A stretch of 60,504 bases of DNA, from positions 1 to 60,504 of the forward strand of contig CAXNEW010000006.1 of the NCBI GenBank assembly GCA_964201665.1, in the 5' to 3' direction. Positions 1-60,504 of this stretch are shown here, piece after piece. Positions within the stretch are counted from its first letter, which is position 1. Each line of letters begins with the position of its first letter. The notes beneath the pieces were generated by a model, which ran no database searches, was not told the DNA's origin, and saw nothing but the letters and a program-made list of their open reading frames with translations. The stretch comes from Bdellovibrionota bacterium. Its GTDB lineage: Bacteria > Bdellovibrionota > UBA2428. A program made the translations under genes and the position numbers.

Positions 1-20
1 GAGAAAGAAATTAGGAGAAT

Positions 21-326
21 ATGGCGACATTAAGTACAAAACTTAGAAACGAAAAACGAAAAGGAATGGCCGCGCGGCAGTACGAAGTTCGTAAAGCTTT
101 GAGGGCAAAAACACTTGATACAAAGGCATCTGACGAAGATAGAACTGCCGCTCAAAATTTGCTTCAAAAACTTTCTCGAAACGGAGCAACAAATCGCGTT
201 CGTTCGAGGTGTGTTGTTACGGGGCGAGGCCGAGGTGTTTATAGAAAATTTGGTCTGTGCCGAAACCAGTTTCGAGATTTAGCTTTAATGGGTCGTATCC
301 CCGGAGTTACCAAAGCAAGTTGGTAG
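21..326 (+). CDS. rpsN: 30S ribosomal protein S14, long (zinc-independent, C-) type
   Basis: 101 aa; C-terminal [23 protein letters not shown]...IPGVTKASW; lacks the full CxxC..CxxC zinc ribbon; AGGAG RBS upstream. Confidence 0.97.
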
Positions 327-377
327 TGATTCAACCTTCATCTGTTTAGTTTTTCATTTTTGAATTGAGGTTTGTTA

Positions 378-2447
378 ATGGATTTTTCTGTTTGGACAAG
401 GGTTGCCCCTCTTTCTGGAGTATTGGCACTCGTTATTGCTGTTATTCTTTTTGTTAGAGTCAAAGCCCTCCCGCCCGGAAATGCCCGAATGATTGAGATT
501 GGTGGTTTCATTCGCGAGGGATCCATGGCCTTTTTGAAGCGAGAATTCCAGATATTGGGGGTCTATAGCGCTGTTGTTTTTGTTTTTCTTTATGCTTTTT
601 TGGGATTGAGTTCTGCGGCATCGTTTTTATTGGGTGCAGTTTTATCGTTAGTCGCTGGGTATTCAGGAATGCAGGCAGCAACCTTGGCCAATATTCGTAC
701 CGCTGAGGCTGCAAGGCAAAAAGGAAGAGGTTCAGCCCTTATGGTTGCCTTTGATGGTGGGGCCGTCATGGGCCTCGCTGTAGCCGGCCTTGGAATTTTA
801 GGCTTGGGTTATTTATTTTGGACTTATTCAGTAGATTCTCAGTTTACACATATCATTCATGGTTTCGGAGTGGGGGCTTCATCGATTGCCCTTTTTGCTC
901 GTATTGGAGGCGGAATTTATACCAAAGCTGCGGATGTTGGAGCGGATTTGGCGGGGAAAGTCATTGCAGGGATTCCTGAAGACGATCCACGCAATCCCGG
1001 TGTTATTGCCGATAACGTTGGCGATAACGTTGGAGATGTTGCGGGTATGGGGGCCGATATTTTTGAGTCTTATGTTGCGGCGAGTGTGGCTGCAATTGCA
1101 ATTGCTGTAACAATGCCCGTGGAGTCGCTAGCGCAAATGGCCTCGAATACTTCAGGTTTGAGCTCAGAGTCTTTGCGGGACTATGCAAAAATTTTGCCTT
1201 TGTTTATTGGCTCATTAGGTCTTTTGGTGAGTTTAGGTGCCATTGGTCTCATTCGGTTTTTTAAAAATGCCTCCCCTGCAAAAGCTCTTCGTTACGCTTT
1301 GCTCGCTCCTCCCTTTGTGTTTCTTGCTCTAAGTTATTTTTTGATTCAGCAAGCGGGATTGAGCTCAACTGTGACCTTTGTGATGGCACTAGGCGCCTTA
1401 GGTGGCGGACTCATTGGTTTAATTACGGATTATTACACCTCAAGTGGGCCTGTTCATAAAATTGCGCTCGCCTCTAAAACTGGGGCGGGGACAAATGTGA
1501 TTCGTGGATTGGCCATTGGGCTTGAAAGCGTGATTGCTCCACTGTTGGTGGTGGCGATGGTAGCCATGTTTAGTTTTAATTCTTTAGGACTCTATGGAAT
1601 TGCAATAGCTGCCGTTTCGATGCTTGCCGTCGCTGCGATGGTGATGACGGTTGATGCCTATGGCCCTATTGCTGATAATGCCGGCGGTATTGCTGAGATG
1701 AGTGAACTTGGAAAAGAAGTTCGTTCAATAACTGATGAGTTAGACGCTGTTGGAAATACTACGGCTGCAATTGGAAAAGGATTTGCAATTGGATCAGCAG
1801 TGCTTACTGTGATTGCTCTTTTTGCTGCCTTTAAAATGGAAATCGATTTTAAACGAATTGAATTGGGGAAAGAAGCGCTTTCTCTTGATCTGACACATGG
1901 CAAAGTTCTTGTGGGCCTAATTTTGGGTGGAATTTTACCTTGTATCGTAGGCGCCAGTACCATGACCGCAGTGGGTAAAGCGGCTTCAAAAATTGTCGTT
2001 GAAATTGGTCGGCAGTTTAAAGAAATTCCGGGTTTGCTTGAAGGTCGGCCGGGCGTAAGGCCTGATGCCGCTCGCTGCGTGGATCTCGCAACTAAAGCTG
2101 CGCTTTCTGAAATGATTTTGCCGGGCCTTGTGGCTGTGGTTTGTCCCCCATTAATTGGCTTTCTGTTGGGTGCCGAGGCCCTTGCGGGTGCACTTGCTGG
2201 CGCCATGATTGTTGGGGCTGTTATGAGTTTGTTTATGGCGAATGCAGGTGGAGCTTGGGATAACGCCAAAAAATTTATTGAAAAAGGCGGCCTACCAGGT
2301 GAGAAAAAAGGTTCTGATGCTCACAAGGCAGCTGTTGTTGGCGATACTGTAGGTGATCCTTTCAAGGACACCTCTGGGCCCGGGATTTCAATTCTAATTA
2401 AAGTTATGAGCGTTGTTTCTTTGATGATTGCTTCTCTTTTGGCTTAG
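378..2447 (+). CDS. hppA: Membrane-bound ion-translocating pyrophosphatase (K+-dependent, probably Na+-pumping)
   Basis: [43 protein letters not shown] and [14 protein letters not shown] motifs; many TM helices; ATG at 378 chosen over the upstream TTG. Confidence 0.96.
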
Positions 2448-2901
2448 GTGCTTTGAAGGGAAGAGAAAAATCTTCTTTTAGGGGAACTTCGCTGGGTTCC
2501 TTGAGATCCATTTGCAAGGCATGAACGGTTTTGCCCATGAGGTCTCCAACCAGGTTAAAAATCCACTGTTGCCTTTGCTTGAGGCTTAAGCCTGTGAAAA
2601 CCTCGCTTACAACTTTAATCGCGTAGTGGCCGCCTCCATTTTTAATGGCTTCCTTATGTTTTTTATGAGCTTCAGTGAGTGCGCGCAGCGAGAACTGAGT
2701 TGGAGCGAGGGCCCCTCGAATTCGCCTCATAATGTCTGAAGCAACGGAGTCCTTTTCAAAGAGCGAGGGGGCCGGAACAGCTTTTTTTGTAATTTGATAA
2801 ATTTTTTCAGGCTGAACTCGAGTCAGGCTCGGGGAGGGTTTCTTCGCCATTTTTTTTGCAGGCTTCGTTGTTTTATTTTTTTTGGTCTTTGCTGTGGGCA
2901 T
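2404..2901 (-). CDS. BolA-family protein with Lys-rich N- and C-terminal extensions
   Basis: [45 protein letters not shown] matches BolA; ATG at 2901 lies 6 nt after a TATACT -10 box. Confidence 0.85.
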
Positions 2902-2940
2902 GAGCTCAGTATAAGCCAAAACTCCAAAGATCGTTATCCC

Positions 2941-3231
2941 ATGCCAAGCTTTACCGCCAAAAGATTTATCCTTCAGGGAACTGTCCAGGGGGTGGGCTGT
3001 CGGGCAATCATTCAAGAAATCGTCGAAAACATCGGCCATTTAGCGGGTTTTGTAAGAAACCTGCCAAATGGCACAGTTGAAATTTGTTTAAAGGGCCCGA
3101 GTTGGCGCATGGATGATTTTGAGCGGATTATCCGTACGCAGCTGAGTCCACCGATTAAAATTGAGAGAATCTTAAGTGAAACCCTTCCCGAGGAGTTTAC
3201 GGCAGCAGGGTTTAGGATTTTGAGGGACTGA
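2941..3231 (+). CDS. acyP: Acylphosphatase
   Basis: GTVQGVGCR and GFVRNLPNGTVE signatures; 96 aa from ATG 2941. Confidence 0.9.
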   Translation: MPSFTAKRFILQGTVQGVGCRAIIQEIVENIGHLAGFVRNLPNGTVEICLKGPSWRMDDFERIIRTQLSPPIKIERILSETLPEEFTAAGFRILRD

Positions 3232-3306
3232 TTTTCCTGAGACTTGGTGTTATAAATTTTTTAAGGTCGAGCATGGGCAGTCGGGCAACGAAAAGGGATC
3301 TCAAAA

Positions 3307-3407
3307 GATCGAGCCCAGTGTATAGATCTGTTTGAATCACTACACTTGAGGAAGAACCCGAGCCAGTCCCCTAGAGGACCAAAGCCCTTTCACTCCCCGA
3401 CAAAACG
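3307..3407. repeat. Hairpin-element copy 1 (conserved loop core, non-complementary arms)
   Basis: GAAGAACCCGAGCCAGTCCCCTAGA at 3351-3375 is the exact reverse complement of 5810-5834; GACAAAACG at 3399-3407 is the reverse complement of 12032-12040. Confidence 0.85.
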
Positions 3408-3521
3408 AGCTAACAGGGTTTCCTCTGCATTAAACAAAAATTGTTTACTAGGTGTAGAAAGTTTAGACAGGATCTCTGGTTTAAGTTGTTGAATTAATGA
3501 GTAAAAATTTAAAAATAGAGA

Positions 3522-3537
3522 CGGTACGCCTCTTGCA
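3522..3537 (+). promoter_or_regulatory. Putative sigma54 (-24/-12) promoter of the lipoprotein gene
   Basis: CGGTACG-CCTC-TTGCA; IHF-like TAAGTTGTTGAATT at 3482-3495 and TGT-N11-ACA dyad at 3453-3469 upstream. Confidence 0.6.
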
Positions 3538-3595
3538 TTAAATATCCAAGTACTGGACTCTATTTGTTTTTAAAAAGCTCCAAAGGAGAAAGTAA

Positions 3596-5767
3596 ATGAG
3601 TTTAAATTATACGAAAACTTTCAATGTGTTGGGTGTTGTATTGGCATTGTCCGTTGTGGGATGTTCCAAACGCCCTCAAGCTCCAGTTCCAGTCACTCCT
3701 GCTGAAGATGATCGAGATCGGGTTTCTGTAGATTTGAATATTGGCAAGTATTTGAAGCCAGATTTGTCCCTGGGTGAACAAGAGAAAGTAATTGTTCAGG
3801 AATTATCTGAAGGGAAAAAAATTAGCCATCGTGGGCTTACAGAACTCTTTGTTGCTCGTCATCAAAAAACAAGATCCGAAATTACCGGTGCAGATACCCA
3901 AAGCACCTCAAATTTGGAGACGATCGTGTCTCAGTTGAAGGCAAAGGGTTCAGAATCCCCCGATCAGTTTAAAAAAAGCTTGGAGGAGGTTTTAGCGAGT
4001 GCCTCGGGAAAAAGTCTTGAGAATTTTTCTTATAACCGCGATGCCGTTAATATTTTTGATTATCTCAACGCGGGATTGTTTCAGTGCTATTCGGCGACTT
4101 CTTTATATATGGTTTCACGACGTTCTGTGATTTCGGGAGAAGATTTTCTGAAAGATTCGCCTTTCATAATTTATGAAAGTGGTCATATAAAATCTGGATT
4201 TCGAAATAAAGACGGTCAGGTTGTTGCCCTTGAACATACCGATTTGGGGCCCGCTCGTGAAACATTCACAAGTGAAGCGGAGTTTGAAGAATTCAGGCAG
4301 AGTTGTGATATCCGAGTGGTGGATTCTAATAAGTGGATCTTAAACGAGATTTTTAAAGATTCACTTGATTTAAGTGATGCTGAAAAACGCTTGGCCTATT
4401 TGACCGAAATGTTTGGAGAAAAATACGCCCATTGTTTTGAGGGCCAAAGTCCCATGAGTACAGGCGATGGCTCGGGATCTACAGGACTCAACGGAAGTGA
4501 TTTAGGGTTTGGATCTTCAAATGCCCGTACCGGAAATATTAAGCCTGACTTTAGCGAAGAAAAACTCTTCAAACCGAATCCCGTTAGATTTTCTGGCGGA
4601 GTGTTAGGCTCAGAAAATAATTTGGTTCCAGGTGTTGTTGTAGGGTCTGAGGTTTTTGTTGGAGGGGGTGAAAAACCCAAAGAGCCCGTGGTGATTGATT
4701 CAAAACCTAGCGCTGAAAGTGAAAAACCTTTGGTAAAGAAATTGGAGTTCTATGACCCCCTAACCAAACTCACATGGCTCGATATTCATAGCCCCGAAGC
4801 AGTTAAATCCTTTTATGAAAAGATGAACTCCAAGCCAACCGTTGAGTACGACGGGAAAAAATACCCGGATTATTTTAAAGCAGCCGAAGCTCTTTGTGTA
4901 AGTCTTGGTCTTGAAGCTCCTACCAAAGGAGATTTTTTAATTGCTCTTGGAAATAAAGATAAAGACGTAAATCTGGAGCTTAAAAAAATGCCGGGTATGG
5001 ACGAGGGCTTGTTTTGGACGTCATCGCCAGTGGAAAAGGGCGGTAATTTAATTGCCGCTGAGGAAATTTATCCAATATTGGGGACGATCTTTGTCGTTGA
5101 ACTTGGAAAAGAGGGCTACGCCGATCGTTTCAGCGACGGATTTTCTGTTCGCTGCGTGAGCCGCCCGAAACTGAGCTCCCTAGAACTCAAGGCCGAAATT
5201 CAAAAACTTAAAGGAATTGCGTCCGTAAAAAGTGGGGATGTGATTCTATTCAAGCCTCTCGACTATGAGGAAATCTCTGACAAAGAATTCTTGGCCCGAG
5301 TAAGGCTTCTCAATCAGTTTTTGAAAGTCGCAGATGAGAGGGGCCTTCAAGAAAAAGAAATTGTTGGAGCAAATGTTTACGCAAGTGTTTTCTATGATTT
5401 GAGTTATATCGACTGGTTTGCGAAAAAAATCTTAGGTTCTGAAGGAAATGGTTCCTACAAAAGTCCTGCGGTTGTTTTTTTTGAAAGAGCTCCAGTCGAA
5501 GTTTCACAATACCTTTTTGATAATGGCCGAGGCATGCACACGGGTGGTACCCAATATCTAGGAGCTATTGTTTTTTTAAAAAATGAAATTTGTGCAAAAT
5601 CGGATTTAGATCCTAAGTTTGCCAAGCTCTGCATTGAATTGGCGCAGCATTTGAAGTCGTTATCTTCCGGCGAATGGGGGCCGCGAGGGATCAGTGCGAT
5701 CCATAGCTGGGAAACTGAAAACAAACTTCGCGAGGGTAGGCCCCAGCCCGTACCCAAATGGAAATAA
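3596..5767 (+). CDS. Large lipoprotein: putative transglutaminase-like Cys-His-Glu domain plus DUF1566/Lcl-like lectin-fold domain
   Basis: Lipobox VVGC; QCYSAT..IIYESGHI..ALEHT; YDPLTKLTW..AEALC..FWTSS..FSVRCV; AGGAG RBS. Confidence 0.6.
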   Translation: MSLNYTKTFNVLGVVLALSVVGCSKRPQAPVPVTPAEDDRDRVSVDLNIGKYLKPDLSLGEQEKVIVQELSEGKKISHRGLTELFVARHQKTRSEITGADTQSTSNLETIVSQLKAKGSESPDQFKKSLEEVLASASGKSLENFSYNRDAVNIFDYLNAGLFQCYSATSLYMVSRRSVISGEDFLKDSPFIIYESGHIKSGFRNKDGQVVALEHTDLGPARETFTSEAEFEEFRQSCDIRVVDSNKWILNEIFKDSLDLSDAEKRLAYLTEMFGEKYAHCFEGQSPMSTGDGSGSTGLNGSDLGFGSSNARTGNIKPDFSEEKLFKPNPVRFSGGVLGSENNLVPGVVVGSEVFVGGGEKPKEPVVIDSKPSAESEKPLVKKLEFYDPLTKLTWLDIHSPEAVKSFYEKMNSKPTVEYDGKKYPDYFKAAEALCVSLGLEAPTKGDFLIALGNKDKDVNLELKKMPGMDEGLFWTSSPVEKGGNLIAAEEIYPILGTIFVVELGKEGYADRFSDGFSVRCVSRPKLSSLELKAEIQKLKGIASVKSGDVILFKPLDYEEISDKEFLARVRLLNQFLKVADERGLQEKEIVGANVYASVFYDLSYIDWFAKKILGSEGNGSYKSPAVVFFERAPVEVSQYLFDNGRGMHTGGTQYLGAIVFLKNEICAKSDLDPKFAKLCIELAQHLKSLSSGEWGPRGISAIHSWETENKLREGRPQPVPKWK

Positions 5768-5783
5768 CGAAAAAATACGTATT

Positions 5784-5867
5784 GTCGAGAAACCAACAGG
5801 TATTGAGCTTCTAGGGGACTGGCTCGGGTTCTTCCCCTAGAAGCTCAATACCTGTTGGTTTCTCGAC
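5784..5867. repeat. Hairpin-element copy 2: perfect 35-bp inverted repeat, 14-nt loop CTGGCTCGGGTTCT
   Basis: Arms 5784-5818 and 5833-5867 are exact reverse complements. Confidence 0.95.
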
Positions 5868-5893
5868 TGTCCAAGCTCGACCCATCAACTTCT

Positions 5894-5935
5894 CTAAAGA
5901 TCCCATTCCCAGGCGATGCGGGGGCCGAAGCTGAC
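5894..5935 (-). pseudogene. Duplicated 3' end (VSFGPRIAWEWDL*) of gene 6732-8384; att-like remnant
   Basis: 42-bp direct repeat of 6732-6773 with 6 mismatches, all synonymous third-codon positions. Confidence 0.92.
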
Positions 5936-5995
5936 ATTTAGTAATTTGCTTTGGCCCCTCTTAGGGGATGGCTTTTACAGTACGAGAAATAGGTC

Positions 5996-6024
5996 TTGAA
6001 AAGGGTCTCAATATAGGTCATAAT
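5996..6024 (+). promoter_or_regulatory. sigma70-type leaderless promoter of the TA operon with repeated operator-like boxes
   Basis: TTGAAA-17 bp-CATAAT, 7 nt before ATG 6032; ATAGGTC repeated at 5989-5995 and 6013-6019. Confidence 0.65.
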
Positions 6025-6031
6025 TTAGTCC

Positions 6032-6271
6032 ATGAAAAATCTGAAAATTTCTGAGCTTAAAGCTGGCCTTTCTAAGGCTCTGGAAAGGGTTGAGGCGGGA
6101 GAAGAAATTCTTGTGACCGATCATAATAGACCCATTGCCAGATTGAGTTCTGTAAAAAAGGTTCCACCCTTACCTAAGGAACCCGTAGTTTGGGACTTTG
6201 AGCGATCTGTCCTAAAGAAGGGGTCTCTGTCTTCGCACGAACTTATTCGGAAAATTCGAGATGAAGAATAA
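6032..6271 (+). CDS. Phd/YefM-family antitoxin
   Basis: KISELKAGLSKALERVEAGEEILVTDHNRPIARL; overlaps the downstream toxin. Confidence 0.92.
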   Translation: MKNLKISELKAGLSKALERVEAGEEILVTDHNRPIARLSSVKKVPPLPKEPVVWDFERSVLKKGSLSSHELIRKIRDEE

Positions 6272-6704
6272 GCACCATTTTTATTGGGATACGTCGGCTT
6301 TGGCTTCAATGCTTTTTGGAGAATCCGATGGAAAAAAGCTCATTTCCTGGGCAAAAAAAAATGAAGGTCTTCCGGGATATACATCTTTTTTTACATGGAT
6401 AGAGCTCGAGTCAGCTCTTCAGAGGCGGGTCAATTTAGGCGAAATTATGATCGAAAATTTGCCAAGTGTTCAGCTTGCAATTGAAACCTTAAGTCAAAAT
6501 TTTGCAATTCTTTGGCCTGATGTTTCGGTAACTGCAGAAGCAAAAAGCCAAGTTGCAAAGATGGGTCTTAGGCCTGGTGACGCCCTTCAGCTTGGAAGTG
6601 CCCTACTTGCAAATCGAGAAGTTGGAAATGTGGCTTTTATATGTCTTGATAAAAAACTTTCGCAAGCCGCTGCTGCAAATGGCCTCAGGTGCCCTGAATT
6701 TTAA
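6261..6704 (+). CDS. vapC: VapC-like PIN-domain toxin
   Basis: YWDTSAL, ELESAL, LRPGDALQLGSAL and FICLDKKLSQAA PIN motifs. Confidence 0.9.
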   Translation: MKNKHHFYWDTSALASMLFGESDGKKLISWAKKNEGLPGYTSFFTWIELESALQRRVNLGEIMIENLPSVQLAIETLSQNFAILWPDVSVTAEAKSQVAKMGLRPGDALQLGSALLANREVGNVAFICLDKKLSQAAAANGLRCPEF

Positions 6705-6731
6705 TCATGCACAAGGCGGACTTGTAGGCTG

Positions 6732-8384
6732 CTAAAGATCCCACTCCCATGCGATGCGTGGTCCAAAGCTTACCTGAGTGAAAACCGTTCGGCGGCCTCG
6801 GCTTGTGAGGCCATTGTGGAGGGCTTCGCCCTCGCTGTGGGAGAGTCTTTCGGCTTTGAAGTTGGCGCCGATAAGAAAGCGATGGACGTCTCCAATTTTT
6901 CTCCGCACAAAAAGATCTAAATCTATGTTGTATGGAAAAAAATAATAAGGGCGGCCCCGACCAAAGTAGTCACCCTTATCCATAAAAAGTGGAAAATAAA
7001 GATAAAGCGCCGAGGATAGATCATACTTGGCTTTCCAGCCTCCCCATCTGATTTCTCCGCCTGCAACTAAACTCACAAGACCATAGTCAATAATATCCAT
7101 TGAGTAAGGTTCGACAGAATTTTTTGGACGGGCCTGTTCTAGACGCCGATAGGAGAGCAAACCCTTGAGCAAAATGGGTAGAGTGCCACCCCAGGGTTCC
7201 CATTTGTAGGTGGGACCCAGGTCAAGCTGTCGATGCACAATTGCAAAAGGCTGATGGGTCGTACCATAAAGAGAGTTTGAGTTATCAAATTTGAATCTAT
7301 CGTACCTAAATAAAATTTCACTACCCCAAGGATTCCAGATTTGACTTTGAACTCGACTGCCGACTGAGAAGGCCCCGATGGGATCTAGAAGTCCCTGATT
7401 TGTAATTTTTTCAAAGCCTGTCATTTGGTCGTTAGAAAGAGACCTCGTTCCCCATGTGGGACCACCAGAAATAAAGCGCCAGGTTGTTCCAATGTATTGC
7501 GAGTGAAAACCCATGGGATCTTGCTCGACTAAAATAGTTACGCTTTCTTGGGAGAGCTGTTTTTCGTCAATATAATCTTTAACCGTAATTTGATAGCGGC
7601 CGGGAGGCAGAGGAGGTAACCAACTTTCAGTTTCACCAGAAACTTCAAGGTGCGTTATGCGTCCGGCGGGCGAGGGTTCAATGCGATAGATATGTATTTG
7701 TGATTCTTCACCGGGGACCGTTCGAATCCACCTCAGTTTGTGGGGCTCAAATGCTGTTAAAATATCTCGCTCCACGGGAAACAAAATTCGAGGATTGCTT
7801 GAGGGTTTAATTCGAATTTGAAACTGAGAGATTGCGGAATCTGAAATAACTGAGCCAAGGGCTCGCGCCGAAATTTTTACTTTCCAGTTACCCTCAATGT
7901 TTTGTGGTAACTGAAACCTGGTTAAGTTCACGATTTTGACTTCAAAATTCTTTTCCCCCGGCTTTTGAACTTCAACCTGGTAGTCTTCTGCGCCCTTGAC
8001 TCCCTTCCATTCCACAACAATCGGAATGGATAGTGATGAGATTTCAATTGTTTCGTCTTGTTTTGGCGAACGAAGCTCGGGACTTTGAGATTTAACGAGT
8101 TTTTTAACTGCCGGAGACCAAGCACCAGCCAATCCCCCCTTGTCGAGAGGCCGTACTCTAAAAAAATAAAGGCCCGCTGGAATTTGGCTATTGAAAATAG
8201 GATTTTGACTTTCTCCCTGACGGATTAAAGTGTCTGGTTTAAAACTGCCGTCAGTAGAGAGTTCGAATTCGTAAGCTTGGGCTCCGGGAATAGGGTTCCA
8301 GCGAATCTCGAGTTCGTCGGCCCAAGCAAAACTTGAAAAGCTGAGTCCTAATGTAAACACCAAACTCAAAAAAAATTTAAACAT
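6732..8384 (-). CDS. Secreted/outer-membrane protein: tandem Fn3-like domains plus C-terminal beta-barrel-like region
   Basis: Signal peptide; WNPIPGAQAYEFELS..YFFRVR..WS Fn3 pattern; alternating aromatic strands ending IAWEWDL. Confidence 0.65.
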   Translation of the reverse strand: MFKFFLSLVFTLGLSFSSFAWADELEIRWNPIPGAQAYEFELSTDGSFKPDTLIRQGESQNPIFNSQIPAGLYFFRVRPLDKGGLAGAWSPAVKKLVKSQSPELRSPKQDETIEISSLSIPIVVEWKGVKGAEDYQVEVQKPGEKNFEVKIVNLTRFQLPQNIEGNWKVKISARALGSVISDSAISQFQIRIKPSSNPRILFPVERDILTAFEPHKLRWIRTVPGEESQIHIYRIEPSPAGRITHLEVSGETESWLPPLPPGRYQITVKDYIDEKQLSQESVTILVEQDPMGFHSQYIGTTWRFISGGPTWGTRSLSNDQMTGFEKITNQGLLDPIGAFSVGSRVQSQIWNPWGSEILFRYDRFKFDNSNSLYGTTHQPFAIVHRQLDLGPTYKWEPWGGTLPILLKGLLSYRRLEQARPKNSVEPYSMDIIDYGLVSLVAGGEIRWGGWKAKYDLSSALYLYFPLFMDKGDYFGRGRPYYFFPYNIDLDLFVRRKIGDVHRFLIGANFKAERLSHSEGEALHNGLTSRGRRTVFTQVSFGPRIAWEWDL

Positions 8385-9997
8385 TATTCATCTCCCTCAA
8401 AAACAAAGTTTGGCCGCTGAAAGCTCGCAGGAGTTCTGACTTTAGTAGAAATAAGTGAGAACTTCCGCATACCGGCAGAAACTCCGACTTTGCCTTCCTC
8501 AAAAAGAGCCTTAACTGTCCACTCGTAATTTCCAGGAGGCGGGATATTTGTGACAAGTATTTCATTTGCCGAAGATTCTAACTGAATTTTAAAGGTAGAG
8601 CCTTTATCAGTGGACTGAATTTCAACTAAAAAACTCTTCGGCCGGTAGAATGAATTTTTTTCAAAATCCCAGGTAAATTTTAGACCCGACTTGTCGATCG
8701 CTGAAACACTCAAATTTCTGCCTGCAGAAGGCGAGATCAGCTGTGGAGGAGTCTTTAAAATTTCAGCCAAAGAAAACTTTGACGGATCAAAACTAAGTTC
8801 CGAAAAAGAACTCATTTGAGCACCAGGAAAAAGGGAGCGGGCCTGAATCTTGCCTTGTTTTAGATTTTTTATAAGACCAGATGCAATCTCGAGTTTCCAA
8901 AGGCCCAGCGGGGAAATTTGTTCTTTGGGAATCACAAATTTTTGTGAACCCAATAGTATTTCTATACCCACGGCCTGAGGGTCTTCATTTTTACCTGTCA
9001 AAAAAGATTTTTCCGGATCCATGGGGTCGAGAGACAGGCTTAAGTTTTTTGGCGCCAGTTTAGTAATATCGAGGCCCGCTTTTGGGGCTTCCTCTTGCAA
9101 AATTGATATTGAAGTCAATGCAATCAGCTGACTCTGCTTTTCACCCTCAACGAGTCGCCAAAAAAATTTCCCCGGTTTTTCAAAGGGAATTTCAAGAGCA
9201 GTGGAGTCCACAGAAAGAGGAAACTGGCCTAAAAGTTTCTTTTTTTTACCTGAAGAGTAAACTTGAATGGCTCGATTCAAGCTCGGGAGTGGATTGGTCG
9301 AGTCTACCCGGGTAATTTGAAAGGCTACTTTCAAGGGTTGGTCCCATTTAAATTTGAAAACTTGCCCAGGAGTTGGCGACAAGGCCTGCCACTGAAAAAC
9401 TTCAACTTTAATCTCTGATGTTTCTTGTGATTGAATGAGGCGCTCACCAGATTTCACTTCCTGTATTTTTCCCTCCGAACTCACAATTTTTGCTTGAGCT
9501 GCGCCCTGACTTTCCACTGAAATTTCACCTGTTTGAGCCTGCTTTTGAATGCGGACCCCGCCCTTATTCCCAACCGAAACAATCATCGTCTTACCCACTT
9601 GGGCTTCGACTTTTCCGGAGATGAAGAGATCACCACTCGCTAAATTTACTTTGAGCCCGCTTTCTCCAGTTTCTAAAACGGCAAGACTATCGGGCTGAAG
9701 CTCGATTGAACCCAGATCTTTCAAAGTGACCCGCGCAAAAGAATTTTCACCGGTTTTGAGTGTATCTTTTTCAAATATGGGAATTCCAGTTTGGGCAGCC
9801 ACCCAAAGCAAACGACTTCGTGGACGGCGGGAAACGTCAGAGATAGCGTTTTCAATCACACCAATTTGTTTTCCGCCGCCTGTGCCCGCGTCCTCTCTGT
9901 GTAAATCTCTGAAATAAAAGCCAATAAAAAGAATAGAAAAACCAAAGCCGATTGCCAAAAGAGGTAAAGATTTTGTTTTATTTTCAGTAAGGTCCAT
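8384..9997 (-). CDS. FecR-domain protein with C-terminal Fn3/Ig-like domains
   Basis: N-terminal TM; IFEKDTLKTGENSFARVTL..IELQPDS FecR pattern; PPQLISP..FTW..GNYEWTVKA. Confidence 0.75.
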   Translation of the reverse strand: MDLTENKTKSLPLLAIGFGFSILFIGFYFRDLHREDAGTGGGKQIGVIENAISDVSRRPRSRLLWVAAQTGIPIFEKDTLKTGENSFARVTLKDLGSIELQPDSLAVLETGESGLKVNLASGDLFISGKVEAQVGKTMIVSVGNKGGVRIQKQAQTGEISVESQGAAQAKIVSSEGKIQEVKSGERLIQSQETSEIKVEVFQWQALSPTPGQVFKFKWDQPLKVAFQITRVDSTNPLPSLNRAIQVYSSGKKKKLLGQFPLSVDSTALEIPFEKPGKFFWRLVEGEKQSQLIALTSISILQEEAPKAGLDITKLAPKNLSLSLDPMDPEKSFLTGKNEDPQAVGIEILLGSQKFVIPKEQISPLGLWKLEIASGLIKNLKQGKIQARSLFPGAQMSSFSELSFDPSKFSLAEILKTPPQLISPSAGRNLSVSAIDKSGLKFTWDFEKNSFYRPKSFLVEIQSTDKGSTFKIQLESSANEILVTNIPPPGNYEWTVKALFEEGKVGVSAGMRKFSLISTKVRTPASFQRPNFVFEGDE

Positions 9998-10009
9998 GGC
10001 TTCCGTGGG

Positions 10010-10074
10010 TTTTCGGCAGATTTGCAGATTTAAGTTAGCCAGAGTCTAAGGCTTTTGGTTTTTATCGCCGAATA
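10010..10074. promoter_or_regulatory. Back-to-back sigma28/FliA-type promoters
   Basis: Minus strand TAACT-N15-GCCGAAAA (10037-10010); plus strand TAAGG-N15-GCCGAATA (10047-10074). Confidence 0.65.
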
Positions 10075-10084
10075 GACATTTGCA

Positions 10085-11863
10085 ATGAGTCTACTTTTTA
10101 ATTGGGTTTTTGGTCGTCTCCGAAATAAAATTCTTTTAGCCTTTTCTGTGCTGCTAACGGCCGGGGTGGCTTCCGTTGTATGGGTTTCGACCAGTTTAAC
10201 TTTTAGAGACTCAATGAATTCTGCTTACGCAGCTGCCGCTGAAATTTCTAAGGGGCTTTTGATTCAATTTGAGCAAGAAGTGTTTCAGGCTCAGGTAAGG
10301 TCGCGTTTTTGGGTGATGCACACTCAGGAGACTGAAAAATTAACTCAGCTCGTGCAAGGGGATCCCAACATTGGGGGAATAGCGCTTCTAAATATTCCTG
10401 AAAGAAAAATCGAAGTTCAGGCCTATAATTCCGCCTTAAGTTCTCTTCATGCAAACCCTAAACTCAATTTGACGCCCGAAGAAATTGAGGTAATCGCTGG
10501 AAAGTTTAGTTTGGAAGAAGAAACGGAGGGTTTGTTCTACCAAGTGCAAAAAATTGGAGATCAAAACTTTCATCAAATCAGCCAAGCTCTAGTAGTTGAG
10601 GGTGGAAAACTTCAAAAAGTCCTACTTACCTTTCTGGATTCAAAGCCTTTGACCCGTTCATTTGAGCAGGCCGGAGTTTATGAAAAATTTCTTTTTGATA
10701 GTGAGGGGAAAATTTTATTGAGGTCGTTTGAAACGGGTGGGCTCGGTGCACCCGTGGACTCAACATTCCCAAAAGAGTTTATGGCCCCTATTCTTTCAGC
10801 GCCAAAACAATTTAACAATACTCAAATTCGCTGGGTAACCGCAGGAGAGATGGGTCAACCCTTCATTGGTCATACCTACCGATCTCAGATTCCGGGACTA
10901 AATGTCGCGGTTCTGAGTCCTACAGTCTCACTACTGGAAACTGTTTATGCAGTCGCTAGGAGATCTGTGTACCTTGGACTAGCAATTCTCAGTTTGGCCT
11001 TAGTTTTTGGGACCCTCTTTTCTGATTCCATAGTTAAACCCTTGATTGGCCTCTTGGAGGGAACATTGAGAATATCTAAAGGCGATTTTTCATTTCGCCT
11101 GAAGGCCCAAAGCCAGGATGAAGTTTCAAGACTCACAAATGCATTCAATTCAATGGCAGAAGGTTTAGCCGAGCGCGAACGTATCAAGGAAGTATTTGGC
11201 AAATTTCATTCTAAGGCCGTGTTTCAAAAACTTCTCAAAGAGGATCGAATTCGACTTGGTGGCGAGCGACTCCCAGTTACTGTTTTCTTTTCGGATATTC
11301 GTTCGTTTACCAGCAAATCAGAGGCCATGACTCCCGAACAAGTCGTTGAAATGCTCAATGAATACATGTCTGAAATGGTGAGTGTTATTGAAAAATATGG
11401 TGGTGTCGTTGATAAATACGTAGGCGACGCGATTATGGCAATTTGGGGAATGCCTGAGCCTAATCCGGCCGTAGATGCAGAAAACGCATTGCGAGCTTGC
11501 CTTGAAATGCGAGAAAAACTTGCTGAGCTCAATGAAAAACGGAAATCAAGGGGGCAGGATCTCATTGAAATAGGAATGGGACTAAACAGCGGCGAAGTTA
11601 TAGCTGGGAATATTGGGTCGCCCTCGCGGATGGAATACACTGTCATTGGCGATACCGTGAATACAGCGAGTCGAATGGAATCACTTACAAAAGAATTTAA
11701 AACGGATTTACTTGTTTCAGAAACTACACAAAATTTAATTATAGATAAAAATCAGTTTGCTTTTGAGGGTCCCTTTGAGGCTCATGCAAAAGGAAAAGCA
11801 GAAAAAGTCCAAATTTTTGGGTGCTCGGGCCCTCGAGCAAATCAAGTTTTAGATGCAGCCTAG
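10085..11863 (+). CDS. Class III adenylate cyclase with periplasmic sensor (Cache-like) and HAMP domain
   Basis: Two TMs; HAMP (DEVSRLTNAFNSMAEGL); FFSDIRSFT, VDKYVGDAIMA, EYTVIGDTVNTASRMES; K/T residues typical of ATP specificity. Confidence 0.93.
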   Translation: MSLLFNWVFGRLRNKILLAFSVLLTAGVASVVWVSTSLTFRDSMNSAYAAAAEISKGLLIQFEQEVFQAQVRSRFWVMHTQETEKLTQLVQGDPNIGGIALLNIPERKIEVQAYNSALSSLHANPKLNLTPEEIEVIAGKFSLEEETEGLFYQVQKIGDQNFHQISQALVVEGGKLQKVLLTFLDSKPLTRSFEQAGVYEKFLFDSEGKILLRSFETGGLGAPVDSTFPKEFMAPILSAPKQFNNTQIRWVTAGEMGQPFIGHTYRSQIPGLNVAVLSPTVSLLETVYAVARRSVYLGLAILSLALVFGTLFSDSIVKPLIGLLEGTLRISKGDFSFRLKAQSQDEVSRLTNAFNSMAEGLAERERIKEVFGKFHSKAVFQKLLKEDRIRLGGERLPVTVFFSDIRSFTSKSEAMTPEQVVEMLNEYMSEMVSVIEKYGGVVDKYVGDAIMAIWGMPEPNPAVDAENALRACLEMREKLAELNEKRKSRGQDLIEIGMGLNSGEVIAGNIGSPSRMEYTVIGDTVNTASRMESLTKEFKTDLLVSETTQNLIIDKNQFAFEGPFEAHAKGKAEKVQIFGCSGPRANQVLDAA

Positions 11864-11918
11864 TTAGCAGAGCGCTAAAACCGAGCGACTCGTTACAGAT
11901 TTTTTCTTGCGGTACACC

Positions 11919-11994
11919 GAAAAATAAAAGAGATACCTTCTTTGGGGGAAGAACCCGAGCCAGTCCCCCAAAGAAGGTATCTCTTTTATTTTTC
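11919..11994. repeat. Hairpin-element copy 3: perfect 31-bp inverted repeat, loop AGAACCCGAGCCAG
   Basis: Arms 11919-11949 and 11964-11994 are exact reverse complements; may also act as a terminator. Confidence 0.95.
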
Positions 11995-12037
11995 TTTCCT
12001 TCCTTCCTACCTACTTAGGAATTCTGAAAACCGTTTT

Positions 12038-12121
12038 GTCAGACTGATTACAAGTCTTAGGTTCCTAGGGGACTGGCTCGGGTTCTTCCCCTAGGAGCCT
12101 AAGACTTGTAATCAGTCTGAC
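12038..12121. repeat. Hairpin-element copy 4: 35-bp inverted repeat (one G-T pair), loop CTGGCTCGGGTTCT
   Basis: Arms 12038-12072 and 12087-12121. Confidence 0.95.
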
Positions 12122-12187
12122 TGCCGTAGCTCGATCGAGGACCAAATTCTCGATCAATCTAGAAATTTTTGTGGGGGGACTTTATTT

Positions 12188-13239
12188 TTATTCGACAATA
12201 TCTACGAACACTTTTTGAGTTACCGTTTGGGTTCCGTCTGAAACTTTCAAACTGAATGAAGTTGAACCCACCTTGAGGGGATGACTCGGTGTGGTTTTTA
12301 TCTCAAGGGTGCGATCTGAATCTTGAGACCCCAAGAAAATATTTGAGGGGTCAAGAATTGTTTTGTTTTCAATTTCCAAAATTAAATTGATTCCCGGTGG
12401 AAGTGTATCTGAATCGCTAATTGTGAATTTAAGTTTTGGGTGCCCCGAGAGAGAAGAAACTTTGAGCCTGTCGGGCAAGCCTTGAACTAAGGGAGGGGAG
12501 GGTGCTCCAAAATCAACATTTGTTTCAATTTCGTGGCGACTTTCGGCCCCTTCGGGGTCGCGCGCCTCAACAACTATGTAAAATTTCCCAGGATGGGAGG
12601 GCGGCTGGGAGATCAAAAGCTTTCTTTTTTTCCTTCCCCTTCAATTTTTAGGGAGCCCTCGGGAAATGCCGATGTCTGAGTTGCTCTAACTCGCGTGGTG
12701 ATTTCATTTTCATTGGACTCAACATCATTTACCCAGATTTCTAATGTGGGTTCATATTTTTTACCGGCCTTCAGGTCCAAGCGAGTGGGGCCTTGAATTT
12801 GGGGCGAATCATTCACAGCCTGAACAAAAACTTTAAAGATTTTTTCCTGAGTACTGTAGCCATTGTAAACAATAACCTTTATCAGGGCCTCACCGAAAGT
12901 ATCACTTTTTGAGGAAACCTCGACAGTAAAAACGCCAACTTCTTTTTGATACTCAACATTAGGATCAGGGACGATATCCCTATTTGAGGATCTGGCTTTA
13001 ATAACTAATTTTGAAGGATCTGATTCGGAACCCTTTACGGTAAATGGTAAATAGATAGGGTCTTGGTCTTCAAGTAAAATTTGATTTCCTAAATTCGAAA
13101 CGTCCACGGCTCTTTCTTTTAGGTCGGCCAAATTAAGGGAATTTTTGTCGGGAGTTAATTTTAGGGGTTGTGTGCAGGAAACCAAAATAAAAAGTATGAA
13201 AAAATGAATTTGGCTATTTTTGAAAAAAGTATTCCCCAT
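12188..13239 (-). pseudogene. Lipoprotein with tandem cadherin/Ig-like domains, split by a frameshift in an A7 run
   Basis: Lipobox LVSC; VQAVNDSPQI and LKVSDGTQT repeats; adding one A to the run at 12625-12631 joins ORFs 12613-13242 and 12188-12616. Confidence 0.7.
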
Positions 13240-13307
13240 CACTTCATTTTAATGTGATTCGGGGCTTTGAAAAGACCCCTTTGTCTTTTTCCTGTTAATA
13301 TATAGGG

Positions 13308-14504
13308 ATGTTTTCCCAGTTGCCAGCTATCTGGGTCGATCTTGATTCGCTTGGAAAAAATTTTGGAATTCTAAGAATGAGATCTCCAGGTGGGGTTGTT
13401 TTTCCTGTACTCAAGGCGGATGCCTATGGTCACGGGGCAAAAATTGTTGCTGAATTTCTTGAAAGAATTACAAAACCTACAGAATGTCCGTTCTTTTGTG
13501 TGGCTCGCTTCGGAGAAGCCTTAGAGGTTTTAAGATCCCAAAGGACGCGTGATGTTCTGATATTATCGGATCGTTTGAGTTCGGAGAATTATAAAAATCT
13601 CGATCCAAAGTTGGCCGAGCGAATAATTTGGGTTGTAAATGATTTTACCGATTTAAAAGACTTTTTGCCCATGAAACTAAAGCTCAGACTACACCTGAAT
13701 TTCAATACCGGAATGAATCGGCTGGGTTTGGAACCTGAATTGGTAGAACAAAAGGAATTTTGGGAAACATTGAGCCAATTGAATAGGGCAGGACATCAGT
13801 TCGAAGGCATTTTGAGTCATTTGAGTGATGGAGAAGAAGATCCAGTTGTTTTTTCTTCTCAGCAGGTAACTGTTTTTGAGCGAGTTGTAAATAGACTACA
13901 GGTGGATTGGCCAGCCAGAATGCCATCCGATTTTCCAAAATGGATTCATATCGAAAATTCAGGTGGAAATTTTTGGGCCGTTGGTAAAAAATTTTCTAAT
14001 GCAAGTCGTCCAGGTTTACATCTCTATGGAGTGATATCTAAACTGAGTTCCGAGTTTAAGGACCTTGGTCTTTCTCCGGTTCTCGAGGTGAGAGCACCTC
14101 TTCGAAAAATATTAAAGTTAAAAAAGGGTGATCGTCTAGGCTACAATCGAACCTATGAATGCACTCGGGAAAGTTTCATTGGGGTTGTGGGCCTGGGATA
14201 TGCTGACGGAGTCGCGCGGCGTTTTTCAAAATCAGATTCACCTCAGGTCGGTTTCTGGATTTATGGACAAAGGGCTCCGCTGGTTGGAGTGATTTCAATG
14301 GATTTATGTCATGTGGATCTTACAGACCACCCGCAAATTGAAAAATTGCTTGATCGCCCCCAAGGAGTTTTTGCAGAATGGCTAGGATCGCACCAAACAG
14401 CTTGGGATTTGGCCCACGTGTTGGGGACAATCCCTTATGAAATTTTAACATCGCTGGGACATCGATTGCCCCGTATCCCGGCAATCAAAAACAAAACACC
14501 ATGA
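13308..14504 (+). CDS. alr: Alanine racemase
   Basis: VLKADAYGHG PLP lysine motif; NTGMNRLG; GYADG; GTIPYEIL. Confidence 0.95.
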   Translation: MFSQLPAIWVDLDSLGKNFGILRMRSPGGVVFPVLKADAYGHGAKIVAEFLERITKPTECPFFCVARFGEALEVLRSQRTRDVLILSDRLSSENYKNLDPKLAERIIWVVNDFTDLKDFLPMKLKLRLHLNFNTGMNRLGLEPELVEQKEFWETLSQLNRAGHQFEGILSHLSDGEEDPVVFSSQQVTVFERVVNRLQVDWPARMPSDFPKWIHIENSGGNFWAVGKKFSNASRPGLHLYGVISKLSSEFKDLGLSPVLEVRAPLRKILKLKKGDRLGYNRTYECTRESFIGVVGLGYADGVARRFSKSDSPQVGFWIYGQRAPLVGVISMDLCHVDLTDHPQIEKLLDRPQGVFAEWLGSHQTAWDLAHVLGTIPYEILTSLGHRLPRIPAIKNKTP

Positions 14505-15274
14505 GCGCATCAAGGGCGATTCTGTCAAAAATTTCAGAAATTGGTGATTTTGGTTTGTTTGTTTGGGCCGCTGTGTCTCAATTTTTTAGAAAGCCACATA
14601 GATTCTCTTTGTTTATCGATGAACTCGAGTTTATTGGTAATCAAAGTTTATTTATTGTCTCACTTACGGCAACATTTTCGGGTGCAGTTTTTGCCTACCA
14701 AAGTTGGCTTGCCTTTGCGATGGTTGGCACTGAATCTCTGGTAGGTCCCTCGGTGGCCTTGTCTCTCGTTCGCGAATTGGCTCCTGTGATGACAGGTCTC
14801 GTGGTTACCGGTCGAGCAGGGGCCGCAATGGCCGCCCAACTTGGAATCATGAGGGTGACTGAACAAATCGATGCGTTGGAAGTCATGGGGATTTCTCCGA
14901 TTCAGTATTTGGTTTCTCCGCGAGTTCTAGCAGCAACAATTGCATTGCCCCTTTTGGTAGCGCTTTTTGGACTTATTGGAAATCTGGGAGGGTATATCGT
15001 CGCCACCTATGTGTGTGGGGTTGATCCAGGAATTTATGTTCAAAAACTTAAATTCTATATGGACCCCTGGGATTTTTATCATGGAATGATGAAGGGAGTT
15101 TTTTTTGGATTTCTCCTGGCCGCCATAGGTTGTTACAAAGGCTATCATGCAAAAAATGGAGTTGCCGGAGTAGGAAAAGCAACAAATGACGCCGTTGTTT
15201 ATTCCACCGTTACTATTTTAGTTTTGGATTATTTCTTAAGTGTACTCCTTCCGACGGGGAATCGAACTCAGTGA
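14501..15274 (+). CDS. mlaE: MlaE lipid ABC transporter permease
   Basis: RELAPVMTGLVVTGRAGAAMAAQLGIMRVTEQIDALEVMG. Confidence 0.95.
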   Translation: MSASRAILSKISEIGDFGLFVWAAVSQFFRKPHRFSLFIDELEFIGNQSLFIVSLTATFSGAVFAYQSWLAFAMVGTESLVGPSVALSLVRELAPVMTGLVVTGRAGAAMAAQLGIMRVTEQIDALEVMGISPIQYLVSPRVLAATIALPLLVALFGLIGNLGGYIVATYVCGVDPGIYVQKLKFYMDPWDFYHGMMKGVFFGFLLAAIGCYKGYHAKNGVAGVGKATNDAVVYSTVTILVLDYFLSVLLPTGNRTQ

Positions 15275-16065
15275 TGGCAACGAAGGGAAAGGTTCAATTT
15301 GAAAATGTCAAAGCAGAAGAAACCCTAGTTTGGTTACGTGCTGTAACTAAACAGTTTCCAGGTAACCCACTGCCGACGCTCGATTGCGTGGACTATGAAA
15401 TTTTTCCAGAGAAAATTCATACTATTCTTGGTTTTTCAGGAGGGGGCAAATCGGTCACTCTTAAGATGATTTTAGGCCTTTTGAAGGCCGACTCAGGTCA
15501 AATCCGGGTGCTAGGGCAAGATATGAGTAAGCTTGAGGGAAACGCGCTCAATTCTTTGCGTCGACGCTTTGGGATGCTTTTTCAGGGAGCTGCTCTTTTT
15601 GATAGCCTCACGGTTTTTGACAACGTTGCTTTTCCACTTCGAGAGTGCCGAAAAGACTGGGGAGAAGAAAAAATATCCCTGAGAGTCAAAGAACTTCTAG
15701 ACCAAGTTGAGCTTGACCTTGCAGCACAAAAAATGCCATCCGAATTGTCCGGCGGCATGAAAAAACGTGTGGCGATGGCTCGCGCCATCGCTCTTGAACC
15801 TGATCTCCTCTTATTTGATGAACCCACAACGGGATTGGACCCTGTAACAAGCGAAATCATTGATGACCTGATTGTTGACACCACTCGCAAATTGGCAGCC
15901 GGGGCATTGATAATTTCGCACAACATACACGCCGCCCTGCGTATATCTGATTTTGTAAGTATGATTGTGGACGGTAAAATCATTGAGAGGGGAACCCCCA
16001 GTCAGTTTGTTGAAAGTGAGGATCCAAGGGTGCGTCGATTTTTAAAAAGTGCGGGAGTTTTATGA
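15274..16065 (+). CDS. mlaF: MlaF ABC ATPase
   Basis: GFSGGGKS, LFQGAALFDSLTV, LSGGMKKR, DEPTTGLDP. Confidence 0.95.
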   Translation: MATKGKVQFENVKAEETLVWLRAVTKQFPGNPLPTLDCVDYEIFPEKIHTILGFSGGGKSVTLKMILGLLKADSGQIRVLGQDMSKLEGNALNSLRRRFGMLFQGAALFDSLTVFDNVAFPLRECRKDWGEEKISLRVKELLDQVELDLAAQKMPSELSGGMKKRVAMARAIALEPDLLLFDEPTTGLDPVTSEIIDDLIVDTTRKLAAGALIISHNIHAALRISDFVSMIVDGKIIERGTPSQFVESEDPRVRRFLKSAGVL

Positions 16066-17591
16066 GACCGCCTGGGCATGGCCTTACTCGAGAAATACAA
16101 GTTGGAATTTTTATACTCGCTGCTTGCCTCGTGGTTGTCGCTTTTTCATTTCGCATTACCGACACGCCGATTATGAGACGGGGAACTCAGCTTGTAACTT
16201 ATTTAGACGATGCTACTGGGGTTTTTAAAAACTCAAAGGTTAAACTTTCGGGAATTGATATCGGGGTAATTAAGGGAATCGAACTCGAAAATGGACGAGC
16301 TAAACTGACTTTGTTGATAAACAAAGGGGTTGAAATTCCAAACAATGCCCATATAGTTCCTCGGCCTTTAGGAATACTCGGAGATAAATACCTTGAAGTG
16401 GTGGTGCCTCGTGGTCCGAGTGAGGGGCCCCAATCTGGCCAGCCTATTTCAGATCCCGAGGCAGGGGCTTTTTTTAATTTCTCAATTTTTCCCGCGGCCA
16501 TGGCCCAAAATGGAAATACAAAAAAGGGGACCTACCGTGAAGGTGAAGTGATTCAGTCGCAAAATTCTGGCTCAAGTTTGGACGACATTACTCGCCAAAT
16601 GGGAAGTGTGGGAGAAGATTTAAAAGCGGTTTCAAAAGAACTTAGAAACATCGTTGAAGGCGGGGCAGATCCGAGAACACCTATCGGAAAAACCTTAAAA
16701 AATACAGAACAAGCTACCCAAACTTTGAACGAAGTGTTGAAAGAAAACAGAAGTGATTTACGTGATTTAGTTCGGGCATTGAAGAATTCATCCCAAAAAA
16801 TTGAAAAATCTGTCGAGGCCGTCGACACCGATGAATTTAAAAAAGACATTAAGCTCTTGGCCAAATCCGTTAGCAATGTAAACAAATCACTTGAAAACGT
16901 TGAAAAAATTACATCGAAAATTGAGCGCGGCGAGGGAACTCTTGGGAGACTCGTCAACGACTCCCAAGCGGCCGACCAGCTCGAAAGGGCTTTAAGATCA
17001 GTTAACCAAGTTATTGATCGCGCCCAAAGAACCCGGGCAATTGTAGACCTTTCTACGGATTACCTGAGTTCCTATTCAGATACCCGAACTGTGTTTTCCT
17101 TGGGACTTTTTCCCCGTGAGGATTCTGGTTATATCGGAGGCGTTACTTCTGACCCCTTTGGAACTCACGAAAGAATTGTAACTCGCACTTCTGACAATGG
17201 CGGAGTGGTAACCGAGCAAGAAGTTGTCACACAAAACAGGTCAGCTTTGAAGTTTTCTTTGCAGTATTTCAAACGAATTTGGAATTTTTCCCTGCGTATA
17301 GGGGTTTTTGAAAATTCGGGTGGTTTTGGATTTTCATATACCCTACCGCAAACAGGATCTGAGTTGGGTTTTGAAGTCTACGAACTCAGTCGGCAAGACG
17401 AACGGCCTCACCTAAACTTAAAATATATACAGCCGTTTTTTAGTTATTTCCATGCTAGCCTTGGCTTCTACGAAGCCTTAGCACGAAGTCAAATCCCCTC
17501 GCGCGGATATCAGTCGAGCTTTACACTCGGAATTGGTCTGCGGTTTTCAGACGAAGATCTTAAAACATTGGCTCTTTTTCCAACTCTTTAG
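16062..17591 (+). CDS. mlaD: Long MlaD/MCE protein with helical stalk and C-terminal beta-rich domain
   Basis: TM; MCE core (VKLSGIDIG..GILGDKYLE); coiled region with GEGTLGRLVND; beta-strand-rich tail. Confidence 0.9.
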   Translation: MRPPGHGLTREIQVGIFILAACLVVVAFSFRITDTPIMRRGTQLVTYLDDATGVFKNSKVKLSGIDIGVIKGIELENGRAKLTLLINKGVEIPNNAHIVPRPLGILGDKYLEVVVPRGPSEGPQSGQPISDPEAGAFFNFSIFPAAMAQNGNTKKGTYREGEVIQSQNSGSSLDDITRQMGSVGEDLKAVSKELRNIVEGGADPRTPIGKTLKNTEQATQTLNEVLKENRSDLRDLVRALKNSSQKIEKSVEAVDTDEFKKDIKLLAKSVSNVNKSLENVEKITSKIERGEGTLGRLVNDSQAADQLERALRSVNQVIDRAQRTRAIVDLSTDYLSSYSDTRTVFSLGLFPREDSGYIGGVTSDPFGTHERIVTRTSDNGGVVTEQEVVTQNRSALKFSLQYFKRIWNFSLRIGVFENSGGFGFSYTLPQTGSELGFEVYELSRQDERPHLNLKYIQPFFSYFHASLGFYEALARSQIPSRGYQSSFTLGIGLRFSDEDLKTLALFPTL

Positions 17592-17601
17592 GTGGGTATA
17601 A

Positions 17602-19764
17602 ATGAAAGACGATGATACAAAAAATCCCACTGAATCCTTAAGTGATATTCAGAGTGAAGGTGGTTTGTTAAGTCCACGCGCTCTTTTGGGTGATCGCGAG
17701 CTCGAGCGCAGGGCCTCAGACAAAGTGCTTTTGCGATTGGAAAAAGGAATTCTTCCAGGGGCGCTGGCTTCTAAATTGGGTTTAAATCCTTTTGAGCCCC
17801 GCTCAAGCGGCCCTCGGAGTCAGTTGCCTCCCTTGGTCCTGGGGCCCTTTTCGCTTGAAGCGATTCAGGCATGGATTGCCGAGGGGGCTTTACCGCCCAC
17901 AGATTATATTCAAAAACCCTATGATCGATGGCGAATGTTAGTAACGGTATTTCCGGAGCTCAGCCACCAAATGACCCAAATTACAGATAGTGGTTCTGAA
18001 AAACCAGAAGATCAAACTCTTTCTCTTAGCTCTCAAGCAGGATTCGATACCGAAAAAAATTCTCTTGAAATGGATTCCACCCGAGTTGAAGATTCGAGCT
18101 CTCGAGAGGTTTCGAATTCCGGATTGAAAGTTGAAATCGACAATCCTGAAGAGCACGAGGGGCCGAGTTTAAGTCTTGAAGAGTCTCCTGAAGAAAGTGA
18201 ATCTTCAAAAAAAGTTTCAAAGCAAGATTCAAAACTCGATTCAACTAAACAGAGTAACCCGGCAGCAGCAGCTGGTCCCCAAGTTTTAGTTGGAGGAGCG
18301 GCCGCAACTGTAAAAATTCGGTTGAGTGATCCTCGCTTTGAACGGGTTCGAAACGTTTATTTTGAATACGATCCTATTCGGTTTTCTTTTTTAATTTTCA
18401 TTTTGGTAGTGGTGAGCGGAATCTCTTATTGGTTGACCCTCCAAGTAAAAAAGCAGTCAGAACCCTTGTCACAGGTTGCCGAACTCAAAGGCCAAGACTC
18501 CGAAAGCCCAGAGATTGTCTCAAACTTGGAATCCGTGCCCTCCAGTTGGCCACCGAATTTGAGGCCCCTGGAGGTGTCTAGCTTAAGGTTGAGCGATGAC
18601 CCACTTGTAGAGCGGATTCGGCCAATTTTAAATTCATATGAAAGTGGAGTGACTCGGTTGTCTCCTTCGGAAGAGCAAATCTTGCAGTCCTTTTCGCAGG
18701 CGGGGACCTCTTCCTGGGAGGCTCGGAGGCTTGCAGCAAATCGATTGGCCATTTTTTATGTCTCCACAAATCGGCTTTCAGAGTCACAAAAAACTCTTGA
18801 GCCCATTTTTGCGGCCGTACCCGGTGATCAGCTGACCCTGCTAAATTTGTCTCTTATTTCATTTATCGAAGGTGATTGGAAAAGGGCTCGAGAGCTTTCT
18901 GAATCTGCACTTCGGTTGAGTGGTCCAGAGTTTCGATGGATCGCTCAATCTCTTTGGGGGCTCATCATTGGTGCTGGTCCCACAAAAAATCAGACGGGCG
19001 CAAACAATGCCTTTATGAAAGCCTTAGAATCCTCTCCCAACAATGGACTTGTTTTTGGGCTTTGGATTCGGGCCCTCACCCAAGGACCTCAAAGCCCAGA
19101 ACTCTCCAAGCTAAAAAATCTCGTAAAAAGAACCCTTTGGTCTGATCCAGATCGCCTGGTGGATTCACCTATTCCAGCCCCCTTCGGCGGCCATATTTTG
19201 CAGGCCGAGAGTCTTCTAGGTTTTGAAAAAGTCATCGACTATTTTCCGAACGTACAGGATCTTTCATTGGCACATAGAAACTATTTACGATGGCTTGACC
19301 CAAGAAATCGTTTGAACCCTCTTTCCAATAAAATTGAAGGACTTCAAAGCCAGCTTGTGGCCGAGGGTAGTGAGCTTTCGAAAATTTTGTTTGGTTACAC
19401 CTTGGCAAAGGAAAATAAATTTGAAGAGTCCTCTCAAATCCTGACTGAAACACTGAACAAGATTCCAACAAATTCGGATGAGTTTGGAAGTATTCGAAGT
19501 TCCTGGCCTTGGGCTCTGGCCGGGGATGTTTTGTTTGAGCTGGGCCAATGGGATCGGTCTCGAGTTTTTTTTGAATAGGCGCTCCTTATAAATTCAAATG
19601 ATGTTTCCGCTGTCTGGGGAATGGCTCTTTATCATAGACAAAAGGAAAATTTTGTTGCGGCTGAGCAGAAGTTGCAAGAAACCCTTGCTCTAGATCCCAA
19701 TTTTGTTCCCGCGAGGTTGAGGCGCACCCGCTTGGACTGGCACCGTCGTTTTAACAGAGAATGA
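17602..19764 (+). CDS. GYF_2-like/TM/TPR protein with an in-frame TAG at 19576-19578 (frame continues to TGA 19764)
   Basis: LGPFSLEAIQAWIAEG GYF_2-like motif; central TM; TPR pattern continues after the TAG (ALLINSNDVSAVWGMALY..ALDPNF). Confidence 0.7.
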
Positions 19765-20058
19765 AATCATTTCAGGAAACTGATCTGCGGGCACGCTTCG
19801 TTTTTTGAGGGCTCGAATGTATTTTTCAAGAAGTTCGGACTTTTGAAACTCAAGCTCTTGACGCCAAGTAGGGTCAGGTACCCTAAGGCACAAAACCTTT
19901 TTTCCGCTTTGAGTTTGTATTCCGTGAAACTCACTGACCTTTAAGACTCCCGGACCTGCGCACTCTTTCCAGGCATCAAGAATTTTAAAAGCGCCAACTC
20001 CAGACAAAAGCCCCCCGATTCGACGGGGCAAATCATTTTTTCGTTCAAACTCCGCCAC
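19690..20058 (-). CDS. DUF721/DciA-family protein
   Basis: DAWKECAG..VLCLRVPDPTWRQELEFQKSELLEK; GTG 20058 avoids overlap with lptE. Confidence 0.75.
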   Translation of the reverse strand: MAEFERKNDLPRRIGGLLSGVGAFKILDAWKECAGPGVLKVSEFHGIQTQSGKKVLCLRVPDPTWRQELEFQKSELLEKYIRALKKRSVPADQFPEMISFSVKTTVPVQAGAPQPRGNKIGI

Positions 20059-20130
20059 CTCTTGATTTTTAATCTTGATTGAACCCAACCGAAAGGACTT
20101 ATGTAATCCTTGGTGAAAAGCCTTGCTGCT

Positions 20131-20775
20131 ATGAATTGTTTCTTGGGTTTTGCCTTCTTTGTTTTGCTTATGAGCCAAACTCATTGTTCCTATTCGCTGC
20201 GTCGAAATCAGATAAATTTTTCGCAGATTCGCACTTATGAGGATCGTGACACCCGCGCTTTTATTCCGATTCCAGAAAATTTTACCACGCGCTTGGGGCC
20301 TGAAATTGCTCTGGTTCAGGCAATGCGCGAAAGGTTTACTGGAATTAAGGGAATTGATGTTGTCGATAGTCCCGAAGAGGCGGATTTTTTTTTGATTGGG
20401 CGCCTTAGAAATTATGAGCAAGTCCAGGGGGCCTCGCCGCTACTTGGAACTTCCCAGTCTGCTGCCGGAGGAGGATTAGGTTCGGGGCAAATTTTTTCTT
20501 CGACTTTTGCGGTGAGTTGGGTGGTGGATATTGAAGTTGTCGAGGTTGTTCAACCCGGTAATATTAATTCTCCAAAACGAACTTTGTGGATTCGCCAGTT
20601 CAGAAAAGAATCGAGTTTTCCGGCCTCACAAAGAACTTATGTTTCTGGGGGAAGATTAGATTCAGGCTCTTCGTCTGCTACGCACATTAATGAGGCCCGA
20701 GAAAAACTTCTTTGGGATACCATGGCCGACGAGCTTACCACCCAAATTCTTGATCAGGTGGCTCAGGATTTCTAG
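20131..20775 (+). CDS. lptE: LptE-like LPS-assembly lipoprotein
   Basis: Signal peptide with Cys (HCSY); FIPIPENFT; C-terminal helix; position upstream of holA-rpsT. Confidence 0.7.
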   Translation: MNCFLGFAFFVLLMSQTHCSYSLRRNQINFSQIRTYEDRDTRAFIPIPENFTTRLGPEIALVQAMRERFTGIKGIDVVDSPEEADFFLIGRLRNYEQVQGASPLLGTSQSAAGGGLGSGQIFSSTFAVSWVVDIEVVEVVQPGNINSPKRTLWIRQFRKESSFPASQRTYVSGGRLDSGSSSATHINEAREKLLWDTMADELTTQILDQVAQDF

Positions 20776-20788
20776 GGCGGAGAAAAAA

Positions 20789-21814
20789 ATGAAAGCATCT
20801 CAGGCTCCCATTTCGAATTTAGACTTTTTTAAAAAGTATTTTGATGCAAATGGAGCACCTCTTCGCACGATGCCTCAAATTTGTTTACTCCTTGGAGAAG
20901 ATGCTTTTATTGAAAAACAAATCAAAGAGGGTTTTAAAAAAAATAGTTTTGAAGTTCATTCCTACACCTGCAAAAAAACTGGAGTCGACGGCGCATTGGT
21001 CGATTTATGTGCGGGCACTTCTCTTTTTAGTCCACAGATTTTTGTTTGGGCCGATCAGCTTTCTGCGCCCTCGGGTTGGGATCGTGAAGGTAAAGAAAAT
21101 TGGGAGCAGCTTTCGAGTAAACTCGCAGATCCCAATCTTTCAGTTTTTTTTAGGGCCCCAGCAGATAAACGAATTCAGTGGAGTTCTTTGGGCATTCCAT
21201 TGACCGTTCAGCTCTCGGCACCGGGGCAACTCAGTCGGAATGAACTTGAATTTTGGGCTCAGTGGATGTGTGAATCTAAAAAAATTAAACTTGAACCCGA
21301 AAAAATGGAGTTTCTTTTTAGCCTCGAAATGAACTCCCTTTTTGAGCTTGAGCAGAATTTAGAATTTTGGGATTTGGGCGGAGACACTTGGGCCGCGCGA
21401 GCTTTGGGTTGGGGCAAAAAATCTTCAAGCGCGAATCTGAGTTCTAATGAAAATCCGGCCTTTGCTTGGGTGGATGCTGTTCTAAGGGGGGATCGGCGGT
21501 CTGCGCTCTTGGGGCTTCGTGAGCTTGAAAATGATGGGGCAGAAGCCTTACCGTTACTGGGTTTACTCTCTAAATCATTAAGAATTTTGGCAGACCTCGA
21601 AATGGGTATTGAGGCGCCAAGCACTCAACCAAGTTTTTTAATTCAAAAAATTAAAAAAACGCGAAGTGAACTTCAACGCAAGGGGCAGGGGCGACGCGGA
21701 CAAACTTTACTTAAAAAATGCGCAGAGTTGGACCTTAAACTCAAAGGAATGGCCGGAGGAATTTCAATGCCGGCAAAAATGGGAATAAGAAACTTCGCCG
21801 TTTTGTGTAACTGA
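20789..21814 (+). CDS. holA: DNA polymerase III delta subunit
   Basis: LLLGEDAF, SLF motif, AFAWVDAV..ELDLKLKG; lptE-holA-rpsT synteny. Confidence 0.8.
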   Translation: MKASQAPISNLDFFKKYFDANGAPLRTMPQICLLLGEDAFIEKQIKEGFKKNSFEVHSYTCKKTGVDGALVDLCAGTSLFSPQIFVWADQLSAPSGWDREGKENWEQLSSKLADPNLSVFFRAPADKRIQWSSLGIPLTVQLSAPGQLSRNELEFWAQWMCESKKIKLEPEKMEFLFSLEMNSLFELEQNLEFWDLGGDTWAARALGWGKKSSSANLSSNENPAFAWVDAVLRGDRRSALLGLRELENDGAEALPLLGLLSKSLRILADLEMGIEAPSTQPSFLIQKIKKTRSELQRKGQGRRGQTLLKKCAELDLKLKGMAGGISMPAKMGIRNFAVLCN

Positions 21815-21830
21815 AAAACCAAACTCAGAA

Positions 21831-22229
21831 CTATTTGGAAGAGCGTGAACTAGCTTTAGGCTTTGCTTTTGCGCTTTTAGCTTTTGGGGCACTTGCAGCG
21901 GGCTTTTTGGCCTTTGAAGCTTTAGGTGCCGGAGCAGTGACCACTTCTGGAGTCTTCGCCATAGCCGAAGACAAAGAAGAAAATTTCTTCATGAGTCTGG
22001 AAATTCTTCGGGCAGCTGCTCGGTGGTGCATAACCCCTTTGTTCGAGGCTTTTGAAATCAAAGACACGGCTTCGCGAAGCGATGTGACTGCCGTTGGCCC
22101 GGGAGAATTCGTCATGGTTTCTTTTGCAGATCGAATGGCCGTTTTAACCTGGTTACGAGCGGCTGTATTACGAAGGGTTCTGCGCACCGTTTGACGCGCA
22201 CGTTTTTTTGCGGATTGAATATTTGCCAT
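21831..22229 (-). CDS. rpsT: 30S ribosomal protein S20 with Lys/Ala-rich C-terminal tail
   Basis: MANIQSAKKRARQ..KGVMHHRAAARRISRL. Confidence 0.97.
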   Translation of the reverse strand: MANIQSAKKRARQTVRRTLRNTAARNQVKTAIRSAKETMTNSPGPTAVTSLREAVSLISKASNKGVMHHRAAARRISRLMKKFSSLSSAMAKTPEVVTAPAPKASKAKKPAASAPKAKSAKAKPKASSRSSK

Positions 22230-22278
22230 GGAGAAGCTGTCGTAGTCGGTTTAAGGCTTCAGTGTCAACGCTTTTGCA

Positions 22279-23139
22279 TTAGCTTTGCGAGGCCTTTACT
22301 CGTTGCCAAAGATTTTCCCAGTCTTCAGCGCTGAGCTTTTTGGTGTCCAGGTTTTCGCGAGTCGCTAAATCCAAAATCTTCAAAAATCGCTTTTCAAATT
22401 TGTTAATGGCCTGGGTTAAAATTTGCTCACCATCGAGTCCCGTTTTTCGAATCCACTGGGTTGATGCAAAAAGGAGGTCTCCCATCTCTTCCTGAGCCTG
22501 TTCCGAGGTGGAGGCCCCCAAAAACTCATTCAATTCTTCTTGGATTTTTTCAGTGATATCTTCAGGTTTTTCCCAATCAAAGCCCATGGAGGCGGCTTTT
22601 TCGCCCATTCTTTGGGCTCGAAGCAAGGCGGGTAGACCTTTAGGGATATCGGCAAAGGTATGAGATTTTTTTTCTTTAATTTCGGGTGTTTGTGACTTTG
22701 ATGAATTTAAGTTTTGTTGGCGTCCATAGGCTTTTATGCTTTCCCAGGCAGCGGAAACTTCACCAGCGGTTTTGAACTTTTTAAAATGGGGGTCGAAGAC
22801 GTGGGGGTGGCGGAGTCTGATTTTGTCGGCAGCGGCCTGGGCCAATTGATTTAAGTTGGGGCCCCAGCCTTTTTCAGAAGCAATTTGGCAGTGTAGTCCT
22901 ACCTGTAAAAGCACGTCGCCGAGTTCCTCCCAGGTATCGGGCGAAACAGGTCCCTTGGATTCAAGGCATTCAAGGAATTCGTGGACCTCCTCCAGAAGGT
23001 ATTTGGTTAAACTTTGGTGATTTTGCTCAAGGTCCCAGGGGCAGCCTGTGGCGGGGTCCCTTAGGGCCTTGATGGCTTCAATAAAGGAATGAAGTCCAAA
23101 GAACTCGGGTTTTGGGGGCGGGCTATCCTGCAGGCTCAT
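22279..23139 (-). CDS. mazG: Nucleoside triphosphate pyrophosphohydrolase MazG
   Basis: LRDPATGCPWDLEQ, EELGDVLLQV, RHPHVF, GFDW, EEMGDLLF. Confidence 0.95.
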   Translation of the reverse strand: MSLQDSPPPKPEFFGLHSFIEAIKALRDPATGCPWDLEQNHQSLTKYLLEEVHEFLECLESKGPVSPDTWEELGDVLLQVGLHCQIASEKGWGPNLNQLAQAAADKIRLRHPHVFDPHFKKFKTAGEVSAAWESIKAYGRQQNLNSSKSQTPEIKEKKSHTFADIPKGLPALLRAQRMGEKAASMGFDWEKPEDITEKIQEELNEFLGASTSEQAQEEMGDLLFASTQWIRKTGLDGEQILTQAINKFEKRFLKILDLATRENLDTKKLSAEDWENLWQRVKASQS

Positions 23140-23156
23140 GGCGCAGAGCCTCTAAT

Positions 23157-23221
23157 ACTTCGCTTTCTTTCTCAAGCACTTCGCTTTCTTTCTCAAGGCG
23201 GGGGGGGATTTTTGCCGATAA
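23157..23221 (+). promoter_or_regulatory. sigma28-type promoter with G8 spacer tract, preceded by a 21-bp tandem duplication
   Basis: ACTTCGCTTTCTTTCTCAAG twice (23157-23197); G8 at 23200-23207; GCCGATAA at 23214-23221. Confidence 0.65.
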
Positions 23222-23237
23222 CAAACCATAGGCCTCT

Positions 23238-25619
23238 ATGGGATCAACAAACAAAACTGCCCAAAATTTAAGAGATTTAGGTAGGGGTCCCCTTGTCCGT
23301 TTGGGGCGCCAGTTAAGGGTTTACGCGCGTAAATCCTATCTCGAAGAGTTTGGGGCTTGCCTGATTGTAAGTTCCTTTGTGATTTTTATGGTCCGAACGC
23401 CCACGGGCGGAAATCAAACTCCGGTTTTCAAAACAGGCGAGATAGCAACAGAAACCGTAAGGGCTGATAACTTGTTTTTAGTTACAGATTCGGAGCAGGC
23501 AAAATCCGATAAAGCCCAGTTTTTGTCGGGCGTGGCCCCAGTCTATGATTTGGATTCTGAGGCCGTTTCACTTTGGATGGATCGCTGGCAGTTGGCCATA
23601 AAAGCAGTGCGTAAACTGGCGAGGTCCAATTTTAAAAATCAAAAAAAAGTTTTTGAAGAAAAACTTGGATTTACCATTTCTGATGAAGAATTTTTGATTT
23701 TGTCGAAACTGGGATTTTCGCCGGAACTTGAAAAATCAATTTCATTTTCGCTGGGTCCTTTGTGGGATTTGCGAATTGTTGAAAATAAAAACTTTGGCGC
23801 AGCTTCGGTTGAAATTGTTGATATCAAATCGGCTAAAGTTTCTTTTTTAAAACCCAATGAAATGAGTTTTTTAATTGGAATTGAAGAGGCAAGGGCCCTT
23901 GTTGGTCGCGCTTCAAAAACCCGCTCGCGCACCCAAACCGATCGGGTGCGTTTGCCGTGGTCTGCCTGGCCCGATGAAGCCCGCGGAGTTGTTTTTAGTA
24001 TTCAGGCCCGCCTTGTTCAGCCCAATGTCACACTCAATCGAAAAGAAACTGAAGTTCGCCGAGACGAAGCTCTTAAAGATTTTAAGCCCTCGATGGCCCA
24101 AATCGAAAAGGGCGAGGTCATTGTGCGAGAGGGAGAAAAGGTTTCAAAACGCGCCAATCTCATTTTGGAAGAGTTATCAAAACTCAACAAAGGAAATTTT
24201 AATTTTGGATTTATTCCCTTTGAAATTTTTTTGGCAACTTTGTCGTTTTGGTTTGTTTTTGTTTTTTTGAGAAAACAGTTTCCCCGATCACTTGGAAAGC
24301 CCAAAGATTTGTTTGTATTGGGTGTCGGAATTATCGCAAGTGTTGCCACCCTAAAACTTGTTTCTATGTTTCAGCTCGAGGTTGTTGCTGAAGCCGTGCC
24401 GATATTGCCACCGGAATTTTTCCTGTTTTGTATTCCTATTGCAGCCCCAGCAATGGTTTTGCGTTTACTTGTGGGGGTACCACTAGCAGCCCTGTTCAGT
24501 TTGATATTTGGCACTTCAGTGGCCCTTATGCTTGGTGGAGCAGGACTCTTTGGTTTACATGTCGTGATCTCGGGTCTCATGGCAAGTCACTTTTTGAAAT
24601 CTTCTCGTACACGTTCAGATTTACATTGGGCTGGCACAAAAACCGCATTCGTAATGGCGCTTTCAGCTTTGGGAGTTTTAGGGGCTTGGGGTGGTCATAT
24701 TCCAGGAGGAGCTGGAATTTTTCAGCTCGAGACTCGCGAAAATATTCATCTCGGAGTGCGAATTTTGTGGATAGGTTTCGGCGGCCTTTTGGCGGGTTGG
24801 GTTTCAACTGCTTTAACCTTGTTTTTAACACCGCTTTTAGAAAATATTTTAGACTACACAACCGATCTTAAACTTCTCGAACTTGCTCGCATGGATCATC
24901 CGTTGCTTAAAGAACTCGTGTTAAAAGCTCCAGGAACTTATCACCATTCCATTATTGTCGGATCTTTGGTGGAAGCCGGTGCCGAGGCCATTGGCGCAAA
25001 CTCCTTACTTGCTCGGGTTGGCTCCTACTATCATGATATTGGAAAAATGAATCGTGCTGAGTACTTTGTTGAAAATCAATCAGGAAATCTAAGTCCGCAT
25101 GATACGATGTCACCTCAGCTTTCTGCAAAACTTATTATCTCCCATGTTAAAGAGGGCAGGGTTCTGGCTGAAGAACATAAGCTGGGCCAAGACTTAATAG
25201 ATTTCATTGAGCAACATCATGCCACAACTGTTGTGACTTTTTTCTATAACAAAGCCAAACAAGAAGCTGCTAAACCGGGTTCAAAAATTGCACCTGATGA
25301 AATTCGCGAAGCTGATTTCAGATACCCTGGGCCCAAACCCCAAACCCGAGAAGCGGCAATAATGGCCCTGGCAGATTCGTGTGAAGCTGCCACTCGGTCC
25401 CTGGTTGAACCCACTCCGGCTCGTATTGAAGGACTCGTAAATAAAATTATTAATCGCGCCCTAAATGAGGGGGTTCTGGACGAAGCCGATATCACCTTTG
25501 CCGAAGTTAACCTGGTTTCAAAGGCATTTTTAAGAATTCTCTTGAGTATTCATCACAATAGAATTCAATATCCTGATCAAGAAAAGGGTTTGCCTGCACC
25601 CTTTAAAAAAGAAGCCTAA
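23238..25619 (+). CDS. 7TM-HD (7TMR-HDED) phosphohydrolase, PgpH-like cyclic-di-nucleotide phosphodiesterase
   Basis: Extracytoplasmic domain with KGEVIVREGE; 7 TMs; APGTYHHS, YYHDIGK, FRYPGPKPQT, ADSCEAA. Confidence 0.9.
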   Translation: MGSTNKTAQNLRDLGRGPLVRLGRQLRVYARKSYLEEFGACLIVSSFVIFMVRTPTGGNQTPVFKTGEIATETVRADNLFLVTDSEQAKSDKAQFLSGVAPVYDLDSEAVSLWMDRWQLAIKAVRKLARSNFKNQKKVFEEKLGFTISDEEFLILSKLGFSPELEKSISFSLGPLWDLRIVENKNFGAASVEIVDIKSAKVSFLKPNEMSFLIGIEEARALVGRASKTRSRTQTDRVRLPWSAWPDEARGVVFSIQARLVQPNVTLNRKETEVRRDEALKDFKPSMAQIEKGEVIVREGEKVSKRANLILEELSKLNKGNFNFGFIPFEIFLATLSFWFVFVFLRKQFPRSLGKPKDLFVLGVGIIASVATLKLVSMFQLEVVAEAVPILPPEFFLFCIPIAAPAMVLRLLVGVPLAALFSLIFGTSVALMLGGAGLFGLHVVISGLMASHFLKSSRTRSDLHWAGTKTAFVMALSALGVLGAWGGHIPGGAGIFQLETRENIHLGVRILWIGFGGLLAGWVSTALTLFLTPLLENILDYTTDLKLLELARMDHPLLKELVLKAPGTYHHSIIVGSLVEAGAEAIGANSLLARVGSYYHDIGKMNRAEYFVENQSGNLSPHDTMSPQLSAKLIISHVKEGRVLAEEHKLGQDLIDFIEQHHATTVVTFFYNKAKQEAAKPGSKIAPDEIREADFRYPGPKPQTREAAIMALADSCEAATRSLVEPTPARIEGLVNKIINRALNEGVLDEADITFAEVNLVSKAFLRILLSIHHNRIQYPDQEKGLPAPFKKEA

Positions 25620-25647
25620 ATAGAAATTAGATAATGAAAATTACCGA

Positions 25648-26148
25648 ATGAAAATTAAAATCACTTGGGAAATAGCAAAAGGCGAAAAAACCTATTCTGT
25701 TTCTGCCAAAAAAATTCAAAATTGGTTTCAAAAAATAAGTCCCGCAATAAGAGAACTTCCCCAGTTTGCAGACACCGTCAAAACTTTAGGATTTAGGCCG
25801 GCATCGGTTAATCTTCTGGTTTGTGACGATGTGATCATGCGAGACTATCAAAAAAAATTTCGAAAACTTGACCGTACAACCGACATCTTGAGTTTTCCGG
25901 CTATTGAATCCGTGCGCCCCCAGGATTTCGCTGCAGACAAAAGCTTGGGTGATTTAATCATTTCTCTCCCGGCGGTCGTTCGCGGGGCCAAAAGGCGCAA
26001 ACCCAGAAGCGTGCCAAAGGAATTTCAGGAAGTTTTGATTCACGGATGCTTGCACCTGCTTGGACTTGACCACGTGCGAACAAAAAAAGAAGCCCGCCTG
26101 ATGCGGGCCTATCAAAAACAAATATTAAAAAAAATTCCTGGAGAATGA
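25648..26148 (+). CDS. ybeY: rRNA maturation endoribonuclease YbeY
   Basis: TDILSFP, LGDLIIS, IHGCLHLLGLDH. Confidence 0.93.
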   Translation: MKIKITWEIAKGEKTYSVSAKKIQNWFQKISPAIRELPQFADTVKTLGFRPASVNLLVCDDVIMRDYQKKFRKLDRTTDILSFPAIESVRPQDFAADKSLGDLIISLPAVVRGAKRRKPRSVPKEFQEVLIHGCLHLLGLDHVRTKKEARLMRAYQKQILKKIPGE

Positions 26149-26159
26149 ACCAAAAAACT

Positions 26160-27521
26160 TTAGGGGAATCTAAGGGCGAAACTTCCCTGGCGCCCTTCGG
26201 GTTTTCCAGCTTCTGCCTTCTTAATATAACCAATAAAGGCCACTGAGCCGTCACGAGCTACATGAAAACTATTGAGATGTCCATAATCTGGAACCGACTG
26301 AGATAAATCAAATTTGTATAAATTAACATTGGCGATATCGAGCATTTGGATTGCTTGATTTGCGGGTCCCAAATCGGTAACGGCGTAAGCATTTAGAGGG
26401 TCCAAGTAGGCCCTATCACTGAAAGCCATTTGTCCGACAACCTTTTGGTAAATTAAATCGATGACTTCGGCGACTCCCTCGCCCTTAATTCCTCGATAAA
26501 CGGTTTGACCGTACTCACTGATTTGAACTTGGGAGTGATCGGACCTCGCCCAGCCTTCATTTACTAATTTCAGAAGGTTTCCATTTTTGGAGTCAAAAAC
26601 AAAAATGCCAGCCTTAGAATTTATAACAATCTGGTCGGCAATATTAGGAATCAAAATTTGCCCCTCTGAAATCGTTTTTGATTGTTGGTTAGTTAAGTTG
26701 GTACCAAGCTTAAGAGTTAGTTTCTTAGAACCACCGGTTCCCTCAAGGCTCGCTATTCGAATCACCAACACATCATCGCTTAAGTCTAAGTCGTTGCCTG
26801 AAAGATGCCTCAATACGATTTTTTTGCCGTCTTGAGATTGGATTAAATTGGAACCCCTTAAAGGAACTAGTTTGGTTTCTCCATTGTTTATAACAAATTT
26901 GTAAACTGTCTTTTGGAAGTCTTGAAGTAAAAGAGTCACTTCTCCCTTGTCGCTTGAGTGGATTCCCATTTCAAAAAGATCAGTGCGCGCGCTTATAGGC
27001 TCAAGAATATCACCCGTTTGATTTTCAACCGCACCGGCAAAAATCTTCACGGGTTTTGGCTTTGTCGCCTGAGTATCAAGGGAATAAACTCCAATGGATC
27101 CTTGTTTTTCACGAACTACAAAAAAGATCTGTTTACCGTTGGGAGAAGTGTTTCGAGCAAGAAGCTCGCCTTTGTAGGTAAATCGAAAAGGTTTAGCCTT
27201 TGTAAAATCAGTCTCACCTTCGGGCATTTTAAAGAAAATCAAATTCGAAGTGCTCTGAGTCGTGTTAGCGGAAAGCATCCAGCGTCCGTTAGGGGACACA
27301 AGATCCATGGGGCCCGCTTTAAAATCTTCGGGGAGGGGGTCAATTTTCAAGCCCAGTCCTTGTCCGTTAACTGACTTAGAAAAGATTTTATGTAAATCGT
27401 CTGAATTTCCGTCGCCAAAACAATACCGTCCGCCACCGCCTGCAAAGACAGAACCTGCGGTACTAAGAAGTCCTAAAAATAAAAAACTACAAACTAAACT
27501 TCTAACTCTAACTTTAAGCAT
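26160..27521 (-). CDS. Secreted hypothetical protein, probable beta-propeller
   Basis: Signal peptide; repeated SPNG/SQDG/SEYG/ARDG blade-like turns. Confidence 0.55.
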   Translation of the reverse strand: MLKVRVRSLVCSFLFLGLLSTAGSVFAGGGGRYCFGDGNSDDLHKIFSKSVNGQGLGLKIDPLPEDFKAGPMDLVSPNGRWMLSANTTQSTSNLIFFKMPEGETDFTKAKPFRFTYKGELLARNTSPNGKQIFFVVREKQGSIGVYSLDTQATKPKPVKIFAGAVENQTGDILEPISARTDLFEMGIHSSDKGEVTLLLQDFQKTVYKFVINNGETKLVPLRGSNLIQSQDGKKIVLRHLSGNDLDLSDDVLVIRIASLEGTGGSKKLTLKLGTNLTNQQSKTISEGQILIPNIADQIVINSKAGIFVFDSKNGNLLKLVNEGWARSDHSQVQISEYGQTVYRGIKGEGVAEVIDLIYQKVVGQMAFSDRAYLDPLNAYAVTDLGPANQAIQMLDIANVNLYKFDLSQSVPDYGHLNSFHVARDGSVAFIGYIKKAEAGKPEGRQGSFALRFP

Positions 27522-27639
27522 GTGACCTCCGGGTCCAGATTTTACTTTGACGAAACGTTCTTGAGAAACTCATGGTTAACAAAATCAAGGTTTTGGGGTC
27601 AACTTGAAAGTCTGCTTTGGCTGGCCTACAAACGCAAAT

Positions 27640-28813
27640 GTGACAGACTCTACCTTACCCCAAAGCCCCAAAGAAATTCGTGAGAAATTCAAAGAACTTA
27701 GAGAGCGTTTGACGTCTCTCGGGAGGTCTCTTTGACCTTGAGGGTAAGGGCCGTCGTTTTGAAGAAATAGGGCATTCCGAGGGGGACCCCAGTTTTTGGA
27801 ATGATTCTCAAAAAGCCACTAAAATTTTAAAAGAAAAAAAACAACTCGAACTTGTTTTGGCCCCCTACAAAAAAATCTCAGGCCAAATCGACGATGCCCT
27901 AGCTCTTATAGAAATGTGCGAAGAGGTTGGGGGAATCGATTCGAGTTCACGATCCGAAATGCAGCAAAGTTTTGATCAGGGTTGGCAAGAAATTAAAAAA
28001 ATAGAATTTCAAAAAATGTTGGCGGGAGAAAACGACCCCGGCGATGCCTATCTGACCATTCATGCCGGAGCCGGCGGCACCGAAGCCTGCGACTGGGCTG
28101 GAATTTTGGCCAGACTCTACACGCGATATGCCACTCGTCAGGGTTTTAAAACCACAATCATGGATTTTACTGAAGGTGACGGCGCGGGTTACCGATCGGT
28201 GAGTTTCGAAATGCAGGGCCCCAACGCCTATGGATTTTTAAAAGCAGAAAATGGAATTCATAGACTCGTAAGAATTTCTCCTTTTGATTCAAATGCGCGA
28301 AGGCACACCAGCTTTGCAAGTGTTTTTGTTTATCCCATTCTTGATGATGATATTAATATCGTTATTCGAAGTGAAGATTTAAGAGTGGATACCTATCGCG
28401 CGGGTGGGGCAGGTGGGCAGCACGTGAATAAAACAGATTCAGCCGTGCGAATGACTCATATTCCGTCTGGAATTGTTGTTCAGTGTCAGGCCGAGCGATC
28501 CCAAATTCAAAACCGCGAGAAGGCCATGAAAATGCTTAAATCGCGTTTGTATGAAGCCGAAGTCGAAAGACGTCAGGCCGAGGCTGATAAAGTCAATGCA
28601 ACTAAAAAACGTATAGCTTGGGGATCGCAAATTCGGAACTATGTTTTGCAGCCCTACCAGTTGGTTAAAGATGTTCGCACTGGAGTTTCAACAAGTGACA
28701 CTCAAAAAGTTTTAGATGGTGACATTCAAGAATTTATTGAAACCTATCTATTGCAGGCTGCAGAGGGCACCCTTGGATCACACATCAACGCCGGCGACGA
28801 CGCCGATCTCTAA
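27640..28813 (+). CDS. prfB: Peptide chain release factor 2 with programmed +1 frameshift
   Basis: SPF and GGQ motifs; GTG 27640 ORF ends at CTT TGA C (27730-27736), preceded by an internal SD GGGAGG; +1 frame continues DLEGK..FWND. Confidence 0.96.
27721..27736 (+). other. prfB +1 frameshift cassette
   Basis: GGGAGG-TCT-CTTTGAC, the canonical RF2 autoregulatory site. Confidence 0.95.
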
Positions 28814-29940
28814 GCGGCCTTTTTGCCGGGTTCTAGGAATAACTTTACAAAAGGTTGGAATAAATTCGAATCGAATTTTTTGTTTAGGTTTTCTTTAATA
28901 AGCTTCAAAGCCGTCATGCTGTCTCGGGGGGTTGAGTAACTTCTTTTTGTTGTTAGAGCCGAAAAGGCATCTGTTAGGGCAACAATGCGCACGAGTGGAT
29001 CAAGTTTCTGAGCTTGAATTCCCTTAGGGTAACCTGTGCCTGTGAGATTTTCATGGTGGCTTTCAGCGGCAGCTAAAATGATGGGACTTAAATTTTTATG
29101 TCGGCGAATCACTTCGGCGCCATACTCGGGATGTTTTTTCATGACCGACCACTCGTCTTCATTGAGAGGTCCTTTTTTGTTAATAATTGAAGGGTCTACC
29201 ATACACTTTCCAATGTCGTGCAAAAGTCCGGCAAGGCCAATGTCAGCAAGTTGCTGGGGATCTAACTTCATAATTTTTGGAGCAAGGGCCAAGGTGTAAG
29301 CCGCTACCCCCACCGAGTGGGCATAGGTGTAGTGATCATGATTTGAAAGCTCAACTAAGTGTAAAAATGCGTGTTGATTCTGCCCAACAAAAAGAACCGC
29401 TTCTTGGGTGAAAGTTTTTGCCGCAGCAATTGTTTTTGGGTTGCCGGGATCGACAAAAAGTTGGTCAACAATTTCGACAGCGAGATCAGTCAGGATGCCC
29501 GCTTTTTCTCTCAATGTGGCCTTAGGGCTTCTTACGATGGCCGAAACTTGAGCTTCAAGTCTTTGTGAATATTTTTCGCGTTCTGTTTTGTGAATATAAA
29601 CATAGGGCAGTTGGCTTGTTTTGAGTTTGGACATTAAACGACCATCTATGTCCTGGTTTTTAGCTTTGATAACAAAAAAGGCGTCTCCGGCCCGGGTAAA
29701 AAGATCTAGATCTGTGGCAATGCCGGATGAAAGTCCTTCGATGCTTACGGGGATGTATTCCCCTTTGGGGTCTCGGTAGTCGGGGGCCTCAGCCTGCTGA
29801 ATTTCGATTGGTGAATTTTCCATTTTTTCCTCACTCCCCGACCATTTGGGATCGGCAGTTGAAATTTCCTCAAGCAAGCTTGAGGCGTCGATGAGTCCAG
29901 CGGGCTTTGGCGTGGTATTTGAATTGTCGTCGCTACCCAT
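28810..29940 (-). CDS. HD-GYP domain phosphodiesterase
   Basis: YTYAHS, LLHDIGK, HHENLTGTGYP; ATG 29940 with GGAGAGG RBS. Confidence 0.92.
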   Translation of the reverse strand: MGSDDNSNTTPKPAGLIDASSLLEEISTADPKWSGSEEKMENSPIEIQQAEAPDYRDPKGEYIPVSIEGLSSGIATDLDLFTRAGDAFFVIKAKNQDIDGRLMSKLKTSQLPYVYIHKTEREKYSQRLEAQVSAIVRSPKATLREKAGILTDLAVEIVDQLFVDPGNPKTIAAAKTFTQEAVLFVGQNQHAFLHLVELSNHDHYTYAHSVGVAAYTLALAPKIMKLDPQQLADIGLAGLLHDIGKCMVDPSIINKKGPLNEDEWSVMKKHPEYGAEVIRRHKNLSPIILAAAESHHENLTGTGYPKGIQAQKLDPLVRIVALTDAFSALTTKRSYSTPRDSMTALKLIKENLNKKFDSNLFQPFVKLFLEPGKKAA

Positions 29941-29957
29941 GGGTTCCTCTCCTTTGC

Positions 29958-29985
29958 CTATCGGTAAAAAAAAATGGAAACTGAA
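29958..29985 (-). promoter_or_regulatory. sigma28-type promoter of the HD-GYP gene
   Basis: TTCAG-N15-ACCGATAG on the minus strand. Confidence 0.55.
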
Positions 29986-30054
29986 ACCTAACATAGCCCG
30001 AGCGCAGCGCGTCATCGGCTTTTAAATTGGGCCAAGTCCCTTCAGAATGTGTTT

Positions 30055-30879
30055 ATGAACAAAAATCAGTTATTCAGCGCCTCTGCATTTTTAATTTTGT
30101 TTTCATTGCCAGCAATCGGAGCTGAGAGCTCCTTGTTTAAGGATCTTTGCCCAAATCTGTTTCAGGGGAAAACAAACCTTTGCGCTGCAGTTCAAAAAAC
30201 TTTCTTAGAAAATTCATTGGCCCCAAAAACCGAACCGGGCCTTAGGACTTTAAGCTCAACGGATCTCAAAGTTGTTCCAGCTCCTTTTGACAAAACGATG
30301 CTCGCTCGCTGGGCCGAGGACCCCAATAAAATGGTTGCCTATGGATTTTGCTATTTCACTTTCAAAAACTGGATTTCTCCGAGTGTGGGGCCAGATCAAA
30401 TGGGTTTGGCCAGTAGCGGTTTTTCCATTCTCAAGAACGAGCTTGGGGGCTACAAAGAATGGCTAAAGTCGGAACCGGGTAAGGCTTGTCAAAAAAAAGT
30501 AACCGATGAATCTAAAGAACAAGTTGTGGATTTGGAGCAATTCATGGGGCCCGCAAGGGCGATACTTTTTTTAAATCCCATTGCCTTTGTTGGAACTGCG
30601 GAATCGGCGGATAAGCTTGTTGAAGGAATGAAAACTGTTTTTGATCATGAAAGAATTCATGTCCTGCAAGGCCTTTGCCCAGAAATTGATTCGTGGAGTT
30701 TAGGGGTTTGGAAAAAGTTACCTCCTCATGAGGCTAAGGCCTATGAAAAAACCTACCCTGACTACAAATGGTCAGACCCCAAAATTGCCGGTCGAGAATC
30801 GGTAGCTTTTGCTTTTGAAGGTGATTTCCCTGCTTTCTTAAAAAAAATGGAAAAACCACTTTCTAAGTGCGCAATGTAG
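30055..30879 (+). CDS. Secreted hypothetical protein with HExxH (putative zinc metallopeptidase)
   Basis: Signal peptide; FDHERIH plus downstream RESVAF. Confidence 0.55.
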   Translation: MNKNQLFSASAFLILFSLPAIGAESSLFKDLCPNLFQGKTNLCAAVQKTFLENSLAPKTEPGLRTLSSTDLKVVPAPFDKTMLARWAEDPNKMVAYGFCYFTFKNWISPSVGPDQMGLASSGFSILKNELGGYKEWLKSEPGKACQKKVTDESKEQVVDLEQFMGPARAILFLNPIAFVGTAESADKLVEGMKTVFDHERIHVLQGLCPEIDSWSLGVWKKLPPHEAKAYEKTYPDYKWSDPKIAGRESVAFAFEGDFPAFLKKMEKPLSKCAM

Positions 30880-30927
30880 TTTCAAGACCTCGAATTTAAC
30901 GCGTCACGAAAAATTCATTCTCTAAAC

Positions 30928-30955
30928 TCAAGCCTAGCGCGACGAATGCCGAAAT
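30928..30955 (+). promoter_or_regulatory. sigma28-type promoter of fliL
   Basis: TCAAG-N15-GCCGAAAT immediately before the AGGAGG RBS. Confidence 0.7.
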
Positions 30956-30963
30956 AGGAGGGA

Positions 30964-31815
30964 ATGGGTTTAAAAGACAAACTTGCTGGTCTTCTCGGCA
31001 AAATGCCGGGTTTACCGCGGCTGGGTAATTTTTTAGGGGCTGGGAACTTAGGTCCCCTTGAAAAAGGCTTTGTAGGAATTTTACTGGGCACTTTTGTTTT
31101 AGGAATTGGGCTTTTTGGCGGGGCTGTTTTTTTTATGGTCCGTGTGGCTCCCCATCAAAATCCGTTTCAGGTCGGACAAAAAATTAATAAAGCCTTGGGT
31201 ACTCATCACATTGATGGCGACCGAGCCCCCGCACAGGAATCGGACGAGCATGGCGAAGGCGAGCATGAGAGTGAGCCTGGCGAAGGTGAGCATGAGAGTG
31301 AGCAGAATTCAGAAAGCGCAGAAGGCGATGCTCATGGCAAAAAAAAAAATGAAGTTTCAATAACCGGCCAAACTAATATTCCAAAAAAAATAAAAGATGC
31401 CCAAGATGGTGAACAAGAAGAAGGGTACGATCTTGTTGATCCCGACATCAAAGCAGAAACAGGGCTCACGACACTTTTTCAGCAAAAAGAAATTGATGTT
31501 TCAGTAAGTTTTCGAGTCGGTGAAATCGAAGAGGTTGTTTCTGGAACTAAAGTCGGCGTGGCGACGGGTGAGGCAATGGTGTACGCCGATGTTGCCCTTG
31601 AAGTTGATTCTTATGAGCTTCAACAAGAAATTAAGGCGCGCGCTACAGAGCTCCGGTCGATTATTTCGGCTTCTATGGGGACATTTGAGGCTCCGCAATT
31701 GCGTACTGTTGAAGGAAAGCTTGAATTGAAAGTTTTAATTTTAAGCGAGATGAATCGAGTTTTAAAAACGGGCAAAGTGATTGATGTTTACTTCAATCAG
31801 ATTCTTGTACGCTAA
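30964..31815 (+). CDS. fliL: FliL-family protein with acidic His-rich linker
   Basis: TM; ELRSII..LRTVEGKLELK..MNRVLKTGKVIDVYF; 27-bp tandem repeat 31251-31303 (GEGEHESE twice). Confidence 0.85.
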   Translation: MGLKDKLAGLLGKMPGLPRLGNFLGAGNLGPLEKGFVGILLGTFVLGIGLFGGAVFFMVRVAPHQNPFQVGQKINKALGTHHIDGDRAPAQESDEHGEGEHESEPGEGEHESEQNSESAEGDAHGKKKNEVSITGQTNIPKKIKDAQDGEQEEGYDLVDPDIKAETGLTTLFQQKEIDVSVSFRVGEIEEVVSGTKVGVATGEAMVYADVALEVDSYELQQEIKARATELRSIISASMGTFEAPQLRTVEGKLELKVLILSEMNRVLKTGKVIDVYFNQILVR

Positions 31816-32251
31816 ATCCACCCTGAGTCCCGTCCTTAAAGGTTCTAAGTAGAATATTTTTTTCGGCATATTTTACTGCAGCTTCGAGTGCCAATTTGCT
31901 AATTGTAGAATCGGTTAGCTCTTCAGTGGATCCGGCAGGCAATTGAGTTAAAAAAAGGTCCGTCGAGCCGACGCGTTCAACCTCGGTAAGTTTGAATTTT
32001 GAAAACAGTTTTTCCCGATCCGCTGGCGAAAGTGGAGTCTTTAGTGCCACTAAAATTTGAAGGGGCACAGATTTTGAAGGGGGCATCTCGGCGGGAGCTG
32101 TAAGACTGGCCTTTGAGACCGAAGTCTGGGGACGTTTTTTAAAGGCTCCTCCTGCAAATCCAGAACTCACGAAGGTCAGCCCCAAAGCAAGTATCCAAAT
32201 TGATCTAGATAATCTCTTTTGAAATCTTATATGAACTTTTGATTGAATCAT
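31793..32251 (-). CDS. Secreted stand-alone subtilase prodomain-like (I9/fervidolysin N-terminal-like) protein
   Basis: Signal peptide; ILVALK...LFLTQLP...AVKYAEKNILLR resembles the IVKFK...VEYAEPN prodomain pattern. Confidence 0.65.
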   Translation of the reverse strand: MIQSKVHIRFQKRLSRSIWILALGLTFVSSGFAGGAFKKRPQTSVSKASLTAPAEMPPSKSVPLQILVALKTPLSPADREKLFSKFKLTEVERVGSTDLFLTQLPAGSTEELTDSTISKLALEAAVKYAEKNILLRTFKDGTQGGFSVQESD

Positions 32252-32348
32252 TTTATGTCATTCTATCCGATTTTGGCATTCTGAAAACCCTGCCAGTGTG
32301 GTTTGAGAACAGGTTGACCCCCCGAAGCGCCAATGCGAGATTCCACTA

Positions 32349-33779
32349 ATGGAAAGTTTTTGGAGAGGCGTTGATCGGCTTTGGCTCCAGTTGGCATCAG
32401 TCAAGCTAACCTTGGTCGTTTTAGTTTCGTTGTTACTTTTGTCAATTCCAGGGACTCTAATTTTGCAGGTAAATATTTCTAATGTGGATCCGGGAATGCA
32501 GTATGACTACGACTTTTGGAAGCTCGGTAAAACCCTTCAGCTTTTTACCGCCTACCATTCGAGCTGGTACGTGGGTTTAATGGTTTTGTTAAGTTTAAAT
32601 CTGATTGCTTGCTCGGTTGAGCGTTGGCCTCAGATGTGGAAGCTGGCCTCAGCCAAACCTGTAGCATGGGCACGTGCCACATTCGAAAATCAACCCAAAA
32701 ACTTTCAATTGGAATGGAAGGAAAACTTAACCAAAGAAGCGGCCCTTAAAACCTACTTGGATCGAGTTAAATTAGGCGGTGGAAATCCTAAAGTCGTTGA
32801 AGACGGCCCCGAAAATTTTCAAATTTTTTTTCAAAAGGGTCAGTGGTCGCGCATTGCCAACTACTTGGTTCACACTTCTCTCTTGGTTATTTTTGGTGGA
32901 GCCATTATTTCAGCTCTCTACGGTTTTGAGGGTGCTGCAAATATTCCAGCTGGAGCCGCTGTAGATACGTTCTTGATTTTTTCAGAGGGGCGAATGTCAG
33001 GGCTAAAACCCGCGCCTGGCGGATTGGTAAACGAAAAGCTTTTAGGATTTAGACTTCAGGCTGAAGAGTTTAAGGTTGATTTTTACGAAAAATTTCCAGG
33101 GCGACCCAAGGACTTTGTTTCTAAATTAAATGTTATTCGAAATAGTAAAGTTTTAGCTTCAGACACCATTCGAGTGAATGATCCTATGTCCTTTGAGAAA
33201 TATGTTTTCTACCAGGCGAGTTATGGGCGTCTGGGAGATTTTGATGTGAAGTTCAGGTATTTGCCGAAGGACCAAATAGGCTATGAGCCCAAGTTTGGGC
33301 GCGGGCAACTCGGTGAAACTTTAAATTTTGATCATAAAGGGCGCCAAGCAACAACTTTGGTTGCTGTCTCTGCTCAGTTGCAAATCCAGAATTTGGGGCC
33401 CGGGGTTTTGTTTCAAGAACTCGTCGATGGCAAGGCCTCAGGTAAACCCTTTTGGGTTTTGCAGAATTATCCCGAGTTTGATTTTGCCCGAGAATCCCAT
33501 TTTGGAATTATCGTTGATGACGTGAAGGAATTGCTGTTTACCGGCCTTCAAATTGGATACGACCCCGGCGCACCTATTTATTGGTTGGGTTGTTTTGGAA
33601 TGCTGCTTGGGACTTTCTATGCTTTGTTTGTGACTCATCGAAAGTTTCAGCTTCGATACGACAGAGGTCAGGTGAATTTTGCAGGCACGATTCATCGGAT
33701 GCCCTCAGGTTTTGAAAATCAGGTCAAAGTTTGGGCCCACAAAATTAGGGGTCGAAAGGAAGAACATGGACAGTCTTGA
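32349..33779 (+). CDS. resB: Cytochrome c biogenesis protein ResB/CcsB (system II)
   Basis: LASVKLT, YHSSWY..LNLIACS, YLVH, IRVNDPM..FYQASYG, TGLQIGYDPG. Confidence 0.92.
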   Translation: MESFWRGVDRLWLQLASVKLTLVVLVSLLLLSIPGTLILQVNISNVDPGMQYDYDFWKLGKTLQLFTAYHSSWYVGLMVLLSLNLIACSVERWPQMWKLASAKPVAWARATFENQPKNFQLEWKENLTKEAALKTYLDRVKLGGGNPKVVEDGPENFQIFFQKGQWSRIANYLVHTSLLVIFGGAIISALYGFEGAANIPAGAAVDTFLIFSEGRMSGLKPAPGGLVNEKLLGFRLQAEEFKVDFYEKFPGRPKDFVSKLNVIRNSKVLASDTIRVNDPMSFEKYVFYQASYGRLGDFDVKFRYLPKDQIGYEPKFGRGQLGETLNFDHKGRQATTLVAVSAQLQIQNLGPGVLFQELVDGKASGKPFWVLQNYPEFDFARESHFGIIVDDVKELLFTGLQIGYDPGAPIYWLGCFGMLLGTFYALFVTHRKFQLRYDRGQVNFAGTIHRMPSGFENQVKVWAHKIRGRKEEHGQS

Positions 33780-35145
33780 AGCGAGGGTTACTTTTTTTGG
33801 TTTTGAGTTTTTAGAAAAAACACTTACCGTCACCCCTTTGAATATTGCCGCTTTTGTTTATTTGGCTGCCGTTTTAGTTTTTTTTGTTGGGATAGCAAGA
33901 TCGGGTTTAAAGGCCCAACAATCGCGAGCTTCCAGTCTTGCTCAGGTTTTGGTTGTGGCGGGTTTTGTTTTACACACTGTAGGTTTAGCTGGAAGATGGT
34001 ACGTAGGGGGTTTTGATCGTCCACCCTGGACCAATCTTTATGAATCGTTGGTGGCCTTTGCTTGGATGCTTGCAGGGTTTCAAATTTACTCTCAAAGAAA
34101 TTGGAAAATTCCACTCGTTGGAGCCTTTTCAACACCTCTTATTTTTTTATTGATGGGCATGAGCGTAATGACTCCAAACAAATCGCTCGAGCCTTTGATT
34201 CCGGCCCTGCAAAGTAACTGGCTAAAAATTCATGTGGTTTTTGGAATGATTTCCTATGCTGGGTTCACGATGGCGGCCTGCTTTGGATTTTTGCATTTGA
34301 TACGTTCACGAGCCTCTCTGTCTTTTTTGGGGGGCGGGCTGTGCCTGATGACGGTTTTGAATTTAGGAATTTCAGGCGGCCGTGAGTTTTTGGAGACGGG
34401 CAAGTTTTTTATGGCCAGTACTGTGGAGCGCGAGGTTGCGCCCGGGCAAATGACCTGGGTCAAAGACACCTATCGCGAATATCCCGATGGTCCCGTTATC
34501 ACTCGCATGCAAGAAGTTCCCAATGCCCATCCGGTTTTTTGGGCTGCACTTCTTGTGTTCGCACTTGCTGCGATTTTGATGTTCTGGAATCGAGTGCCTC
34601 ATCCTGGAATGAAAGGTTACGATATCAGTAGGCGCTCGCTGATTTTGTTTGTTTCAGGACTCGTGCTGCTTTTGGTTTTCTTTGGAGTTGTGGGCTACGA
34701 CATGTGGCAGGATCCTCATTTGCGAATGTCTTCGAATCCCTATCTGACAATGCTTTTGTTTATGACTTTGATCATTTGTTCGATGTTTGTAGTGATTTCT
34801 GCTCGGTACGAAAAATTTCTAACCTCTCTGCCCAGCGCCGATAGACTTGATGAATTAAGTTATAAAAATATTTTGTTTGCCTTTCCATTTCAGGCTCTAC
34901 TGTTGATCACCGGTGCCGTTTGGGCCTATTCGGCCTGGGGCAGGAGTTGGGGGTGGGATCCAAAAGAAACCTGGGCACTGATTACGTGGTTTGCATATTT
35001 AATTTATCTACATGGAAAGCTTTTACTTCGTTGGAAACCTCAATTACTTTCAGTTGTTTCGCTCATAGGTTTTGTAATTATGGTGTTTGCATTTTTAGGT
35101 GTGAATTTAGTTTTGAGCGGCCTTCACAGTTACGGCGCTGCCTAA
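33766..35145 (+). CDS. ccsA: Cytochrome c biogenesis protein CcsA/ResC
   Basis: LIPALQSNWLKIHV, WAYSAWGRSWGWDPKETW (WWD motif), SGLHSY. Confidence 0.95.
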   Translation: MDSLEARVTFFGFEFLEKTLTVTPLNIAAFVYLAAVLVFFVGIARSGLKAQQSRASSLAQVLVVAGFVLHTVGLAGRWYVGGFDRPPWTNLYESLVAFAWMLAGFQIYSQRNWKIPLVGAFSTPLIFLLMGMSVMTPNKSLEPLIPALQSNWLKIHVVFGMISYAGFTMAACFGFLHLIRSRASLSFLGGGLCLMTVLNLGISGGREFLETGKFFMASTVEREVAPGQMTWVKDTYREYPDGPVITRMQEVPNAHPVFWAALLVFALAAILMFWNRVPHPGMKGYDISRRSLILFVSGLVLLLVFFGVVGYDMWQDPHLRMSSNPYLTMLLFMTLIICSMFVVISARYEKFLTSLPSADRLDELSYKNILFAFPFQALLLITGAVWAYSAWGRSWGWDPKETWALITWFAYLIYLHGKLLLRWKPQLLSVVSLIGFVIMVFAFLGVNLVLSGLHSYGAA

Positions 35146-35148
35146 CAA

Positions 35149-35766
35149 ATGGGATTTGCTCATAAAATAAATCTTCTTTTTACCGCGTGGAATCCAAGCG
35201 AAATTCTGCCGCAAAAAGATCCGGCTTGGATTGTTTTGGGGCGTTCAAATGTTGGAAAAAGTTCGCTTCTAAATGCCTTAACTCATCCGACCCAGGTTTT
35301 TAAAGTTGGCGCTAGACCCGGCCTAACTCAAGGAATCATCTGCGCCGAAATTTGGTTGGGCACATCAGAAAAATCAAAATTCGAACTTTTAGACACCCCG
35401 GGCTTTGGGTTTACCAAAAAACCTGCTGCTGGCGATCGCTGGGTTGAACTTCTCACTGAATTAAAGAATCGTGGCCCAAAGGAACAACGTCGGTGGCTTT
35501 GGCTGGTTCATGCCGATCGAGATCCTGATGAAATGGATTTTCAGCTTGCCGATTGGTTGCAAGGAGAAGACTTTCATTTGCTGCTCACTAAGGCCGATAG
35601 GTTTAAAACAAAAGAGCGTGAGTCCCTAATGCTTGGGTGGCTAAAGAAATTTAGGGGACTCCAGCCAGATAAGGTGCTTTGGGTTTCGGGTAAATCCGGT
35701 GAGGGGACTGATGTGCTTGGAAAGCTTGCTAAGCAGTTTGTAAAGGCCTGCAGAGAAGGCGCCTAG
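35149..35766 (+). CDS. engB: Ribosome biogenesis GTPase EngB/YihA/YsxC
   Basis: GRSNVGKSS, PGLT, DTPGFG, TKAD. Confidence 0.88.
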   Translation: MGFAHKINLLFTAWNPSEILPQKDPAWIVLGRSNVGKSSLLNALTHPTQVFKVGARPGLTQGIICAEIWLGTSEKSKFELLDTPGFGFTKKPAAGDRWVELLTELKNRGPKEQRRWLWLVHADRDPDEMDFQLADWLQGEDFHLLLTKADRFKTKERESLMLGWLKKFRGLQPDKVLWVSGKSGEGTDVLGKLAKQFVKACREGA

Positions 35767-35784
35767 AGTTTGTGTTAAACTATA

Positions 35785-36315
35785 ATGGCGATGTCGCTTT
35801 TAAACTCCATGATGGTTTTGGCTCTGGTTGGCGGTAGGTCCATCAACGACAGGGACCTTCATATTTCGCGCGGGCTCGAAAGTGTTGCAGTTATTGAGAA
35901 TAGCCTGCTCACGGGTTTTGCTGCGCCCACTCCACGAGAATCCGAAGTGGCCCTTCAGAAATACATTACCGAGATTTTAGTGTTTGAGGAGTCTCGAGTT
36001 TTGGGGGCACAGAGTGTAACCGGGCCGGTTCTTGAGAGTGAAATGACAAAACGAAAAACCGGGCTTGGTTCTAAAAAGTGGAATCAATGGTTGGTCTCGC
36101 TGGATGCGACTGAAGCCGAAATTCGTCGGCGTTTGGAGCAAAAATTGATTGTAGAAAAAATTATTGAAGAGCGAGTTAAGGTAGCCTCGCAGAGAGAAAA
36201 AGATCCCAACCTAGCCATGCAAGAGGCACAAAAAAGTTTGAAAGATTGGTTGGATCAGTTGCGCTCTCGGTACCGAGTGCGGAGGCTTGCGCCCCCCCGT
36301 TTTGGTGACTCCTAG
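35785..36315 (+). CDS. SurA N-terminal-like chaperone-domain protein
   Basis: LALVGGRSINDRDL..LKDWLDQLRSRYRVR. Confidence 0.5.
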   Translation: MAMSLLNSMMVLALVGGRSINDRDLHISRGLESVAVIENSLLTGFAAPTPRESEVALQKYITEILVFEESRVLGAQSVTGPVLESEMTKRKTGLGSKKWNQWLVSLDATEAEIRRRLEQKLIVEKIIEERVKVASQREKDPNLAMQEAQKSLKDWLDQLRSRYRVRRLAPPRFGDS

Positions 36316-36323
36316 GCTGTTAA

Positions 36324-36767
36324 ATGAGTTTAGAAGTTAGTGCTGAACTTCTGCTTAGGCTTCAAGGGGACCACCTGGAAGCGGTTCAAAATCCCTGGTC
36401 ACTCAGTGAATTTCAAAAAACCTTAGCCCAGCCCCAGTCCCGAATTTTTTTCTGGCCCCATAAAAAAAAGCCCGAGGGTTTTATTCTTTGTTTTGAAAAT
36501 TTTAAAGACGCACACAATCTCGAAATTGAAATCTTGCACCTTGCGGTTGAAGTCAAAAATCAAGGAAATGGATTTCGAATGTTTGAAAAATTTTTAGCCG
36601 ATACAAAAACCCAGGCTAAAGAAACTGTTGTTTTTTTAGATGTAAACCCAAAAAATTTGAGCGCCCTCAAACTCTACAAAAAGTTAGGTTTTTTGCAGGT
36701 CGGCGTTCGCCAAAAGTATTACAAAACGGGCGACGACGCATGGCTAATGAAATTCTTAGTTAAGTGA
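36324..36767 (+). CDS. rimI: RimI-like GNAT acetyltransferase
   Basis: NPWS, EILHLAV..QGNG, FLDVNPKNLSALKLYKKLGF..RQKYY..DDAWLM. Confidence 0.88.
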   Translation: MSLEVSAELLLRLQGDHLEAVQNPWSLSEFQKTLAQPQSRIFFWPHKKKPEGFILCFENFKDAHNLEIEILHLAVEVKNQGNGFRMFEKFLADTKTQAKETVVFLDVNPKNLSALKLYKKLGFLQVGVRQKYYKTGDDAWLMKFLVK

Positions 36768-36931
36768 ATAATCCTAGTTGAATCCAGTACCAAGGAGGAC
36801 CCCTCAAATGAATAAATAGGGTTCGTTTGTGGGGGGGGCGAGATACATGGGTTGTGTTTGCTCAATCTCACTCTACACTATGTTGAGTTTTTCTTGACTC
36901 ACTAAGCATTGAACGGGCAGGTTCCGCCTCC

Positions 36932-37786
36932 ATGAATACAGACACCGACAATGCCGATTACCGGCAGCGGCTTAAACTTGAGCTTGAGCAACGCTTGAGT
37001 CTAAATCCCCGGTACTCACTTCGGGCCTTTGCGCGCGATTTGGGTATTTCTCCCTCCCGTTTGTCACATGTGCTTAAAGGCAAATTTGGTCTTTCGGAAT
37101 CAGCTGGTGAAGGAATTGCAGCCAAGCTTGGCTTGAATGCAACCGAAACGGGCGCGTTTGTGAACAGTATTTCTGCCCAACACGGTCGATCGGGTATTCG
37201 TCGGGAAACAGCGCGCAGACGGCTCGAATCATTGCGAAAAGAAATCACCGAACTGACAGCTGATTCCTTTATGCTTATTTCTTAGTGGTATCATCTTGCT
37301 TTGCTGGAGCATTTCTCTGGCAGCCAAGCCACTGCAGATCGTTCTGAACTTGCCTTTCAGTTTCAGGTGAGTACCCTGCAGATTTCTGCGGCTCTAGAAC
37401 GTATGTGTCGATTGGGAATTCTTGAAAAGAAAAAGGAAACCTTTAAACCGACGGGATCCTTTTACGTTAATCCCCTAGGCACGCCTTCGGAAGCCGTTCG
37501 AAATTTTCATAAACAAATTCTGCAGAAGGCTCTCCTTTCGCTTTCTCAAACAAGTGTTGAAGCTCGCGACATGGGCGCTGTGATTCTTAACTTCGATCCC
37601 GCCCAAATGCCAAAGGCAAGAAAAGTGATTAAAGATTTTCGAATTCAATTTGAAAATTCATTTAATGCGAGTTCGGAAAAAACAAAAAGTGTTTATGTTC
37701 TTTCGACAAATCTTTTTGCTCTAAGTCAGCCCCCGGTACCCAAAAAAGCCCTTTCCCCAAGCACCCCTAAAAGGAAAAATATATGA
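36932..37786 (+). pseudogene. TIGR02147/DUF4423-like HTH protein interrupted by an in-frame TAG (37283-37285)
   Basis: NPRYSLRAFARDLGISPSRLS; ..LIS*WYHLALLE..; AVRNFHKQIL..VYVLSTNLFAL; both ORFs are in the same frame. Confidence 0.8.
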
Positions 37787-40056
37787 AAACATTAAACCCT
37801 CTAAAACTCCTCGTGCTTTTACTGTGTGCGGGTTTTATCACCCACTTAAGTCATGCACAAACAAGGTCGCCCCTTAACAAGGGGGGTGGGCAACATGTAG
37901 GAAACGGTGGCGACGTCGTTTTTTGCCCATCGGGGCAACCTTTCCAGATTATGGCTCTTGATCTTTACGAGGCTATGGTGCGATTTAAATCCAAAAAACA
38001 GTTGGTATCCATTAACTGGCAACTTGCAAAAGACGATGAGCATCCCGAAGGTTTCAAAAATATTGGAGCCGAAGACCTTGCCTACAAACTTTTGGCTAAA
38101 GATATCCAAATCCCAATTCCTCAGCGGCAAGTTTTACAAGTGGGAATAGAAAATTGGACAAGTCAGGCGGCATTTCTAGAAGACATTGAACTCAACGATG
38201 TCCCTGATTCTCAACATGTAGGTATTCCCGAGGGCTGTAAGATTCGACAGCTCGTCGTGCAGGGCCCGCTTGTGGGACTCAATTTCAACCTGCAAGATAT
38301 TTACTATATTGTGGATCAAGCTCTTTGGGCCATGCTCCCTCGATTCCAGCAAGCTATGATGATTCTACATGAAATGTATTATCGCGATGAAGTTTTGCGC
38401 GGGGCCACTAACAGTCTCATCACGCGTTTCATTGTGGGCTCGATTGCTACTGAGTTTCTACAAAAAACCAAAGACGAGAAAACCGAAAATTTCAGTCTAA
38501 GGGGCTATGTTATTCCACAAGTTCTAATTGATCGAGCTGATACCACTGAGTGGAAATGGACAAATCTCGGGCTTGTGCACAAAGAAAAAGATTTGGTCTG
38601 GTGCCAAGGTGGGCTCAGTTTCGGCGGGGTGATGGTTGCGGATTCAATTCCGCAATTTGAAACCTTCGAATCTCAGCACCTGGTAAGTATTGAACATAAC
38701 AACCTTCTTCAGGACTGCTTCAGCAGCATGGGGCATAGGCGATGGCACCCAAGAACAAAATTCTCACGAAAAGTTTTTGTAGCGGACTCGAGTGGTGAAA
38801 AACTCGAGTACAGAGAAGTAACTTCGGAGGTGGTCCAGGTCGCGCTGAGCCCTGAGCAAATTGCGACCCGAAATTCCTCGTTCGATTCAGCTTTTTTTAT
38901 TGATAAAGTTGATTTTTTTGAACTCCCTCCTTTTCCGAGTTCCTTGCTTTCGCTAGATTCGCAATCCAAGAAACCTGAGATCTCTGAAAAGGAAGAGGCA
39001 GCTTCCCGAGACTCGCCTTCCAGCTTGCAGTTTGTTTTTGCACCTCGACCCAATCGATTGATTCAGGTGCTTGGGCAAAATATCGACCTGAGTCAGGGGG
39101 CAATCGCAGATATAACCTTTAAAGGAAAAGAGGGAGCAGGCCTTTCGCTTGCAAACTCAAAAGGTGTAAATATTCCTTTTTTCACTGAGCTCCAAGTGGC
39201 AGGGATTTCAACAAGCCAAAAAATCGGAATTTCAAGGTTAGAGTTCCACACAGTAAATGATGGATTTGGATATCAAGATATTTTGAGTCTCAACTTAGTT
39301 GAAGGTTCGGCTATTGAAGTTGAGACCGGACATCTCACTCGACCTTTTGCAAGGGCCTTTGTAGCGAAGTTAAAGTGCACGGGCGATCTGCCTATAAGTT
39401 TTTTAGCTAAAAACAATGTATTGGCCTTTTATAAGGCCTCTAATTTGTGTCGGCCGCTTGAGAATCTTCCCTCAGAAAGCGAGATAAAAGAAGTAACATT
39501 CGATTCGTGGAGTTATTGGGACATGGTTGGAAAAAAAGATTTTAGCTTTTCGGTAGGTGCGAATCCGTCAGGCTTACAGTTTCCAAAAAGGATTGTTTTT
39601 GACGATGCCAGAAACTTAAAGATTCGGTGGGGAATTAGCGAAATCTGGATTCCGGCCAAAGAGGTTTCAGGTAATCTGGTTAAGCTTGGTAACGTGTCAG
39701 AGAAATCAACGCTAAAGTTCAAGGGCTCCCCAGGTCCTGGAAGGCTGAAGTCACTCGCTGAACCTTCAGGAGTAAATGAATTTAAAGTCATGCTTCAGTC
39801 TGGAGCCACAATAAAAATGGGCTCTGAAAGTAAGGTCGACATTTTACCTGTGGCATCCACAGAATTAATTCCCGCGGCGTGGCGTGACGGTTCTGAGAAG
39901 GTCGTTTTGAAATGGTTGGAGTTTGATGACGAAAACCCACGCGGATATTTTTTACTCTCATATACTGAATCACTTAAAGAACAGGCGGCTGTTTTCATCG
40001 ATAGCTACGAGACTCAAAGTGGCTTTAGATCGCAGCCTTTGGAGCCTTTAAAGTAA
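37783..40056 (+). CDS. Large secreted hypothetical protein with N-terminal GG..VGNGGD motif
   Basis: Signal peptide; GGGQHVGNGGDVVFC, LDLYEA, GCKIRQLVVQ, ILHEMYY; ATGA overlap with the regulator. Confidence 0.7.
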   Translation: MKTLNPLKLLVLLLCAGFITHLSHAQTRSPLNKGGGQHVGNGGDVVFCPSGQPFQIMALDLYEAMVRFKSKKQLVSINWQLAKDDEHPEGFKNIGAEDLAYKLLAKDIQIPIPQRQVLQVGIENWTSQAAFLEDIELNDVPDSQHVGIPEGCKIRQLVVQGPLVGLNFNLQDIYYIVDQALWAMLPRFQQAMMILHEMYYRDEVLRGATNSLITRFIVGSIATEFLQKTKDEKTENFSLRGYVIPQVLIDRADTTEWKWTNLGLVHKEKDLVWCQGGLSFGGVMVADSIPQFETFESQHLVSIEHNNLLQDCFSSMGHRRWHPRTKFSRKVFVADSSGEKLEYREVTSEVVQVALSPEQIATRNSSFDSAFFIDKVDFFELPPFPSSLLSLDSQSKKPEISEKEEAASRDSPSSLQFVFAPRPNRLIQVLGQNIDLSQGAIADITFKGKEGAGLSLANSKGVNIPFFTELQVAGISTSQKIGISRLEFHTVNDGFGYQDILSLNLVEGSAIEVETGHLTRPFARAFVAKLKCTGDLPISFLAKNNVLAFYKASNLCRPLENLPSESEIKEVTFDSWSYWDMVGKKDFSFSVGANPSGLQFPKRIVFDDARNLKIRWGISEIWIPAKEVSGNLVKLGNVSEKSTLKFKGSPGPGRLKSLAEPSGVNEFKVMLQSGATIKMGSESKVDILPVASTELIPAAWRDGSEKVVLKWLEFDDENPRGYFLLSYTESLKEQAAVFIDSYETQSGFRSQPLEPLK

Positions 40057-40075
40057 AACAGCGTGAGCCACGAGG

Positions 40076-40183
40076 CTTTATGAAAAGTTCAAATTCATCC
40101 AGGTTGGAGTCCGTAAGAAATATTACAAAACGGGCGACGACGCATGGGTGATGAAAAGGGAATGTTTAGGTTTTCAACCCTGA
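40076..40183 (+). pseudogene. Second copy of the rimI 3' end (att-like remnant)
   Basis: Translates LYEKFKFIQVGVRKKYYKTGDDAWVMK..*; 27 bp (40121-40147) identical to 36717-36743. Confidence 0.92.
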
Positions 40184-40230
40184 TTTTTTGATTGCGAACG
40201 AGCTACCAAAACGGCTAAGTCACCCCCGGA

Positions 40231-42903
40231 ATGAAGATTCTTTCGGGTTTCAAAAAAGTAACCGTTTTTTGTTTGATTCTTTTGGTGGTCGTTTCGACTC
40301 CACCCGTAGTCGCTGGGCCTGAAACCCAAATTGTTATCTCAGATGCTGCATTCGAAGTTTCTGAGGGTTTCGACTTCAATTTGGGCATACCCGACCATTT
40401 AACTGAGCCGCGGGATCGAAAATTCTACATGTTGGTCCGTGAAAAAAATTCGGACTTTCACTTAAGAAGACTGTTTGAAAATGAACTTTTTAAGCTCGAA
40501 TACAAGCCCGAAAACAGAGTCTTGTTTGATGCCCAACTGGCAAGCTTTACTCAGCGATTTCCCCAACTTTTAAAAGGGCATCTTGAACAGACACTCAAAG
40601 AATTCCCGCACACGGGGCAGAATGTGGAGGGAGGTCGGATTCTAACAATTCCACAGGGGCTTGAATTTTGGATTCGATTGGTGAGCCATCCCAACCCCGA
40701 AAAGAAAGTAGCGGGACTCATTTTTTTGGCCCGCCCCTTTGCTGACGATTTATCAGGATTGCCTGGCCGGCTGGTAGAACTTTTGACGGATACCCATTCG
40801 CCAAAAACTCAGATTCTACGATCGGATCAGTTTACTGAAAAGGAAATGCAGATTCTGATTCAGTTCGCCCAGACAAAGGAGTTTTCTGTTTCTAAACACG
40901 GAAACTATGTACTTATTGGCAAGGGTCAGAGTTTTGACCTTTTTCGAGAGTTGTTTTTTGAAGCCAAAAAATTAGTGGATCCTGTGCTTCAAACGAAATT
41001 TGTGAGAGTTTTAAATTTTCTTTCATCCCAGGGAATCAGCGTCGAAATGGACGAGAACCAGGGTGCCGCTGCGTATTTTGCCCTTGGCCAAAAGAGAATT
41101 GCCTTTGTTATGCCAAGTCGAATTGATCTCGATACTCTCACTCATGAAGCCACCCATGGGCGATTTGATAGGTTTTTAGAAACCTTTGGCAAATGGATTC
41201 GTGGCAAAAACTACGCCGTACCTTACGAAGTTGATGGGCCCTCAAACGCGATTTTTTCGAATTTTGGGGGCTATATGAGCCTTCTCAACGAACTGAATTC
41301 TTGGCGTGTCGGTAGTTCGTTTTCAGATAAACTGACCGATGAGGAGATTTTGAAAATTCTCGAAGAGTCTTACGGGCGCCAAGCCGGATTTAAAGCGGCC
41401 AACGATTTTGACAATCTGTGGCCAGCCTCTCGCGTGGAAAACAAATCTGTTCCCTCTCTCATTGTTGAGGCCACCCGAAGTCTCAATGAAATGTCGAATT
41501 CTCAGGTTCTGGATTACGGCAAAAGATCTCTGACCACTCAAGACGAAATGGGACAACATAATTTTCTGCGACTGGTGCTAGCGCGATTTAAACCAGACAT
41601 GATTCCAGATGATCTATTAGAGGTTGTAGCCGCTTTTCAGCACCAGGGTTCGATTAAGAGGGTTCGAGACCTCGCACAAAGGGTTTTTGAGCGTAGGCTT
41701 CCCAAATTTGATTCTCCTGCTAAAGAGCCCCTCGATGCTGTAGCGATTGTCCCTCAGCAGTTTGACGCCCTTTGGAAAGAATTTCTGAATGAACCCACCT
41801 CCGAAATTAACGATGCGTTGGTTGAGAGTCATTCTCGACATTTTCGCGCCGAGCATCTTAGAAAATTATTCGCCCTAGCTTTTGACGATGAACAACAGGG
41901 AGATCATCGGACTCAAGCGTTTAAACTGCTGGAAGCCCTCTTTGAAAAACTGGGATTTGATTGTATCTACGAACCCTCAGAATATTCCGGGATGGTGGCC
42001 TTACAGCAATCGATGAACCGGACGAATAATCGGCCGCTCGATGCGGACCTCCCCGTCTCAAGACCGAGCAACCCCACTCATTGGCTGTTCAATACTCAGA
42101 CTGACGCCCTTATTGCTGAAAAAATGTTTAACGGAAGGCCCGGAGCTTATCGTCTGGATTTGATTAATTTTATTACGAGTCACACTTATCCCGGTGAATT
42201 GCCATTGCTGGGTAGGCGTCTAGTTGATGTGATTAGTCGCGATGGGGCACTTCTAGACAAAAATGATTTTTGGGTGGCCCGTATGTTTTTGGTTCCAGCT
42301 AAATCGATTATGTATAAAACTCATTTGGTGTGGGGTGAGTTCGTTGCTAACGCTGTGATGAATGATCAAAGCCCCCAGCCCACAGCACTCGAGTTTGTGG
42401 CAGAGTTCTATCGCCTGGCCGTCAGCAAGGTCTTGCCCCTAAGAGTTACGCGAGTTTCCATGACGGGAAGGTTAGATGAAACAGTTCGTCGTGATTTCAA
42501 AGCCAGTTTAAGAAAGGCGACATCGCGACAGAAATTCCTTCTTAAAAAAGGGACACAAACACTTTGGCAACTTTTGGGGAATGAGAGCGTACAAATCAGA
42601 AGAGCAGCTAGATACGCGATTGCATCGCATCCTGGTTTTTTACTTGAACTGGAATCTTCTTTAATTAAATCGCTAAAAGGCTCTAACGCCATCTATCGGA
42701 CCGAGGCCATCTCTCTGATTTCTTATGTGAAGCCGGGATTTTTTTCGAAAATTGATCGAGTTTTGGATGACCCCACTATGACACTAACCCCGGAGGAGAA
42801 AGCAATATTGAGTTTAAGACGATCTCCTCAGAGTCAAGTTTCAAACTGCTCCGAAAGCCTTTTCCAAGTTGTTATAGAATTGCCGAAAAGAAAGATTATT
42901 TAA
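40231..42903 (+). CDS. Large secreted hypothetical protein with HExxH motif and HEAT-like C-terminus
   Basis: Signal peptide; LTHEATHG plus downstream LLNELNS; LLGNESVQIRRAARYAI. Confidence 0.65.
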   Translation: MKILSGFKKVTVFCLILLVVVSTPPVVAGPETQIVISDAAFEVSEGFDFNLGIPDHLTEPRDRKFYMLVREKNSDFHLRRLFENELFKLEYKPENRVLFDAQLASFTQRFPQLLKGHLEQTLKEFPHTGQNVEGGRILTIPQGLEFWIRLVSHPNPEKKVAGLIFLARPFADDLSGLPGRLVELLTDTHSPKTQILRSDQFTEKEMQILIQFAQTKEFSVSKHGNYVLIGKGQSFDLFRELFFEAKKLVDPVLQTKFVRVLNFLSSQGISVEMDENQGAAAYFALGQKRIAFVMPSRIDLDTLTHEATHGRFDRFLETFGKWIRGKNYAVPYEVDGPSNAIFSNFGGYMSLLNELNSWRVGSSFSDKLTDEEILKILEESYGRQAGFKAANDFDNLWPASRVENKSVPSLIVEATRSLNEMSNSQVLDYGKRSLTTQDEMGQHNFLRLVLARFKPDMIPDDLLEVVAAFQHQGSIKRVRDLAQRVFERRLPKFDSPAKEPLDAVAIVPQQFDALWKEFLNEPTSEINDALVESHSRHFRAEHLRKLFALAFDDEQQGDHRTQAFKLLEALFEKLGFDCIYEPSEYSGMVALQQSMNRTNNRPLDADLPVSRPSNPTHWLFNTQTDALIAEKMFNGRPGAYRLDLINFITSHTYPGELPLLGRRLVDVISRDGALLDKNDFWVARMFLVPAKSIMYKTHLVWGEFVANAVMNDQSPQPTALEFVAEFYRLAVSKVLPLRVTRVSMTGRLDETVRRDFKASLRKATSRQKFLLKKGTQTLWQLLGNESVQIRRAARYAIASHPGFLLELESSLIKSLKGSNAIYRTEAISLISYVKPGFFSKIDRVLDDPTMTLTPEEKAILSLRRSPQSQVSNCSESLFQVVIELPKRKII

Positions 42904-42933
42904 ACCCAACCCCCTAAAATAGGGTGTCGAGGT

Positions 42934-43032
42934 TTGTTTAAAAAATTCAAGTTTTTTCAGGTTAGAGTCGGAGTGAAATACTATATGAATGGGGACGACG
43001 CATGGCTGATGTTAACGGAAATGAGCTTTTAA
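42934..43032 (+). pseudogene. Third, more decayed copy of the rimI 3' end, overlapping the pyrK start
   Basis: Translates LFKKFKFFQVRVGVKYYMNGDDAWLMLTEMSF*; contains the pyrK ATG at 43002. Confidence 0.85.
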
Positions 43033-43826
43033 GCTTTCACGCAAAAAGTTGGTCTGAGTGGCCGGGGCGATTGGTTAAACCCCCCCGACGGGGGTCAGAG
43101 ATTGATTTTCATTTTAATATTGAGGTTCCGGGTTTTCGTGCCTGGACTCCAGGACAGTTTGTGATGCTCAGGTGGGGCCAACATTTAACGGGTCGACCCT
43201 TCGCCATTTTTGAATGGAAACAGGCCGGGCCGAATTCTTCTCAGCTTCACTTGCTTATTCGAAATGCCGGTGAGGGCACAGCTGAGTTTATAAAAAATGC
43301 TCAAGCCCAAGATTTAGTTTGGGTGCGCGGGCCTTTAGGTCAAGTTCCGTTTGCGGCTGATCTGACTGAAGATCTTAGGCCTTGGATTTTTTTAAGCGAG
43401 GGCGCCAGGCTTGCCGGTGTTTTTGCGATGATTCATTTGCGACGTAAACTTCAACTTCAGCAGCAACTTCCAACTGATTTTTGGTGGCACACGGAGACTC
43501 GAAAAGAATTCATGGACGCTGAAATTCATTCGCGGGCGTACGTTAAACCCGATGCAATTGGTTTTTCTGAAACCCAAATTCTGATACCTGAAAATCTTGA
43601 TCTCACAAAGTATTCAAAGGTGATTGCAGTGGGTAGTGAAGACTTTCAAAATTCGTGGGCAAAACTTGCCAACCAGTATTCAAACCTTGATGGAAATTTA
43701 TGGCTTCGTAGAGACGCGCCCATGGCTTGTGGAATCGGACTTTGTTTTAGCTGCACGGTTGAGACGGCTCAAGGGCCCCAGCGAAGTTGCCTTGAGGGAC
43801 CCTGGTTTGAGGGGAGTCTCAAATGA
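43002..43826 (+). CDS. pyrK: Dihydroorotate dehydrogenase electron-transfer subunit (divergent)
   Basis: PGQFVML, RPFAI, RGPLG, MACGIGLCFSC..SCLEGP [2Fe-2S] motif. Confidence 0.85.
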   Translation: MADVNGNELLSFHAKSWSEWPGRLVKPPRRGSEIDFHFNIEVPGFRAWTPGQFVMLRWGQHLTGRPFAIFEWKQAGPNSSQLHLLIRNAGEGTAEFIKNAQAQDLVWVRGPLGQVPFAADLTEDLRPWIFLSEGARLAGVFAMIHLRRKLQLQQQLPTDFWWHTETRKEFMDAEIHSRAYVKPDAIGFSETQILIPENLDLTKYSKVIAVGSEDFQNSWAKLANQYSNLDGNLWLRRDAPMACGIGLCFSCTVETAQGPQRSCLEGPWFEGSLK

Positions 43827-44719
43827 ATTCATCTCTTTTGGGTCCCATGAAATTTTTGGGCCGCGAATACGAGAGTCCGATTTGGGCCGCTTCGGGTTGC
43901 TATGGTTGGTATGTCGAGGCCCAAGACGGTGAATTTTTGCCCCAAAAGAATTTGGGCGCTGTAGTTTTGAAAGGACTTTCATTTGAGGCTGAAAGGGGCG
44001 CTCCGCAGCCTCGAATTTGGGAAATGGGCGAGGGGCTAGGGCTTGTAAACGCAATTGGTTTACAGAATCCCGGCTTTGATAAATTTAAAACAGATTATTT
44101 AAATCGATTTTTAAAAACCCAAAAACCAAAGCATCCCTTATGGCTAAATATTTACGGAAAAAAAACTGAAGAATATGTCAAACTCATAAAAAGCTTAGTT
44201 GGCGAAATTGAAAATCTAGATGTGAAAGGAAGCCAAGGAGTTTTTGCGGGATTTGAAATCAATATTTCGTGCCCAAATGTGGAAAAGGGCGGACTTGAAT
44301 TCTCTCAAGATTTAAGTGTTTTAAATAAATTACTAACCGAAATTAAATTAGTTTCGCGAAATTGGCCGATTCTTGTTAAATTCTCGGCAGCTGAAAGCTC
44401 GAGCGGAATTTTAGAAAAAGCCAAAATTTGCGCTGATAGCGGCATTTCGGGAATCACACTCTGCAACACTTTGCCCGCGCGCCCGCCAAAGGGAAAAATT
44501 GGACGAGGCTCGGGTGGACTTTCAGGCCCCACGCTTAAATTGCAGTCTTTGCGTCTTATTGAATCTGTCGCCGGCAAGTGCGGTGATTTGAAAATAGTGG
44601 CTTGCGGAGGAATCGATGGATTAGAGGCCGCAGGCCAGGCACAGTCAGCCGGAGCTGAAATTTTTCAGGTCGGAACCCAAGTACTTCGCGACCCCTGGTT
44701 TTTTGATCGTTTGAAATAA
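43823..44719 (+). CDS. pyrD: Dihydroorotate dehydrogenase class 1B catalytic subunit
   Basis: ASG, NAIGLQNPG, EINISCPN, GGLSGP. Confidence 0.92.
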   Translation: MNSSLLGPMKFLGREYESPIWAASGCYGWYVEAQDGEFLPQKNLGAVVLKGLSFEAERGAPQPRIWEMGEGLGLVNAIGLQNPGFDKFKTDYLNRFLKTQKPKHPLWLNIYGKKTEEYVKLIKSLVGEIENLDVKGSQGVFAGFEINISCPNVEKGGLEFSQDLSVLNKLLTEIKLVSRNWPILVKFSAAESSSGILEKAKICADSGISGITLCNTLPARPPKGKIGRGSGGLSGPTLKLQSLRLIESVAGKCGDLKIVACGGIDGLEAAGQAQSAGAEIFQVGTQVLRDPWFFDRLK

Positions 44720-44813
44720 ATTAACTAAAGATTGCCAAAAATGGGCAGCTAACTGGAAAAACTTTAGCCATAGCCTCGCTCCTTAAATGACTGAAAACTT
44801 AAGTTTGATCACT

Positions 44814-44829
44814 CGGCACAAAGCTTGCA
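44814..44829 (+). promoter_or_regulatory. Putative sigma54 promoter
   Basis: CGGCACA-AAGC-TTGCA upstream of the GGAG RBS of 44857. Confidence 0.6.
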
Positions 44830-44856
44830 AACACTCCTAGCCATGGAGATAGCAAA

Positions 44857-45231
44857 ATGAAAAACTCATTACTTACCCTCGGACTTGGATTTGGTTTAGG
44901 CTTTTTAGCTGTTTCCTTTTTTGTGGGGCCTCAAAAAGTTCAAGCTGAAATCACGGGGCGAGTGCGTGCCCATCAGGCCCGAAAGCCGCTATCTGAGGCC
45001 CGGGCTGAGAGTCTCAATAATAACTATTTTCACAAAAAGAAGTATGGAAAAACAAAGGCTTCTAAAGTTGTTAAAAAAACAGAGTCCTTTAAGAAGAAAT
45101 CCGTCGTAATAAAATCAAAAAAACTTGAGAAGAAAAAAATCGTGTCAAAGTCTCAAAAAAAATCACTGAAGAAAAAAGCACAAGCCTCTTCAAAAAAGAA
45201 AAGGCCCTTAGTGCTCGATTTTACGAGCTAA
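44857..45231 (+). CDS. Small exported/membrane-anchored Lys-rich hypothetical protein
   Basis: N-terminal hydrophobic segment, very basic tail, RBS. Confidence 0.6.
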   Translation: MKNSLLTLGLGFGLGFLAVSFFVGPQKVQAEITGRVRAHQARKPLSEARAESLNNNYFHKKKYGKTKASKVVKKTESFKKKSVVIKSKKLEKKKIVSKSQKKSLKKKAQASSKKKRPLVLDFTS

Positions 45232-45614
45232 TCTCGCATTTTGACTCTGATTTTATAGTGCGCACTTGAAGTGTAAGTTGTTTTTGTTCCGTCAGTAGTC
45301 TTTTTCTTGGCTCCGCAGCTAATAACTAAAACTCGGTTATCGGTATTCAATTCTCGAATTTCTTTTTTCCAGGTGTCACAAGCTTCTTTCCAACTCGTTA
45401 AAGCCCGTTTGGAGTCAAACTCTTCATCACCTGAAATTTCGTCTGTTCCCGATATAATTTCATAGTTTTTTTCAGGAAGTGCTTTTTCGCCCTTTCTAAC
45501 GGTGATTGTCGTATCACCGTCGGCCTTGATGTCTTCGATTTTCATCTGGGCCTTTTGGGCAAAACTTGGGGTACCTGTTAAAGCTAAAAAAACCAATAAA
45601 CTGAAGTTTCTCAT
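45228..45614 (-). CDS. Small secreted hypothetical protein
   Basis: Signal peptide; SWKEACDTWKKE..ISCG. Confidence 0.7.
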   Translation of the reverse strand: MRNFSLLVFLALTGTPSFAQKAQMKIEDIKADGDTTITVRKGEKALPEKNYEIISGTDEISGDEEFDSKRALTSWKEACDTWKKEIRELNTDNRVLVISCGAKKKTTDGTKTTYTSSAHYKIRVKMRD

Positions 45615-45785
45615 GGGTTAAACAGTAGCCCTTTTGGGTTTTGGTGTAAAAATTCTAGACACCCGGGTGCCGATTTCAGGCATTTTGAGGGTTTTTTAAG
45701 TGCGAGTCTCAAAAAGTCGACCCGGCTACGTCTGCTAAGTGGCCGAAACTAATGGCAAATTCTTGTTAAGTTCAAGTTAAGATTT

Positions 45786-45801
45786 TGGCATGCAGCCTGC
45801 A
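45786..45801 (+). promoter_or_regulatory. Putative sigma54 promoter of the S8 protease
   Basis: TGGCATG-CAGC-CTGCA; TGT-N11-ACA dyad at 45645-45661. Confidence 0.6.
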
Positions 45802-45855
45802 ACATCTTTAAAAAGGCGTATTTCTTGGTTTTGGCCTATATGAGGAGAAGTTTCG

Positions 45856-47106
45856 ATGAAAACAAAAGTGATTGCAGGATTTTCAAGACTGGCAAATTCA
45901 GCGGTAGTGCTGTCCCTAATTTTAGGGCCCGTTAATGGTAGGACCTCGAGTTTAGCGACTCAGGCTTGGGGATTAAATGGCAGTTTTGGTTTGGGAGTTT
46001 CAGGTGCTCGCAATCTAATGCTGACTTCTTGCGAAAATTCAGAGGTCGTTATTGCCGTTATCGACACCGGAATCGACATGGCACATCCGGCTTTAGCAAA
46101 ATCTCTTTGGGTGAATAATGCAGAAAAAAATGGAAAGCCTGGAGTTGATGACGACCGAAATGGTTTTGTTGATGATGTCCATGGCTGGGATTTTGTAAAA
46201 AAATCTGGCGCACTGACTGATGGTCATGGTCATGGCACTCATATTTCTGGAATCATTTCTGCTCAGGGCTCGAGTCCTGAAGAGGATTTCAGTGGTACCT
46301 GTCCTGGTGCGAAAATCATGTCACTTCGTTATTACGATCCCAATGCGCGGGGTGATGAAAATCTTATCAATACCGTTCGTGCAATTGATTACGCCGTTAA
46401 AATGAATGTGGATATTATTAACTATTCAGGTGGCGGAAATTCCTTTTCTTCTAAAGAATTTGAAGCTCTCAAAGGAGCCCAGGGCGCTGGGGTCTTAGTT
46501 GTGGCTGCTGCCGGTAACGAAACCAACCAGACAGACGAAAAACCCTACTACCCTGCAAACTATGATTTAAAAAATATTATTTCTGTTGCCGCAATCAACG
46601 AATCTGGGTTCAAACTTTCTCGTTCAAACTATGGAGTGCGAACCGTTCATTTGGCGGCTCCTGGGCAAAGTATTTTGTCGACTCTCCCTGGTGGGAGCTA
46701 CGGGTTTTTATCGGGTACCTCCCAGGCTACGGCCTTCGTGACGGGTATCGCTGCTATTATTTTAACTGAAGCTAAAAACTATTTAGCACCCAAAACAAAA
46801 GTTGAAAAAGTACGCCTTGTTCGCGAGTGGATTCAAGAGGGCACTGAGTCTGTGGCGACTCTAAAAAACATGGTTTCTACGGGTGGCCGAGCCTCAGCCC
46901 TAAAGACAATTCAGTTAGTACAGACCCGAATCGGCACAGCGCCTAAAAAAGACGCGAATACAAAAAATATTCAAGCAAGTAACCCTGTCAAAGAAGTTCG
47001 CAAAGATCCGCGCCCCGCATCGCTAGCAGACAGTAACGAGTTAGTGACCTTTTCTGTCCGAAGTCTCGATACCAAAAAGAAGAATAAACGGAAAAGAAAT
47101 TTGTGA
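45856..47106 (+). CDS. Subtilisin-family (S8) serine protease lacking a prodomain
   Basis: AVIDTG, HGHGTH, AAAGN, GTSQA; mature-domain QAWGL directly follows the signal region. Confidence 0.93.
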   Translation: MKTKVIAGFSRLANSAVVLSLILGPVNGRTSSLATQAWGLNGSFGLGVSGARNLMLTSCENSEVVIAVIDTGIDMAHPALAKSLWVNNAEKNGKPGVDDDRNGFVDDVHGWDFVKKSGALTDGHGHGTHISGIISAQGSSPEEDFSGTCPGAKIMSLRYYDPNARGDENLINTVRAIDYAVKMNVDIINYSGGGNSFSSKEFEALKGAQGAGVLVVAAAGNETNQTDEKPYYPANYDLKNIISVAAINESGFKLSRSNYGVRTVHLAAPGQSILSTLPGGSYGFLSGTSQATAFVTGIAAIILTEAKNYLAPKTKVEKVRLVREWIQEGTESVATLKNMVSTGGRASALKTIQLVQTRIGTAPKKDANTKNIQASNPVKEVRKDPRPASLADSNELVTFSVRSLDTKKKNKRKRNL

Positions 47107-47115
47107 AGTGATCCC

Positions 47116-47235
47116 GTCATCCCGACCGGCGTTTAATGTCATTCCGACCGGAGGGAGGAATCTCTAACGTTCTTGGCTGCTAAGCGCGGGGAGATCCCTC
47201 ACGTTGTTCGGGATGACTGGTCGGCTCGGGATGAC
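47116..47235. repeat. REP-like nested inverted repeat between convergent genes
   Basis: GTCATCCCGA (47116) and GTCATTCCGA (47138) pair with TCGGGATGAC (47208, 47226); inner GAGGAATCTC/GAGATCCCTC. Confidence 0.85.
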
Positions 47236-47241
47236 TGCATG

Positions 47242-48246
47242 TTACGGCGGGCTCCAGCTGAGGAGCGACTTGCTCGATAAAAAGCTCCAGGGATTTTTCT
47301 TGGCAAGGATTCTTGAGGCTAACTCTCTAGGAATTTCGTCACTTCGAAAGAGTCCCAAGAGATAGCCGCCGCAGCCTGCTCCTGTAATTTTTGCTCCCAG
47401 TATTCCTGGGAGTCGCCGGATTTCATTGGCCTGGTTGTCAATGGATTCCGTTGAGACCCCCAGTTGTGCCAAACGAAAATGGGAATCATTCATGATTTGC
47501 CCGAGTTCATTTTCATTTTCTAAATCAATAGCCTTTTTCATAAGCTCAACATTGGAGGCCAATTGGTCTAGTAAATTTCCCCAAATTAAGGGATCCCGTG
47601 CTTGCAGCCCAGAGACCCTTCTTTGTACCTCACGAGTGTTGTGTGAAACTCCCGTTGGAAAAAGTATAAAAATGAGATTTTTTTTCTTAAAAAACTGAGT
47701 GTCTAAAAAAGAATATCGAATTTCTGGTGTCTTAGAAAACACCAGGGGTCGACCCAAGCAAACCGTGAAGGGATCTATCCCGGAGGGGCTTTGATGATAA
47801 ATTTTTTCACCCTCCAAGGTGGCGCGGGCCAAGTCTTCAGAGTTGGGAACTTTAAAGTTCAAATCTAAAGTTTTAAAAAAGGCACACAATGAATTTGCCG
47901 TTGCAAAACCAAGGGCCGCAGACGAACCCAGCCCTGATCCTATCGGAATTGATGATTCAATGTTGACCCAACTAGCCTTTGGTAAACGACTTTCATGTTG
48001 GGCCAGAATTTTGGCAAGAGTGGAAAAAAGTTTTTGAAGAGTTTGCCATTCTTTCGCTAGACCGAAATATTGGGAATTGAGTGTGTAGCCCTCAAGTCCC
48101 CCGTTGCGTTGAGGGTCTTCGCCCCAACTTAACTTTAGCTCTACCTGTTCAAGTGGAAACGAAAGTGCACGACCTCGCGAAACTACAGAGTGTTCGCCGC
48201 CCAAAATAAATTTTCCTGGCGACTGGCCCGAAAAAATTCCGTCCAT
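47242..48246 (-). CDS. mvk: Mevalonate kinase
   Basis: PGKFILGGEHSVV, IPIGSGLGSSAA, PSGID, AKITGAGCGG. Confidence 0.9.
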   Translation of the reverse strand: MDGIFSGQSPGKFILGGEHSVVSRGRALSFPLEQVELKLSWGEDPQRNGGLEGYTLNSQYFGLAKEWQTLQKLFSTLAKILAQHESRLPKASWVNIESSIPIGSGLGSSAALGFATANSLCAFFKTLDLNFKVPNSEDLARATLEGEKIYHQSPSGIDPFTVCLGRPLVFSKTPEIRYSFLDTQFFKKKNLIFILFPTGVSHNTREVQRRVSGLQARDPLIWGNLLDQLASNVELMKKAIDLENENELGQIMNDSHFRLAQLGVSTESIDNQANEIRRLPGILGAKITGAGCGGYLLGLFRSDEIPRELASRILAKKNPWSFLSSKSLLSWSPP

Positions 48247-48247
48247 G

Positions 48248-48898
48248 CTACAGGCGAGGGGCCAGCATCCACAGCGTGAGTCCAAGGGAAAGTACAGCGA
48301 AGCTTTGGGTCCAAACGGCCTGACCCAGGTCCCTCTTTTGAAACACGAAAGCTCCGGCTAAACCCACAACTAAGCTACCAAAAAAAACTCCAGCAGATTG
48401 CGACCCAATTCCCAGAATCAAGGAATCGACAAAACAGAGGCTCCACAAACCCCAATCCTTTTGGAGACAGGCTCTTGAGAAAAGTGCCCAAAGCGGGGTC
48501 CAAAAAAGTCCCAAAACAAAAATATCAAGTAGCGTAAAGGTCGAAACCTGAGCCAAAAGATCCTGAGACCAGGCTAAAGGGCCACCGCTAAAAATCACTG
48601 TTGAAACCGCCGACTGCCCCGAAGCCCAGTAAATTAAAATTCCAGGTATGAGCGCTGCCGACAAACCAAAGATTAAACCCCAAACAAGGGATTTGGGGCT
48701 CAAAAGTAATTCCCGATTATTTCCCCATTCCTTCCAGGTAAATAGAAAATAGAGAGGCGCAATAAACAAAATACGTGAACCGAAATTTTCGATTTGGCCG
48801 CCTGCTAGAGCCCAAAGGAGGCCAATGCAAAGTAGGCCAAAGCCAGCTTTTTTTCTGATTTCGTCGCGAGTTCCCAAAAAATACATAAGTCCGTCCAT
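48248..48898 (-). CDS. Multi-TM membrane protein, degenerate CPBP/Abi-like
   Basis: About 7 hydrophobic segments; PLWALFSRACLQ aligns by eye to PxxEExxFRGxLQ without the glutamates. Confidence 0.45.
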   Translation of the reverse strand: MDGLMYFLGTRDEIRKKAGFGLLCIGLLWALAGGQIENFGSRILFIAPLYFLFTWKEWGNNRELLLSPKSLVWGLIFGLSAALIPGILIYWASGQSAVSTVIFSGGPLAWSQDLLAQVSTFTLLDIFVLGLFWTPLWALFSRACLQKDWGLWSLCFVDSLILGIGSQSAGVFFGSLVVGLAGAFVFQKRDLGQAVWTQSFAVLSLGLTLWMLAPRL

Positions 48899-48954
48899 AG
48901 GATAAATAATCTAGCAGGCTGCTCGAAAAGTGGCGACCAGCGGCCGGGCGAATT

Positions 48955-49962
48955 TTAGAAGAGTTTCGGGCCGTGGCCAGCGTAATCTTCCCAGATTTCA
49001 AAGTTTTTAAGACCCAAATTTATGGCTATTTTTTTAAGTTCATTTTGAATAGGTCGTACTGATAGAAAATGAATATTAGGGCCGGCATCGAGTGTGAAAA
49101 AAAAGTCCCTTCTTTCAGGCGGACCCAAGGCTTCCAAAAACTTCAGAGTGTCAGTAATTAAATAATCGGCCGAAGGATTTCCGCTGCGGGCAACGGCGTG
49201 CAGTTCAAGGGCCTCTTGTTCAATCAGAGGCCCGAGTGTTGCTAAGCTTTGACTTTCAAGAGCTTCCAAGATTTTTTGACTGCGAAGTGGGAGGGCCAGT
49301 TGTCTTTTTGAAAAAAGTGGACTCGTTGTAGCAGCCACATGCCCTAGACTTGAAGGAATTTTTTTGTGCTCCTTTGACACTATCAAAAGGGTATCAAAAA
49401 GTTTCCACTCCAAGGGAAGTTTTCGGGCTGACGGGCCTTCCCAAAAAACCCAGGGGCCCTCAAGGCTGCGACATGCCGAGCCCGAACCTCTGCGCGCAAG
49501 CTGAGACAGATCTTGAACTCCAGAACTCAGCATGATTTGGGCTTTATCTTTGCCTAAGGCTAAGGCGGTAAAACCCAATGTCATTGCTGCGAAGGCGGAT
49601 GCTGAGGAAGCCATGCCGGTTCCCATCGGAAAATTATTTGTGGAATGGATTGCAAAACCCTTTTCGACAAACGGGCTGAGGTCGGTTTTAAAAAAATCAA
49701 AAACGCGATTTAAATGTTTTTCAATTTTAAGTTTATCGTTTTCAGTGGGTGGCTTGTTTTGAACTAAAAACTCAATGGAATTGGGTTTTGTTGTTGGAAA
49801 AATCTCAACTTCAGTCAAAGCCCTCGATAGAGTCATACTGAGCGAGGGATTGGTAGCAAGATTGCGATCGAAGTCATTTTTGGGGTCTGTTTCAAGTTTT
49901 CCCCAATACTTGATAAGCGCAATATTCGGTGAAGCTTGGACTTTGATTTTTTCAAAACTCAT
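48955..49962 (-). CDS. mvaD: Diphosphomevalonate decarboxylase
   Basis: SPNIALIKYWGK, GMASSAS, RRGSGSACRS, TLDAGPNIH. Confidence 0.95.
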   Translation of the reverse strand: MSFEKIKVQASPNIALIKYWGKLETDPKNDFDRNLATNPSLSMTLSRALTEVEIFPTTKPNSIEFLVQNKPPTENDKLKIEKHLNRVFDFFKTDLSPFVEKGFAIHSTNNFPMGTGMASSASAFAAMTLGFTALALGKDKAQIMLSSGVQDLSQLARRGSGSACRSLEGPWVFWEGPSARKLPLEWKLFDTLLIVSKEHKKIPSSLGHVAATTSPLFSKRQLALPLRSQKILEALESQSLATLGPLIEQEALELHAVARSGNPSADYLITDTLKFLEALGPPERRDFFFTLDAGPNIHFLSVRPIQNELKKIAINLGLKNFEIWEDYAGHGPKLF

Positions 49963-50968
49963 GGCTTTTGGCTCCTTCAGTAAAAAATTTACCTGAGTAG
50001 ATATTGCCGAGTTCGTGGGCATTTACAAAACGAACAAACTCTTTCTGTTTTTCGCTAGGTACCCACAAAAGCAGGCAGTCGCCGCCACCAGCCCCGGTTG
50101 TTTTAAAAGCCTCAATCAAATGGTTATCAAACAAAAGTCTGCGGCAATTTAAAACCTCAGGGGTGTGTATCAGCGGTAGTCCTTCAAAGGATAAATAGGC
50201 ATTGTTTATTGATTCAATCCATTGAGTGTCTGAGACATTGCCCTCAAAGTCGATTTTGTTTAAAAAATTCTGAGTTGTAAATCGCAAATTTTGCAGCGCG
50301 TGGGTAGGGGGCTTTTCCTTTTTTAGAGATGCGGCAGTGAGCTTTTTTTTGCCGGTTCTTAAGAAGTAAAGATTTGTTGGAAGTTTTTTCAGTCTCCCGG
50401 GGTGAGGCTGATTTTGATTCATTTCAACACTCCTTCCCCAAAGTTGAGTTGCAAGATCTAAGCCAGAGCCCAGGCCACTTTGAAAACTTCGTAGGGCCTC
50501 CTTGCCAATTTCAAAAGATTTATGGATTGAAGGAATCCAATGTTGGTTTCTAAAAAAAGCGAGCCAGCAAGCTACAAGGGCACTACTGGATCCGAGTCCG
50601 TGTTCCAAAGGCCACTCACAATGAAAACTCAAATCCCAGCCTGGACTTTGTGATTCCAAAAAAAATTTAAATTCAGGGAGGCTTTTGTAAAAAAATCTTA
50701 TTGTGTTTAGTAAGGGAAACCAAAATTTTTCATGGGGGGGCAGGGCTTCTTGGTTAAAAAAATCTTTGGTTAAATCAAGCGGTAAAGTTGGCCCAAACTG
50801 GGACAGGTTTTGAAGTCTTAGCCGAGGCAAATCACAAGGTTCAATTTTCAGGTTAAAGCGAGGGGCCACTGCAATCGATAGAGCGGGTCCACCGTCTAAA
50901 ACATCCCACTCACCAAAAAGAATTATTTTTCCTGGTGCGGAATATATTAAGTTACGAGGCTTCGCCAC
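49952..50968 (-). CDS. Phosphomevalonate kinase-like GHMP kinase
   Basis: SAPGKIILFGEW, GLGSSSA, GSGLD, KTTGAGGGDC; operon context. Confidence 0.82.
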   Translation of the reverse strand: MAKPRNLIYSAPGKIILFGEWDVLDGGPALSIAVAPRFNLKIEPCDLPRLRLQNLSQFGPTLPLDLTKDFFNQEALPPHEKFWFPLLNTIRFFYKSLPEFKFFLESQSPGWDLSFHCEWPLEHGLGSSSALVACWLAFFRNQHWIPSIHKSFEIGKEALRSFQSGLGSGLDLATQLWGRSVEMNQNQPHPGRLKKLPTNLYFLRTGKKKLTAASLKKEKPPTHALQNLRFTTQNFLNKIDFEGNVSDTQWIESINNAYLSFEGLPLIHTPEVLNCRRLLFDNHLIEAFKTTGAGGGDCLLLWVPSEKQKEFVRFVNAHELGNIYSGKFFTEGAKSHEF

Positions 50969-52355
50969 GTCTCAAATTGGGCCCCAGGCTAACAACTTCA
51001 GAAATTGTTTGGGCCCGAATAGAACTCAGAATTTTTTCAGCAGCCGAGGCAGATACCCGTTTTTCAATGACCATTTGATTGGCCACAACTTCAACCTCGT
51101 TTCCACGGGCTCCAGCAGCAAGGGACAAGTTTTTGGCGTGAAGTTTCATGTGCCCCCGCTGAATTCCAGTTGTGACGAGGGCTCTTAGGGCTGCCAAATT
51201 TGAAGCCAAGCCGGCGCATGCCATAAGGCACCCTAATTCTACAGATGAGGGATTTCCTAAAATACGCAGACCAAGTTGGGCCAAGGGATGCAATCGAGTT
51301 ACACCGCCAACAGTGCCGAGTTGGATAGGAATTTCGAGCTCGCCCTCGAGGCGTTTTTTATCGGCCGACATTCGCCAGCGGCTTAAGGCTCGGTATTGGC
51401 CAGTGCGAGCGGCATAGGCATGGCAACCGCTCTCGATGGCTCTCCAATCATTGCCTGTGGCAATTGCGACGGGATCAACTCCGTTCATAATTCCTTTGTT
51501 GTGAGTGGTTGCGCGATAGGGGTCTTCCCAGGCAAAAATAGCGGCTTCATGGATGCGGCGGGCAACCTCAAGGCCAGTAATTTCATCAGTGAGTTCTTTA
51601 ACTTGTAGAACCTCAGGTAGGACTCGAACACGAGCTTTAAATATTTTTCGATCTGCAAGATTTGAGAGGATTCTTAAACCGACTCGACCGCCAGAAAGAA
51701 TTGCAATCTCGGGGGCAAGTTTTTCACAAATTGTATTTATAAGATTTGCTCCCATAGCATCTCGAGTATCGACCAAAACGTGCACCACCATGAATGGAAT
51801 TTCAGCGTTGGGAAACTTGCGAACTTCAAGGGAGCGAGCTCCGCCGCCTCTCATGACCAGACGTGGATGAGTTTGATTTGCAAGCTCAAGCAATTGTTTT
51901 TGGTGCCGCAAAATTTCGAGCTCTGCGTGGTCAAATTCTTCTGAGGGTAAATCAAGAATCTGGATCTGGCCGATCATCAGATTATCAACACAAAGAGCCT
52001 CAAAACCCCCCGAATCATAAATCCAGCGAGCGGCATTGCTTGCGGCTGCAACAACAGAGCTTTCTTCAACAGCCATGGGCAAAACGAAGTCGCGCCCGTT
52101 GACTTTAAAGTTGGTGGCAATTCCTAACGGTAGCGGATAAGAGCCTATGGCATTTTCAATAAAGAGATCTGCTAGATCAAAAGATAGCGAGCCGTCCTGA
52201 CCGAGGATTCGAGTCTGATCTACCGGTAAGTCGGTAAAGGCCCTTAGGGCATCAATTCGCTCGCCGCGGTCGAGTTTGAAAAATCCCTTGAGGCGACTCG
52301 AACGAATGGGGGTGTCGGAGGGTTTTGTAAAAATTTCTTTGGGGGTTTCGCTCAT
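50952..52355 (-). CDS. mvaA: HMG-CoA reductase, class II
   Basis: IENAIG, EESSVVAA, DAMGAN, THNKG, GIQRGHMKLH. Confidence 0.96.
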   Translation of the reverse strand: MSETPKEIFTKPSDTPIRSSRLKGFFKLDRGERIDALRAFTDLPVDQTRILGQDGSLSFDLADLFIENAIGSYPLPLGIATNFKVNGRDFVLPMAVEESSVVAAASNAARWIYDSGGFEALCVDNLMIGQIQILDLPSEEFDHAELEILRHQKQLLELANQTHPRLVMRGGGARSLEVRKFPNAEIPFMVVHVLVDTRDAMGANLINTICEKLAPEIAILSGGRVGLRILSNLADRKIFKARVRVLPEVLQVKELTDEITGLEVARRIHEAAIFAWEDPYRATTHNKGIMNGVDPVAIATGNDWRAIESGCHAYAARTGQYRALSRWRMSADKKRLEGELEIPIQLGTVGGVTRLHPLAQLGLRILGNPSSVELGCLMACAGLASNLAALRALVTTGIQRGHMKLHAKNLSLAAGARGNEVEVVANQMVIEKRVSASAAEKILSSIRAQTISEVVSLGPNLRRGEAS

Positions 52356-53392
52356 ACAACATTCAGCTCCCTGGGATTTTTTAATCCGCTACAAAAAAGT
52401 GCAATCCGAAGTTCTTCACAAGTTTTGTTAAAAAACTTTTCAAGTGACTTAGGTCCGGCCTCTGCGGCTTTCAAAAAGGGCAGAGCAAGTCCGCAAAACT
52501 GAGCGCCGAGACTAAGGGCGCGCGCAGTATCGAGTCCATTTCGGATGCCGCCGGATGCGATGATTGGAAAATGGGGGCCCACGGCTTGGCGGGCTTCCAA
52601 GAGTGCTTGCGGGGTAGGGCGGCCCCAGTTTCGAAAAGTATTGCCCAATTCTTTTCTAGATTTGTTTCGAAGGCCTTCAATAAAACCCCAGTGAGTTCCA
52701 CCAAGACCTGCAATATCCAAAGCATCAAAACCGCAATTTACTGCGCGTTTACAAGTTTTGGGGTCAAGTCCGCAGCCAGTTTCTTTTAAAATCAAGGGCA
52801 CCGAAATTCTTTCTGCAACCACCTCGAGCTTGGTCCAAAGTTCGGAAAAATTTCTATCCCCTTCGGCCTGAATGGCCTCCTGAAGGGGATTGCAATGAAC
52901 AATTAAAGCTTGAGCCTGAAGGTCGTCGACAAGTTTTAAAAGTTGGTCAGGACTCACTCCGTAATTGAGTTGAACGGCACCAATATTTGCCCAAAGTTGG
53001 GCCTTCGGCGCTTTCTTGCGAAGTTTGCGAGCATGAGTGTCTTTCTTGTTTTCAATCATGTACCGCTGTGAGCCGAGTCCCATGGGGATATTGGCATTCT
53101 GCGCAAACACAGCCAGGGTTTCATTAAGAGTGTTTCCCTTTTTGCTTCCGCCGGTCATTGAAGAAATCAGAAAAGGCGAAGAGAAAACATGGCCTAAAAA
53201 TTCTGTTTCCAGACTGATTTCAGAAAAATCAATTTCTGGAAGAGCTTTATGGGGCAAGGTAATTTCATCCCACGAAATTTTAAAACCGCTTTGAACATCC
53301 CGTTTTAGGCAAAGATCGATGTGATCGTCTTTGCGGCTGAGCGTTTGATTGTAGCTCGAGGTTGTTATTCGGGGATTTTCAAACCGTGGCAT
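52352..53392 (-). CDS. fni: Type 2 isopentenyl-diphosphate isomerase
   Basis: RKDDHI, SMTGG, NPLQEAIQAEGD, KETGCG, ASGGIR. Confidence 0.95.
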   Translation of the reverse strand: MPRFENPRITTSSYNQTLSRKDDHIDLCLKRDVQSGFKISWDEITLPHKALPEIDFSEISLETEFLGHVFSSPFLISSMTGGSKKGNTLNETLAVFAQNANIPMGLGSQRYMIENKKDTHARKLRKKAPKAQLWANIGAVQLNYGVSPDQLLKLVDDLQAQALIVHCNPLQEAIQAEGDRNFSELWTKLEVVAERISVPLILKETGCGLDPKTCKRAVNCGFDALDIAGLGGTHWGFIEGLRNKSRKELGNTFRNWGRPTPQALLEARQAVGPHFPIIASGGIRNGLDTARALSLGAQFCGLALPFLKAAEAGPKSLEKFFNKTCEELRIALFCSGLKNPRELNVV

Positions 53393-54497
53393 GATGGCCC
53401 TGTGTATTTGAAAATTTATTTTCTAATGCAAGATTCAAACCTGCATCTGCTCTATGGCGAATGGCCTCAAGGGCCCAGTCGAGATCTTTTTTAATTTGAA
53501 ATTTATTTAGAATATTTTCTGCCTGAGTCATGTGATTGTTAAATTCAATCTTGCAGGTTTCTAAAACTCGGGGCCGCCGTAAAAGGTTTAAAATTTGTTC
53601 AATAAACCTGCGCATTTTTTCATTAGAAATTCCCTCGGGTGGCCGCAGAGCGATCCACAAATCTTTAAGTTCGGTAGATTCAGCAGTATCCAAAACTTCA
53701 GCAGCCACAATCAGGGGAAGCGGAGGGGCGCTTTCGCACCACTGACGAAGGAGGGCGTCGTTTGCGGTGTTGGGATCCATGTCAAAAGTATCTAAAAGAT
53801 CATCAGCAATTTGAAACGCGAATCCCAAGGTTGAACCCAATTCAAACGTGGGTCTCAGGTTTTCAATTCCTGCAAGCCAAGCGCCGGTGCCCGTGCACCA
53901 TGCAAAAAGAGCACCTGTTTTAGCCCGAGTAATTTTTTCAAATTGTTCCCGATTGAGTGTGCGATTTGAAACACTCAAGTGCTGCATAAGTTCGCCCTCA
54001 ACAAGGCTTTTCACCGTGTAGGCTAGGTTTTTTGAGGGTTCTAAAAGTCCACGATCCATGAGCAGGGCAAAAGCTTCGGCATAAACAAAATCGCCAACAA
54101 GCACGGCTACCTTGTTTCCTTCAATGAGATGGGCAGCAGGAAAATTTCGCCTTGTGGGGGAGGCATCCAAAACGTCGTCGTGAAAAAGTGTTGCTGTATG
54201 AACCCACTCGGCAACAGCTCCTAGAAACGGGATATGGTCAGCATCTCCTCGTGGATTGAGACTAGATTGCGACTTACAAAGGCTTCGATAAATTAAACTC
54301 ATTAAGAACGGGCGAATTCTTTTGCCGCCGGCGGAAACTAAACGAGACGCGACTTCCGTTGGAAGGGCGAGTTGAGACCTTACACTTTCAGCAAGGAGCT
54401 CTTCCGTGCGCGCCAAATCCATCAGACACAGTGAATTAATACTTTCGTGGATCCCTTCGCCGGGTATCACCGGCGGGGATTCGGGAAGTCCGAACAT
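53379..54497 (-). CDS. Trans-polyprenyl diphosphate synthase
   Basis: GGKRIRP, FARM HDDVLD..RR, AVLVGD, KTG, SARM FQIADDLLD; small residues before FARM suggest a long-chain product. Confidence 0.9.
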   Translation of the reverse strand: MFGLPESPPVIPGEGIHESINSLCLMDLARTEELLAESVRSQLALPTEVASRLVSAGGKRIRPFLMSLIYRSLCKSQSSLNPRGDADHIPFLGAVAEWVHTATLFHDDVLDASPTRRNFPAAHLIEGNKVAVLVGDFVYAEAFALLMDRGLLEPSKNLAYTVKSLVEGELMQHLSVSNRTLNREQFEKITRAKTGALFAWCTGTGAWLAGIENLRPTFELGSTLGFAFQIADDLLDTFDMDPNTANDALLRQWCESAPPLPLIVAAEVLDTAESTELKDLWIALRPPEGISNEKMRRFIEQILNLLRRPRVLETCKIEFNNHMTQAENILNKFQIKKDLDWALEAIRHRADAGLNLALENKFSNTQGHHATV

Positions 54498-54504
54498 AGA
54501 ACTC

Positions 54505-55173
54505 TCAAGACCTAGTTCGGTTTAAGGCCATTGCCAACGGGTTTGCAGGTTTGAGCATCGAAAATAGGGTCTTAATATCGAGTCGCCCTTGCGAAACAAA
54601 ACCATTGAGCAAAACCAAGGCTTCATCGGTAATACCCGCTAAATCCTCTAGCCGAATTTTTTGAAACTGGCGGGTGCGTTTGCTTCTGAGTTCAGGCTTA
54701 GACAAGGCCTCAGATTCAAGAGCCTTCATGGCTTCCTGTATTTGCTCTCGAACTCTTTCCATTTGGGTCTTTTCTCGTTCTTGAAATACTTTCCTAATCA
54801 TTTTCCAAACATCATGTTCGGCCACATAATAGTCGCGCCTTTGACCGACGGGACTTAGTCGTCTAACGACTCCCCACCTTAGAAGTTCTTGAAGAGTCAT
54901 TGAAACAAGGGCTGGAGAAACTTTCAGAAATTTGCAAATGTCTCGGGCTGTTGCAGGTTCGGGGCAAAGATAAAGAAAAGCCCACATATTTCCCATTGTG
55001 CGTTTGAACCCCCAGGATTCAATAATTTGGCCAATCGCCTCGCAAGTTTTGTGAATGGCTTCAAGGCTGCCAGGACCAAATTCGAGTTGCCCAGGGGCTG
55101 GAATGCCAGTTTCGTCGTCAATATCCTCGAGTTGGAGAAAATTATCGGGTGCCTGTTGTTTCATAATGTTCAT
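54505..55173 (-). CDS. GbsR/MarR-family transcriptional regulator
   Basis: WGFKRTMGNMWAFLYL..VSMTLQELLRWGVV..RRDYYVAE; start at 55173 or 55164. Confidence 0.88.
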   Translation of the reverse strand: MNIMKQQAPDNFLQLEDIDDETGIPAPGQLEFGPGSLEAIHKTCEAIGQIIESWGFKRTMGNMWAFLYLCPEPATARDICKFLKVSPALVSMTLQELLRWGVVRRLSPVGQRRDYYVAEHDVWKMIRKVFQEREKTQMERVREQIQEAMKALESEALSKPELRSKRTRQFQKIRLEDLAGITDEALVLLNGFVSQGRLDIKTLFSMLKPANPLAMALNRTRS

Positions 55174-55197
55174 AACTTTATGAACATTATGAAACAA
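55156..55197. promoter_or_regulatory. Perfect 20-2-20 palindrome, probable operator
   Basis: TTGTTTCATAATGTTCATAA-CT-TTATGAACATTATGAAACAA overlapping the regulator start. Confidence 0.85.
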
Positions 55198-55290
55198 TTG
55201 AAAGGTCCAAATGCGTGACTTTACAAATGCAGACACACCAAATAAATAAACACAATAAAAACGGAGCCTTACTTGTTTTTGCGGCGCAAG

Positions 55291-57747
55291 TTACCGGGAT
55301 TTTTGGGCCTTTTCCTTTTTGGCTGCGTGAAGCTTCGGATCAAGTCGAGCAGGTTTTTCATGGTCGGTAGCCAGTGGCAGGGTGGGCCCCATATCAACGC
55401 CTAAGGCTATTTTTAAAACCTCACTCATGTCTTTCACGTGGTGAAATTTCAAAGTTTTTCGAAGTTCTTCGGGAATATCTTCCAAATCTTTGCGATTTTT
55501 TTCCGGCAAAAGAATGGTTTCGATTCCAGCCCGTTTTGCCGCCAAGACTTTCTCTTTAATTCCGCCCACAGGTAAGACAGCTCCTCGCAAAGTGATCTCA
55601 CCCGTCATTGCGAGTGTGGGCTCAAGGGTGCGGCCCAGAATTAAAGAACTGAGTGCGGTGAGCATGGCAACTCCAGCACTTGGGCCATCTTTAGGAATGG
55701 CTCCTGAGGGAACGTGAATATGATAATCAAATTCAGTAAAGGCCGAATCAGGAATTCCTAAGGGGCCGGACATCGAGCGAATCCAGGATTCAGCGGCTTT
55801 GGCTGACTCTTTCATGACATCACCCAGTTGGCCGGTAAGGGTAAGGCCGCCTTTGCCCTTCATCCGTGTGGCTTCGATAAACAGTATATCTCCACCAACG
55901 GGGGTCCAGGCCAAGCCCGTAACAACACCCGATTTTGCAGTTCTTTCGGCCACATCAGAAAAGTATTTTTCTTTTCCTAAAATGGCTTCAACTTTGGCAG
56001 AGTCGACTACAGTATTTTTAGCTTCGCCTGCGGCGATGTCGCGAGCCACACTTCGGCAAATGGAAGCAATCTCTCTTTTTAAATTTCGGACTCCAGCTTC
56101 GCGTGTATAACTGACAATCAGTTTGCGAATGGCTTCTTCTTTAAATTCAATGTTCTCGGTTTTGAGGCCATGGGCTTCGCCCTGCTCTTTAACTAAATAC
56201 TGTTTAGCGATGTTGAGTTTTTCTTCTTCGGTATAACCGGGAATCGAAATGATTTCTAATCGGTCTCTTAACGCCGCTGGAATGTTGTCCAGCATGTTTG
56301 CAGTTGCAACAAAAAGCACGCGCGACAAATCAAAGGGAACGTCTAAGTAGTGATCTGTAAAAGTGTGGTTTTGCTCGGGGTCTAAAACCTCAAGCAAAGC
56401 CGAAGAGGGGTCGCCTCTAAAATCGCTCGCAAGTTTGTCGATTTCATCAAGCAAAATTACGGGATTATTTGTTTTTGCGCGCTTAAGAGCCTGAATAAAA
56501 CGCCCGGGCATAGCACCCACATAAGTTCGACGATGGCCACGAATTTCGGCGTCATCTCGCACACCACCTAAGGCGATACGAACAAATTCACGCCCCAGCG
56601 AGCGAGCAATGGATTTTCCAAGTGAAGTTTTACCCACACCTGGAGGGCCTCCAAGACAAAGAATGGGACCCTTCATGTCGGATTTGAGTTTGAGCACGGC
56701 CAAGTACTCGATAATTCGTTTTTTTACTTTTTCTAAACCGTAGTGATCTTCGTCTAAAACCTTCTCAGCAGTTTCGATCGAAATTTTTTCAGTTGTAGAT
56801 TTGCTCCATGGCACATCAATCAGCCACTCAACATAAGTTCGAATAACTCCATGTTCGGCTGAGTTGGGAGACATTCGTTGCATGCGATCGAGTTCTTTCA
56901 TCGCGATTTTTTCGACTTCTTCGGGCATTTTGGATTCTTTGACTTTTATTCGAAGCTCTTCGACTTCGTCTTCGTCGTCTTTTTGCCCGAGTTCGCGCTG
57001 AATAACTTTCATTTGCTCTTTGAGGTAGTATTCGCGCTGATTTTTTACGACTTCATCTTTAATGTCGCCCTGGATTTTTTTAGAGAGTTCTAGAATGTCA
57101 ATTTCTTTGGTCAAAAGCCTTGTGACTTTTTCGAGCCGGTCTTTGACGTCACCGGTAGCTAAAACTTCTTGTTTTTCGCTCTCAGAAATATTCATGTAGG
57201 AAGCAATGAGATCTGCCAGATAATCAGGGTCTGTAATGCTTTCGACAAATATTGCGGCCTCATCTGGAATTGATGGGGATAACGAAATAATTCGGCGGCC
57301 CAGAGTTTTTACATTTTTAACGGCGGCTTGAATTTCAATTGTGAACTCACCGGCCTCAGGCAAGCCATTGGCAACGGCACTCAAAGTTGCACGAAGGGCC
57401 CCAGTAATTTCAGGAGTCGTGGTTTCGGTAATGGGAGAATCTAAATGAACTCGGGCAAGTCCGTGCACAAGCACGGTGAGTGTGCCGTCGGTCATGCGCT
57501 GAATTTTTTCAATGCGCGCTAAAACCGCGATCGGATATAGGTCGTCAAATTTAGGTTCGTCGATTTGTTTGTCTCGTTGGGTGACAATGGCTAGTAAACC
57601 ATTTTCGCCAACATGCAAAACTGAAGCGACTGAACGGGGTCGCCCCACCGAAATGGGCATTTTCATCATCGGAAACAAAACAGCGTTTCGCAACGGAAGT
57701 ACGAGGGCTGAATCGGGCAGCTTAAGATCGGATTTGGGTGTACTCAT
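55291..57747 (-). CDS. lon: Lon protease
   Basis: LPLRNAVLFP, GPPGVGKTS, LLDEIDK, PKDGPSAG, GGIKEK. Confidence 0.98.
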   Translation of the reverse strand: MSTPKSDLKLPDSALVLPLRNAVLFPMMKMPISVGRPRSVASVLHVGENGLLAIVTQRDKQIDEPKFDDLYPIAVLARIEKIQRMTDGTLTVLVHGLARVHLDSPITETTTPEITGALRATLSAVANGLPEAGEFTIEIQAAVKNVKTLGRRIISLSPSIPDEAAIFVESITDPDYLADLIASYMNISESEKQEVLATGDVKDRLEKVTRLLTKEIDILELSKKIQGDIKDEVVKNQREYYLKEQMKVIQRELGQKDDEDEVEELRIKVKESKMPEEVEKIAMKELDRMQRMSPNSAEHGVIRTYVEWLIDVPWSKSTTEKISIETAEKVLDEDHYGLEKVKKRIIEYLAVLKLKSDMKGPILCLGGPPGVGKTSLGKSIARSLGREFVRIALGGVRDDAEIRGHRRTYVGAMPGRFIQALKRAKTNNPVILLDEIDKLASDFRGDPSSALLEVLDPEQNHTFTDHYLDVPFDLSRVLFVATANMLDNIPAALRDRLEIISIPGYTEEEKLNIAKQYLVKEQGEAHGLKTENIEFKEEAIRKLIVSYTREAGVRNLKREIASICRSVARDIAAGEAKNTVVDSAKVEAILGKEKYFSDVAERTAKSGVVTGLAWTPVGGDILFIEATRMKGKGGLTLTGQLGDVMKESAKAAESWIRSMSGPLGIPDSAFTEFDYHIHVPSGAIPKDGPSAGVAMLTALSSLILGRTLEPTLAMTGEITLRGAVLPVGGIKEKVLAAKRAGIETILLPEKNRKDLEDIPEELRKTLKFHHVKDMSEVLKIALGVDMGPTLPLATDHEKPARLDPKLHAAKKEKAQKSR

Positions 57748-57865
57748 GCCCCCAATATGGAAACGCCCCAGCCTGAGTCAAGGGCCCGTTTTTACGCCCC
57801 GCGCCAGTGGTTGGGGCCTTCTTTCCCGGAGGGGGGCCGCTTTAAGGTCCCAAAAAATTTTTTTG

Positions 57866-57896
57866 TTGAAAAATTTGGTTAAAATAGCTAAAATAG
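57866..57896 (+). promoter_or_regulatory. Leaderless sigma70-type promoter with tandem TAAAATAG boxes
   Basis: TTGAAA-17 bp-TAAAAT, 6 nt before ATG 57901; TAAAATAG at 57880-57887 and 57889-57896. Confidence 0.65.
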
Positions 57897-57900
57897 TCAA

Positions 57901-58566
57901 ATGACCTGGAATCTTAAGGAGCTTGAAGACTCATTGCTCATTGGGTCGACTCTCGTTGAGGGGTCAACTCTTACTGAGGCACAGGCAAAAACCGTATTAA
58001 CGGGTCGGACCTTGCTGGGGCATTCGGTTAGCGAAGTTAGGGAACTTCTTAATTATCGCGGCGCAACTGAGTGGATTATGAAGGAGTTCGAGAAAAGCCC
58101 TTATTTGAGCGAAGATTTGATTCTTAATTTTCACAAACAGTTGTTTCAGGGTTTTGCCCATCAAGGTGGAAAATACAAAACTTCAAACAATTTTACTTAC
58201 AGGTCGAATGGGTCTCTTTTTGAATATCTGCACCCCGCGAAAGTGAGGGGGGCAATTCAAGAATGGCTAAAAACATTCAATCGGGAGTTTGAAGGAGTTT
58301 CTAAATCTCTTTTAAAAAAAAATATTTCTGAGGAAGCGGCTCATCTCTACTATGAGTTTCAGTTTATCCATCCTTTTCAAGATGGAAACGGTCGGATTGG
58401 AAGACTCCTTTTGGCCTATTGGCTCCATTGGAAATTTCAATTTTCTTTTAAATTTTTTTTTAAAGATAAACTCGAACATTTGAACTCACTGGAGAAAGCA
58501 AATGTCGGAGATTTTTCAGGACTCCAAATTTTTTTTTTCAAACGAATAAAGGTTAAAAAATCATGA
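57901..58566 (+). CDS. Fic-domain protein (class II-like, N-terminal inhibitory motif)
   Basis: HPFQDGNGRIGR active-site motif; STLVEG fits (S/T)xxxE(G/N). Confidence 0.93.
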   Translation: MTWNLKELEDSLLIGSTLVEGSTLTEAQAKTVLTGRTLLGHSVSEVRELLNYRGATEWIMKEFEKSPYLSEDLILNFHKQLFQGFAHQGGKYKTSNNFTYRSNGSLFEYLHPAKVRGAIQEWLKTFNREFEGVSKSLLKKNISEEAAHLYYEFQFIHPFQDGNGRIGRLLLAYWLHWKFQFSFKFFFKDKLEHLNSLEKANVGDFSGLQIFFFKRIKVKKS

Positions 58567-58892
58567 CTGAACTTAAAGACCTTTTGACACCCTTAAAAAT
58601 CCAAGAGCTCAAAGGTTTGAGTGAGACGAAAAAATTTGGAAAAATTTCTTTCGAAAGTGCCCTGAAATTTATTCTCACTAACGGTATTTTTCCGGAATCC
58701 AATTCCTCTGCCCAAGGCTATCTCGAGCTTGAGGATTGGCTAAGAAACTCGTCCCCAACTGCACAGTTAAAATTTTCAGCGACGGACTTAAAAAACAAAA
58801 CGGGTGAAATTCTGGATGAGGTTCTCAGAGGCAAGGTCGTCATTATTGAAAAGCACGGCCGCCCAATAGCTGAAATAAAGCGGCCCTTGTAG
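58563..58892 (+). CDS. Protein with C-terminal Phd/YefM domain
   Basis: FSATDLKNKTGEILDEVLRGKVVIIEKHGRPIAEI; ATGA overlap with fic. Confidence 0.82.
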   Translation: MTELKDLLTPLKIQELKGLSETKKFGKISFESALKFILTNGIFPESNSSAQGYLELEDWLRNSSPTAQLKFSATDLKNKTGEILDEVLRGKVVIIEKHGRPIAEIKRPL

Positions 58893-58930
58893 GTTTCTGC
58901 TCGAAACCCGTCGCCTTACTCCGATCGGAA

Positions 58931-59251
58931 TTAGGGGCAAAGGCCGGAGGCCCGAAACGTATTCAAATCTTTAAGGGCCTCTTCGTGATTATAGCGCCAA
59001 AGTGAAACAAGCTTTTGGTCCAAAAAAACGGCAAAGCACTGCAAATTATAAACCTGGCCGAAGGTATTTGGGTTCAAACACTTGTTGGAGGATTGAATCT
59101 CGCAGGACCTTTTCGCTTCCTCGCAAGTAACCTTGGTGGGCACACTCACGGAAAGGGTGGCCGAAGTCCCCACATGTAACCGAAGTTCGTCGGCGTGCAG
59201 AGGAGAAGAATTTGAAAGAAAAATCGCAGCGATAGTAATCAGGTATTTCAT
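58931..59251 (-). CDS. Small secreted Cys-rich hypothetical protein
   Basis: Signal peptide from MKYLIT; five Cys. Confidence 0.6.
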   Translation of the reverse strand: MKYLITIAAIFLSNSSPLHADELRLHVGTSATLSVSVPTKVTCEEAKRSCEIQSSNKCLNPNTFGQVYNLQCFAVFLDQKLVSLWRYNHEEALKDLNTFRASGLCP

Positions 59252-59417
59252 GACACGAGGGGCTAGCATGACCTGGGATTTTAGATCAAACTAAAATCAT
59301 GCGTGTTTAACGGCGGTTGGGACCCCCAGGTGCATTGGTCTTAGCCTGGCGTTTGATCGTAAAAAACGCATCGCACAATAGGCTGTCTCAATTGTAAAGA
59401 TTGCACGGCGACGGCGC

Positions 59418-59445
59418 TAACGTTTTCTTCATCATCTACCGATAG
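59418..59445 (+). promoter_or_regulatory. sigma28-type promoter of the two-component operon
   Basis: TAACG-N15-ACCGATAG. Confidence 0.55.
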
Positions 59446-59480
59446 GTTTCTTAACAATAGGATTCTTGGGAGGAAACTAA

Positions 59481-60269
59481 ATGACTTTTTCGGGCAACTT
59501 TTCAACAGATCAATCAACACCCGGGCAAACGCCTGACTCAAGGCCGCCAGTTCAAAATCAACTCGAAGAGGGAATGCTTTTTGTTGTTGAAGACGATCCC
59601 GATCTTCAGCAGATCCTTACCTTTAACCTTCAAAAAAATCGCTATGCGGCTCGCTGTTTTTCAAAGGCCGAAGAGCTTCTTTATTTTCTAGATTCCTCAC
59701 CCAAGCTTGAGGCTTTGGGATTCATTGTTGATATCAACCTTGCAGGGCGAATGAATGGCTTAGAGCTTGTGCGAGAGCTCCGAAAAAATAAACGTTTTTC
59801 GACGACCCCCGTTATTATGCTCACAGCAAAAGGTGAATCCCCCGACGTTGTTCGTGGTCTCGAAGACGGCGCCGATGACTATTTGCCAAAACCCTTTGAT
59901 ATGGAAGTTTTTGTTGCCCGCCTCAAAAGCTGCTTGCGCAGAAGCGAAAGAACTGTTGCTCCCATTGCAGGGCATCGCCGAGCCCTCTCTCTTTCTGGAA
60001 TTGAGATTGATCCCATTTCACACAAGGTCAATGTTGAAGGTCGAGAGGTTTATCTGACCACCACTGAATATGGCATTCTAGTAGCCCTCATGAACAAACC
60101 CAATGAAGTTCTGGGTCGTGATGATCTGCTTTTACGGCTTGTAGGACCCAATAAAACTGTAACGGGTCGCACGATCGATGTTCACATTCGTGCCTTGCGC
60201 GCCAAACTTGCAAAAAAATCGCGTCATATCGTTACGATTCGAGGTTTTGGCTATAAATTTGTTCCATGA
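59481..60269 (+). CDS. OmpR/PhoB-family response regulator
   Basis: VVEDD, VDINL, MLTAK, GADDYLPKPF, RTIDVHIRALR, TIRGFGY. Confidence 0.95.
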   Translation: MTFSGNFSTDQSTPGQTPDSRPPVQNQLEEGMLFVVEDDPDLQQILTFNLQKNRYAARCFSKAEELLYFLDSSPKLEALGFIVDINLAGRMNGLELVRELRKNKRFSTTPVIMLTAKGESPDVVRGLEDGADDYLPKPFDMEVFVARLKSCLRRSERTVAPIAGHRRALSLSGIEIDPISHKVNVEGREVYLTTTEYGILVALMNKPNEVLGRDDLLLRLVGPNKTVTGRTIDVHIRALRAKLAKKSRHIVTIRGFGYKFVP

Positions 60270-60504
60270 GTTTAAAACGGGCAAAACAGCCCCGACAGTC
60301 CTTAGGTAAAAAATCAGGCCTCTCAAAGCCCCGCCGAGCCCTAGAGAGGCGCGGTAAACAAGAGCGCCGCACACAATCCCCTGTTGATCGCAAATTCTTG
60401 AATTTCTCTGAAAACGATTTTCGAGCAAAATTTAAATCACGTGGGCTCGCCGATTCCTTGCCCTACGCTGTTATCAACACCGAAGGTCAACTTGAGGCCC
60501 TTAA
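60266..60504 (+). CDS. 5' part of a probable PAS-containing sensor kinase (runs off the window)
   Basis: ATGA overlap with the regulator; frame open to the window end; ADSLPYAVINTEGQLEAL looks like a PAS start. Confidence 0.5.
   Translation, partial: MSLKRAKQPRQSLGKKSGLSKPRRALERRGKQERRTQSPVDRKFLNFSENDFRAKFKSRGLADSLPYAVINTEGQLEAL

Follow-up and report, generated by a model that had tools for sequence, protein, structure and literature searches.

A conserved stem is what usually defines dispersed palindromic repeats and guides the search for them; a family that is constant only in a 24-nt tip escapes such searches. The attC sites of integrons are recognized as a folded single strand, in which the central sequence is free and both pairing and geometry are kept. 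Conserved here are the R''/L''...L'/R' boxes at the stem base; the sites further possess extrahelical bases, vary in length, and form one-way cassette arrays beside the integrase. REPs are described as palindromes that carry an unpaired GTAG or CGTC tag on one of their ends (PMC3733652), and REPINs as two conserved REPs separated by a variable spacer that keeps its length and hairpin potential via compensatory changes (PMC3116915; PMC3733652). Constant loops have been described as well: the PBC-28-3 motif carries one on a covarying stem, which is interpreted in the cited passages as a docking site for a protein or a pairing partner (PMC8632094), and the multicopy cuckoo RNAs with their conserved loop motifs are given the same docking interpretation in the excerpt cited (PMC4615179).

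The window analyzed here is the whole stretch of 60,504 nucleotides from contig CAXNEW010000006.1 of a Bdellovibrionota bacterium (GCA_964201665.1), a 1.8-Mb metagenome-assembled genome with a completeness of 68% and the sole genome behind all evidence on the family. The 14-nt loop CTGGCTCGGGTTCT matched exactly at 3353–3366(−), 5819–5832(+), 11950–11963(−), and 12073–12086(+), and thus at all four positions named by the sequence-only reading of this DNA. With up to two mismatches, six matches were found in the window compared with a mean of 0.39 in 100 shuffles, of which none reached six; the two 2-mismatch matches lie outside the constant-loop hairpin family.

Copy 2 (B-type, 5778–5881, plus strand) begins 13 nt past the stop of a 723-aa ORF (3596–5767) and consists of the 5' flank CGTATT, a perfect stem of 35 Watson–Crick pairs (5784–5818 with 5833–5867) around the loop at 5819–5832, and the 3' flank CTGTCCAAGCTCGAC. 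Copy 4 (B-type, 12030–12135, plus strand) is built in the same way from the 5' flank ACCGTTTT, a stem of 35 pairs (12038–12072 with 12087–12121; 34 Watson–Crick and one G:U, i.e., G:T) around the loop at 12073–12086, and the 3' flank CTGCCGTAGCTCGAT. The 35-nt arms of these two copies are identical at 20 of 35 positions, and the arm length, the single G-T, and an agreement of approximately 20/35 had all been read correctly before. This also applies to the perfect 31-bp arm of copy 3 (A-type, terminator-like, 11911–11994, minus strand), in which 11919–11949 pairs with 11964–11994 around the loop at 11950–11963; the stem is bordered by an A-tract and, opposite, a T-tract, and a conserved 3' flank GGTGTACC occupies plus-strand positions 11911–11918. 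Copies 3 and 4 are enclosed by the convergent ORFs 10085–11863(+) and 12188–12616(−). The proposed flank motifs CGTWTTGTC and GACTG..GCTCGAY were found where they had been placed: the former stands 5' of copies 2 and 4, and its reverse complement adjoins copy 1, while CTG..GCTCGAY occurs at 5867–5881, 12121–12135, and 3266–3280(−).

Copy 1 (3266–3407, minus strand) was delimited by loop search, flanks, alignment, and predicted fold, and is a disrupted B-type copy rather than one of 35-nt geometry. Its minus-strand 5' part comprises the flank CGTTTTGTC (3399–3407, sharing GTC with the arm) and a 35-nt 5' arm (3367–3401), followed by the intact loop at 3353–3366 and TCC. Here the 35-nt geometry claimed earlier holds true; it does not on the 3' side, where approximately 35–38 nt of unrelated sequence, a decayed loop remnant, a decayed 3' arm, and the flank GACTGCCCATGCTCGAC (3266–3282) follow, so that GACTG..GCTCGAC lies approximately 70 nt instead of 35 nt from the loop. 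The decayed remnant reached a local alignment score of 25, compared with 15.1 ± 2.9 (maximum 31) in 300 shuffles, and in the predicted fold, the displaced outer 3' arm pairs with the outer 5' arm.

A search of the whole assembly for the loop, as the sequence-only reading had suggested, extended these copies to a family of 20 loci on 15 contigs in both orientations, comprising 15 full hairpins, three cut by contig ends, and two disrupted ones. The constant part is a 24-nt apical module (G-N-GGA / 14-nt loop / TCC-N'-C) with four invariant closing pairs and one covarying pair around the loop CUGGCUCGGGUUCU. Loop and GGA/TCC pairs were invariant in 14 of 14 independent full copies, save for the loop hexamer variant GCCGCG at two loci. 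Each repeat spans approximately 100 nt, and the stems of 29–39 bp are free of bulges, with a length fixed at 35 or 31 bp within a subfamily (35 bp in eight B/C copies) and a predicted helix stability of about −48 to −78 kcal mol−1. The stem bases vary by subfamily (GTC/GAC, GG/CC, GAAAAA/TTTTTC). Between different subfamilies, arm identity is at chance level; within each subfamily, arms and asymmetric flanks are homologous, and the loop keeps a constant orientation relative to them. Apart from one 1-kb tandem duplication, no near-identical pair of copies was present. The covariance model R1 retrieved neither a further member from the source genome nor a loop-less homologue with an intact hairpin. 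At the hairpins, the contigs of four sequencing runs end, with no joint spanning them; the loose ends reveal two or more additional types of arm.

The family is best read as a REP-like dispersed repeat that is specific to its lineage and inverts the usual pattern of conservation. It resembles REPs and REPINs, which the cited passages portray as short, dispersed extragenic palindromes with a copy number in the tens that lie mostly behind genes and may act in part as RNA hairpins; however, REPs conserve stem and tag and vary the tip, whereas this family holds its tip constant and leaves the entire stem free (PMC3116915; PMC3733652). Instead of a conserved 20–40 bp stem, a mean arm identity of 0.37 was found across 14 copies, and a GTAG or CGTC tag within 8 nt of the stem base occurred in only two of these 14, at inconsistent places. 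With 96% of positions paired at an arm identity of 37%, the description as the inverse of a typical REP was borne out, and a classical repeat family with conserved stem and variable loop in the same genome serves as contrast. No RAYT was found in the 68%-complete assembly: PF01797 (Y1/RAYT) gave no match at E ≤ 0.01, with six of 14 control genomes positive, and PF02371 (IS110 transposase, DEDD) gave none either. Insertion sequences often fail to assemble. The three matches to PF00589 fell into two genes, for which the top-scoring models were XerD (236 bits) and XerC (161 bits); integron-integrase models reached 57–95 bits against cut-offs of 265–435, and no such integrase was detected in this 68% of the genome. 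Among the 33 flanking ORFs, Pfam revealed no recombinase beside any copy; whether a copy flanks a Y1/HUH (RAYT) or tyrosine recombinase gene had been put forward as a check.

Compared with attC sites, the tip is conserved, the stems are bulge-free, the length is fixed within a subfamily, and the copies are scattered in both orientations. No attC-type boxes were seen by eye on the alignment, and in place of an integrase with a one-way array, the incomplete assembly yielded only tyrosine recombinases that score best as XerD and XerC, and copies spread over 15 contigs. The proposed attC-like or RAYT-like membership is not supported by the enzymes found in this 68% of the genome, the tags, or the boxes. 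As for MITEs, the arm ends vary, and no direct repeat flanks either the copies or a paralogue without the hairpin.

The pairing itself is pronounced. In 14 copies, 96.1% of 490 cells were paired compared with 58.2% in 500 shuffles, none of which reached the observed value, and sliding the partner column reduced pairing to 42–55%. Pairwise arm identity ranged from 0.19 to 0.81, only the four closing pairs were invariant, and covariation with changes on both sides was found at 31 of 35 pairs. Out of 31 positions, each arm agreed with its own partner at 28–31, but with the closest arm from any other copy at only 13–26. It can be concluded that pairing is kept up in place at each locus, and recent copying from a perfect master cannot explain it. 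A cloverleaf or T-shaped alternative fold was rejected, since the best internal arm stems measured 3–5 bp (combined p = 0.23 versus shuffled arms). The idea that the arms are captured sequences or guides was rejected as well: when the 5' arms from 19 loci were searched against the complete assembly, everything below E = 0.05 was accounted for by self-matches, the partner arms, related A-type copies, and some short chance matches that were A-rich or 15–20 nt long. Copy 2 and copies 3 + 4 had zero matches in 50,697 phage records and one insignificant match among plasmids (E = 0.7).

The few imperfections carry a strand signal. Of 471 stem pairs, 15 were imperfect, and on the loop-sense strand these were 11 G:U, one A:C, and three others (G:U versus A:C, binomial p = 0.006). 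In 13 of 14 copies, the predicted fold of the sense RNA was the more stable one (mean advantage over antisense 5.4 kcal mol−1, Wilcoxon p = 0.002); when the loop was substituted so that only the stems counted, sense was favored in ten copies and antisense in one, with three equal (p = 0.02). The loop-sense strand was the G-rich one at 12 of 20 loci (12 versus 8, no bias), and orientation by replication strand was discarded; since copies do not follow GC skew, an effect of the replication strand is improbable. From the statistics on 12 transition-type imperfections, we infer that the family is transcribed, and on which strand. A strand-asymmetric C-to-T mutation, e.g., on the non-template strand, could be an alternative source of the G:T bias, and the bias would fit equally well with one DNA strand functioning as single-stranded DNA.

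We favor, at a little under an even chance, the reading that these are lineage-restricted dispersed intergenic hairpin repeats that act mainly as a transcribed RNA hairpin, the tip of which docks a putative factor. The hairpin would be transcribed and read in the CUGGCUCGGGUUCU sense, its very stable helix may protect or end transcripts, and one putative trans-acting factor, either protein or RNA, would recognize the sequence of the constant tip and dock there. Copies must have spread as DNA, presumably via a REP/MITE-like route, with replication template switching possibly helping to keep the arms matched. Among the options raised by the sequence-only reading, the RNA with a protein-binding loop fits best, given the 11 G:U versus one A:C and an orientation unrelated to GC skew. 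Stems as long and perfect as these, however, usually exceed the need of protein-binding hairpins. While PBC-28-3 and cuckoo RNAs, in the passages cited, occur across many species, either at a set position relative to a gene or as small RNA genes of their own (PMC8632094; PMC4615179), this family is scattered over all intergenic settings of the one genome in which it was found, with 29–39 nearly perfect pairs.

The arms are saturated with changes yet almost perfect, which would also be expected if the pairing were mechanical, i.e., if template switching (quasipalindrome correction) copied one arm from the other and the 20-bp centre were conserved as a double-stranded DNA site for a binding protein. 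The cited passages document that template switching can create perfect inverted repeats and repair them, and thereby keeps or restores perfect arms without stepwise selection (PMC8794818; PMC5941160), and the source genome holds further long perfect inverted repeats. However, this is a mutation process and not an element family; the invariant tip and the 11:1 bias stay unexplained, as no preference of G:T over A:C by strand is predicted. Inversion of the spacer should occur as well according to the passage cited (PMC8604942), yet the loop orientation is constant in every A-type and B/C-type copy. Moreover, three mismatches common to the two C2 duplicates stayed uncorrected after their duplication, and copy 1 was not repaired. 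We consider this explanation rather improbable, although the active re-templating of arms proposed earlier is a published mechanism and may contribute; alone, it does not predict the strand bias.

A single-stranded DNA mobile element deserves more weight than this, although we still regard it as unlikely. Here, one strand would fold, a transposase or recombinase (HUH/Y1-like, IS110-like, or of a new kind) would recognize the tip and cut at its edge, and the arms would drift with compensation. A DNA-level route of spread is needed for 20 unrelated intergenic loci in any case. Three copies broke independently at the loop edge (C69:2175, C4 at about 43015–43050, and window copy 1), in C4 a second repeat is inserted exactly at this break, and C7:58110–58175 is a paralogue of the A-B scaffold without the hairpin. 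These loop-edge breaks, the insertion, and the hairpin-less paralogue are DNA-level events and speak against the RNA reading. Further, once the hairpin is taken out, the B/C flanks join into a motif similar to the loop found in a different repeat family, ACGT.TTGG^CTGCCAAG, which resembles a preferred insertion point (four of seven copies align, shuffle p < 0.001 to 0.087), and the G:T strand bias is compatible, as stated above. Against a mobile element, the 68%-complete assembly yielded only XerD/XerC-like tyrosine recombinases and no Y1/RAYT or IS110 match, no recombinase adjoins any copy, target-site duplications and GTAG/CGTC tags are lacking, and orientation does not follow GC skew. Outside the 1-kb tandem duplication, the copies are not near-identical, yet they are nearly perfectly paired, which differs from the outcome of recent transposition and subsequent neutral decay.

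Identical loops on unrelated arms would be explained if only the centre of approximately 20 nt were mobile, as a very small dispersed repeat inserting into the tips of unrelated pre-existing hairpins or terminators. Small dispersed repeats (SDR) of cyanobacteria reportedly have a mobile unit of 21–27 nt inserted in otherwise homologous sequence (Elhai et al. 2008). The chance-level arm identity between subfamilies agrees with this, and ordinary long-stem two-way terminators, which the genome also contains, are possible targets. However, arms and flanks are homologous within a subfamily at a constant loop orientation, eight B/C stems measure 35 bp, and the covariance model found no loop-less homologue with its hairpin intact, which leaves this explanation highly improbable.

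With regards to distribution, no comparable family was found in 19 same-family genomes, 400 phylum genomes, three public contig collections, and Rfam, so that the earlier suggestion to search genome and relatives succeeded for the former only. The R1 model gave a single match (E = 0.096) in the 19 genomes, and 40 relatives had no match with up to one mismatch. The degenerate core occurred in 16 of the 400 phylum genomes, never more than once in each, and the core read backwards as a control likewise gave scattered single matches. The exact 20-mer matched six times in genome_contigs, eight times in metagenome_contigs, and not at all in viral_contigs; none of these matches had complementary flanks, and all lay in GC-rich sequence of coding-like appearance. 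Rfam 15, comparison with which had been suggested too, contained no family at the gathering threshold; what scored below it were microRNA precursor models from animals and plants, matched on either strand as generic long hairpins. The cyclase gene preceding copies 3 and 4 has relatives at 36–66% identity, and the folded downstream regions of six of them, too distant for comparison, held no comparable hairpin. In the literature, the loop was found, whether as DNA in either direction or as RNA, in a single unrelated study on mouse, and nothing relevant was retrieved on repeat, hairpin, or intergenic elements of Bdellovibrionota or repetitive extragenic palindromic elements of Bdellovibrio.

The constant tip suggests a putative sequence-specific reader of hairpin loops in this lineage. 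It is conceivable, if quite doubtful, that the family is one member of a bacterial class of 'inverse REPs', i.e., hairpins addressed by their single-stranded tip, with a dedicated putative tip-binding factor per class and action on one strand. In one version, the elements would be moved by the factor itself, a nuclease or recombinase of a new kind that acts on hairpin tips; alternatively, processing of the long perfect stems, signalled by the tip, would release duplex small RNAs specific to each copy. Practical weight is limited for now by a single incomplete metagenome-assembled genome and evidence from sequence. The family nevertheless represents a clean natural data set on long-stem pairing (14 independent stems of 29–39 bp with compensated change and a strand-specific G:U signature), which bears on the debate between stepwise compensatory selection and template switching.

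Every copy is intergenic. Where both neighbours were known (17 copies), eight placements were convergent, four tandem, and five divergent, and 12 of the 17 copies lay behind at least one gene end. Orientation relative to genes is uninformative in convergent and divergent settings; one of the four tandem-context copies was antisense to both neighbours. This copy and the five of 17 between divergent genes, a setting that may also differ from that of REPs, are unusual for a pure 3'-end element. The neighbours comprised unrelated housekeeping, signalling, and transport genes (Pfam, 33 flanking ORFs, nine without match), with no functional theme among them.

Within the favored RNA reading, the A-type copies, with their A and U tracts, might function as two-way intrinsic terminators. 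Like these, they combine a stable stem with an A-tract and a T-tract between gene ends; the differences are the invariant 14-nt loop, the 31-bp stems, the common 3' flank, the divergent placements, and the B- and C-type copies, which lack a T-tract (U-tract) and carry TGYC after the stem. A simple terminator scan is blind to the family, with a loop limit of 3–8 nt against a 14-nt loop. By sequence alone, a T-run directly after the stem was seen only in five A-type copies (C4:42933, window copy 3, C12:4534, C18:5834, and the half copy C69:2175) and in the A-like C56 and C19 copies, with T-tracts on both strands.

The loop CTGGCTCGGGTTCT occurs as an exact match at all four window positions named by the sequence-only reading, namely at 3353-3366 (copy 1, minus strand), 5819-5832 (copy 2, plus strand), 11950-11963 (copy 3, minus strand) and 12073-12086 (copy 4, plus strand). 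With up to two mismatches, six window matches were found against a shuffle mean of 0.39 (100 shuffles, none of which reached six), and no hairpin is present at the two extra two-mismatch matches. The stems proposed earlier were reproduced, with a perfect stem of 35 bp for copy 2, 35 pairs including one G:T for copy 4, and a perfect 31 bp for copy 3. Between copies 2 and 4, 20 of the 35 arm positions are identical, which equals the original count, and the shared flank motifs are where they had been placed. For copy 1, the supposed 35-nt geometry holds on the 5' side but not on the 3' side, where the loop and the flank GACTG..GCTCGAC are approximately 70 nt apart: unrelated sequence of about 35-38 nt comes first, then a loop remnant and an arm, both decayed, and finally the flank. 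The remnant alignment scored 25 compared to 15.1 ± 2.9 (maximum 31) in 300 shuffles, and the outer arms of this copy pair with each other in the predicted fold. Approximately 160 nt downstream of copy 2, a PIN-domain ORF of 147 aa was found (6261-6701, plus strand), whose start is overlapped by a small ORF (6032-6271); the two are a possible toxin-antitoxin pair.

The search was extended to the whole assembly (1.81 Mb in 95 contigs, 68% complete, 44% G+C, with the window as contig C6), in which the core GGACTGG-N6-TTCTTCC gave 22 matches at up to one mismatch. One match on C34 was left out as a chance match without a stem, and the end of C19 and the start of C53, two halves of one hairpin split over contig ends, were counted once. 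The family thus comprises 20 loci: 15 full hairpins, three truncated by contig ends, and two disrupted (copy 1 and a locus on C69). The loop hexamer is CTCGGG at 17 of the 20 loci, CTCTGG at one and GCCGCG at two. Three subfamilies were distinguished by their asymmetric flanks: A, with A/T tracts in a 31-bp stem (GAAAAA..TTTTTC) and the 3' flank GGTGTACCG; B, with 35 bp within CGTWTT-GTC...GAC-TGYC; and C, with 35 bp within ACGTATT-GG...CC-TGCC. An extra B-type half copy on C4 (~43015-43050) has lost most of its loop. A tandem duplication of approximately 1032 bp (G000:C2:41300-42600) holds two of the full hairpins, which are identical down to the same three arm mismatches; besides its C-type hairpin, the duplicated stretch carries one REP-like pair and an ORF of 161 aa without a Pfam match. 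Relative to the asymmetric flanks, the loop orientation is constant among all members of each subfamily. This constancy, together with the homologous flanks within subfamilies, contradicts a mobile 20-nt centre inserting into unrelated hairpins, which we regard as very improbable.

Conservation was read from an ungapped alignment of 14 independent full copies. The loop is invariant (the hexamer variants aside), as are the GGA/TCC pairs and one additional G:C pair; the position that separates these pairs covaries (G:C in seven copies, U:A in four, C:G in three). For this reason, the constant unit is taken to be a 24-nt apical stem-loop. In the remaining arm, identity between copies averages only 37% (range 19-81%). 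Nevertheless, 96.1% of 490 cells hold standard pairs compared to 58.2% in 500 shuffles, none of which scored as high, and sliding the partner column by 1-3 lowers the paired fraction to 42-55%. Changes occur on both sides in 31 of 35 pairs, although a DNA palindrome shows covariation on both strands, so that covariation alone is not diagnostic of RNA. In all 14 copies an arm matches its own partner better (28-31 of 31 positions) than the best other copy (13-26 of 31). Recent insertion followed by neutral decay would leave each copy a near-identical parent or sibling, and, with a third of the genome unseen, only the C2 duplicate has one; hence, pairing is restored or selected locus by locus. 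Template switching alone could keep the arms perfect, and the excerpts of PMC8794818 and PMC5941160 describe it as a real route to perfect arms. However, it gives no strand bias by itself and, following an excerpt of PMC8604942, should sometimes invert the spacer, which was never seen in the family; we consider it improbable as the sole cause.

A strand bias is present in the stems. On the strand carrying CTGGCTCGGGTTCT (the sense strand), 456 of 471 pairs are Watson-Crick, and the other 15 are 11 G:U, one A:C and three others; for G:U versus A:C, this departs from the 1:1 ratio expected for transition mismatches without strand specificity (binomial p=0.006). The predicted RNA fold is more stable for the sense strand in 13 of 14 copies (mean 5.4 kcal/mol, p=0.002), and with the loop swapped for GAAA, the stems still favour sense in 10 copies, with three equal and one antisense (p=0.02). 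All but one of the 11 G:U pairs are found at a distance of 8-16 bp from the loop, where the stem also varies most; we therefore read this cluster as the fastest-changing zone, not as a designed weak spot. Copy orientation showed no relation to local GC skew (12 against 8), which speaks against an effect of the leading or lagging strand. The G:U signal would fit selection on a transcript, selection on one DNA strand, or a transcription-linked C-to-T bias, and two of these three sources imply sense transcription.

All copies are intergenic. Where both neighbours are known (17 copies), the setting is convergent in eight, divergent in five and same-direction in four, three of the latter being co-oriented with the neighbouring genes. 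The 33 ORFs next to the copies are unrelated to one another (histidine kinase, flagellin, isocitrate dehydrogenase, ABC proteins, rhomboid, cyclase, PIN and others), and nine of them lack a Pfam match. Judged by sequence, the A-type copies resemble bidirectional intrinsic terminators; no T-run was found in B and C copies.

Any explanation has to account jointly for an invariant tip on saturated paired arms, in-place maintenance, one-strand G:U, scatter across intergenic settings, and DNA breaks at the tip. We tentatively favour a REP-like dispersed repeat acting as a transcribed hairpin: the copies would be transcribed, the helix would terminate or protect transcripts, and the 24-nt tip may dock one putative factor. 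The main rival is a single-strand DNA element whose tip would be read by a putative enzyme; selection on one DNA strand is among the possible sources of the G:U signal, and we rate this reading as rather unlikely.

Breaks were found in three copies, each at the loop edge. On C69, the end of a rhomboid gene replaces the 5' arm and its stop codon abuts the loop; on C4, the flank and 35-nt arm of a B-type copy reach GGGGACT and then give way to an entire copy of a different repeat family; and copy 1 breaks just past TCC. These cases show that, in DNA, the hairpin tip is a spot that is either fragile or targeted. A and B copies form a head-to-head pair in the window and on C4, with remnants on C18 and C12. 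A paralogue of the composite A-B scaffold that lacks both hairpins, G000:C7:58110-58175, reads GTTACACCGAAAAACAAAAG - AAATTCTGAGTA - ACCGTTTTGTC - ATT - CTGCCAATGCTCGAT, is supported by two collinear 25-26-nt matches at 88% identity and a CTGCC..GCTCGAT flank, and would be an unfilled site or one that lost both hairpins by deletion. With the hairpin taken out, the flanks of the C2, C10 and C30 copies and of copy 2 rebuild ACGT.TTGG^CTGCCAAG, which resembles the loop of the repeat family inserted on C4. Shuffle p-values for these alignments ranged from <0.001 to 0.087, and the combined p of 2e-5 is too optimistic, since three of seven copies aligned elsewhere or not at all. Overall, the arrangements show the family sitting in a mosaic of nested repeats.

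A check for a flanking Y1/HUH (RAYT) or tyrosine recombinase gene had also been suggested. Neither a Y1/RAYT nor an IS110 domain was found, both absences being weak evidence in a 68%-complete assembly; the two tyrosine recombinases of the assembly score best as XerD and XerC, and Pfam found no recombinase among the 33 neighbouring ORFs. The exact 20-mer has six matches in 185,579 species genomes and eight in a metagenome collection, all in GC-rich, coding-like sequence (not translated) and without complementary flanks. It is absent from viral contigs and, at up to one mismatch, from 40 relatives. The degenerate core gave single matches in 16 of 400 phylum genomes, and the control, the core read backwards, likewise gave scattered single matches. 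A covariance model recovered no new member in the own genome and one match (E=0.096) in 19 same-family genomes, which are only distantly related (one neighbouring gene has a protein identity of 36-66%). Comparison with Rfam returned sub-threshold microRNA-precursor matches only, on both strands.

The sequence-only reading had set the family against REPs, which keep the stem and vary the loop, and the genome-wide tabulation of loci, arm lengths, pairing and flanks upheld this inversion: in the 14 copies the stem is variable and the loop invariant. PMC3733652 defines REPs as conserved palindromes that bear a GTAG or CGTC tag, and an excerpt of PMC3116915 describes compensatory change in REPINs within the variable spacer between conserved REPs. 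The present family has neither the conserved stem nor the tags and is therefore not filed as REP; that no RAYT was found in the 68%-complete assembly counts for little either way. attC sites and MITEs were tried as classes and rejected. No published mention of the loop sequence or of hairpin repeats in Bdellovibrionota was found in a search outside subscription journals. The family is real and clean, has an unusual layout, and is known from one incomplete genome.

The same genome holds a REP-like family of the classical kind, in which the stem (..CCAACGGTGTTCGTGCAAA..) is conserved and the loops, 6-40 nt long, vary (e.g., G000:C10:8259-8326, C15:9140-9216 and C30:12545-12611; the window contig has no copy), a conservation pattern that is the mirror image of that of the CTGGCTCGGGTTCT family. 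At up to two mismatches, 96 of its half-sites were counted over 21 contigs, frequently arranged as inverted pairs; a RAYT was not found. A third hairpin repeat occurs at window 47166-47185 (plus strand) and about 21 other loci (e.g., C29:7978-8058, C94:1439-1519 and C4:43050-43135), with a stem GTCATCCCGAGCGAAGCGAGGGATC in compensated variants and a conserved 31-nt loop (..AACGTGCTTGGCTGCCAAGA..) containing its own 5-bp mini-hairpin; the 22 loop matches were counted at up to three mismatches after one overlapping a C-type copy was dropped, and a few of them lack the stem. The longest perfect inverted repeats of the assembly, G000:C43:5568-5654 (37 bp, 13-nt loop) and C7:33683-33786 (32 bp, 40-nt loop), do not carry the CTGGCTCGGGTTCT loop. 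In a same-family relative (G011:C22), a pair of ~25-nt inverted repeats (CACCACAAAAAAGAGGG.TACCC..) encloses approximately 150 nt and lies ~70-260 nt past the stop codon of the relative of the cyclase gene that precedes copies 3 and 4, showing that the host's taxonomic family has further hairpin or MITE-like elements.

Follow-up and report, generated by a model that had tools for sequence, protein, structure and literature searches.

A predicted toxin-antitoxin (TA) pair lies behind gene X, between two versions of the final 13 codons of that gene. The explanation that we favour, at a probability of about 0.5, is that the TA pair and the present tail of gene X recombined in from a related lineage, without a recombinase encoded by the insert, and that the resident tail was displaced. 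The locus lies in a window of 60,504 nucleotides (the whole stretch of DNA that was analysed) from a 1.8-Mb, 68% complete Bdellovibrionota metagenome bin. It provides a clean, statistically supported case of accessory genes entering a streamlined genome via the very end of a constrained gene, and these genes appear to bring a working replacement end along.

Layout of the locus

Gene X (6732..8384, minus strand) encodes a 550-aa predicted secreted (membrane) protein without a Pfam match. The alternating-hydrophobic pattern of its C-terminus is similar in 5/5 orthologues at about 30% identity and in a relative at 58% identity. Genes W and X are convergent, and the interval between them contains a perfect 35-bp hairpin (5784..5867), 26 nt past the displaced tail. 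It is one of a family of hairpins that occurs throughout the genome and has a conserved loop, and it was probably the original shared terminator of both genes. An Rfam search of 5600-6900 gave hairpin matches only, all of them sub-threshold. The displaced tail of gene X (5894..5935, minus strand) is an untranslated remnant, and no ORF of at least 40 aa ends there. It is followed by one edge of the insert (5936..6031, plus strand), which contains a small hairpin resembling a terminator (5955-5967) and, at 5996-6024, the promoter-like site TTGAAA-17-CATAAT; the antitoxin start is 7 nt further on. Three promoter-like sites were found in the region, where 1.1 were expected. The other edge is a 27-nt spacer (6705..6731) from the toxin stop to the gene X stop. 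Beyond it lies the working tail of gene X (6732..6773, minus strand), 13 codons and a TAG, which probably arrived with the insert.

An inverted repeat straddling the junction had been described from the letters alone at 5921-5931 / 5947-5957. The repeat exists, one base off, at 5921-5931 / 5948-5958 (10/11 complementary), and its local-alignment p is about 0.04 at gene X. It is nevertheless weak and not significant (fold z-score -1.0; 31/200 shuffles fold as well), and none of the other three junctions showed it (p 0.08-0.23). No inverted repeat bounding the 796-bp insert was observed.

The toxin-antitoxin pair

The 796 bp between the tail copies contain only the promoter-like site and an overlapping Phd/YefM antitoxin / PIN toxin pair, in agreement with the sequence-only reading. 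The antitoxin gene (6032..6271, plus strand; 79 aa) belongs to the Phd/YefM family and matched both PF02604 (E 4.2e-10, 39.7 bits, cut-off 29.8) and TIGR01552 (E 1.3e-8, 34.1 bits, cut-off 20.8). The toxin gene (6261..6704, plus strand; 147 aa) encodes a VapC-type PIN-domain protein and matched PF01850 (E 3.9e-8, 34.4 bits, cut-off 23.6). Residues D10, E48, D107 and D130 of the toxin, which we take to be its catalytic acidic residues, are invariant among 14 aligned homologues. The arrangement is bicistronic, with the antitoxin first, the toxin second and an overlap of 11 nt. VapBC-type type II systems likewise have a Phd/YefM-fold antitoxin followed by an overlapping PIN toxin with four acidic residues. 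Thus, the pair at 6032-6704 is a predicted type II toxin-antitoxin of the VapBC type, with nothing unusual within it.

The PIN gene was not found in 19/19 genomes of the family that were searched (E<=1e-5). Thus, the TA pair is accessory. Relatives of the PIN protein are few and scattered, mostly in Elusimicrobia MAGs at 40-48% identity, and the TA family had no match on plasmids, phages or viral contigs. A gene-tail duplication flanks only one of 17 other loci of this family, and the ends of the four inserts described here and below (gene X, spoT and two at rimI) have no motif in common. These two results lend no support to the proposal that the pair travels as a self-contained mobile mini-cassette.

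Two versions of the gene X tail

The 42-nt direct repeat pairs 5894-5935 with 6732-6773 at a spacing of 838 nt, with 36/42 positions identical. The copy at 6732-6773 is the final 13 codons and TAG stop of gene X (minus-strand ORF 6732-8384), and both copies translate to VSFGPRIAWEWDL followed by a stop. On the plus strand, the six mismatches are located at 5906/6744, 5912/6750, 5921/6759, 5924/6762, 5927/6765 and 5933/6771. The codon pairs (functional/remnant) are GAG/GAA, GCA/GCC, CCA/CCC, GGA/GGC, TTT/TTC and GTA/GTC; all six differences are at third positions and synonymous, which confirms what had been claimed for this duplication. The corresponding pS is 6.0/8.0 and pN is 0/31. If six differences were scattered over the 39 coding sites by chance, all would fall on the 13 third positions with P = 5.3e-4, and in a simulated model of divergence in place, six all-synonymous differences arose with P of about 0.003. 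The longest identical run is 12 nt, no identity block is significant, and the silent sites are near saturation. The two tails therefore look like two functional alleles under purifying selection and not like a decayed local duplicate; the earlier claim of allelic tails is borne out by the simulation. Neither codon usage nor G+C sets one tail apart, nor marks the insert as foreign. By comparison with the other loci described below, we infer that 5894-5935 is the resident, older end and 6732-6773 the import.

In the genome-wide search, a stop-anchored 13/13 tail match was found once in 664,118 downstream comparisons, and was absent from 669,164 upstream and 1,349,904 opposite-strand comparisons. 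The similarity between the copies is confined to the stretch from codon -13 to the stop codon; similarity beyond the 13 codons was looked for and was not observed. Thus, the fragment at 5894-5935 does not represent the terminus of a longer paralogue that has decayed. Furthermore, an independent Logan contig (run X1, the probable source) spans 5838-8199 with 0 differences, which shows that the arrangement was not created by the assembly.

Displaced tails at rimI and spoT

The genome-wide check for further examples revealed orphan tails at two other genes: spoT has one such scar, and rimI has two in tandem. The rimI-like acetyltransferase gene (36324..36767, plus strand) has its working tail from 36672, and this is the newest of three rimI tail alleles. 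The first displaced tail (40076..40153, plus strand) lies behind a 3.3-kb three-gene insert (36768-40075), and the second (42934..43011, plus strand) behind a 2.8-kb one-gene insert. Since the second remnant overlaps the start of a pyrK-like gene (43002), as rimI itself does in relatives, the outermost remnant is the native tail. The excess of third-position differences is significant for both remnants (P 0.002 and 0.0008). The working tail of rimI really is a replacement. Thus, the claim of 3'-end replacement holds at rimI, where there are empty sites in relatives and a native outermost remnant; at gene X its direction follows by analogy only.

The spoT orphan tail is 57 nt long, with 8 coding differences and one amino-acid change. 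Both spoT tails end in EVLPLK, an ending that 0/17 relatives have, so that the donors would be kin. The duplications at the three genes measure 42 nt (gene X), 57 nt (spoT) and about 78 nt (rimI). Perfect-identity blocks of 29 nt (spoT) and 27 nt (rimI) occur within the otherwise diverged tails, and both rimI remnants begin at the identical codon. The common rimI start codon and the 29- and 27-nt blocks are what a fixed att core would lead one to expect, and count against the favoured view. Among the ends of six inserts, the 10-mers in common were chance matches only.

Most other tail matches in the genome are tandem paralogues. Two further loci are real tail copies, ambiguous or of another kind: C2, a 294-nt gene-less insert with a 39-nt tail duplication and 2 coding differences, both non-synonymous; and C49, at the end of a contig, where a perfect repeat of 112 nt comes after the remnant.

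Uninterrupted sites and relatives

In the four relatives that have the pyrK-like gene, rimI abuts or overlaps it in every case, that is, the site is uninterrupted. At spoT, miaA lies tail-to-tail and no more than 1.5 kb away in 11/17 relatives' loci, and the genes inserted at spoT are present in 0/17. The expectation of empty sites in relatives was thus realised at family level for rimI (4/4) and for spoT (11/17); for gene X, the nearest relative is a single protein at 58% identity in a search of 5.8 billion proteins. The family orthologues of gene X (n=5) are all without the TA pair, and their downstream neighbours are not conserved. A protein-guided scan of metagenome contigs for close relatives of gene X gave 48 pattern matches with no relative among them, and a search with a degenerate tail pattern gave 0 matches.

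We also analyzed contigs of four runs. No joint across the insert was seen in those of X1, nor in any of the four, a negative without weight since contigs drop rare forms. In run X2, a low-depth relative (contig depth 2-4) covers both flanking genes with zero cover over 5574-6743, a gap that does not count as an empty site. This relative shows 12/151 differences over 6771-6921 vs 0/151 over 6961-7111 (Fisher p 0.0004; contig depth 2-4), and this step is a weak hint of a longer import tract. Runs X3 and X4 gave short unrelated matches only. The lakes from which X1 and X2 were taken harbour relatives at 90-99% ANI. Orphan remnants were absent from 400 kb of relative G002 (658 ORF tails), which is uninformative because none would be expected 41% of the time at the rate of the study genome; a single 11/13 tail match there was rejected as a full paralogue. 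In relatives, the regions around the corresponding genes (26 loci with 1.5-kb flanks, 179 ORF tails) contained no orphan tail.

Mobility enzymes and tRNA duplications

The four inserts and their surroundings contained no integrase or transposase. PF00589 matched just two proteins of the 68%-complete genome, tyrosine recombinases with XerD and XerC as their best hits; integron-integrase models gave weak secondary matches limited to these two Xer-like proteins. The same assembly gave no match to the Resolvase (PF00239), rve, Y1_Tnp, IS110 or TnpB families. Since the genome is only 68% complete, an integrase may merely be unassembled. A transposon or IS with target-site duplication was considered and rejected: there is no transposase match and no bounding inverted repeat, and the duplications vary in length between the loci (42, 57 and about 78 nt).

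tRNA genes are classic targets of integrases. At least seven tRNA genes of this genome have a partial duplication of their 3' end nearby. A 137-nt element occurs at two different tRNA genes, and each copy is followed by the 3' end of its own tRNA at 100% identity. These duplications (at least seven), and the failure to find a near relative in which the gene X site is empty or the donor arrangement is present, weigh against the favoured view.

Origin of the insert

In the explanation that we favour, 796 bp of accessory Phd/YefM-PIN DNA would have entered the final 13 codons of gene X by recombination. The donor would be a related lineage in which the TA pair was already sited behind the same gene, so that the incoming DNA brought the donor's version of the gene end. 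The imported tail (6732-6773) would now complete gene X, and the resident tail (5894-5935) would have been displaced 838 bp downstream, where it is untranslated and lies beside the old terminator hairpin. The first join may have formed by homologous pairing within gene X, and the second, within the resident tail, by an illegitimate or very-short-homology event; this may have been either homology-facilitated illegitimate recombination or a single crossover of the Campbell type. Because the tail of gene X is strongly constrained, a replacement tail had to be supplied, and the TA pair would favour retention of the insert. Once formed, a tail-flanked insert could spread among relatives by ordinary homologous recombination, which could also stack further inserts at one spot, as at rimI. 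However, the longest uninterrupted identity between the tails is 12 bases and their silent sites are near saturation, which makes RecA pairing inside the tail unlikely and counts against the favoured view.

A wider generalisation, that gene tails serve as the portable homology arms of a cassette shuttle needing no dedicated recombinase, seems to us doubtful. If it were true, small accessory units (a TA pair, secreted proteins, regulators) would move between related lineages, each attached to a duplicate of a core gene's final 13-30 codons. Entry would be by host recombination, followed by tandem stacking, and the scar would be stabilised by addiction modules.

The main alternative, tentatively, is that the locus is the relic of a site-specific or non-autonomous (CIME-like) integrative element. 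The attP of this element would have included a duplicate of the gene X tail, and an integrase of the tyrosine or serine type, whose gene lay elsewhere or was later lost, would have crossed attP with the resident tail in the manner of e14/icd. With this agree the precise stop of the similarity at the stop codon, the single 5' boundary of both rimI remnants, and a Campbell-like pattern at rimI, where the sites flanking a mid-tail point group differently (left 6 vs 9, right 7 vs 1; p 0.07). The identity blocks of 29 nt (spoT) and 27 nt (rimI) and the partial 3'-end duplications at no fewer than seven tRNA genes point the same way. However, the four inserts have no integrase inside or nearby, the assembled genome has XerC/XerD-like enzymes alone, and the insert ends have no common sequence. 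Three unrelated protein-gene targets in addition to many tRNAs would require many specificities, and the gene X tails lack a significant identity block (longest 12 nt). The sequence-only reading had proposed that the signature seen at rimI reflects a general gene-capture mechanism in this lineage rather than one site-specific integrase. The recurrence of the signature (once at spoT, twice at rimI) is real, but a general, integrase-free mechanism does not follow, because with 68% completeness, same-codon rimI remnants and tRNA 3'-end duplications, site-specific integration fits equally well.

A long target-site duplication, in which 42 identical bases later diverged in place, is in our judgement very improbable. 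Long duplications of this type do flank restriction-modification units without mobility genes, according to PMC2853133. Within the genome, the C2 duplication of 39 nt has 2/2 coding differences that are non-synonymous, as decay predicts, and the 137-nt element has each tRNA's own 3' end at 100%. Nevertheless, a neutral remnant should change at all codon positions, so that six all-synonymous differences are hard to obtain (P about 0.003), and the synonymous bias is repeated at spoT and rimI. It is scarcely credible that a tandem paralogue of gene X decayed until only the fragment at 5894 was left, or that two strains were joined in the assembly. Tandem paralogues do account for most other tail matches, and the genome is a metagenome bin; against this, the similarity never extends beyond 13 codons, the TA pair fills the interval between the copies, the independent contig spans 5838-8199 without differences, and an identity of 12 nt at the longest is too little to mislead an assembler.

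The genome presents three targets, two of them with uninterrupted sites in relatives, and no integrase nearby. The lineage is suited to testing whether a dedicated integrase or ordinary host recombination makes such scars, a question that bears on the spread of toxin-antitoxin systems.

Comparison with known systems

CIMEs are integrase-less elements flanked by att sites, and they undergo tandem accretion at tRNA genes. The loci described here resemble them in having small integrase-less inserts between copies of gene 3' ends, two of which are stacked at rimI, and in the tRNA 3'-end duplications. In contrast, the targets here are tails of protein-coding genes with silent divergence, and neither a cognate integrase nor conserved att arms were found.

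As PMC13626634 describes, citing Hill et al. 1989, the cryptic prophage e14 is inserted in the 3' end of icd (icdC pseudogene), a gene of the housekeeping type in E. coli, and the end carried by the element completes the gene. The original end is left beyond the element, and most differences between the two ends are silent or conservative. An insert within the 3' end, an intact gene and a stranded old end are common to e14/icd and gene X. However, e14 is 15 kb long, has its own integrase and is excised on SOS induction, whereas the insert at gene X is 796 bp and without a recombinase.

Insertion of restriction-modification gene units with long target duplication was reportedly described by Nobusato in 2000 and by Furuta, Abe and Kobayashi in 2010. 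Such units and the insert at gene X are alike in being small, addictive and without mobility genes, with a flanking duplication of >30 bp (42 nt here). In PMC2853133, restriction-modification units without mobility genes have direct duplications of >30 bp, some of which overlap the 3' end of a gene; the repeats in the table rows compared are 93-100% identical and are read as target duplications. In contrast, the gene X repeats are 86% identical with silent differences only, and thus point to two alleles rather than one recipient target.

Sequential displacement and orphaned 3' regions at T6SS effector-immunity/Rhs loci are ascribed to homology-facilitated illegitimate recombination in PMC5361080, a precedent for the favoured view. 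At these loci, a conserved upstream gene provides the anchor and its end is taken over by the arriving module; the former 3' part moves downstream together with what follows it, and such pieces can stack, all of which resembles the situation here. The T6SS/Rhs loci described there swap variable toxin ends together with immunity genes, whereas at gene X the peptide of the displaced tail is unchanged and the cargo has no relation to the target gene. Thus, the gene-transfer scar at gene X is real and is of a kind already known from e14/icd, from long target duplication and from orphaned 3' ends.

Duplication of the Gene X Tail

The window carries a 42-nt direct repeat at 5894-5935 and 6732-6773 (36/42 identical, spacing 838 nt), as the sequence-only reading had described. 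The right-hand copy, the working tail, comprises the last 13 codons and the TAG stop of gene X, a 550-aa ORF for a secreted protein on the minus strand (6732-8384). The left-hand copy is a displaced, untranslated remnant. All six differences are synonymous and lie at third codon positions, and both copies translate to VSFGPRIAWEWDL followed by the stop. The probability that 6/6 differences hit the 13 third positions among 39 coding sites is 5.3e-4.

For 1,560 ORFs across the whole assembled genome (1.81 Mb, 95 contigs, the window being contig 6), the C-terminal 13 residues were compared with all stop-anchored peptides up to 15 kb away. Of 664,118 downstream comparisons, one gave a 13/13 match, at gene X. 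In the controls (669,164 upstream and 1,349,904 opposite-strand comparisons), only two matches reached at least 8/13, and these trace to a tandem paralogue and to a repeat inside a protein. The possibility that the remnant ends a longer decayed paralogue, raised beforehand as a refutation, was ruled out, since no similarity to gene X was detected past the 13 codons. An assembly join was also ruled out, because a contig assembled independently from the probable source run covers 5838-8199 without a difference. The duplication is real.

TA Pair between the Copies

The 796 bp between the copies contain a promoter-like site by sequence match (TTGAAA-17-CATAAT, 5996-6024), a 79-aa Phd/YefM antitoxin gene (6032-6271; PF02604 and TIGR01552, both above cut-off) and a 147-aa PIN toxin gene (6261-6704; PF01850 above cut-off), which overlaps the antitoxin gene by 11 nt. 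Four acidic positions of the toxin are invariant across 14 homologues. The pair is oriented toward gene X, with the stop codons 27 nt apart, and has the appearance of an ordinary VapBC-type module. The inverted repeat noticed earlier at the junction exists (5921-5931/5948-5958), but it folds no better than shuffled sequences (z -1.0), and nothing equivalent was found at three other junctions of this type.

The PIN gene was not found in 19/19 same-family genomes (E<=1e-5). Among 5.8 billion proteins, it matched only 14 other clusters, of which the closest, from a 787-nt contig, is 78% identical. The 17 TA loci from species-representative genomes were mostly in Elusimicrobia MAGs (44-48% identity), and three were Bdellovibrio-like (29-41%). 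Plasmids, phages and viral contigs yielded no match to the family, and the G+C content (42%) and codon usage of the insert are unremarkable. By this distribution, the pair is accessory.

A comparable gene-tail scar was found at 1/17 of these loci, L016 of a Deltaproteobacteria MAG (2668-7284). There, a 47% identical TA pair shares a 4-kb insert with genes for an AAA ATPase and a 421-aa protein, and the insert is enclosed by a duplication of ~40 nt from the end of a thioredoxin-like gene (PLTHALGCSIKWA and TLTHAIGCSIKWA, each followed by a stop). At L024 of a Bdellovibrio MAG, a homologous pair and a 601-aa lipoprotein gene lie between non-coding direct repeats of 133 nt (2527-2659 and 5261-5393, 93% identical); a nucleotidyltransferase-type pair and an AAA ATPase gene adjoin this insert. 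Since only one locus has a comparable tail scar and another has a non-coding repeat, the TA pair would be cargo, not the agent of insertion.

A perfect 35-bp hairpin (5784-5867) follows the convergent neighbor of gene X, gene W, 26 nt past the remnant. It belongs to a family whose 14-16-nt loop (core ACTGGCTCGGGTTC), held in perfectly paired stems of 20-41 bp, is conserved, as are short flanks (ACGTATTG/CTGYC); stem sequences differ almost wholly between copies. Further copies occur in the window at 11921-11994 and 12038-12119, with a half copy near 3354, and elsewhere on contigs 2, 4, 7, 10, 12, 18, 30, 56, 62 and 84. The core has 19 genome matches, 15 with stems of at least 20 pairs. No stemmed copy in the genome lies within a clearly real gene, one overlapping a doubtful 137-aa ORF, and the single plainly genic match has no stem. 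Rfam gave only sub-threshold miRNA-hairpin matches.

Other Tail and tRNA-End Scars

By tblastn, the C-terminal 35 residues of each of the 1,560 ORFs were compared with the surrounding sequence. With tandem paralogues and one repeat protein set aside, six orphan tail remnants were found at five loci, and the predicted further examples thus exist.

At rimI (36324-36767), for which the same signature had been claimed, remnants lie at 40076-40153 and 42934-43011, behind inserts of 3.3 kb (three genes) and 2.8 kb (one gene), respectively. Both start at the same rimI codon. Pairwise differences among the three tails fall on third positions in 13/19, 18/28 and 11/22 cases (P 0.002, 0.0008 and 0.08). 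At spoT on contig 45, whose product scores above cut-off for the RelA/SpoT family, a 57-nt duplication encloses a 1.06-kb insert with a single gene. This gene encodes a secreted protein of 298 aa that matches no known family. Identity is complete over the first 27 coding bases, and 8/8 coding differences fall in the last 27 (P 0.004), with one amino-acid change (I/V).

The two remaining loci are different in character. On contig 2 (41319-42633), a 161-aa gene is flanked by a 231-nt repeat (97% identical) containing one conserved-loop hairpin, and a 39-nt copy of the gene's tail follows the second repeat copy, behind a 294-nt gene-less insert that consists of this repeated element. This looks like in-place decay, because both coding differences are non-synonymous (n=2). 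On contig 49 (10440-11862), a diverged copy (9/13 residues) of the tail of a 591-aa gene lies 1.26 kb downstream, directly followed by a 112-nt perfect repeat of the intervening gene's start at the contig end; a tandem unit and strain variation in the assembly are both compatible with this ambiguous scar.

Partial 3'-end copies lie near at least seven tRNA genes. A 137-nt gene-less element (copies 88% identical) stands directly behind tRNA-Pro (contig 44, 5843-6006) and tRNA-Ser (contig 59, 61-338), each copy followed by a perfect repeat of its own tRNA 3' end (28 nt at tRNA-Pro; 64 nt, downstream sequence included, at tRNA-Ser). At least five further tRNA genes have partial 3'-end copies at 100-900 nt.

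Corresponding Sites in Relatives

The empty site proposed as a check was seen in relatives at rimI and spoT, and not informatively at gene X. Family relatives are distant (gene X orthologues ~30% identical), with no congener among the genomes searched. The upstream partner gene of gene X is syntenic at 5/5 orthologous loci; downstream, nothing is conserved and no TA pair is present, and the distance makes this uninformative.

In all four relatives with the pyrK-like gene (19 searched, E<=1e-10), rimI is directly upstream of it, overlapping or abutting its start. The second rimI remnant shows this kind of overlap with the pyrK-like start codon, which indicates that this outermost remnant is the native tail and the working rimI tail the imported one. 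The genes of the rimI inserts are missing or almost missing from relatives, with 0/19 and 2/19 weak matches.

In 11/17 relatives' loci, miaA lies tail-to-tail with spoT within 1.5 kb, and the inserted genes were found in 0/17. The ending EVLPLK, common to both spoT tail copies, occurs in 0/17 relatives, which suggests that the spoT donor was close kin of the recipient. Between miaA and the displaced spoT tail stands another gene (362 aa; contig 45, 7528-8616), likewise without a known family. None of the 17 relatives' loci has it, and thus the miaA-spoT gap has gained at least two separate accessory genes. No orphan tails were found beside the gene X, rimI and spoT genes of relatives (179 ORF tails, 26 loci).

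Origin of the Two Tails and Mechanism

If the gene X target had been duplicated in place, changes would be expected at every codon position of the untranslated copy. In simulations that let the remnant change neutrally and allowed only silent changes in the working copy, six all-synonymous differences arose in ~0.3% of runs, which makes this origin very improbable. Silent sites are near saturation (6.0/8.0 differ) and replacement sites unchanged (0/31). Orthologues at ~30% identity keep a similar alternating hydrophobic strand at the end (e.g., NFNFGLEWDL and FMPNFSWDL before the stop), and the sole 58% relative ends in SIGPRLGWEWDL and a stop; the tail is under strong constraint. Together, the near-saturation, the lack of replacement differences and this constraint argue that the two copies are alleles, each of which served as a functional gene end in its own lineage.

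How the second end arrived is less certain. A site-specific integrase, since lost, unassembled or acting in trans, would account for the shared 5' boundary of the two rimI remnants, for the identity blocks of 27-29 nt in the rimI and spoT tails, for the middle rimI tail with its suggestive Campbell-like mosaic (p 0.07) and for the many tRNA-end duplications. No recombinase was found inside or adjoining any insert, and the inserts have no common end motif. The assembled 68% of the genome encodes two tyrosine recombinases (best models XerD and XerC, both below equivalog cut-offs) and no match to the Resolvase, rve, Y1_Tnp, IS110 or TnpB families. Because of these absences, the kin donors and the three unrelated protein targets, we consider an integrase less likely and favor host-recombination routes (probability about 0.5). 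The earlier interpretation is partly supported: the signature recurs at spoT and rimI, and a route independent of an integrase is favored for it.

By the host-recombination route, one side of the insert would form by homologous pairing within the target gene, and the other by an illegitimate or very-short-homology join inside the resident tail. Ordinary homologous recombination could afterwards spread and stack the inserts. The longest identical run between the gene X tails is 12 bases, too few for RecA pairing inside the tail itself. Five short contigs of a low-depth relative in a second lake metagenome align to 5136-7769 as a mosaic (100% down to ~88% identity), and the listed differences within gene X are mostly at third codon positions. 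These contigs, at depth 2-4, show 12/151 differences from the genome immediately before the tail and 0/151 over positions 40 nt further on (p 0.0004), a weak hint in favor of this route, as though the imported tract were longer than the duplicated 42 nt. A route of this logic was proposed in PMC5361080 to explain the orphaned 3' regions of T6SS and Rhs loci.

Comparison with Known Systems

As described in PMC13626634, the gene end borne by e14 replaces the resident end of icd and leaves the pseudogene icdC. The scar at gene X works alike, whereas the defining integrase of e14 is absent from the gene X insert. 'Insertion with long target duplication' is reported for restriction-modification units (PMC2853133); its description fits the gene X scar, but its premise of a single target as the source of both copies does not hold there. 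The gene X scar belongs to an already known kind of scar, and its value is that a single genome has three targets, two of them with the uninterrupted site visible in relatives.

Follow-up and report, generated by a model that had tools for sequence, protein, structure and literature searches.

A tandem array of integrase-less cassettes bounded by diverged copies of the rimI 3' end in a Bdellovibrionota genome

Introduction

In laboratory insertion-duplication (Campbell-type), a non-replicating circle integrates by homologous recombination. Islands of the ICESt1/ICESt3 type in Streptococcus thermophilus target the fda gene. Cis-mobilizable elements (CIMEs), in the account given of them in PMC5704250, are decayed ICEs or IMEs which a related resident element mobilises with its own integrase, and the loss of genes from integrase-bearing islands is the standard route to them. 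Composite SCC islands at rlmH contain internal att boundaries, the element furthest from the gene being taken as the oldest, displaced by later arrivals; in the part of PMC13739063 that treats them, att-flanked units are often without a recombinase, 450 'no-ccr' elements having been counted. Such att-flanked elements without ccr at rlmH are also treated in 10.1101/336396. The tycheposons of Prochlorococcus carry a tyrosine recombinase and use seven tRNA gene targets, and repeated integration at one site pushes older elements inward and scatters partial target copies, the cargo being niche genes (described in 10.1101/2020.12.28.424599).

Gene gain in small, integrase-poor environmental genomes is a poorly understood process. 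We describe a stretch of DNA in which single-gene-scale cargo (putative secreted proteins, a toxin-antitoxin pair) has been added behind housekeeping genes, the end of the host gene apparently being rebuilt from a foreign copy. The additions are repeated and found at several loci, one of them inside an operon of overlapping genes. The kind of process is not new: it is represented by tandem accretion, by cis-mobilizable elements and by the SCC cassettes without a recombinase at rlmH. The array behind rimI is a clean case of it on an exceptionally small scale.

Sequence data and searches

The window is the whole stretch analysed, 60,504 nucleotides of contig CAXNEW010000006.1 (assembly GCA_964201665.1). 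The source genome is a 1.8-Mb metagenome bin, 68% complete, of an uncultured predatory-type bacterium (Bdellovibrionota), with coverage of about 7-10-fold. No same-genus genome, contig or protein for the host lineage was found in the collections searched, and accordingly neither an empty site nor a variant with one cassette or with other cargo came to light.

The run from which the bin probably derives has also been assembled as Logan contigs; the reads are the same, so this check is not fully independent. The Logan word size is 31 letters. The tails c1, c2 and c3 (Table 1) with their unique flanks are all spanned by Logan contigs with 0 differences from the bin sequence. The contigs break away from the tails, at 36451/36459 and 39005-39031, and their depths at the locus differ slightly (10.1, 7.09 and 8.84).

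As a null model we simulated local duplication followed by neutral decay of one copy, the statistic being the probability of as few amino-acid changes as seen. Two extra loci also came from a protein-level scan that is biased to few amino-acid changes; all were also found by blastn.

Table 1. Features of the rimI array and of the second instance in the window
Feature	Coordinates	Strand	Basis or remark
rimI, 147-aa GNAT acetyltransferase, intact	36324-36767	+	TIGR01575 and PF00583 profile matches
c1, working rimI 3' end (LYKKLGF...DDAWLMKFLVK*)	36672-36767	+	translation
27-bp identity core, copy 1 (codons KYYKTGDDAW)	36717-36743	+	exact repeat of 40121-40147
Cassette 1	36768-40066	+	164-bp spacer, TIGR02147/DUF4423 HTH gene, 757-aa protein gene
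TIGR02147/DUF4423 HTH gene	36932-37786	+	split by one in-frame TAG at 37283-37285
757-aa protein, signal-like N-terminus	37783-40056	+	open reading frame
c2, tail copy	40067-40191	+	rimI-like frame open from 40067 to stop 40181-40183 (ATRLYEKFKF...DDAWVMKRECLGFQP*), core 40121-40147
Cassette 2 cargo, 890-aa protein, signal-like N-terminus	40231-42903	+	HExxH at residue 305
c3, most decayed tail copy (LFKKFKFF...DDAWLMLTEMSF*)	42934-43032	+	overlaps pyrK start (43002) by ~31 nt
pyrK	43002-43826	+	profile matches, relatives' gene order
pyrD	43823-44719	+	profile matches, relatives' gene order
Second instance, both copies of the 550-aa gene's tail with the cargo between	5894-6773	-	last 13 codons + stop recur at 5894-5935
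Phd/YefM antitoxin	6032-6271	-	between 550-aa gene tail copies
PIN toxin	6261-6704	-	between 550-aa gene tail copies
550-aa gene	6732-8384	-	its 3' end repeated at 5894-5935

Three tails of rimI

The gene rimI is the last of a conserved block, ccsA-ysxC-hyp176-rimI, also present in family relatives. Its match to TIGR01575 (E 3.4e-18, 66.1 bits) lies below the curated cut-off of 86.4. The working end of the gene, c1, is similar to the RimI tail LMKLIIK* of relative G002. All three tails have the same orientation and sharp left limits, and c2 and c3 are without the rimI body. Upstream of these two no significant rimI similarity was detected (protein P 0.3 and 0.05; DNA P 0.13 and 0.18), so the copies are tails only and not whole pseudogenes.

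Retranslation returned exactly the three tail peptides that an earlier note on this DNA had read, and a recount reproduced its figures for c1 and c2. Between 36672-36752 and 40076-40156, 62/81 nt and 21/27 residues are identical, the codon differences being 8 synonymous and 6 non-synonymous. In c3 (42934-43014) 17/27 residues match c1, and the copy does contain the pyrK start codon, an ATG at 43002. Across all 1.8 Mb of the genome the 27-bp core has just these two copies, and a 12-mer within it is found exactly three times (36732, 40136 and 42994), confined to the three tails. With c1 as blastn query against the genome, c2 was found at E 1.8e-11; a tblastn search with RimI gave c2 at 9e-10 and c3 at 2e-5, and blastn of c2 against c3 gave 2.8e-5. 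These scores place the similarity of the tails far beyond chance.

The right part of c2 has a double likeness. An ATG at 40144 (MGDEKG...) opens a relic of the pyrK head after the core, and a co-linear alignment (P 0.016) can be made between the sequence 3' of the core and the region of c3 in which pyrK starts. The same part resembles the PyrK start MVDEKI of relative G009 and the RimI end AWVMKKCL* of G001 and G010. This relic and the open rimI-type end, like that of the relatives, fit c2 as a former working junction; c3 is probably the original rimI/pyrK junction.

The earlier note had proposed the ancestral order rimI-pyrK-pyrD and had let this depend on relatives with rimI next to pyrK. 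Among 29 rimI loci of relatives, eight have pyrK-pyrD directly behind rimI, and in all four family members with this adjacency the two genes rimI and pyrK abut or overlap (overlap read in G001, G009 and G010, and inferred from alignment coordinates for G004). With rimI-pyrK-pyrD contiguous in these relatives, the proposed order is supported and the 6.2 kb between the genes here are inserted.

Cargo and recombinases

The cassette units are 2.8-3.4 kb long with 1-2 genes each, and the cargo open reading frames fill them, leaving spacers of 19-164 bp. The TIGR02147-like gene, the 757-aa protein and the 890-aa HExxH protein are all present as previously listed, although the regulator gene is broken by its in-frame stop codon. 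Both large proteins have hydrophobic N-termini, as read from sequence, and are putatively secreted. Within a set of 5.8 billion proteins the 757-aa protein has no relative; its N-terminal domain alone finds matches, two of the 19 family genomes having one and contig C3 another, within a paralogous module. The 890-aa protein has three homologues in the same set, at 44-50% identity, in all of which the HExxH motif is invariant. It was found in 0/19 genomes of its own order and in 6/400 other genomes of the phylum, where none of the four loci inspected adjoins rimI or pyrK. The G+C content of the cargo (0.42-0.47) is no different from that of the genome (0.44), so any donors would be compositionally alike.

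Pfam and NCBIfam scans of the cassette open reading frames detected no integration or transfer genes and no recombinase fragments, and outside the rimI-like tails no arm sequence common to both cassettes was found (P 0.9 and 0.84). The window was said to lack an integrase, and profile searches with PF00589 and PF00239 indeed gave no match on its contig. Scanning the 68%-complete genome for trans-acting recombinases, as the earlier note had suggested, turned up only two tyrosine recombinases, both on other contigs, with XerD and XerC as best matches, and no candidate helper.

The same footprint at other genes

A second instance lies within the window, where a toxin-antitoxin pair separates the two tails of a 550-aa gene (Table 1). 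All 6 nt differences between these tails are synonymous (simulation P <= 0.0005), no identity block >12 bp is present at this locus, and the Phd/PIN cargo is missing from 8/8 relatives' loci. On contig C45 a displaced tail follows relA/spoT, with a 29-bp identical core and a 298-aa gene as cargo. The 18 codons compared 3' of that core hold 8 differences and one residue change, which is conservative; the stop codon also differs. In relatives, miaA stands directly behind relA in 11/19 loci. Contig C1 carries an array of tRNA-Arg 3'-end copies.

The footprint is thus not specific to rimI: it recurs behind relA/spoT, behind the 550-aa gene and at a tRNA-Arg gene. Nor is it special to secreted-protein genes, for which the earlier note had seen a capture site, since one of these loci has toxin-antitoxin cargo. 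In view of the lack of common cassette arms, and of any longer identity block at the toxin-antitoxin locus, a single mechanism for all loci is not established.

Several known classes of element were considered for the array and rejected. Against an integron cassette array, the genome's two XerD/XerC-like recombinases are its only ones, fall far below integron-integrase cut-offs and are not next to the array; for attC sites, the three tail regions were folded as DNA on both strands and gave z-scores of -1.72 to +0.31, with no long hairpin. Ccr enzymes are serine recombinases; for an SCC-type cassette, the target here is rimI and not rlmH, and the 68%-complete genome has no serine recombinase match (PF00239). 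A tycheposon or other tRNA-targeting island does not fit a window with no tRNA genes and cassettes with no recombinase. Transposons leave short identical target duplications as a rule, whereas the repeats across our loci measure 42-120 bp, with 14-37% of their positions changed and most of the changes synonymous.

Proposed mechanism

The reading we favour, with a probability of roughly 0.6, is serial single-crossover (Campbell-type) insertion of integrase-less cassettes carrying a foreign rimI tail. The circular intermediates, order of events, crossover points and enzyme given here are those that we infer. The starting point would be rimI and pyrK as overlapping genes in one operon, a junction that was opened twice. 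Each small circular cassette would hold one or two accessory genes and a piece of about 100-120 bp of rimI tail from a related lineage, and recombination of this tail with the resident one would restore rimI to the left of the cargo and displace a tail to its right. In the first of the two events the 890-aa gene would have arrived, c3 remaining at pyrK; in the second the TIGR02147 and 757-aa genes would have come in by a crossover within the 27-bp core, leaving c2. Since neither cassette encodes a recombinase, the process would have used either a recombinase supplied in trans or host homologous recombination at the short stretch of identity. No fewer than two further protein-coding genes of this genome, and its tRNA-Arg gene, may have undergone the same process.

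Serial Campbell-like integration with foreign tails, as proposed in the earlier note, is retained here as the best reading; its picture of a whole old tail pushed downstream is replaced. A crossover within the 27-bp core would make c2 a hybrid, its left arm from cassette 1 and its right arm, with the pyrK-head relic, from the previous tail. A run of 27 bp without a difference amid such divergence has P 0.0025 by nucleotide and 0.0007 by codon, and the block looks like the expected trace of a crossover site.

We also raise, tentatively and as a somewhat unlikely variant, that no site-specific recombinase is needed: fragments of relatives' chromosomes, or free cassettes with a conserved-gene tail, would circularise and integrate by host homologous recombination at 27-29-bp islands of perfect identity. 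Such lengths come near the minimum that efficient RecA-dependent exchange requires. This would explain why the rimI and relA/spoT cores have about that length, why the cores at different loci have no motif in common and sit in the most conserved codons, and why three protein-coding genes are affected in one small genome. If true, it would be a general route of gene gain behind housekeeping genes for integrase-poor, streamlined bacteria. Should close relatives or raw reads appear, the displaced tails would themselves document the order of the insertions and the lineages of the donors, and the short identity cores would allow a direct test between a trans-acting recombinase and plain homologous recombination.

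Alternative explanations

Two decayed integrase-bearing islands (prophage, ICE or IME), site-specific for the rimI 3' end, could have lost the integrase and most genes by deletion and left cargo and att scars. Direct repeats of the target 3' end are their hallmark, the 12-mer common to all three tails could be their crossover core, and this is the standard route to CIMEs as PMC5704250 presents it. We hold it to be unlikely. No fragment of an integrase or other mobile function is left, while intact cargo takes up the space between the tails except for spacers of 19-164 bp; so tidy a loss would be needed four times at three loci; and the cassettes have no arm sequences in common. Beside the 12-mer, moreover, stand 15 further identical bases, although the 45 bp adjoining the core are 62% identical between c1 and c2; an integrase needs no such run.

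Quite improbable is local duplication, in which the overlapping rimI/pyrK junction was copied in place at each insertion, only end-preserving insertions surviving, and diverged later in this lineage. The overlap in relatives speaks for it, because any viable insertion into overlapping genes must duplicate the junction; c2 and c3 also have the motif KFKF and a left-edge CGAGG in common, and the right side of both is like a pyrK head. KF-x-F is among the normal variants of RimI in the family, so KFKF is not a shared scar. The pattern of divergence argues against a local origin. The comparison of synonymous and non-synonymous change suggested in the earlier note, run on c1 and c2 (short tails, 27 codons), gave a pS of 0.67 with a pN of 0.13; in the part to the left of the core pS reaches ~1.0, at saturation, with pN 0.21, and yet the core itself is unchanged. 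For every pair simulated neutral decay gave far more amino-acid changes than seen, with P 0.0000-0.0115 for c1/c2, 0.0000-0.002 for c1/c3 and 0.0135-0.038 for c2/c3. From the mostly synonymous differences and these simulations we conclude, as had been claimed, that the tails diverged as coding sequence, and reject local duplication followed by decay.

An assembly artefact, with co-occurring strains misjoined via the short core and the tails never on one molecule, is suggested by the modest coverage of a metagenome bin and the slightly unequal Logan depths, but is highly improbable, as neither core (27 and 29 bp) is as long as a Logan word, and the Logan contigs bridge every tail without a difference and break elsewhere.

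Comparison with described systems

Under serial insertion of cassettes with foreign tails, the topology is that of laboratory insertion-duplication: gene, incoming homologous piece, cargo, displaced resident copy. We know of no case in which genes are gained in nature by insertion-duplication across homology so short and so diverged, and the toxin-antitoxin locus, where no identity block exceeds 12 bp, departs from the laboratory scheme. A full-text literature search of limited extent returned no mention of rimI as an integration target.

Like the CIMEs and the tandem accretion of ICESt1/ICESt3-type islands as set out in PMC5704250, the array has no integration or transfer genes, is stacked in tandem at one site and keeps the target gene intact by an incoming copy of its end; direct repeats holding the target 3' end (c1, c2 and c3) bound both cassettes. 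Unlike the CIMEs of that account, it is seen without an element remnant, helper or dedicated integrase, its units are of only 2.8-3.4 kb, and a single small genome shows several protein-coding targets that are unrelated to each other.

With SCC, as portrayed in PMC13739063, the array shares a target that is the end of a conserved protein gene with a housekeeping role, as well as composite structure and recombinase-less units. It differs in target, in phylum and in its repeats, which are much longer and more diverged (an 81-120 bp coding-like tail). The tycheposon islands of 10.1101/2020.12.28.424599 resemble this genome in being found in streamlined aquatic genomes with repeated integration at one site; the array, by contrast, sits at the 3' end of a protein-coding gene, and its elements hold no recombinase. 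The target type described for tycheposons in that source is matched in this genome solely by the tRNA-Arg array, which lies elsewhere.

Anatomy of the array

Between rimI and pyrK, direct repeats of the target-gene end enclose compact cargo at an ancestrally intact junction; the repeats have diverged in the manner of coding sequence around an island of identity. The footprint recurs at other loci, and the units are free of recombinase genes.

Three copies of the rimI 3′ tail are present: the working end of the gene (c1), a middle copy (c2) and a copy at pyrK (c3). The peptides reported for them in the earlier note are exact translations of these segments, and its counts for c1 against c2 (identical residues, 8 synonymous codon changes, to which 6 non-synonymous ones are added, and a 27-base identical block) were reproduced on recomputation. 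The block, here called the core (36717–36743 and 40121–40147), has no other copy in the 1.8-Mb genome, and a 12-mer within it is common to all three tails and absent from the rest of the genome. Similarity is detected by BLASTN between c1 and c2 (E 1.8e-11) and between c2 and c3 (2.8e-5), and by TBLASTN of RimI against c2 (9e-10) and c3 (2e-5), matches that far exceed chance. Because the DNA 5′ of c2 and c3 has no significant similarity to the body of rimI, both are tails and not decayed whole genes.

The first cassette consists of a TIGR02147/DUF4423 gene and a 757-aa gene, the second of an 890-aa gene (see table). A rimI-like frame opens 10 bases past the 757-aa stop, crosses c2 and stops at 40181–40183. 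c3 begins 30 bases past the 890-aa stop, and its rimI frame stops at 43030–43032, overlapping pyrK by ~31 bases. The regulator is interrupted in the context …MLIS*WYHLA…, with both halves matching the family; this TAG may reflect a fresh pseudogene, read-through or a consensus error.

Features of the rimI array and of two further loci with repeated gene ends (window coordinates unless a contig is named)
Feature	Position	Strand	Remarks
rimI	36324–36767		intact, 147 aa; TIGR01575 best family match (E 3.4e-18, below curated cut-off); PF00583; followed by a 164-bp spacer
c1	36672–36752		within intact rimI
TIGR02147/DUF4423 helix-turn-helix gene	3′ of the spacer		cut by one in-frame TAG, 37283–37285
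757-aa protein gene	37783–40056		hydrophobic N-terminus
c2	40076–40156		62/81 bases and 21/27 residues identical to c1
890-aa protein gene	40231–42903
c3	42934–43014		17/27 residues identical to c1; contains the pyrK start at 43002
550-aa protein gene	6732–8384	minus	last 13 codons and stop repeated at 5894–5935
Phd/YefM antitoxin and PIN toxin	within 5894–6773		between the 550-aa tail copies
Repeated end of relA/spoT (735 aa)	C45 8657–9835 (L067 2658–3836)		last 18 codons repeated 1065 bp downstream
298-aa protein gene			between the relA tail copies; signal-like N-terminus

No tRNA gene was found in the whole window, no Rfam family matched within 35000–45000, and promoter- and terminator-like sites were no more frequent than in shuffled sequence. 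The tail regions have no integron attC-like folding, and the ends of the two rimI cassettes have no common sequence outside the rimI-like tails.

One public run, probably the source, contains the stretch. In Logan, an independent assembly of public runs, contigs cover 36459–39031 and 39005–45000 with 0 differences, have the same base at the regulator TAG and bridge every tail with unique flanks; contig breaks lie elsewhere, and the same reads underlie both assemblies. These contigs contain no joints or variants, rare excised forms being beyond what contigs show. At the end of the window, 254 bases (60251–60504) match the end of contig C40 (14919–15172) in reverse orientation at 90% identity, which may be a repeat where the assembly broke.

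Gene order in relatives

The host genome (95 contigs, 68% complete), in which the window is contig C6, is the only one of its genus in the set compared. The block ccsA-ysxC-hyp176-rimI is conserved across the family, and pyrK lies directly behind rimI in 8 of the relatives' 29 rimI loci, with pyrD too where the locus extends far enough; the family accounts for 4 of these, out of 17 loci (genomes G001, G004, G009 and G010), and other families for 4, out of 12. The ancestral order rimI-pyrK-pyrD, as proposed in the earlier note, is thereby borne out. The two genes overlap by ~8–20 bases in G001, G009 and G010, and from alignment coordinates they appear to overlap in G004 also. Since relatives keep the genes adjacent and overlapping in this way, the 6.2 kb now between them is an insertion into a formerly overlapping gene junction.

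In five genomes of the family rimI is followed by other genes, with no pyrK within 3.9 to ~18 kb and no second RimI tail when the genome's own tail was the query (≤18 kb downstream). Searches for close relatives found none: scanning metagenomes with RimI produced 76 pattern matches, none of them to a relative, and among 5.8 billion proteins RimI retrieved only itself. A degenerate core-peptide pattern matched once in metagenomes (inside a valS gene), twice in species genomes (both in stop-filled frames) and not at all in viral contigs.

Origin of the tails

Divergence among the tails is mostly synonymous, with pS 0.67 and pN 0.13 for c1/c2, 0.92 and 0.24 for c1/c3, and 0.70 and 0.21 for c2/c3. 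Over the 45 bases that precede the core, essentially all synonymous sites differ between c1 and c2 (pS ~1.0, pN 0.21); in the core there are 0 differences. The chance of a 27-base identical run among 19 differences in 81 positions is P 0.0025 by nucleotide and 0.0007 by codon.

Local duplication followed by free decay of the displaced copy was simulated from an identical start, the working copy taking synonymous changes and 10% of others, until as many bases differed as in the real pair, with transition bias of 1–4. For every pair the simulations yield more amino acid changes than are seen; as few as observed were reached with P 0.0000–0.0115 (c1/c2), 0.0000–0.002 (c1/c3) and 0.0135–0.038 (c2/c3). 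Together, the mostly synonymous divergence and the simulations indicate that the tails diverged within working rimI genes of different lineages, in agreement with the earlier suggestion that they diverged as coding sequence elsewhere. The core is a place where the sequences were, or became, identical, the expected trace of a crossover site.

The part of c2 lying 3′ of the core gives a co-linear alignment with the region of c3 around the pyrK start (P 0.016). Its pyrK-frame reading MGDEKG resembles the PyrK start MVDEKI of G009, and its rimI-frame end AWVMKRECL... resembles AWVMKKCL* in G001 and G010; on these likenesses, c2 has the look of an entire junction, rimI tail plus pyrK head, that comes from a related lineage. 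The c1 end, LMKFLVK*, resembles LMKLIIK* of G002, from a genus in which pyrK is not behind rimI. The KF-x-F motif common to c2 and c3 was considered as a shared scar and rejected, being a normal variant in this family's RimI.

Other loci with the same footprint

The C-terminal 40 residues of 2140 open frames (≥100 aa) were searched against the genome, keeping same-strand matches within 10–20 kb downstream. Once tandem paralogues and repeat families were removed, three loci were left: rimI, a 550-aa gene and relA/spoT.

The 550-aa tail copies have 6 base differences, all synonymous (simulation P ≤ 0.0005), and a longest identical block of 12 bases. The toxin–antitoxin pair they enclose was found at none of 8 relatives' loci.

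The relA tail copies consist of a 29-base identical block (run length P 0.0077 by nucleotide, 0.0055 by codon) and then 8 differences across the 18 codons compared, only one of which is an amino acid replacement, Ile to Val; the stop codons differ too. The simulation gave P 0.0045–0.014. Among 19 loci of relatives, 11 have miaA immediately behind relA in convergent orientation, and neither the 298-aa gene nor a neighboring 362-aa gene was present at any of the 19. The 362-aa gene, which is lineage-specific, separates the relA remnant from miaA and has no relic next to it, and there is no third relA relic adjoining miaA. The rimI and relA cores are unrelated to one another.

Contig C1 has a tRNA-Arg(ACG) gene with several copies of its 3′ end and a conserved flank (~7455–14440; L066 3456–10441). 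A second, 56-nt repeat occurs in this region in three copies at 1.7–2.5-kb spacing.

Proposed mechanism

Each unit would have entered as a circle carrying a piece of tail and undergone a single, Campbell-type recombination with the resident tail. The 890-aa unit would have come first and the TIGR02147/757-aa unit second; the same order, with the older unit further from the gene, is assumed for staphylococcal cassette chromosome (SCC) composites (PMC13739063). If the younger unit crossed over in the 27-base core, c1 would be native left of the core and imported right of it, and c2 the reverse. Such hybrids fit because the right side of c2 resembles the older rimI/pyrK junction and the c1 end resembles a lineage that does not have this junction. 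In the simpler view of the earlier note, whole tails may have been swapped.

The genome has two tyrosine recombinase genes (C25 and C55), whose best matches are XerD and XerC, and no PF00239 serine recombinase in its 68%-complete sequence; the cassettes carry no recombinase gene. Host homologous recombination may perform the integration: the 27–29-base islands sit in the most conserved codons, no motif or arm is shared, and integrases are lacking. As the sole cause it is opposed by the toxin–antitoxin locus, with at most those 12 identical bases in a row. A recombinase acting in trans is the classical answer, as it is for cis-mobilizable elements (CIMEs; PMC5704250).

Comparison with known systems

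Among systems described, the nearest are CIMEs with tandem accretion (PMC5704250), SCC composites (PMC13739063) and tycheposon islands (10.1101/2020.12.28.424599). SCC composite islands include recombinase-less att-flanked units at rlmH (PMC13739063). The array operates as do CIMEs, SCC composites and tycheposon islands, and it belongs to an already known type of process. It has the structural features of a CIME and lacks the defining features of SCC, integrons and tycheposons. Less usual are the size of the units, on the scale of single genes, the use of protein-coding genes as targets at three loci of one small genome, the entry into a pair of overlapping genes, and the lack of any visible integrase. 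A full-text literature search did not find rimI as an integration target; in PMC9058013 rimI is merely a gene carried inside an element.

Cargo proteins

The 890-aa protein has three homologues (P0006–P0008, 44–50% identity) among 5.8 billion proteins, one assigned by its source to a Bdellovibrionaceae MAG, and HExxH is invariant in all four members. The protein belongs to a rare Bdellovibrionota family with an invariant THExTHxRF motif, and the window's member lacks a ~100-residue segment present in the three homologues. The 890-aa protein was found in none of the order's 19 other genomes and, in a sample of 400 further genomes of the phylum, in 6; the four such loci inspected were not near rimI or pyrK.

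No full-length relative of the 757-aa protein was found among the 5.8 billion proteins (query only). Two of 19 family genomes contain its N-terminal domain, as does contig C3; there, at 18638–20117, an intact TIGR02147 gene is followed by a protein matching it only in that domain (~residues 33–217). Viral contigs contained no relatives of either cargo protein. An Atlas look-up gave only weak leads (scores <0.9): the 890-aa protein pointed to HEAT-like repeats and the 757-aa protein to unnamed Bdellovibrionota clusters. The cassettes and the genome have the same G+C content.

Other repeats

The remaining short local repeats genome-wide were palindromic intergenic families or tandem paralogues, and were rejected as displaced tails. 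A 45-nt palindromic repeat (CTAGGGGACTGGCTCGGGTTCTTCCCCTAG…) occurs twice in the window (5811–5855 and 12065–12109; 89% identical, 6.25 kb apart, both intergenic). Dispersed palindromic intergenic repeats of ~55–65 nt built on GCACGAACACCGTT…AACGGTGTTCGTGC are found on C10, C13, C25, C26, C30 (e.g. 5778–5835) and others, often several per 10 kb, and are REP-like in appearance. A second dispersed family, starting CCCGTCATCCCGAACGAAGTGAGGGATCCCC, is mostly intergenic (C2, 60449 and 65496; C4, 39611 and 43047; C20, 9903 and 16893). Positions 1–4200 of C29 hold a long array of ~303-nt coding repeats at 63–73% identity; a large surface protein built of repeats is the probable product.
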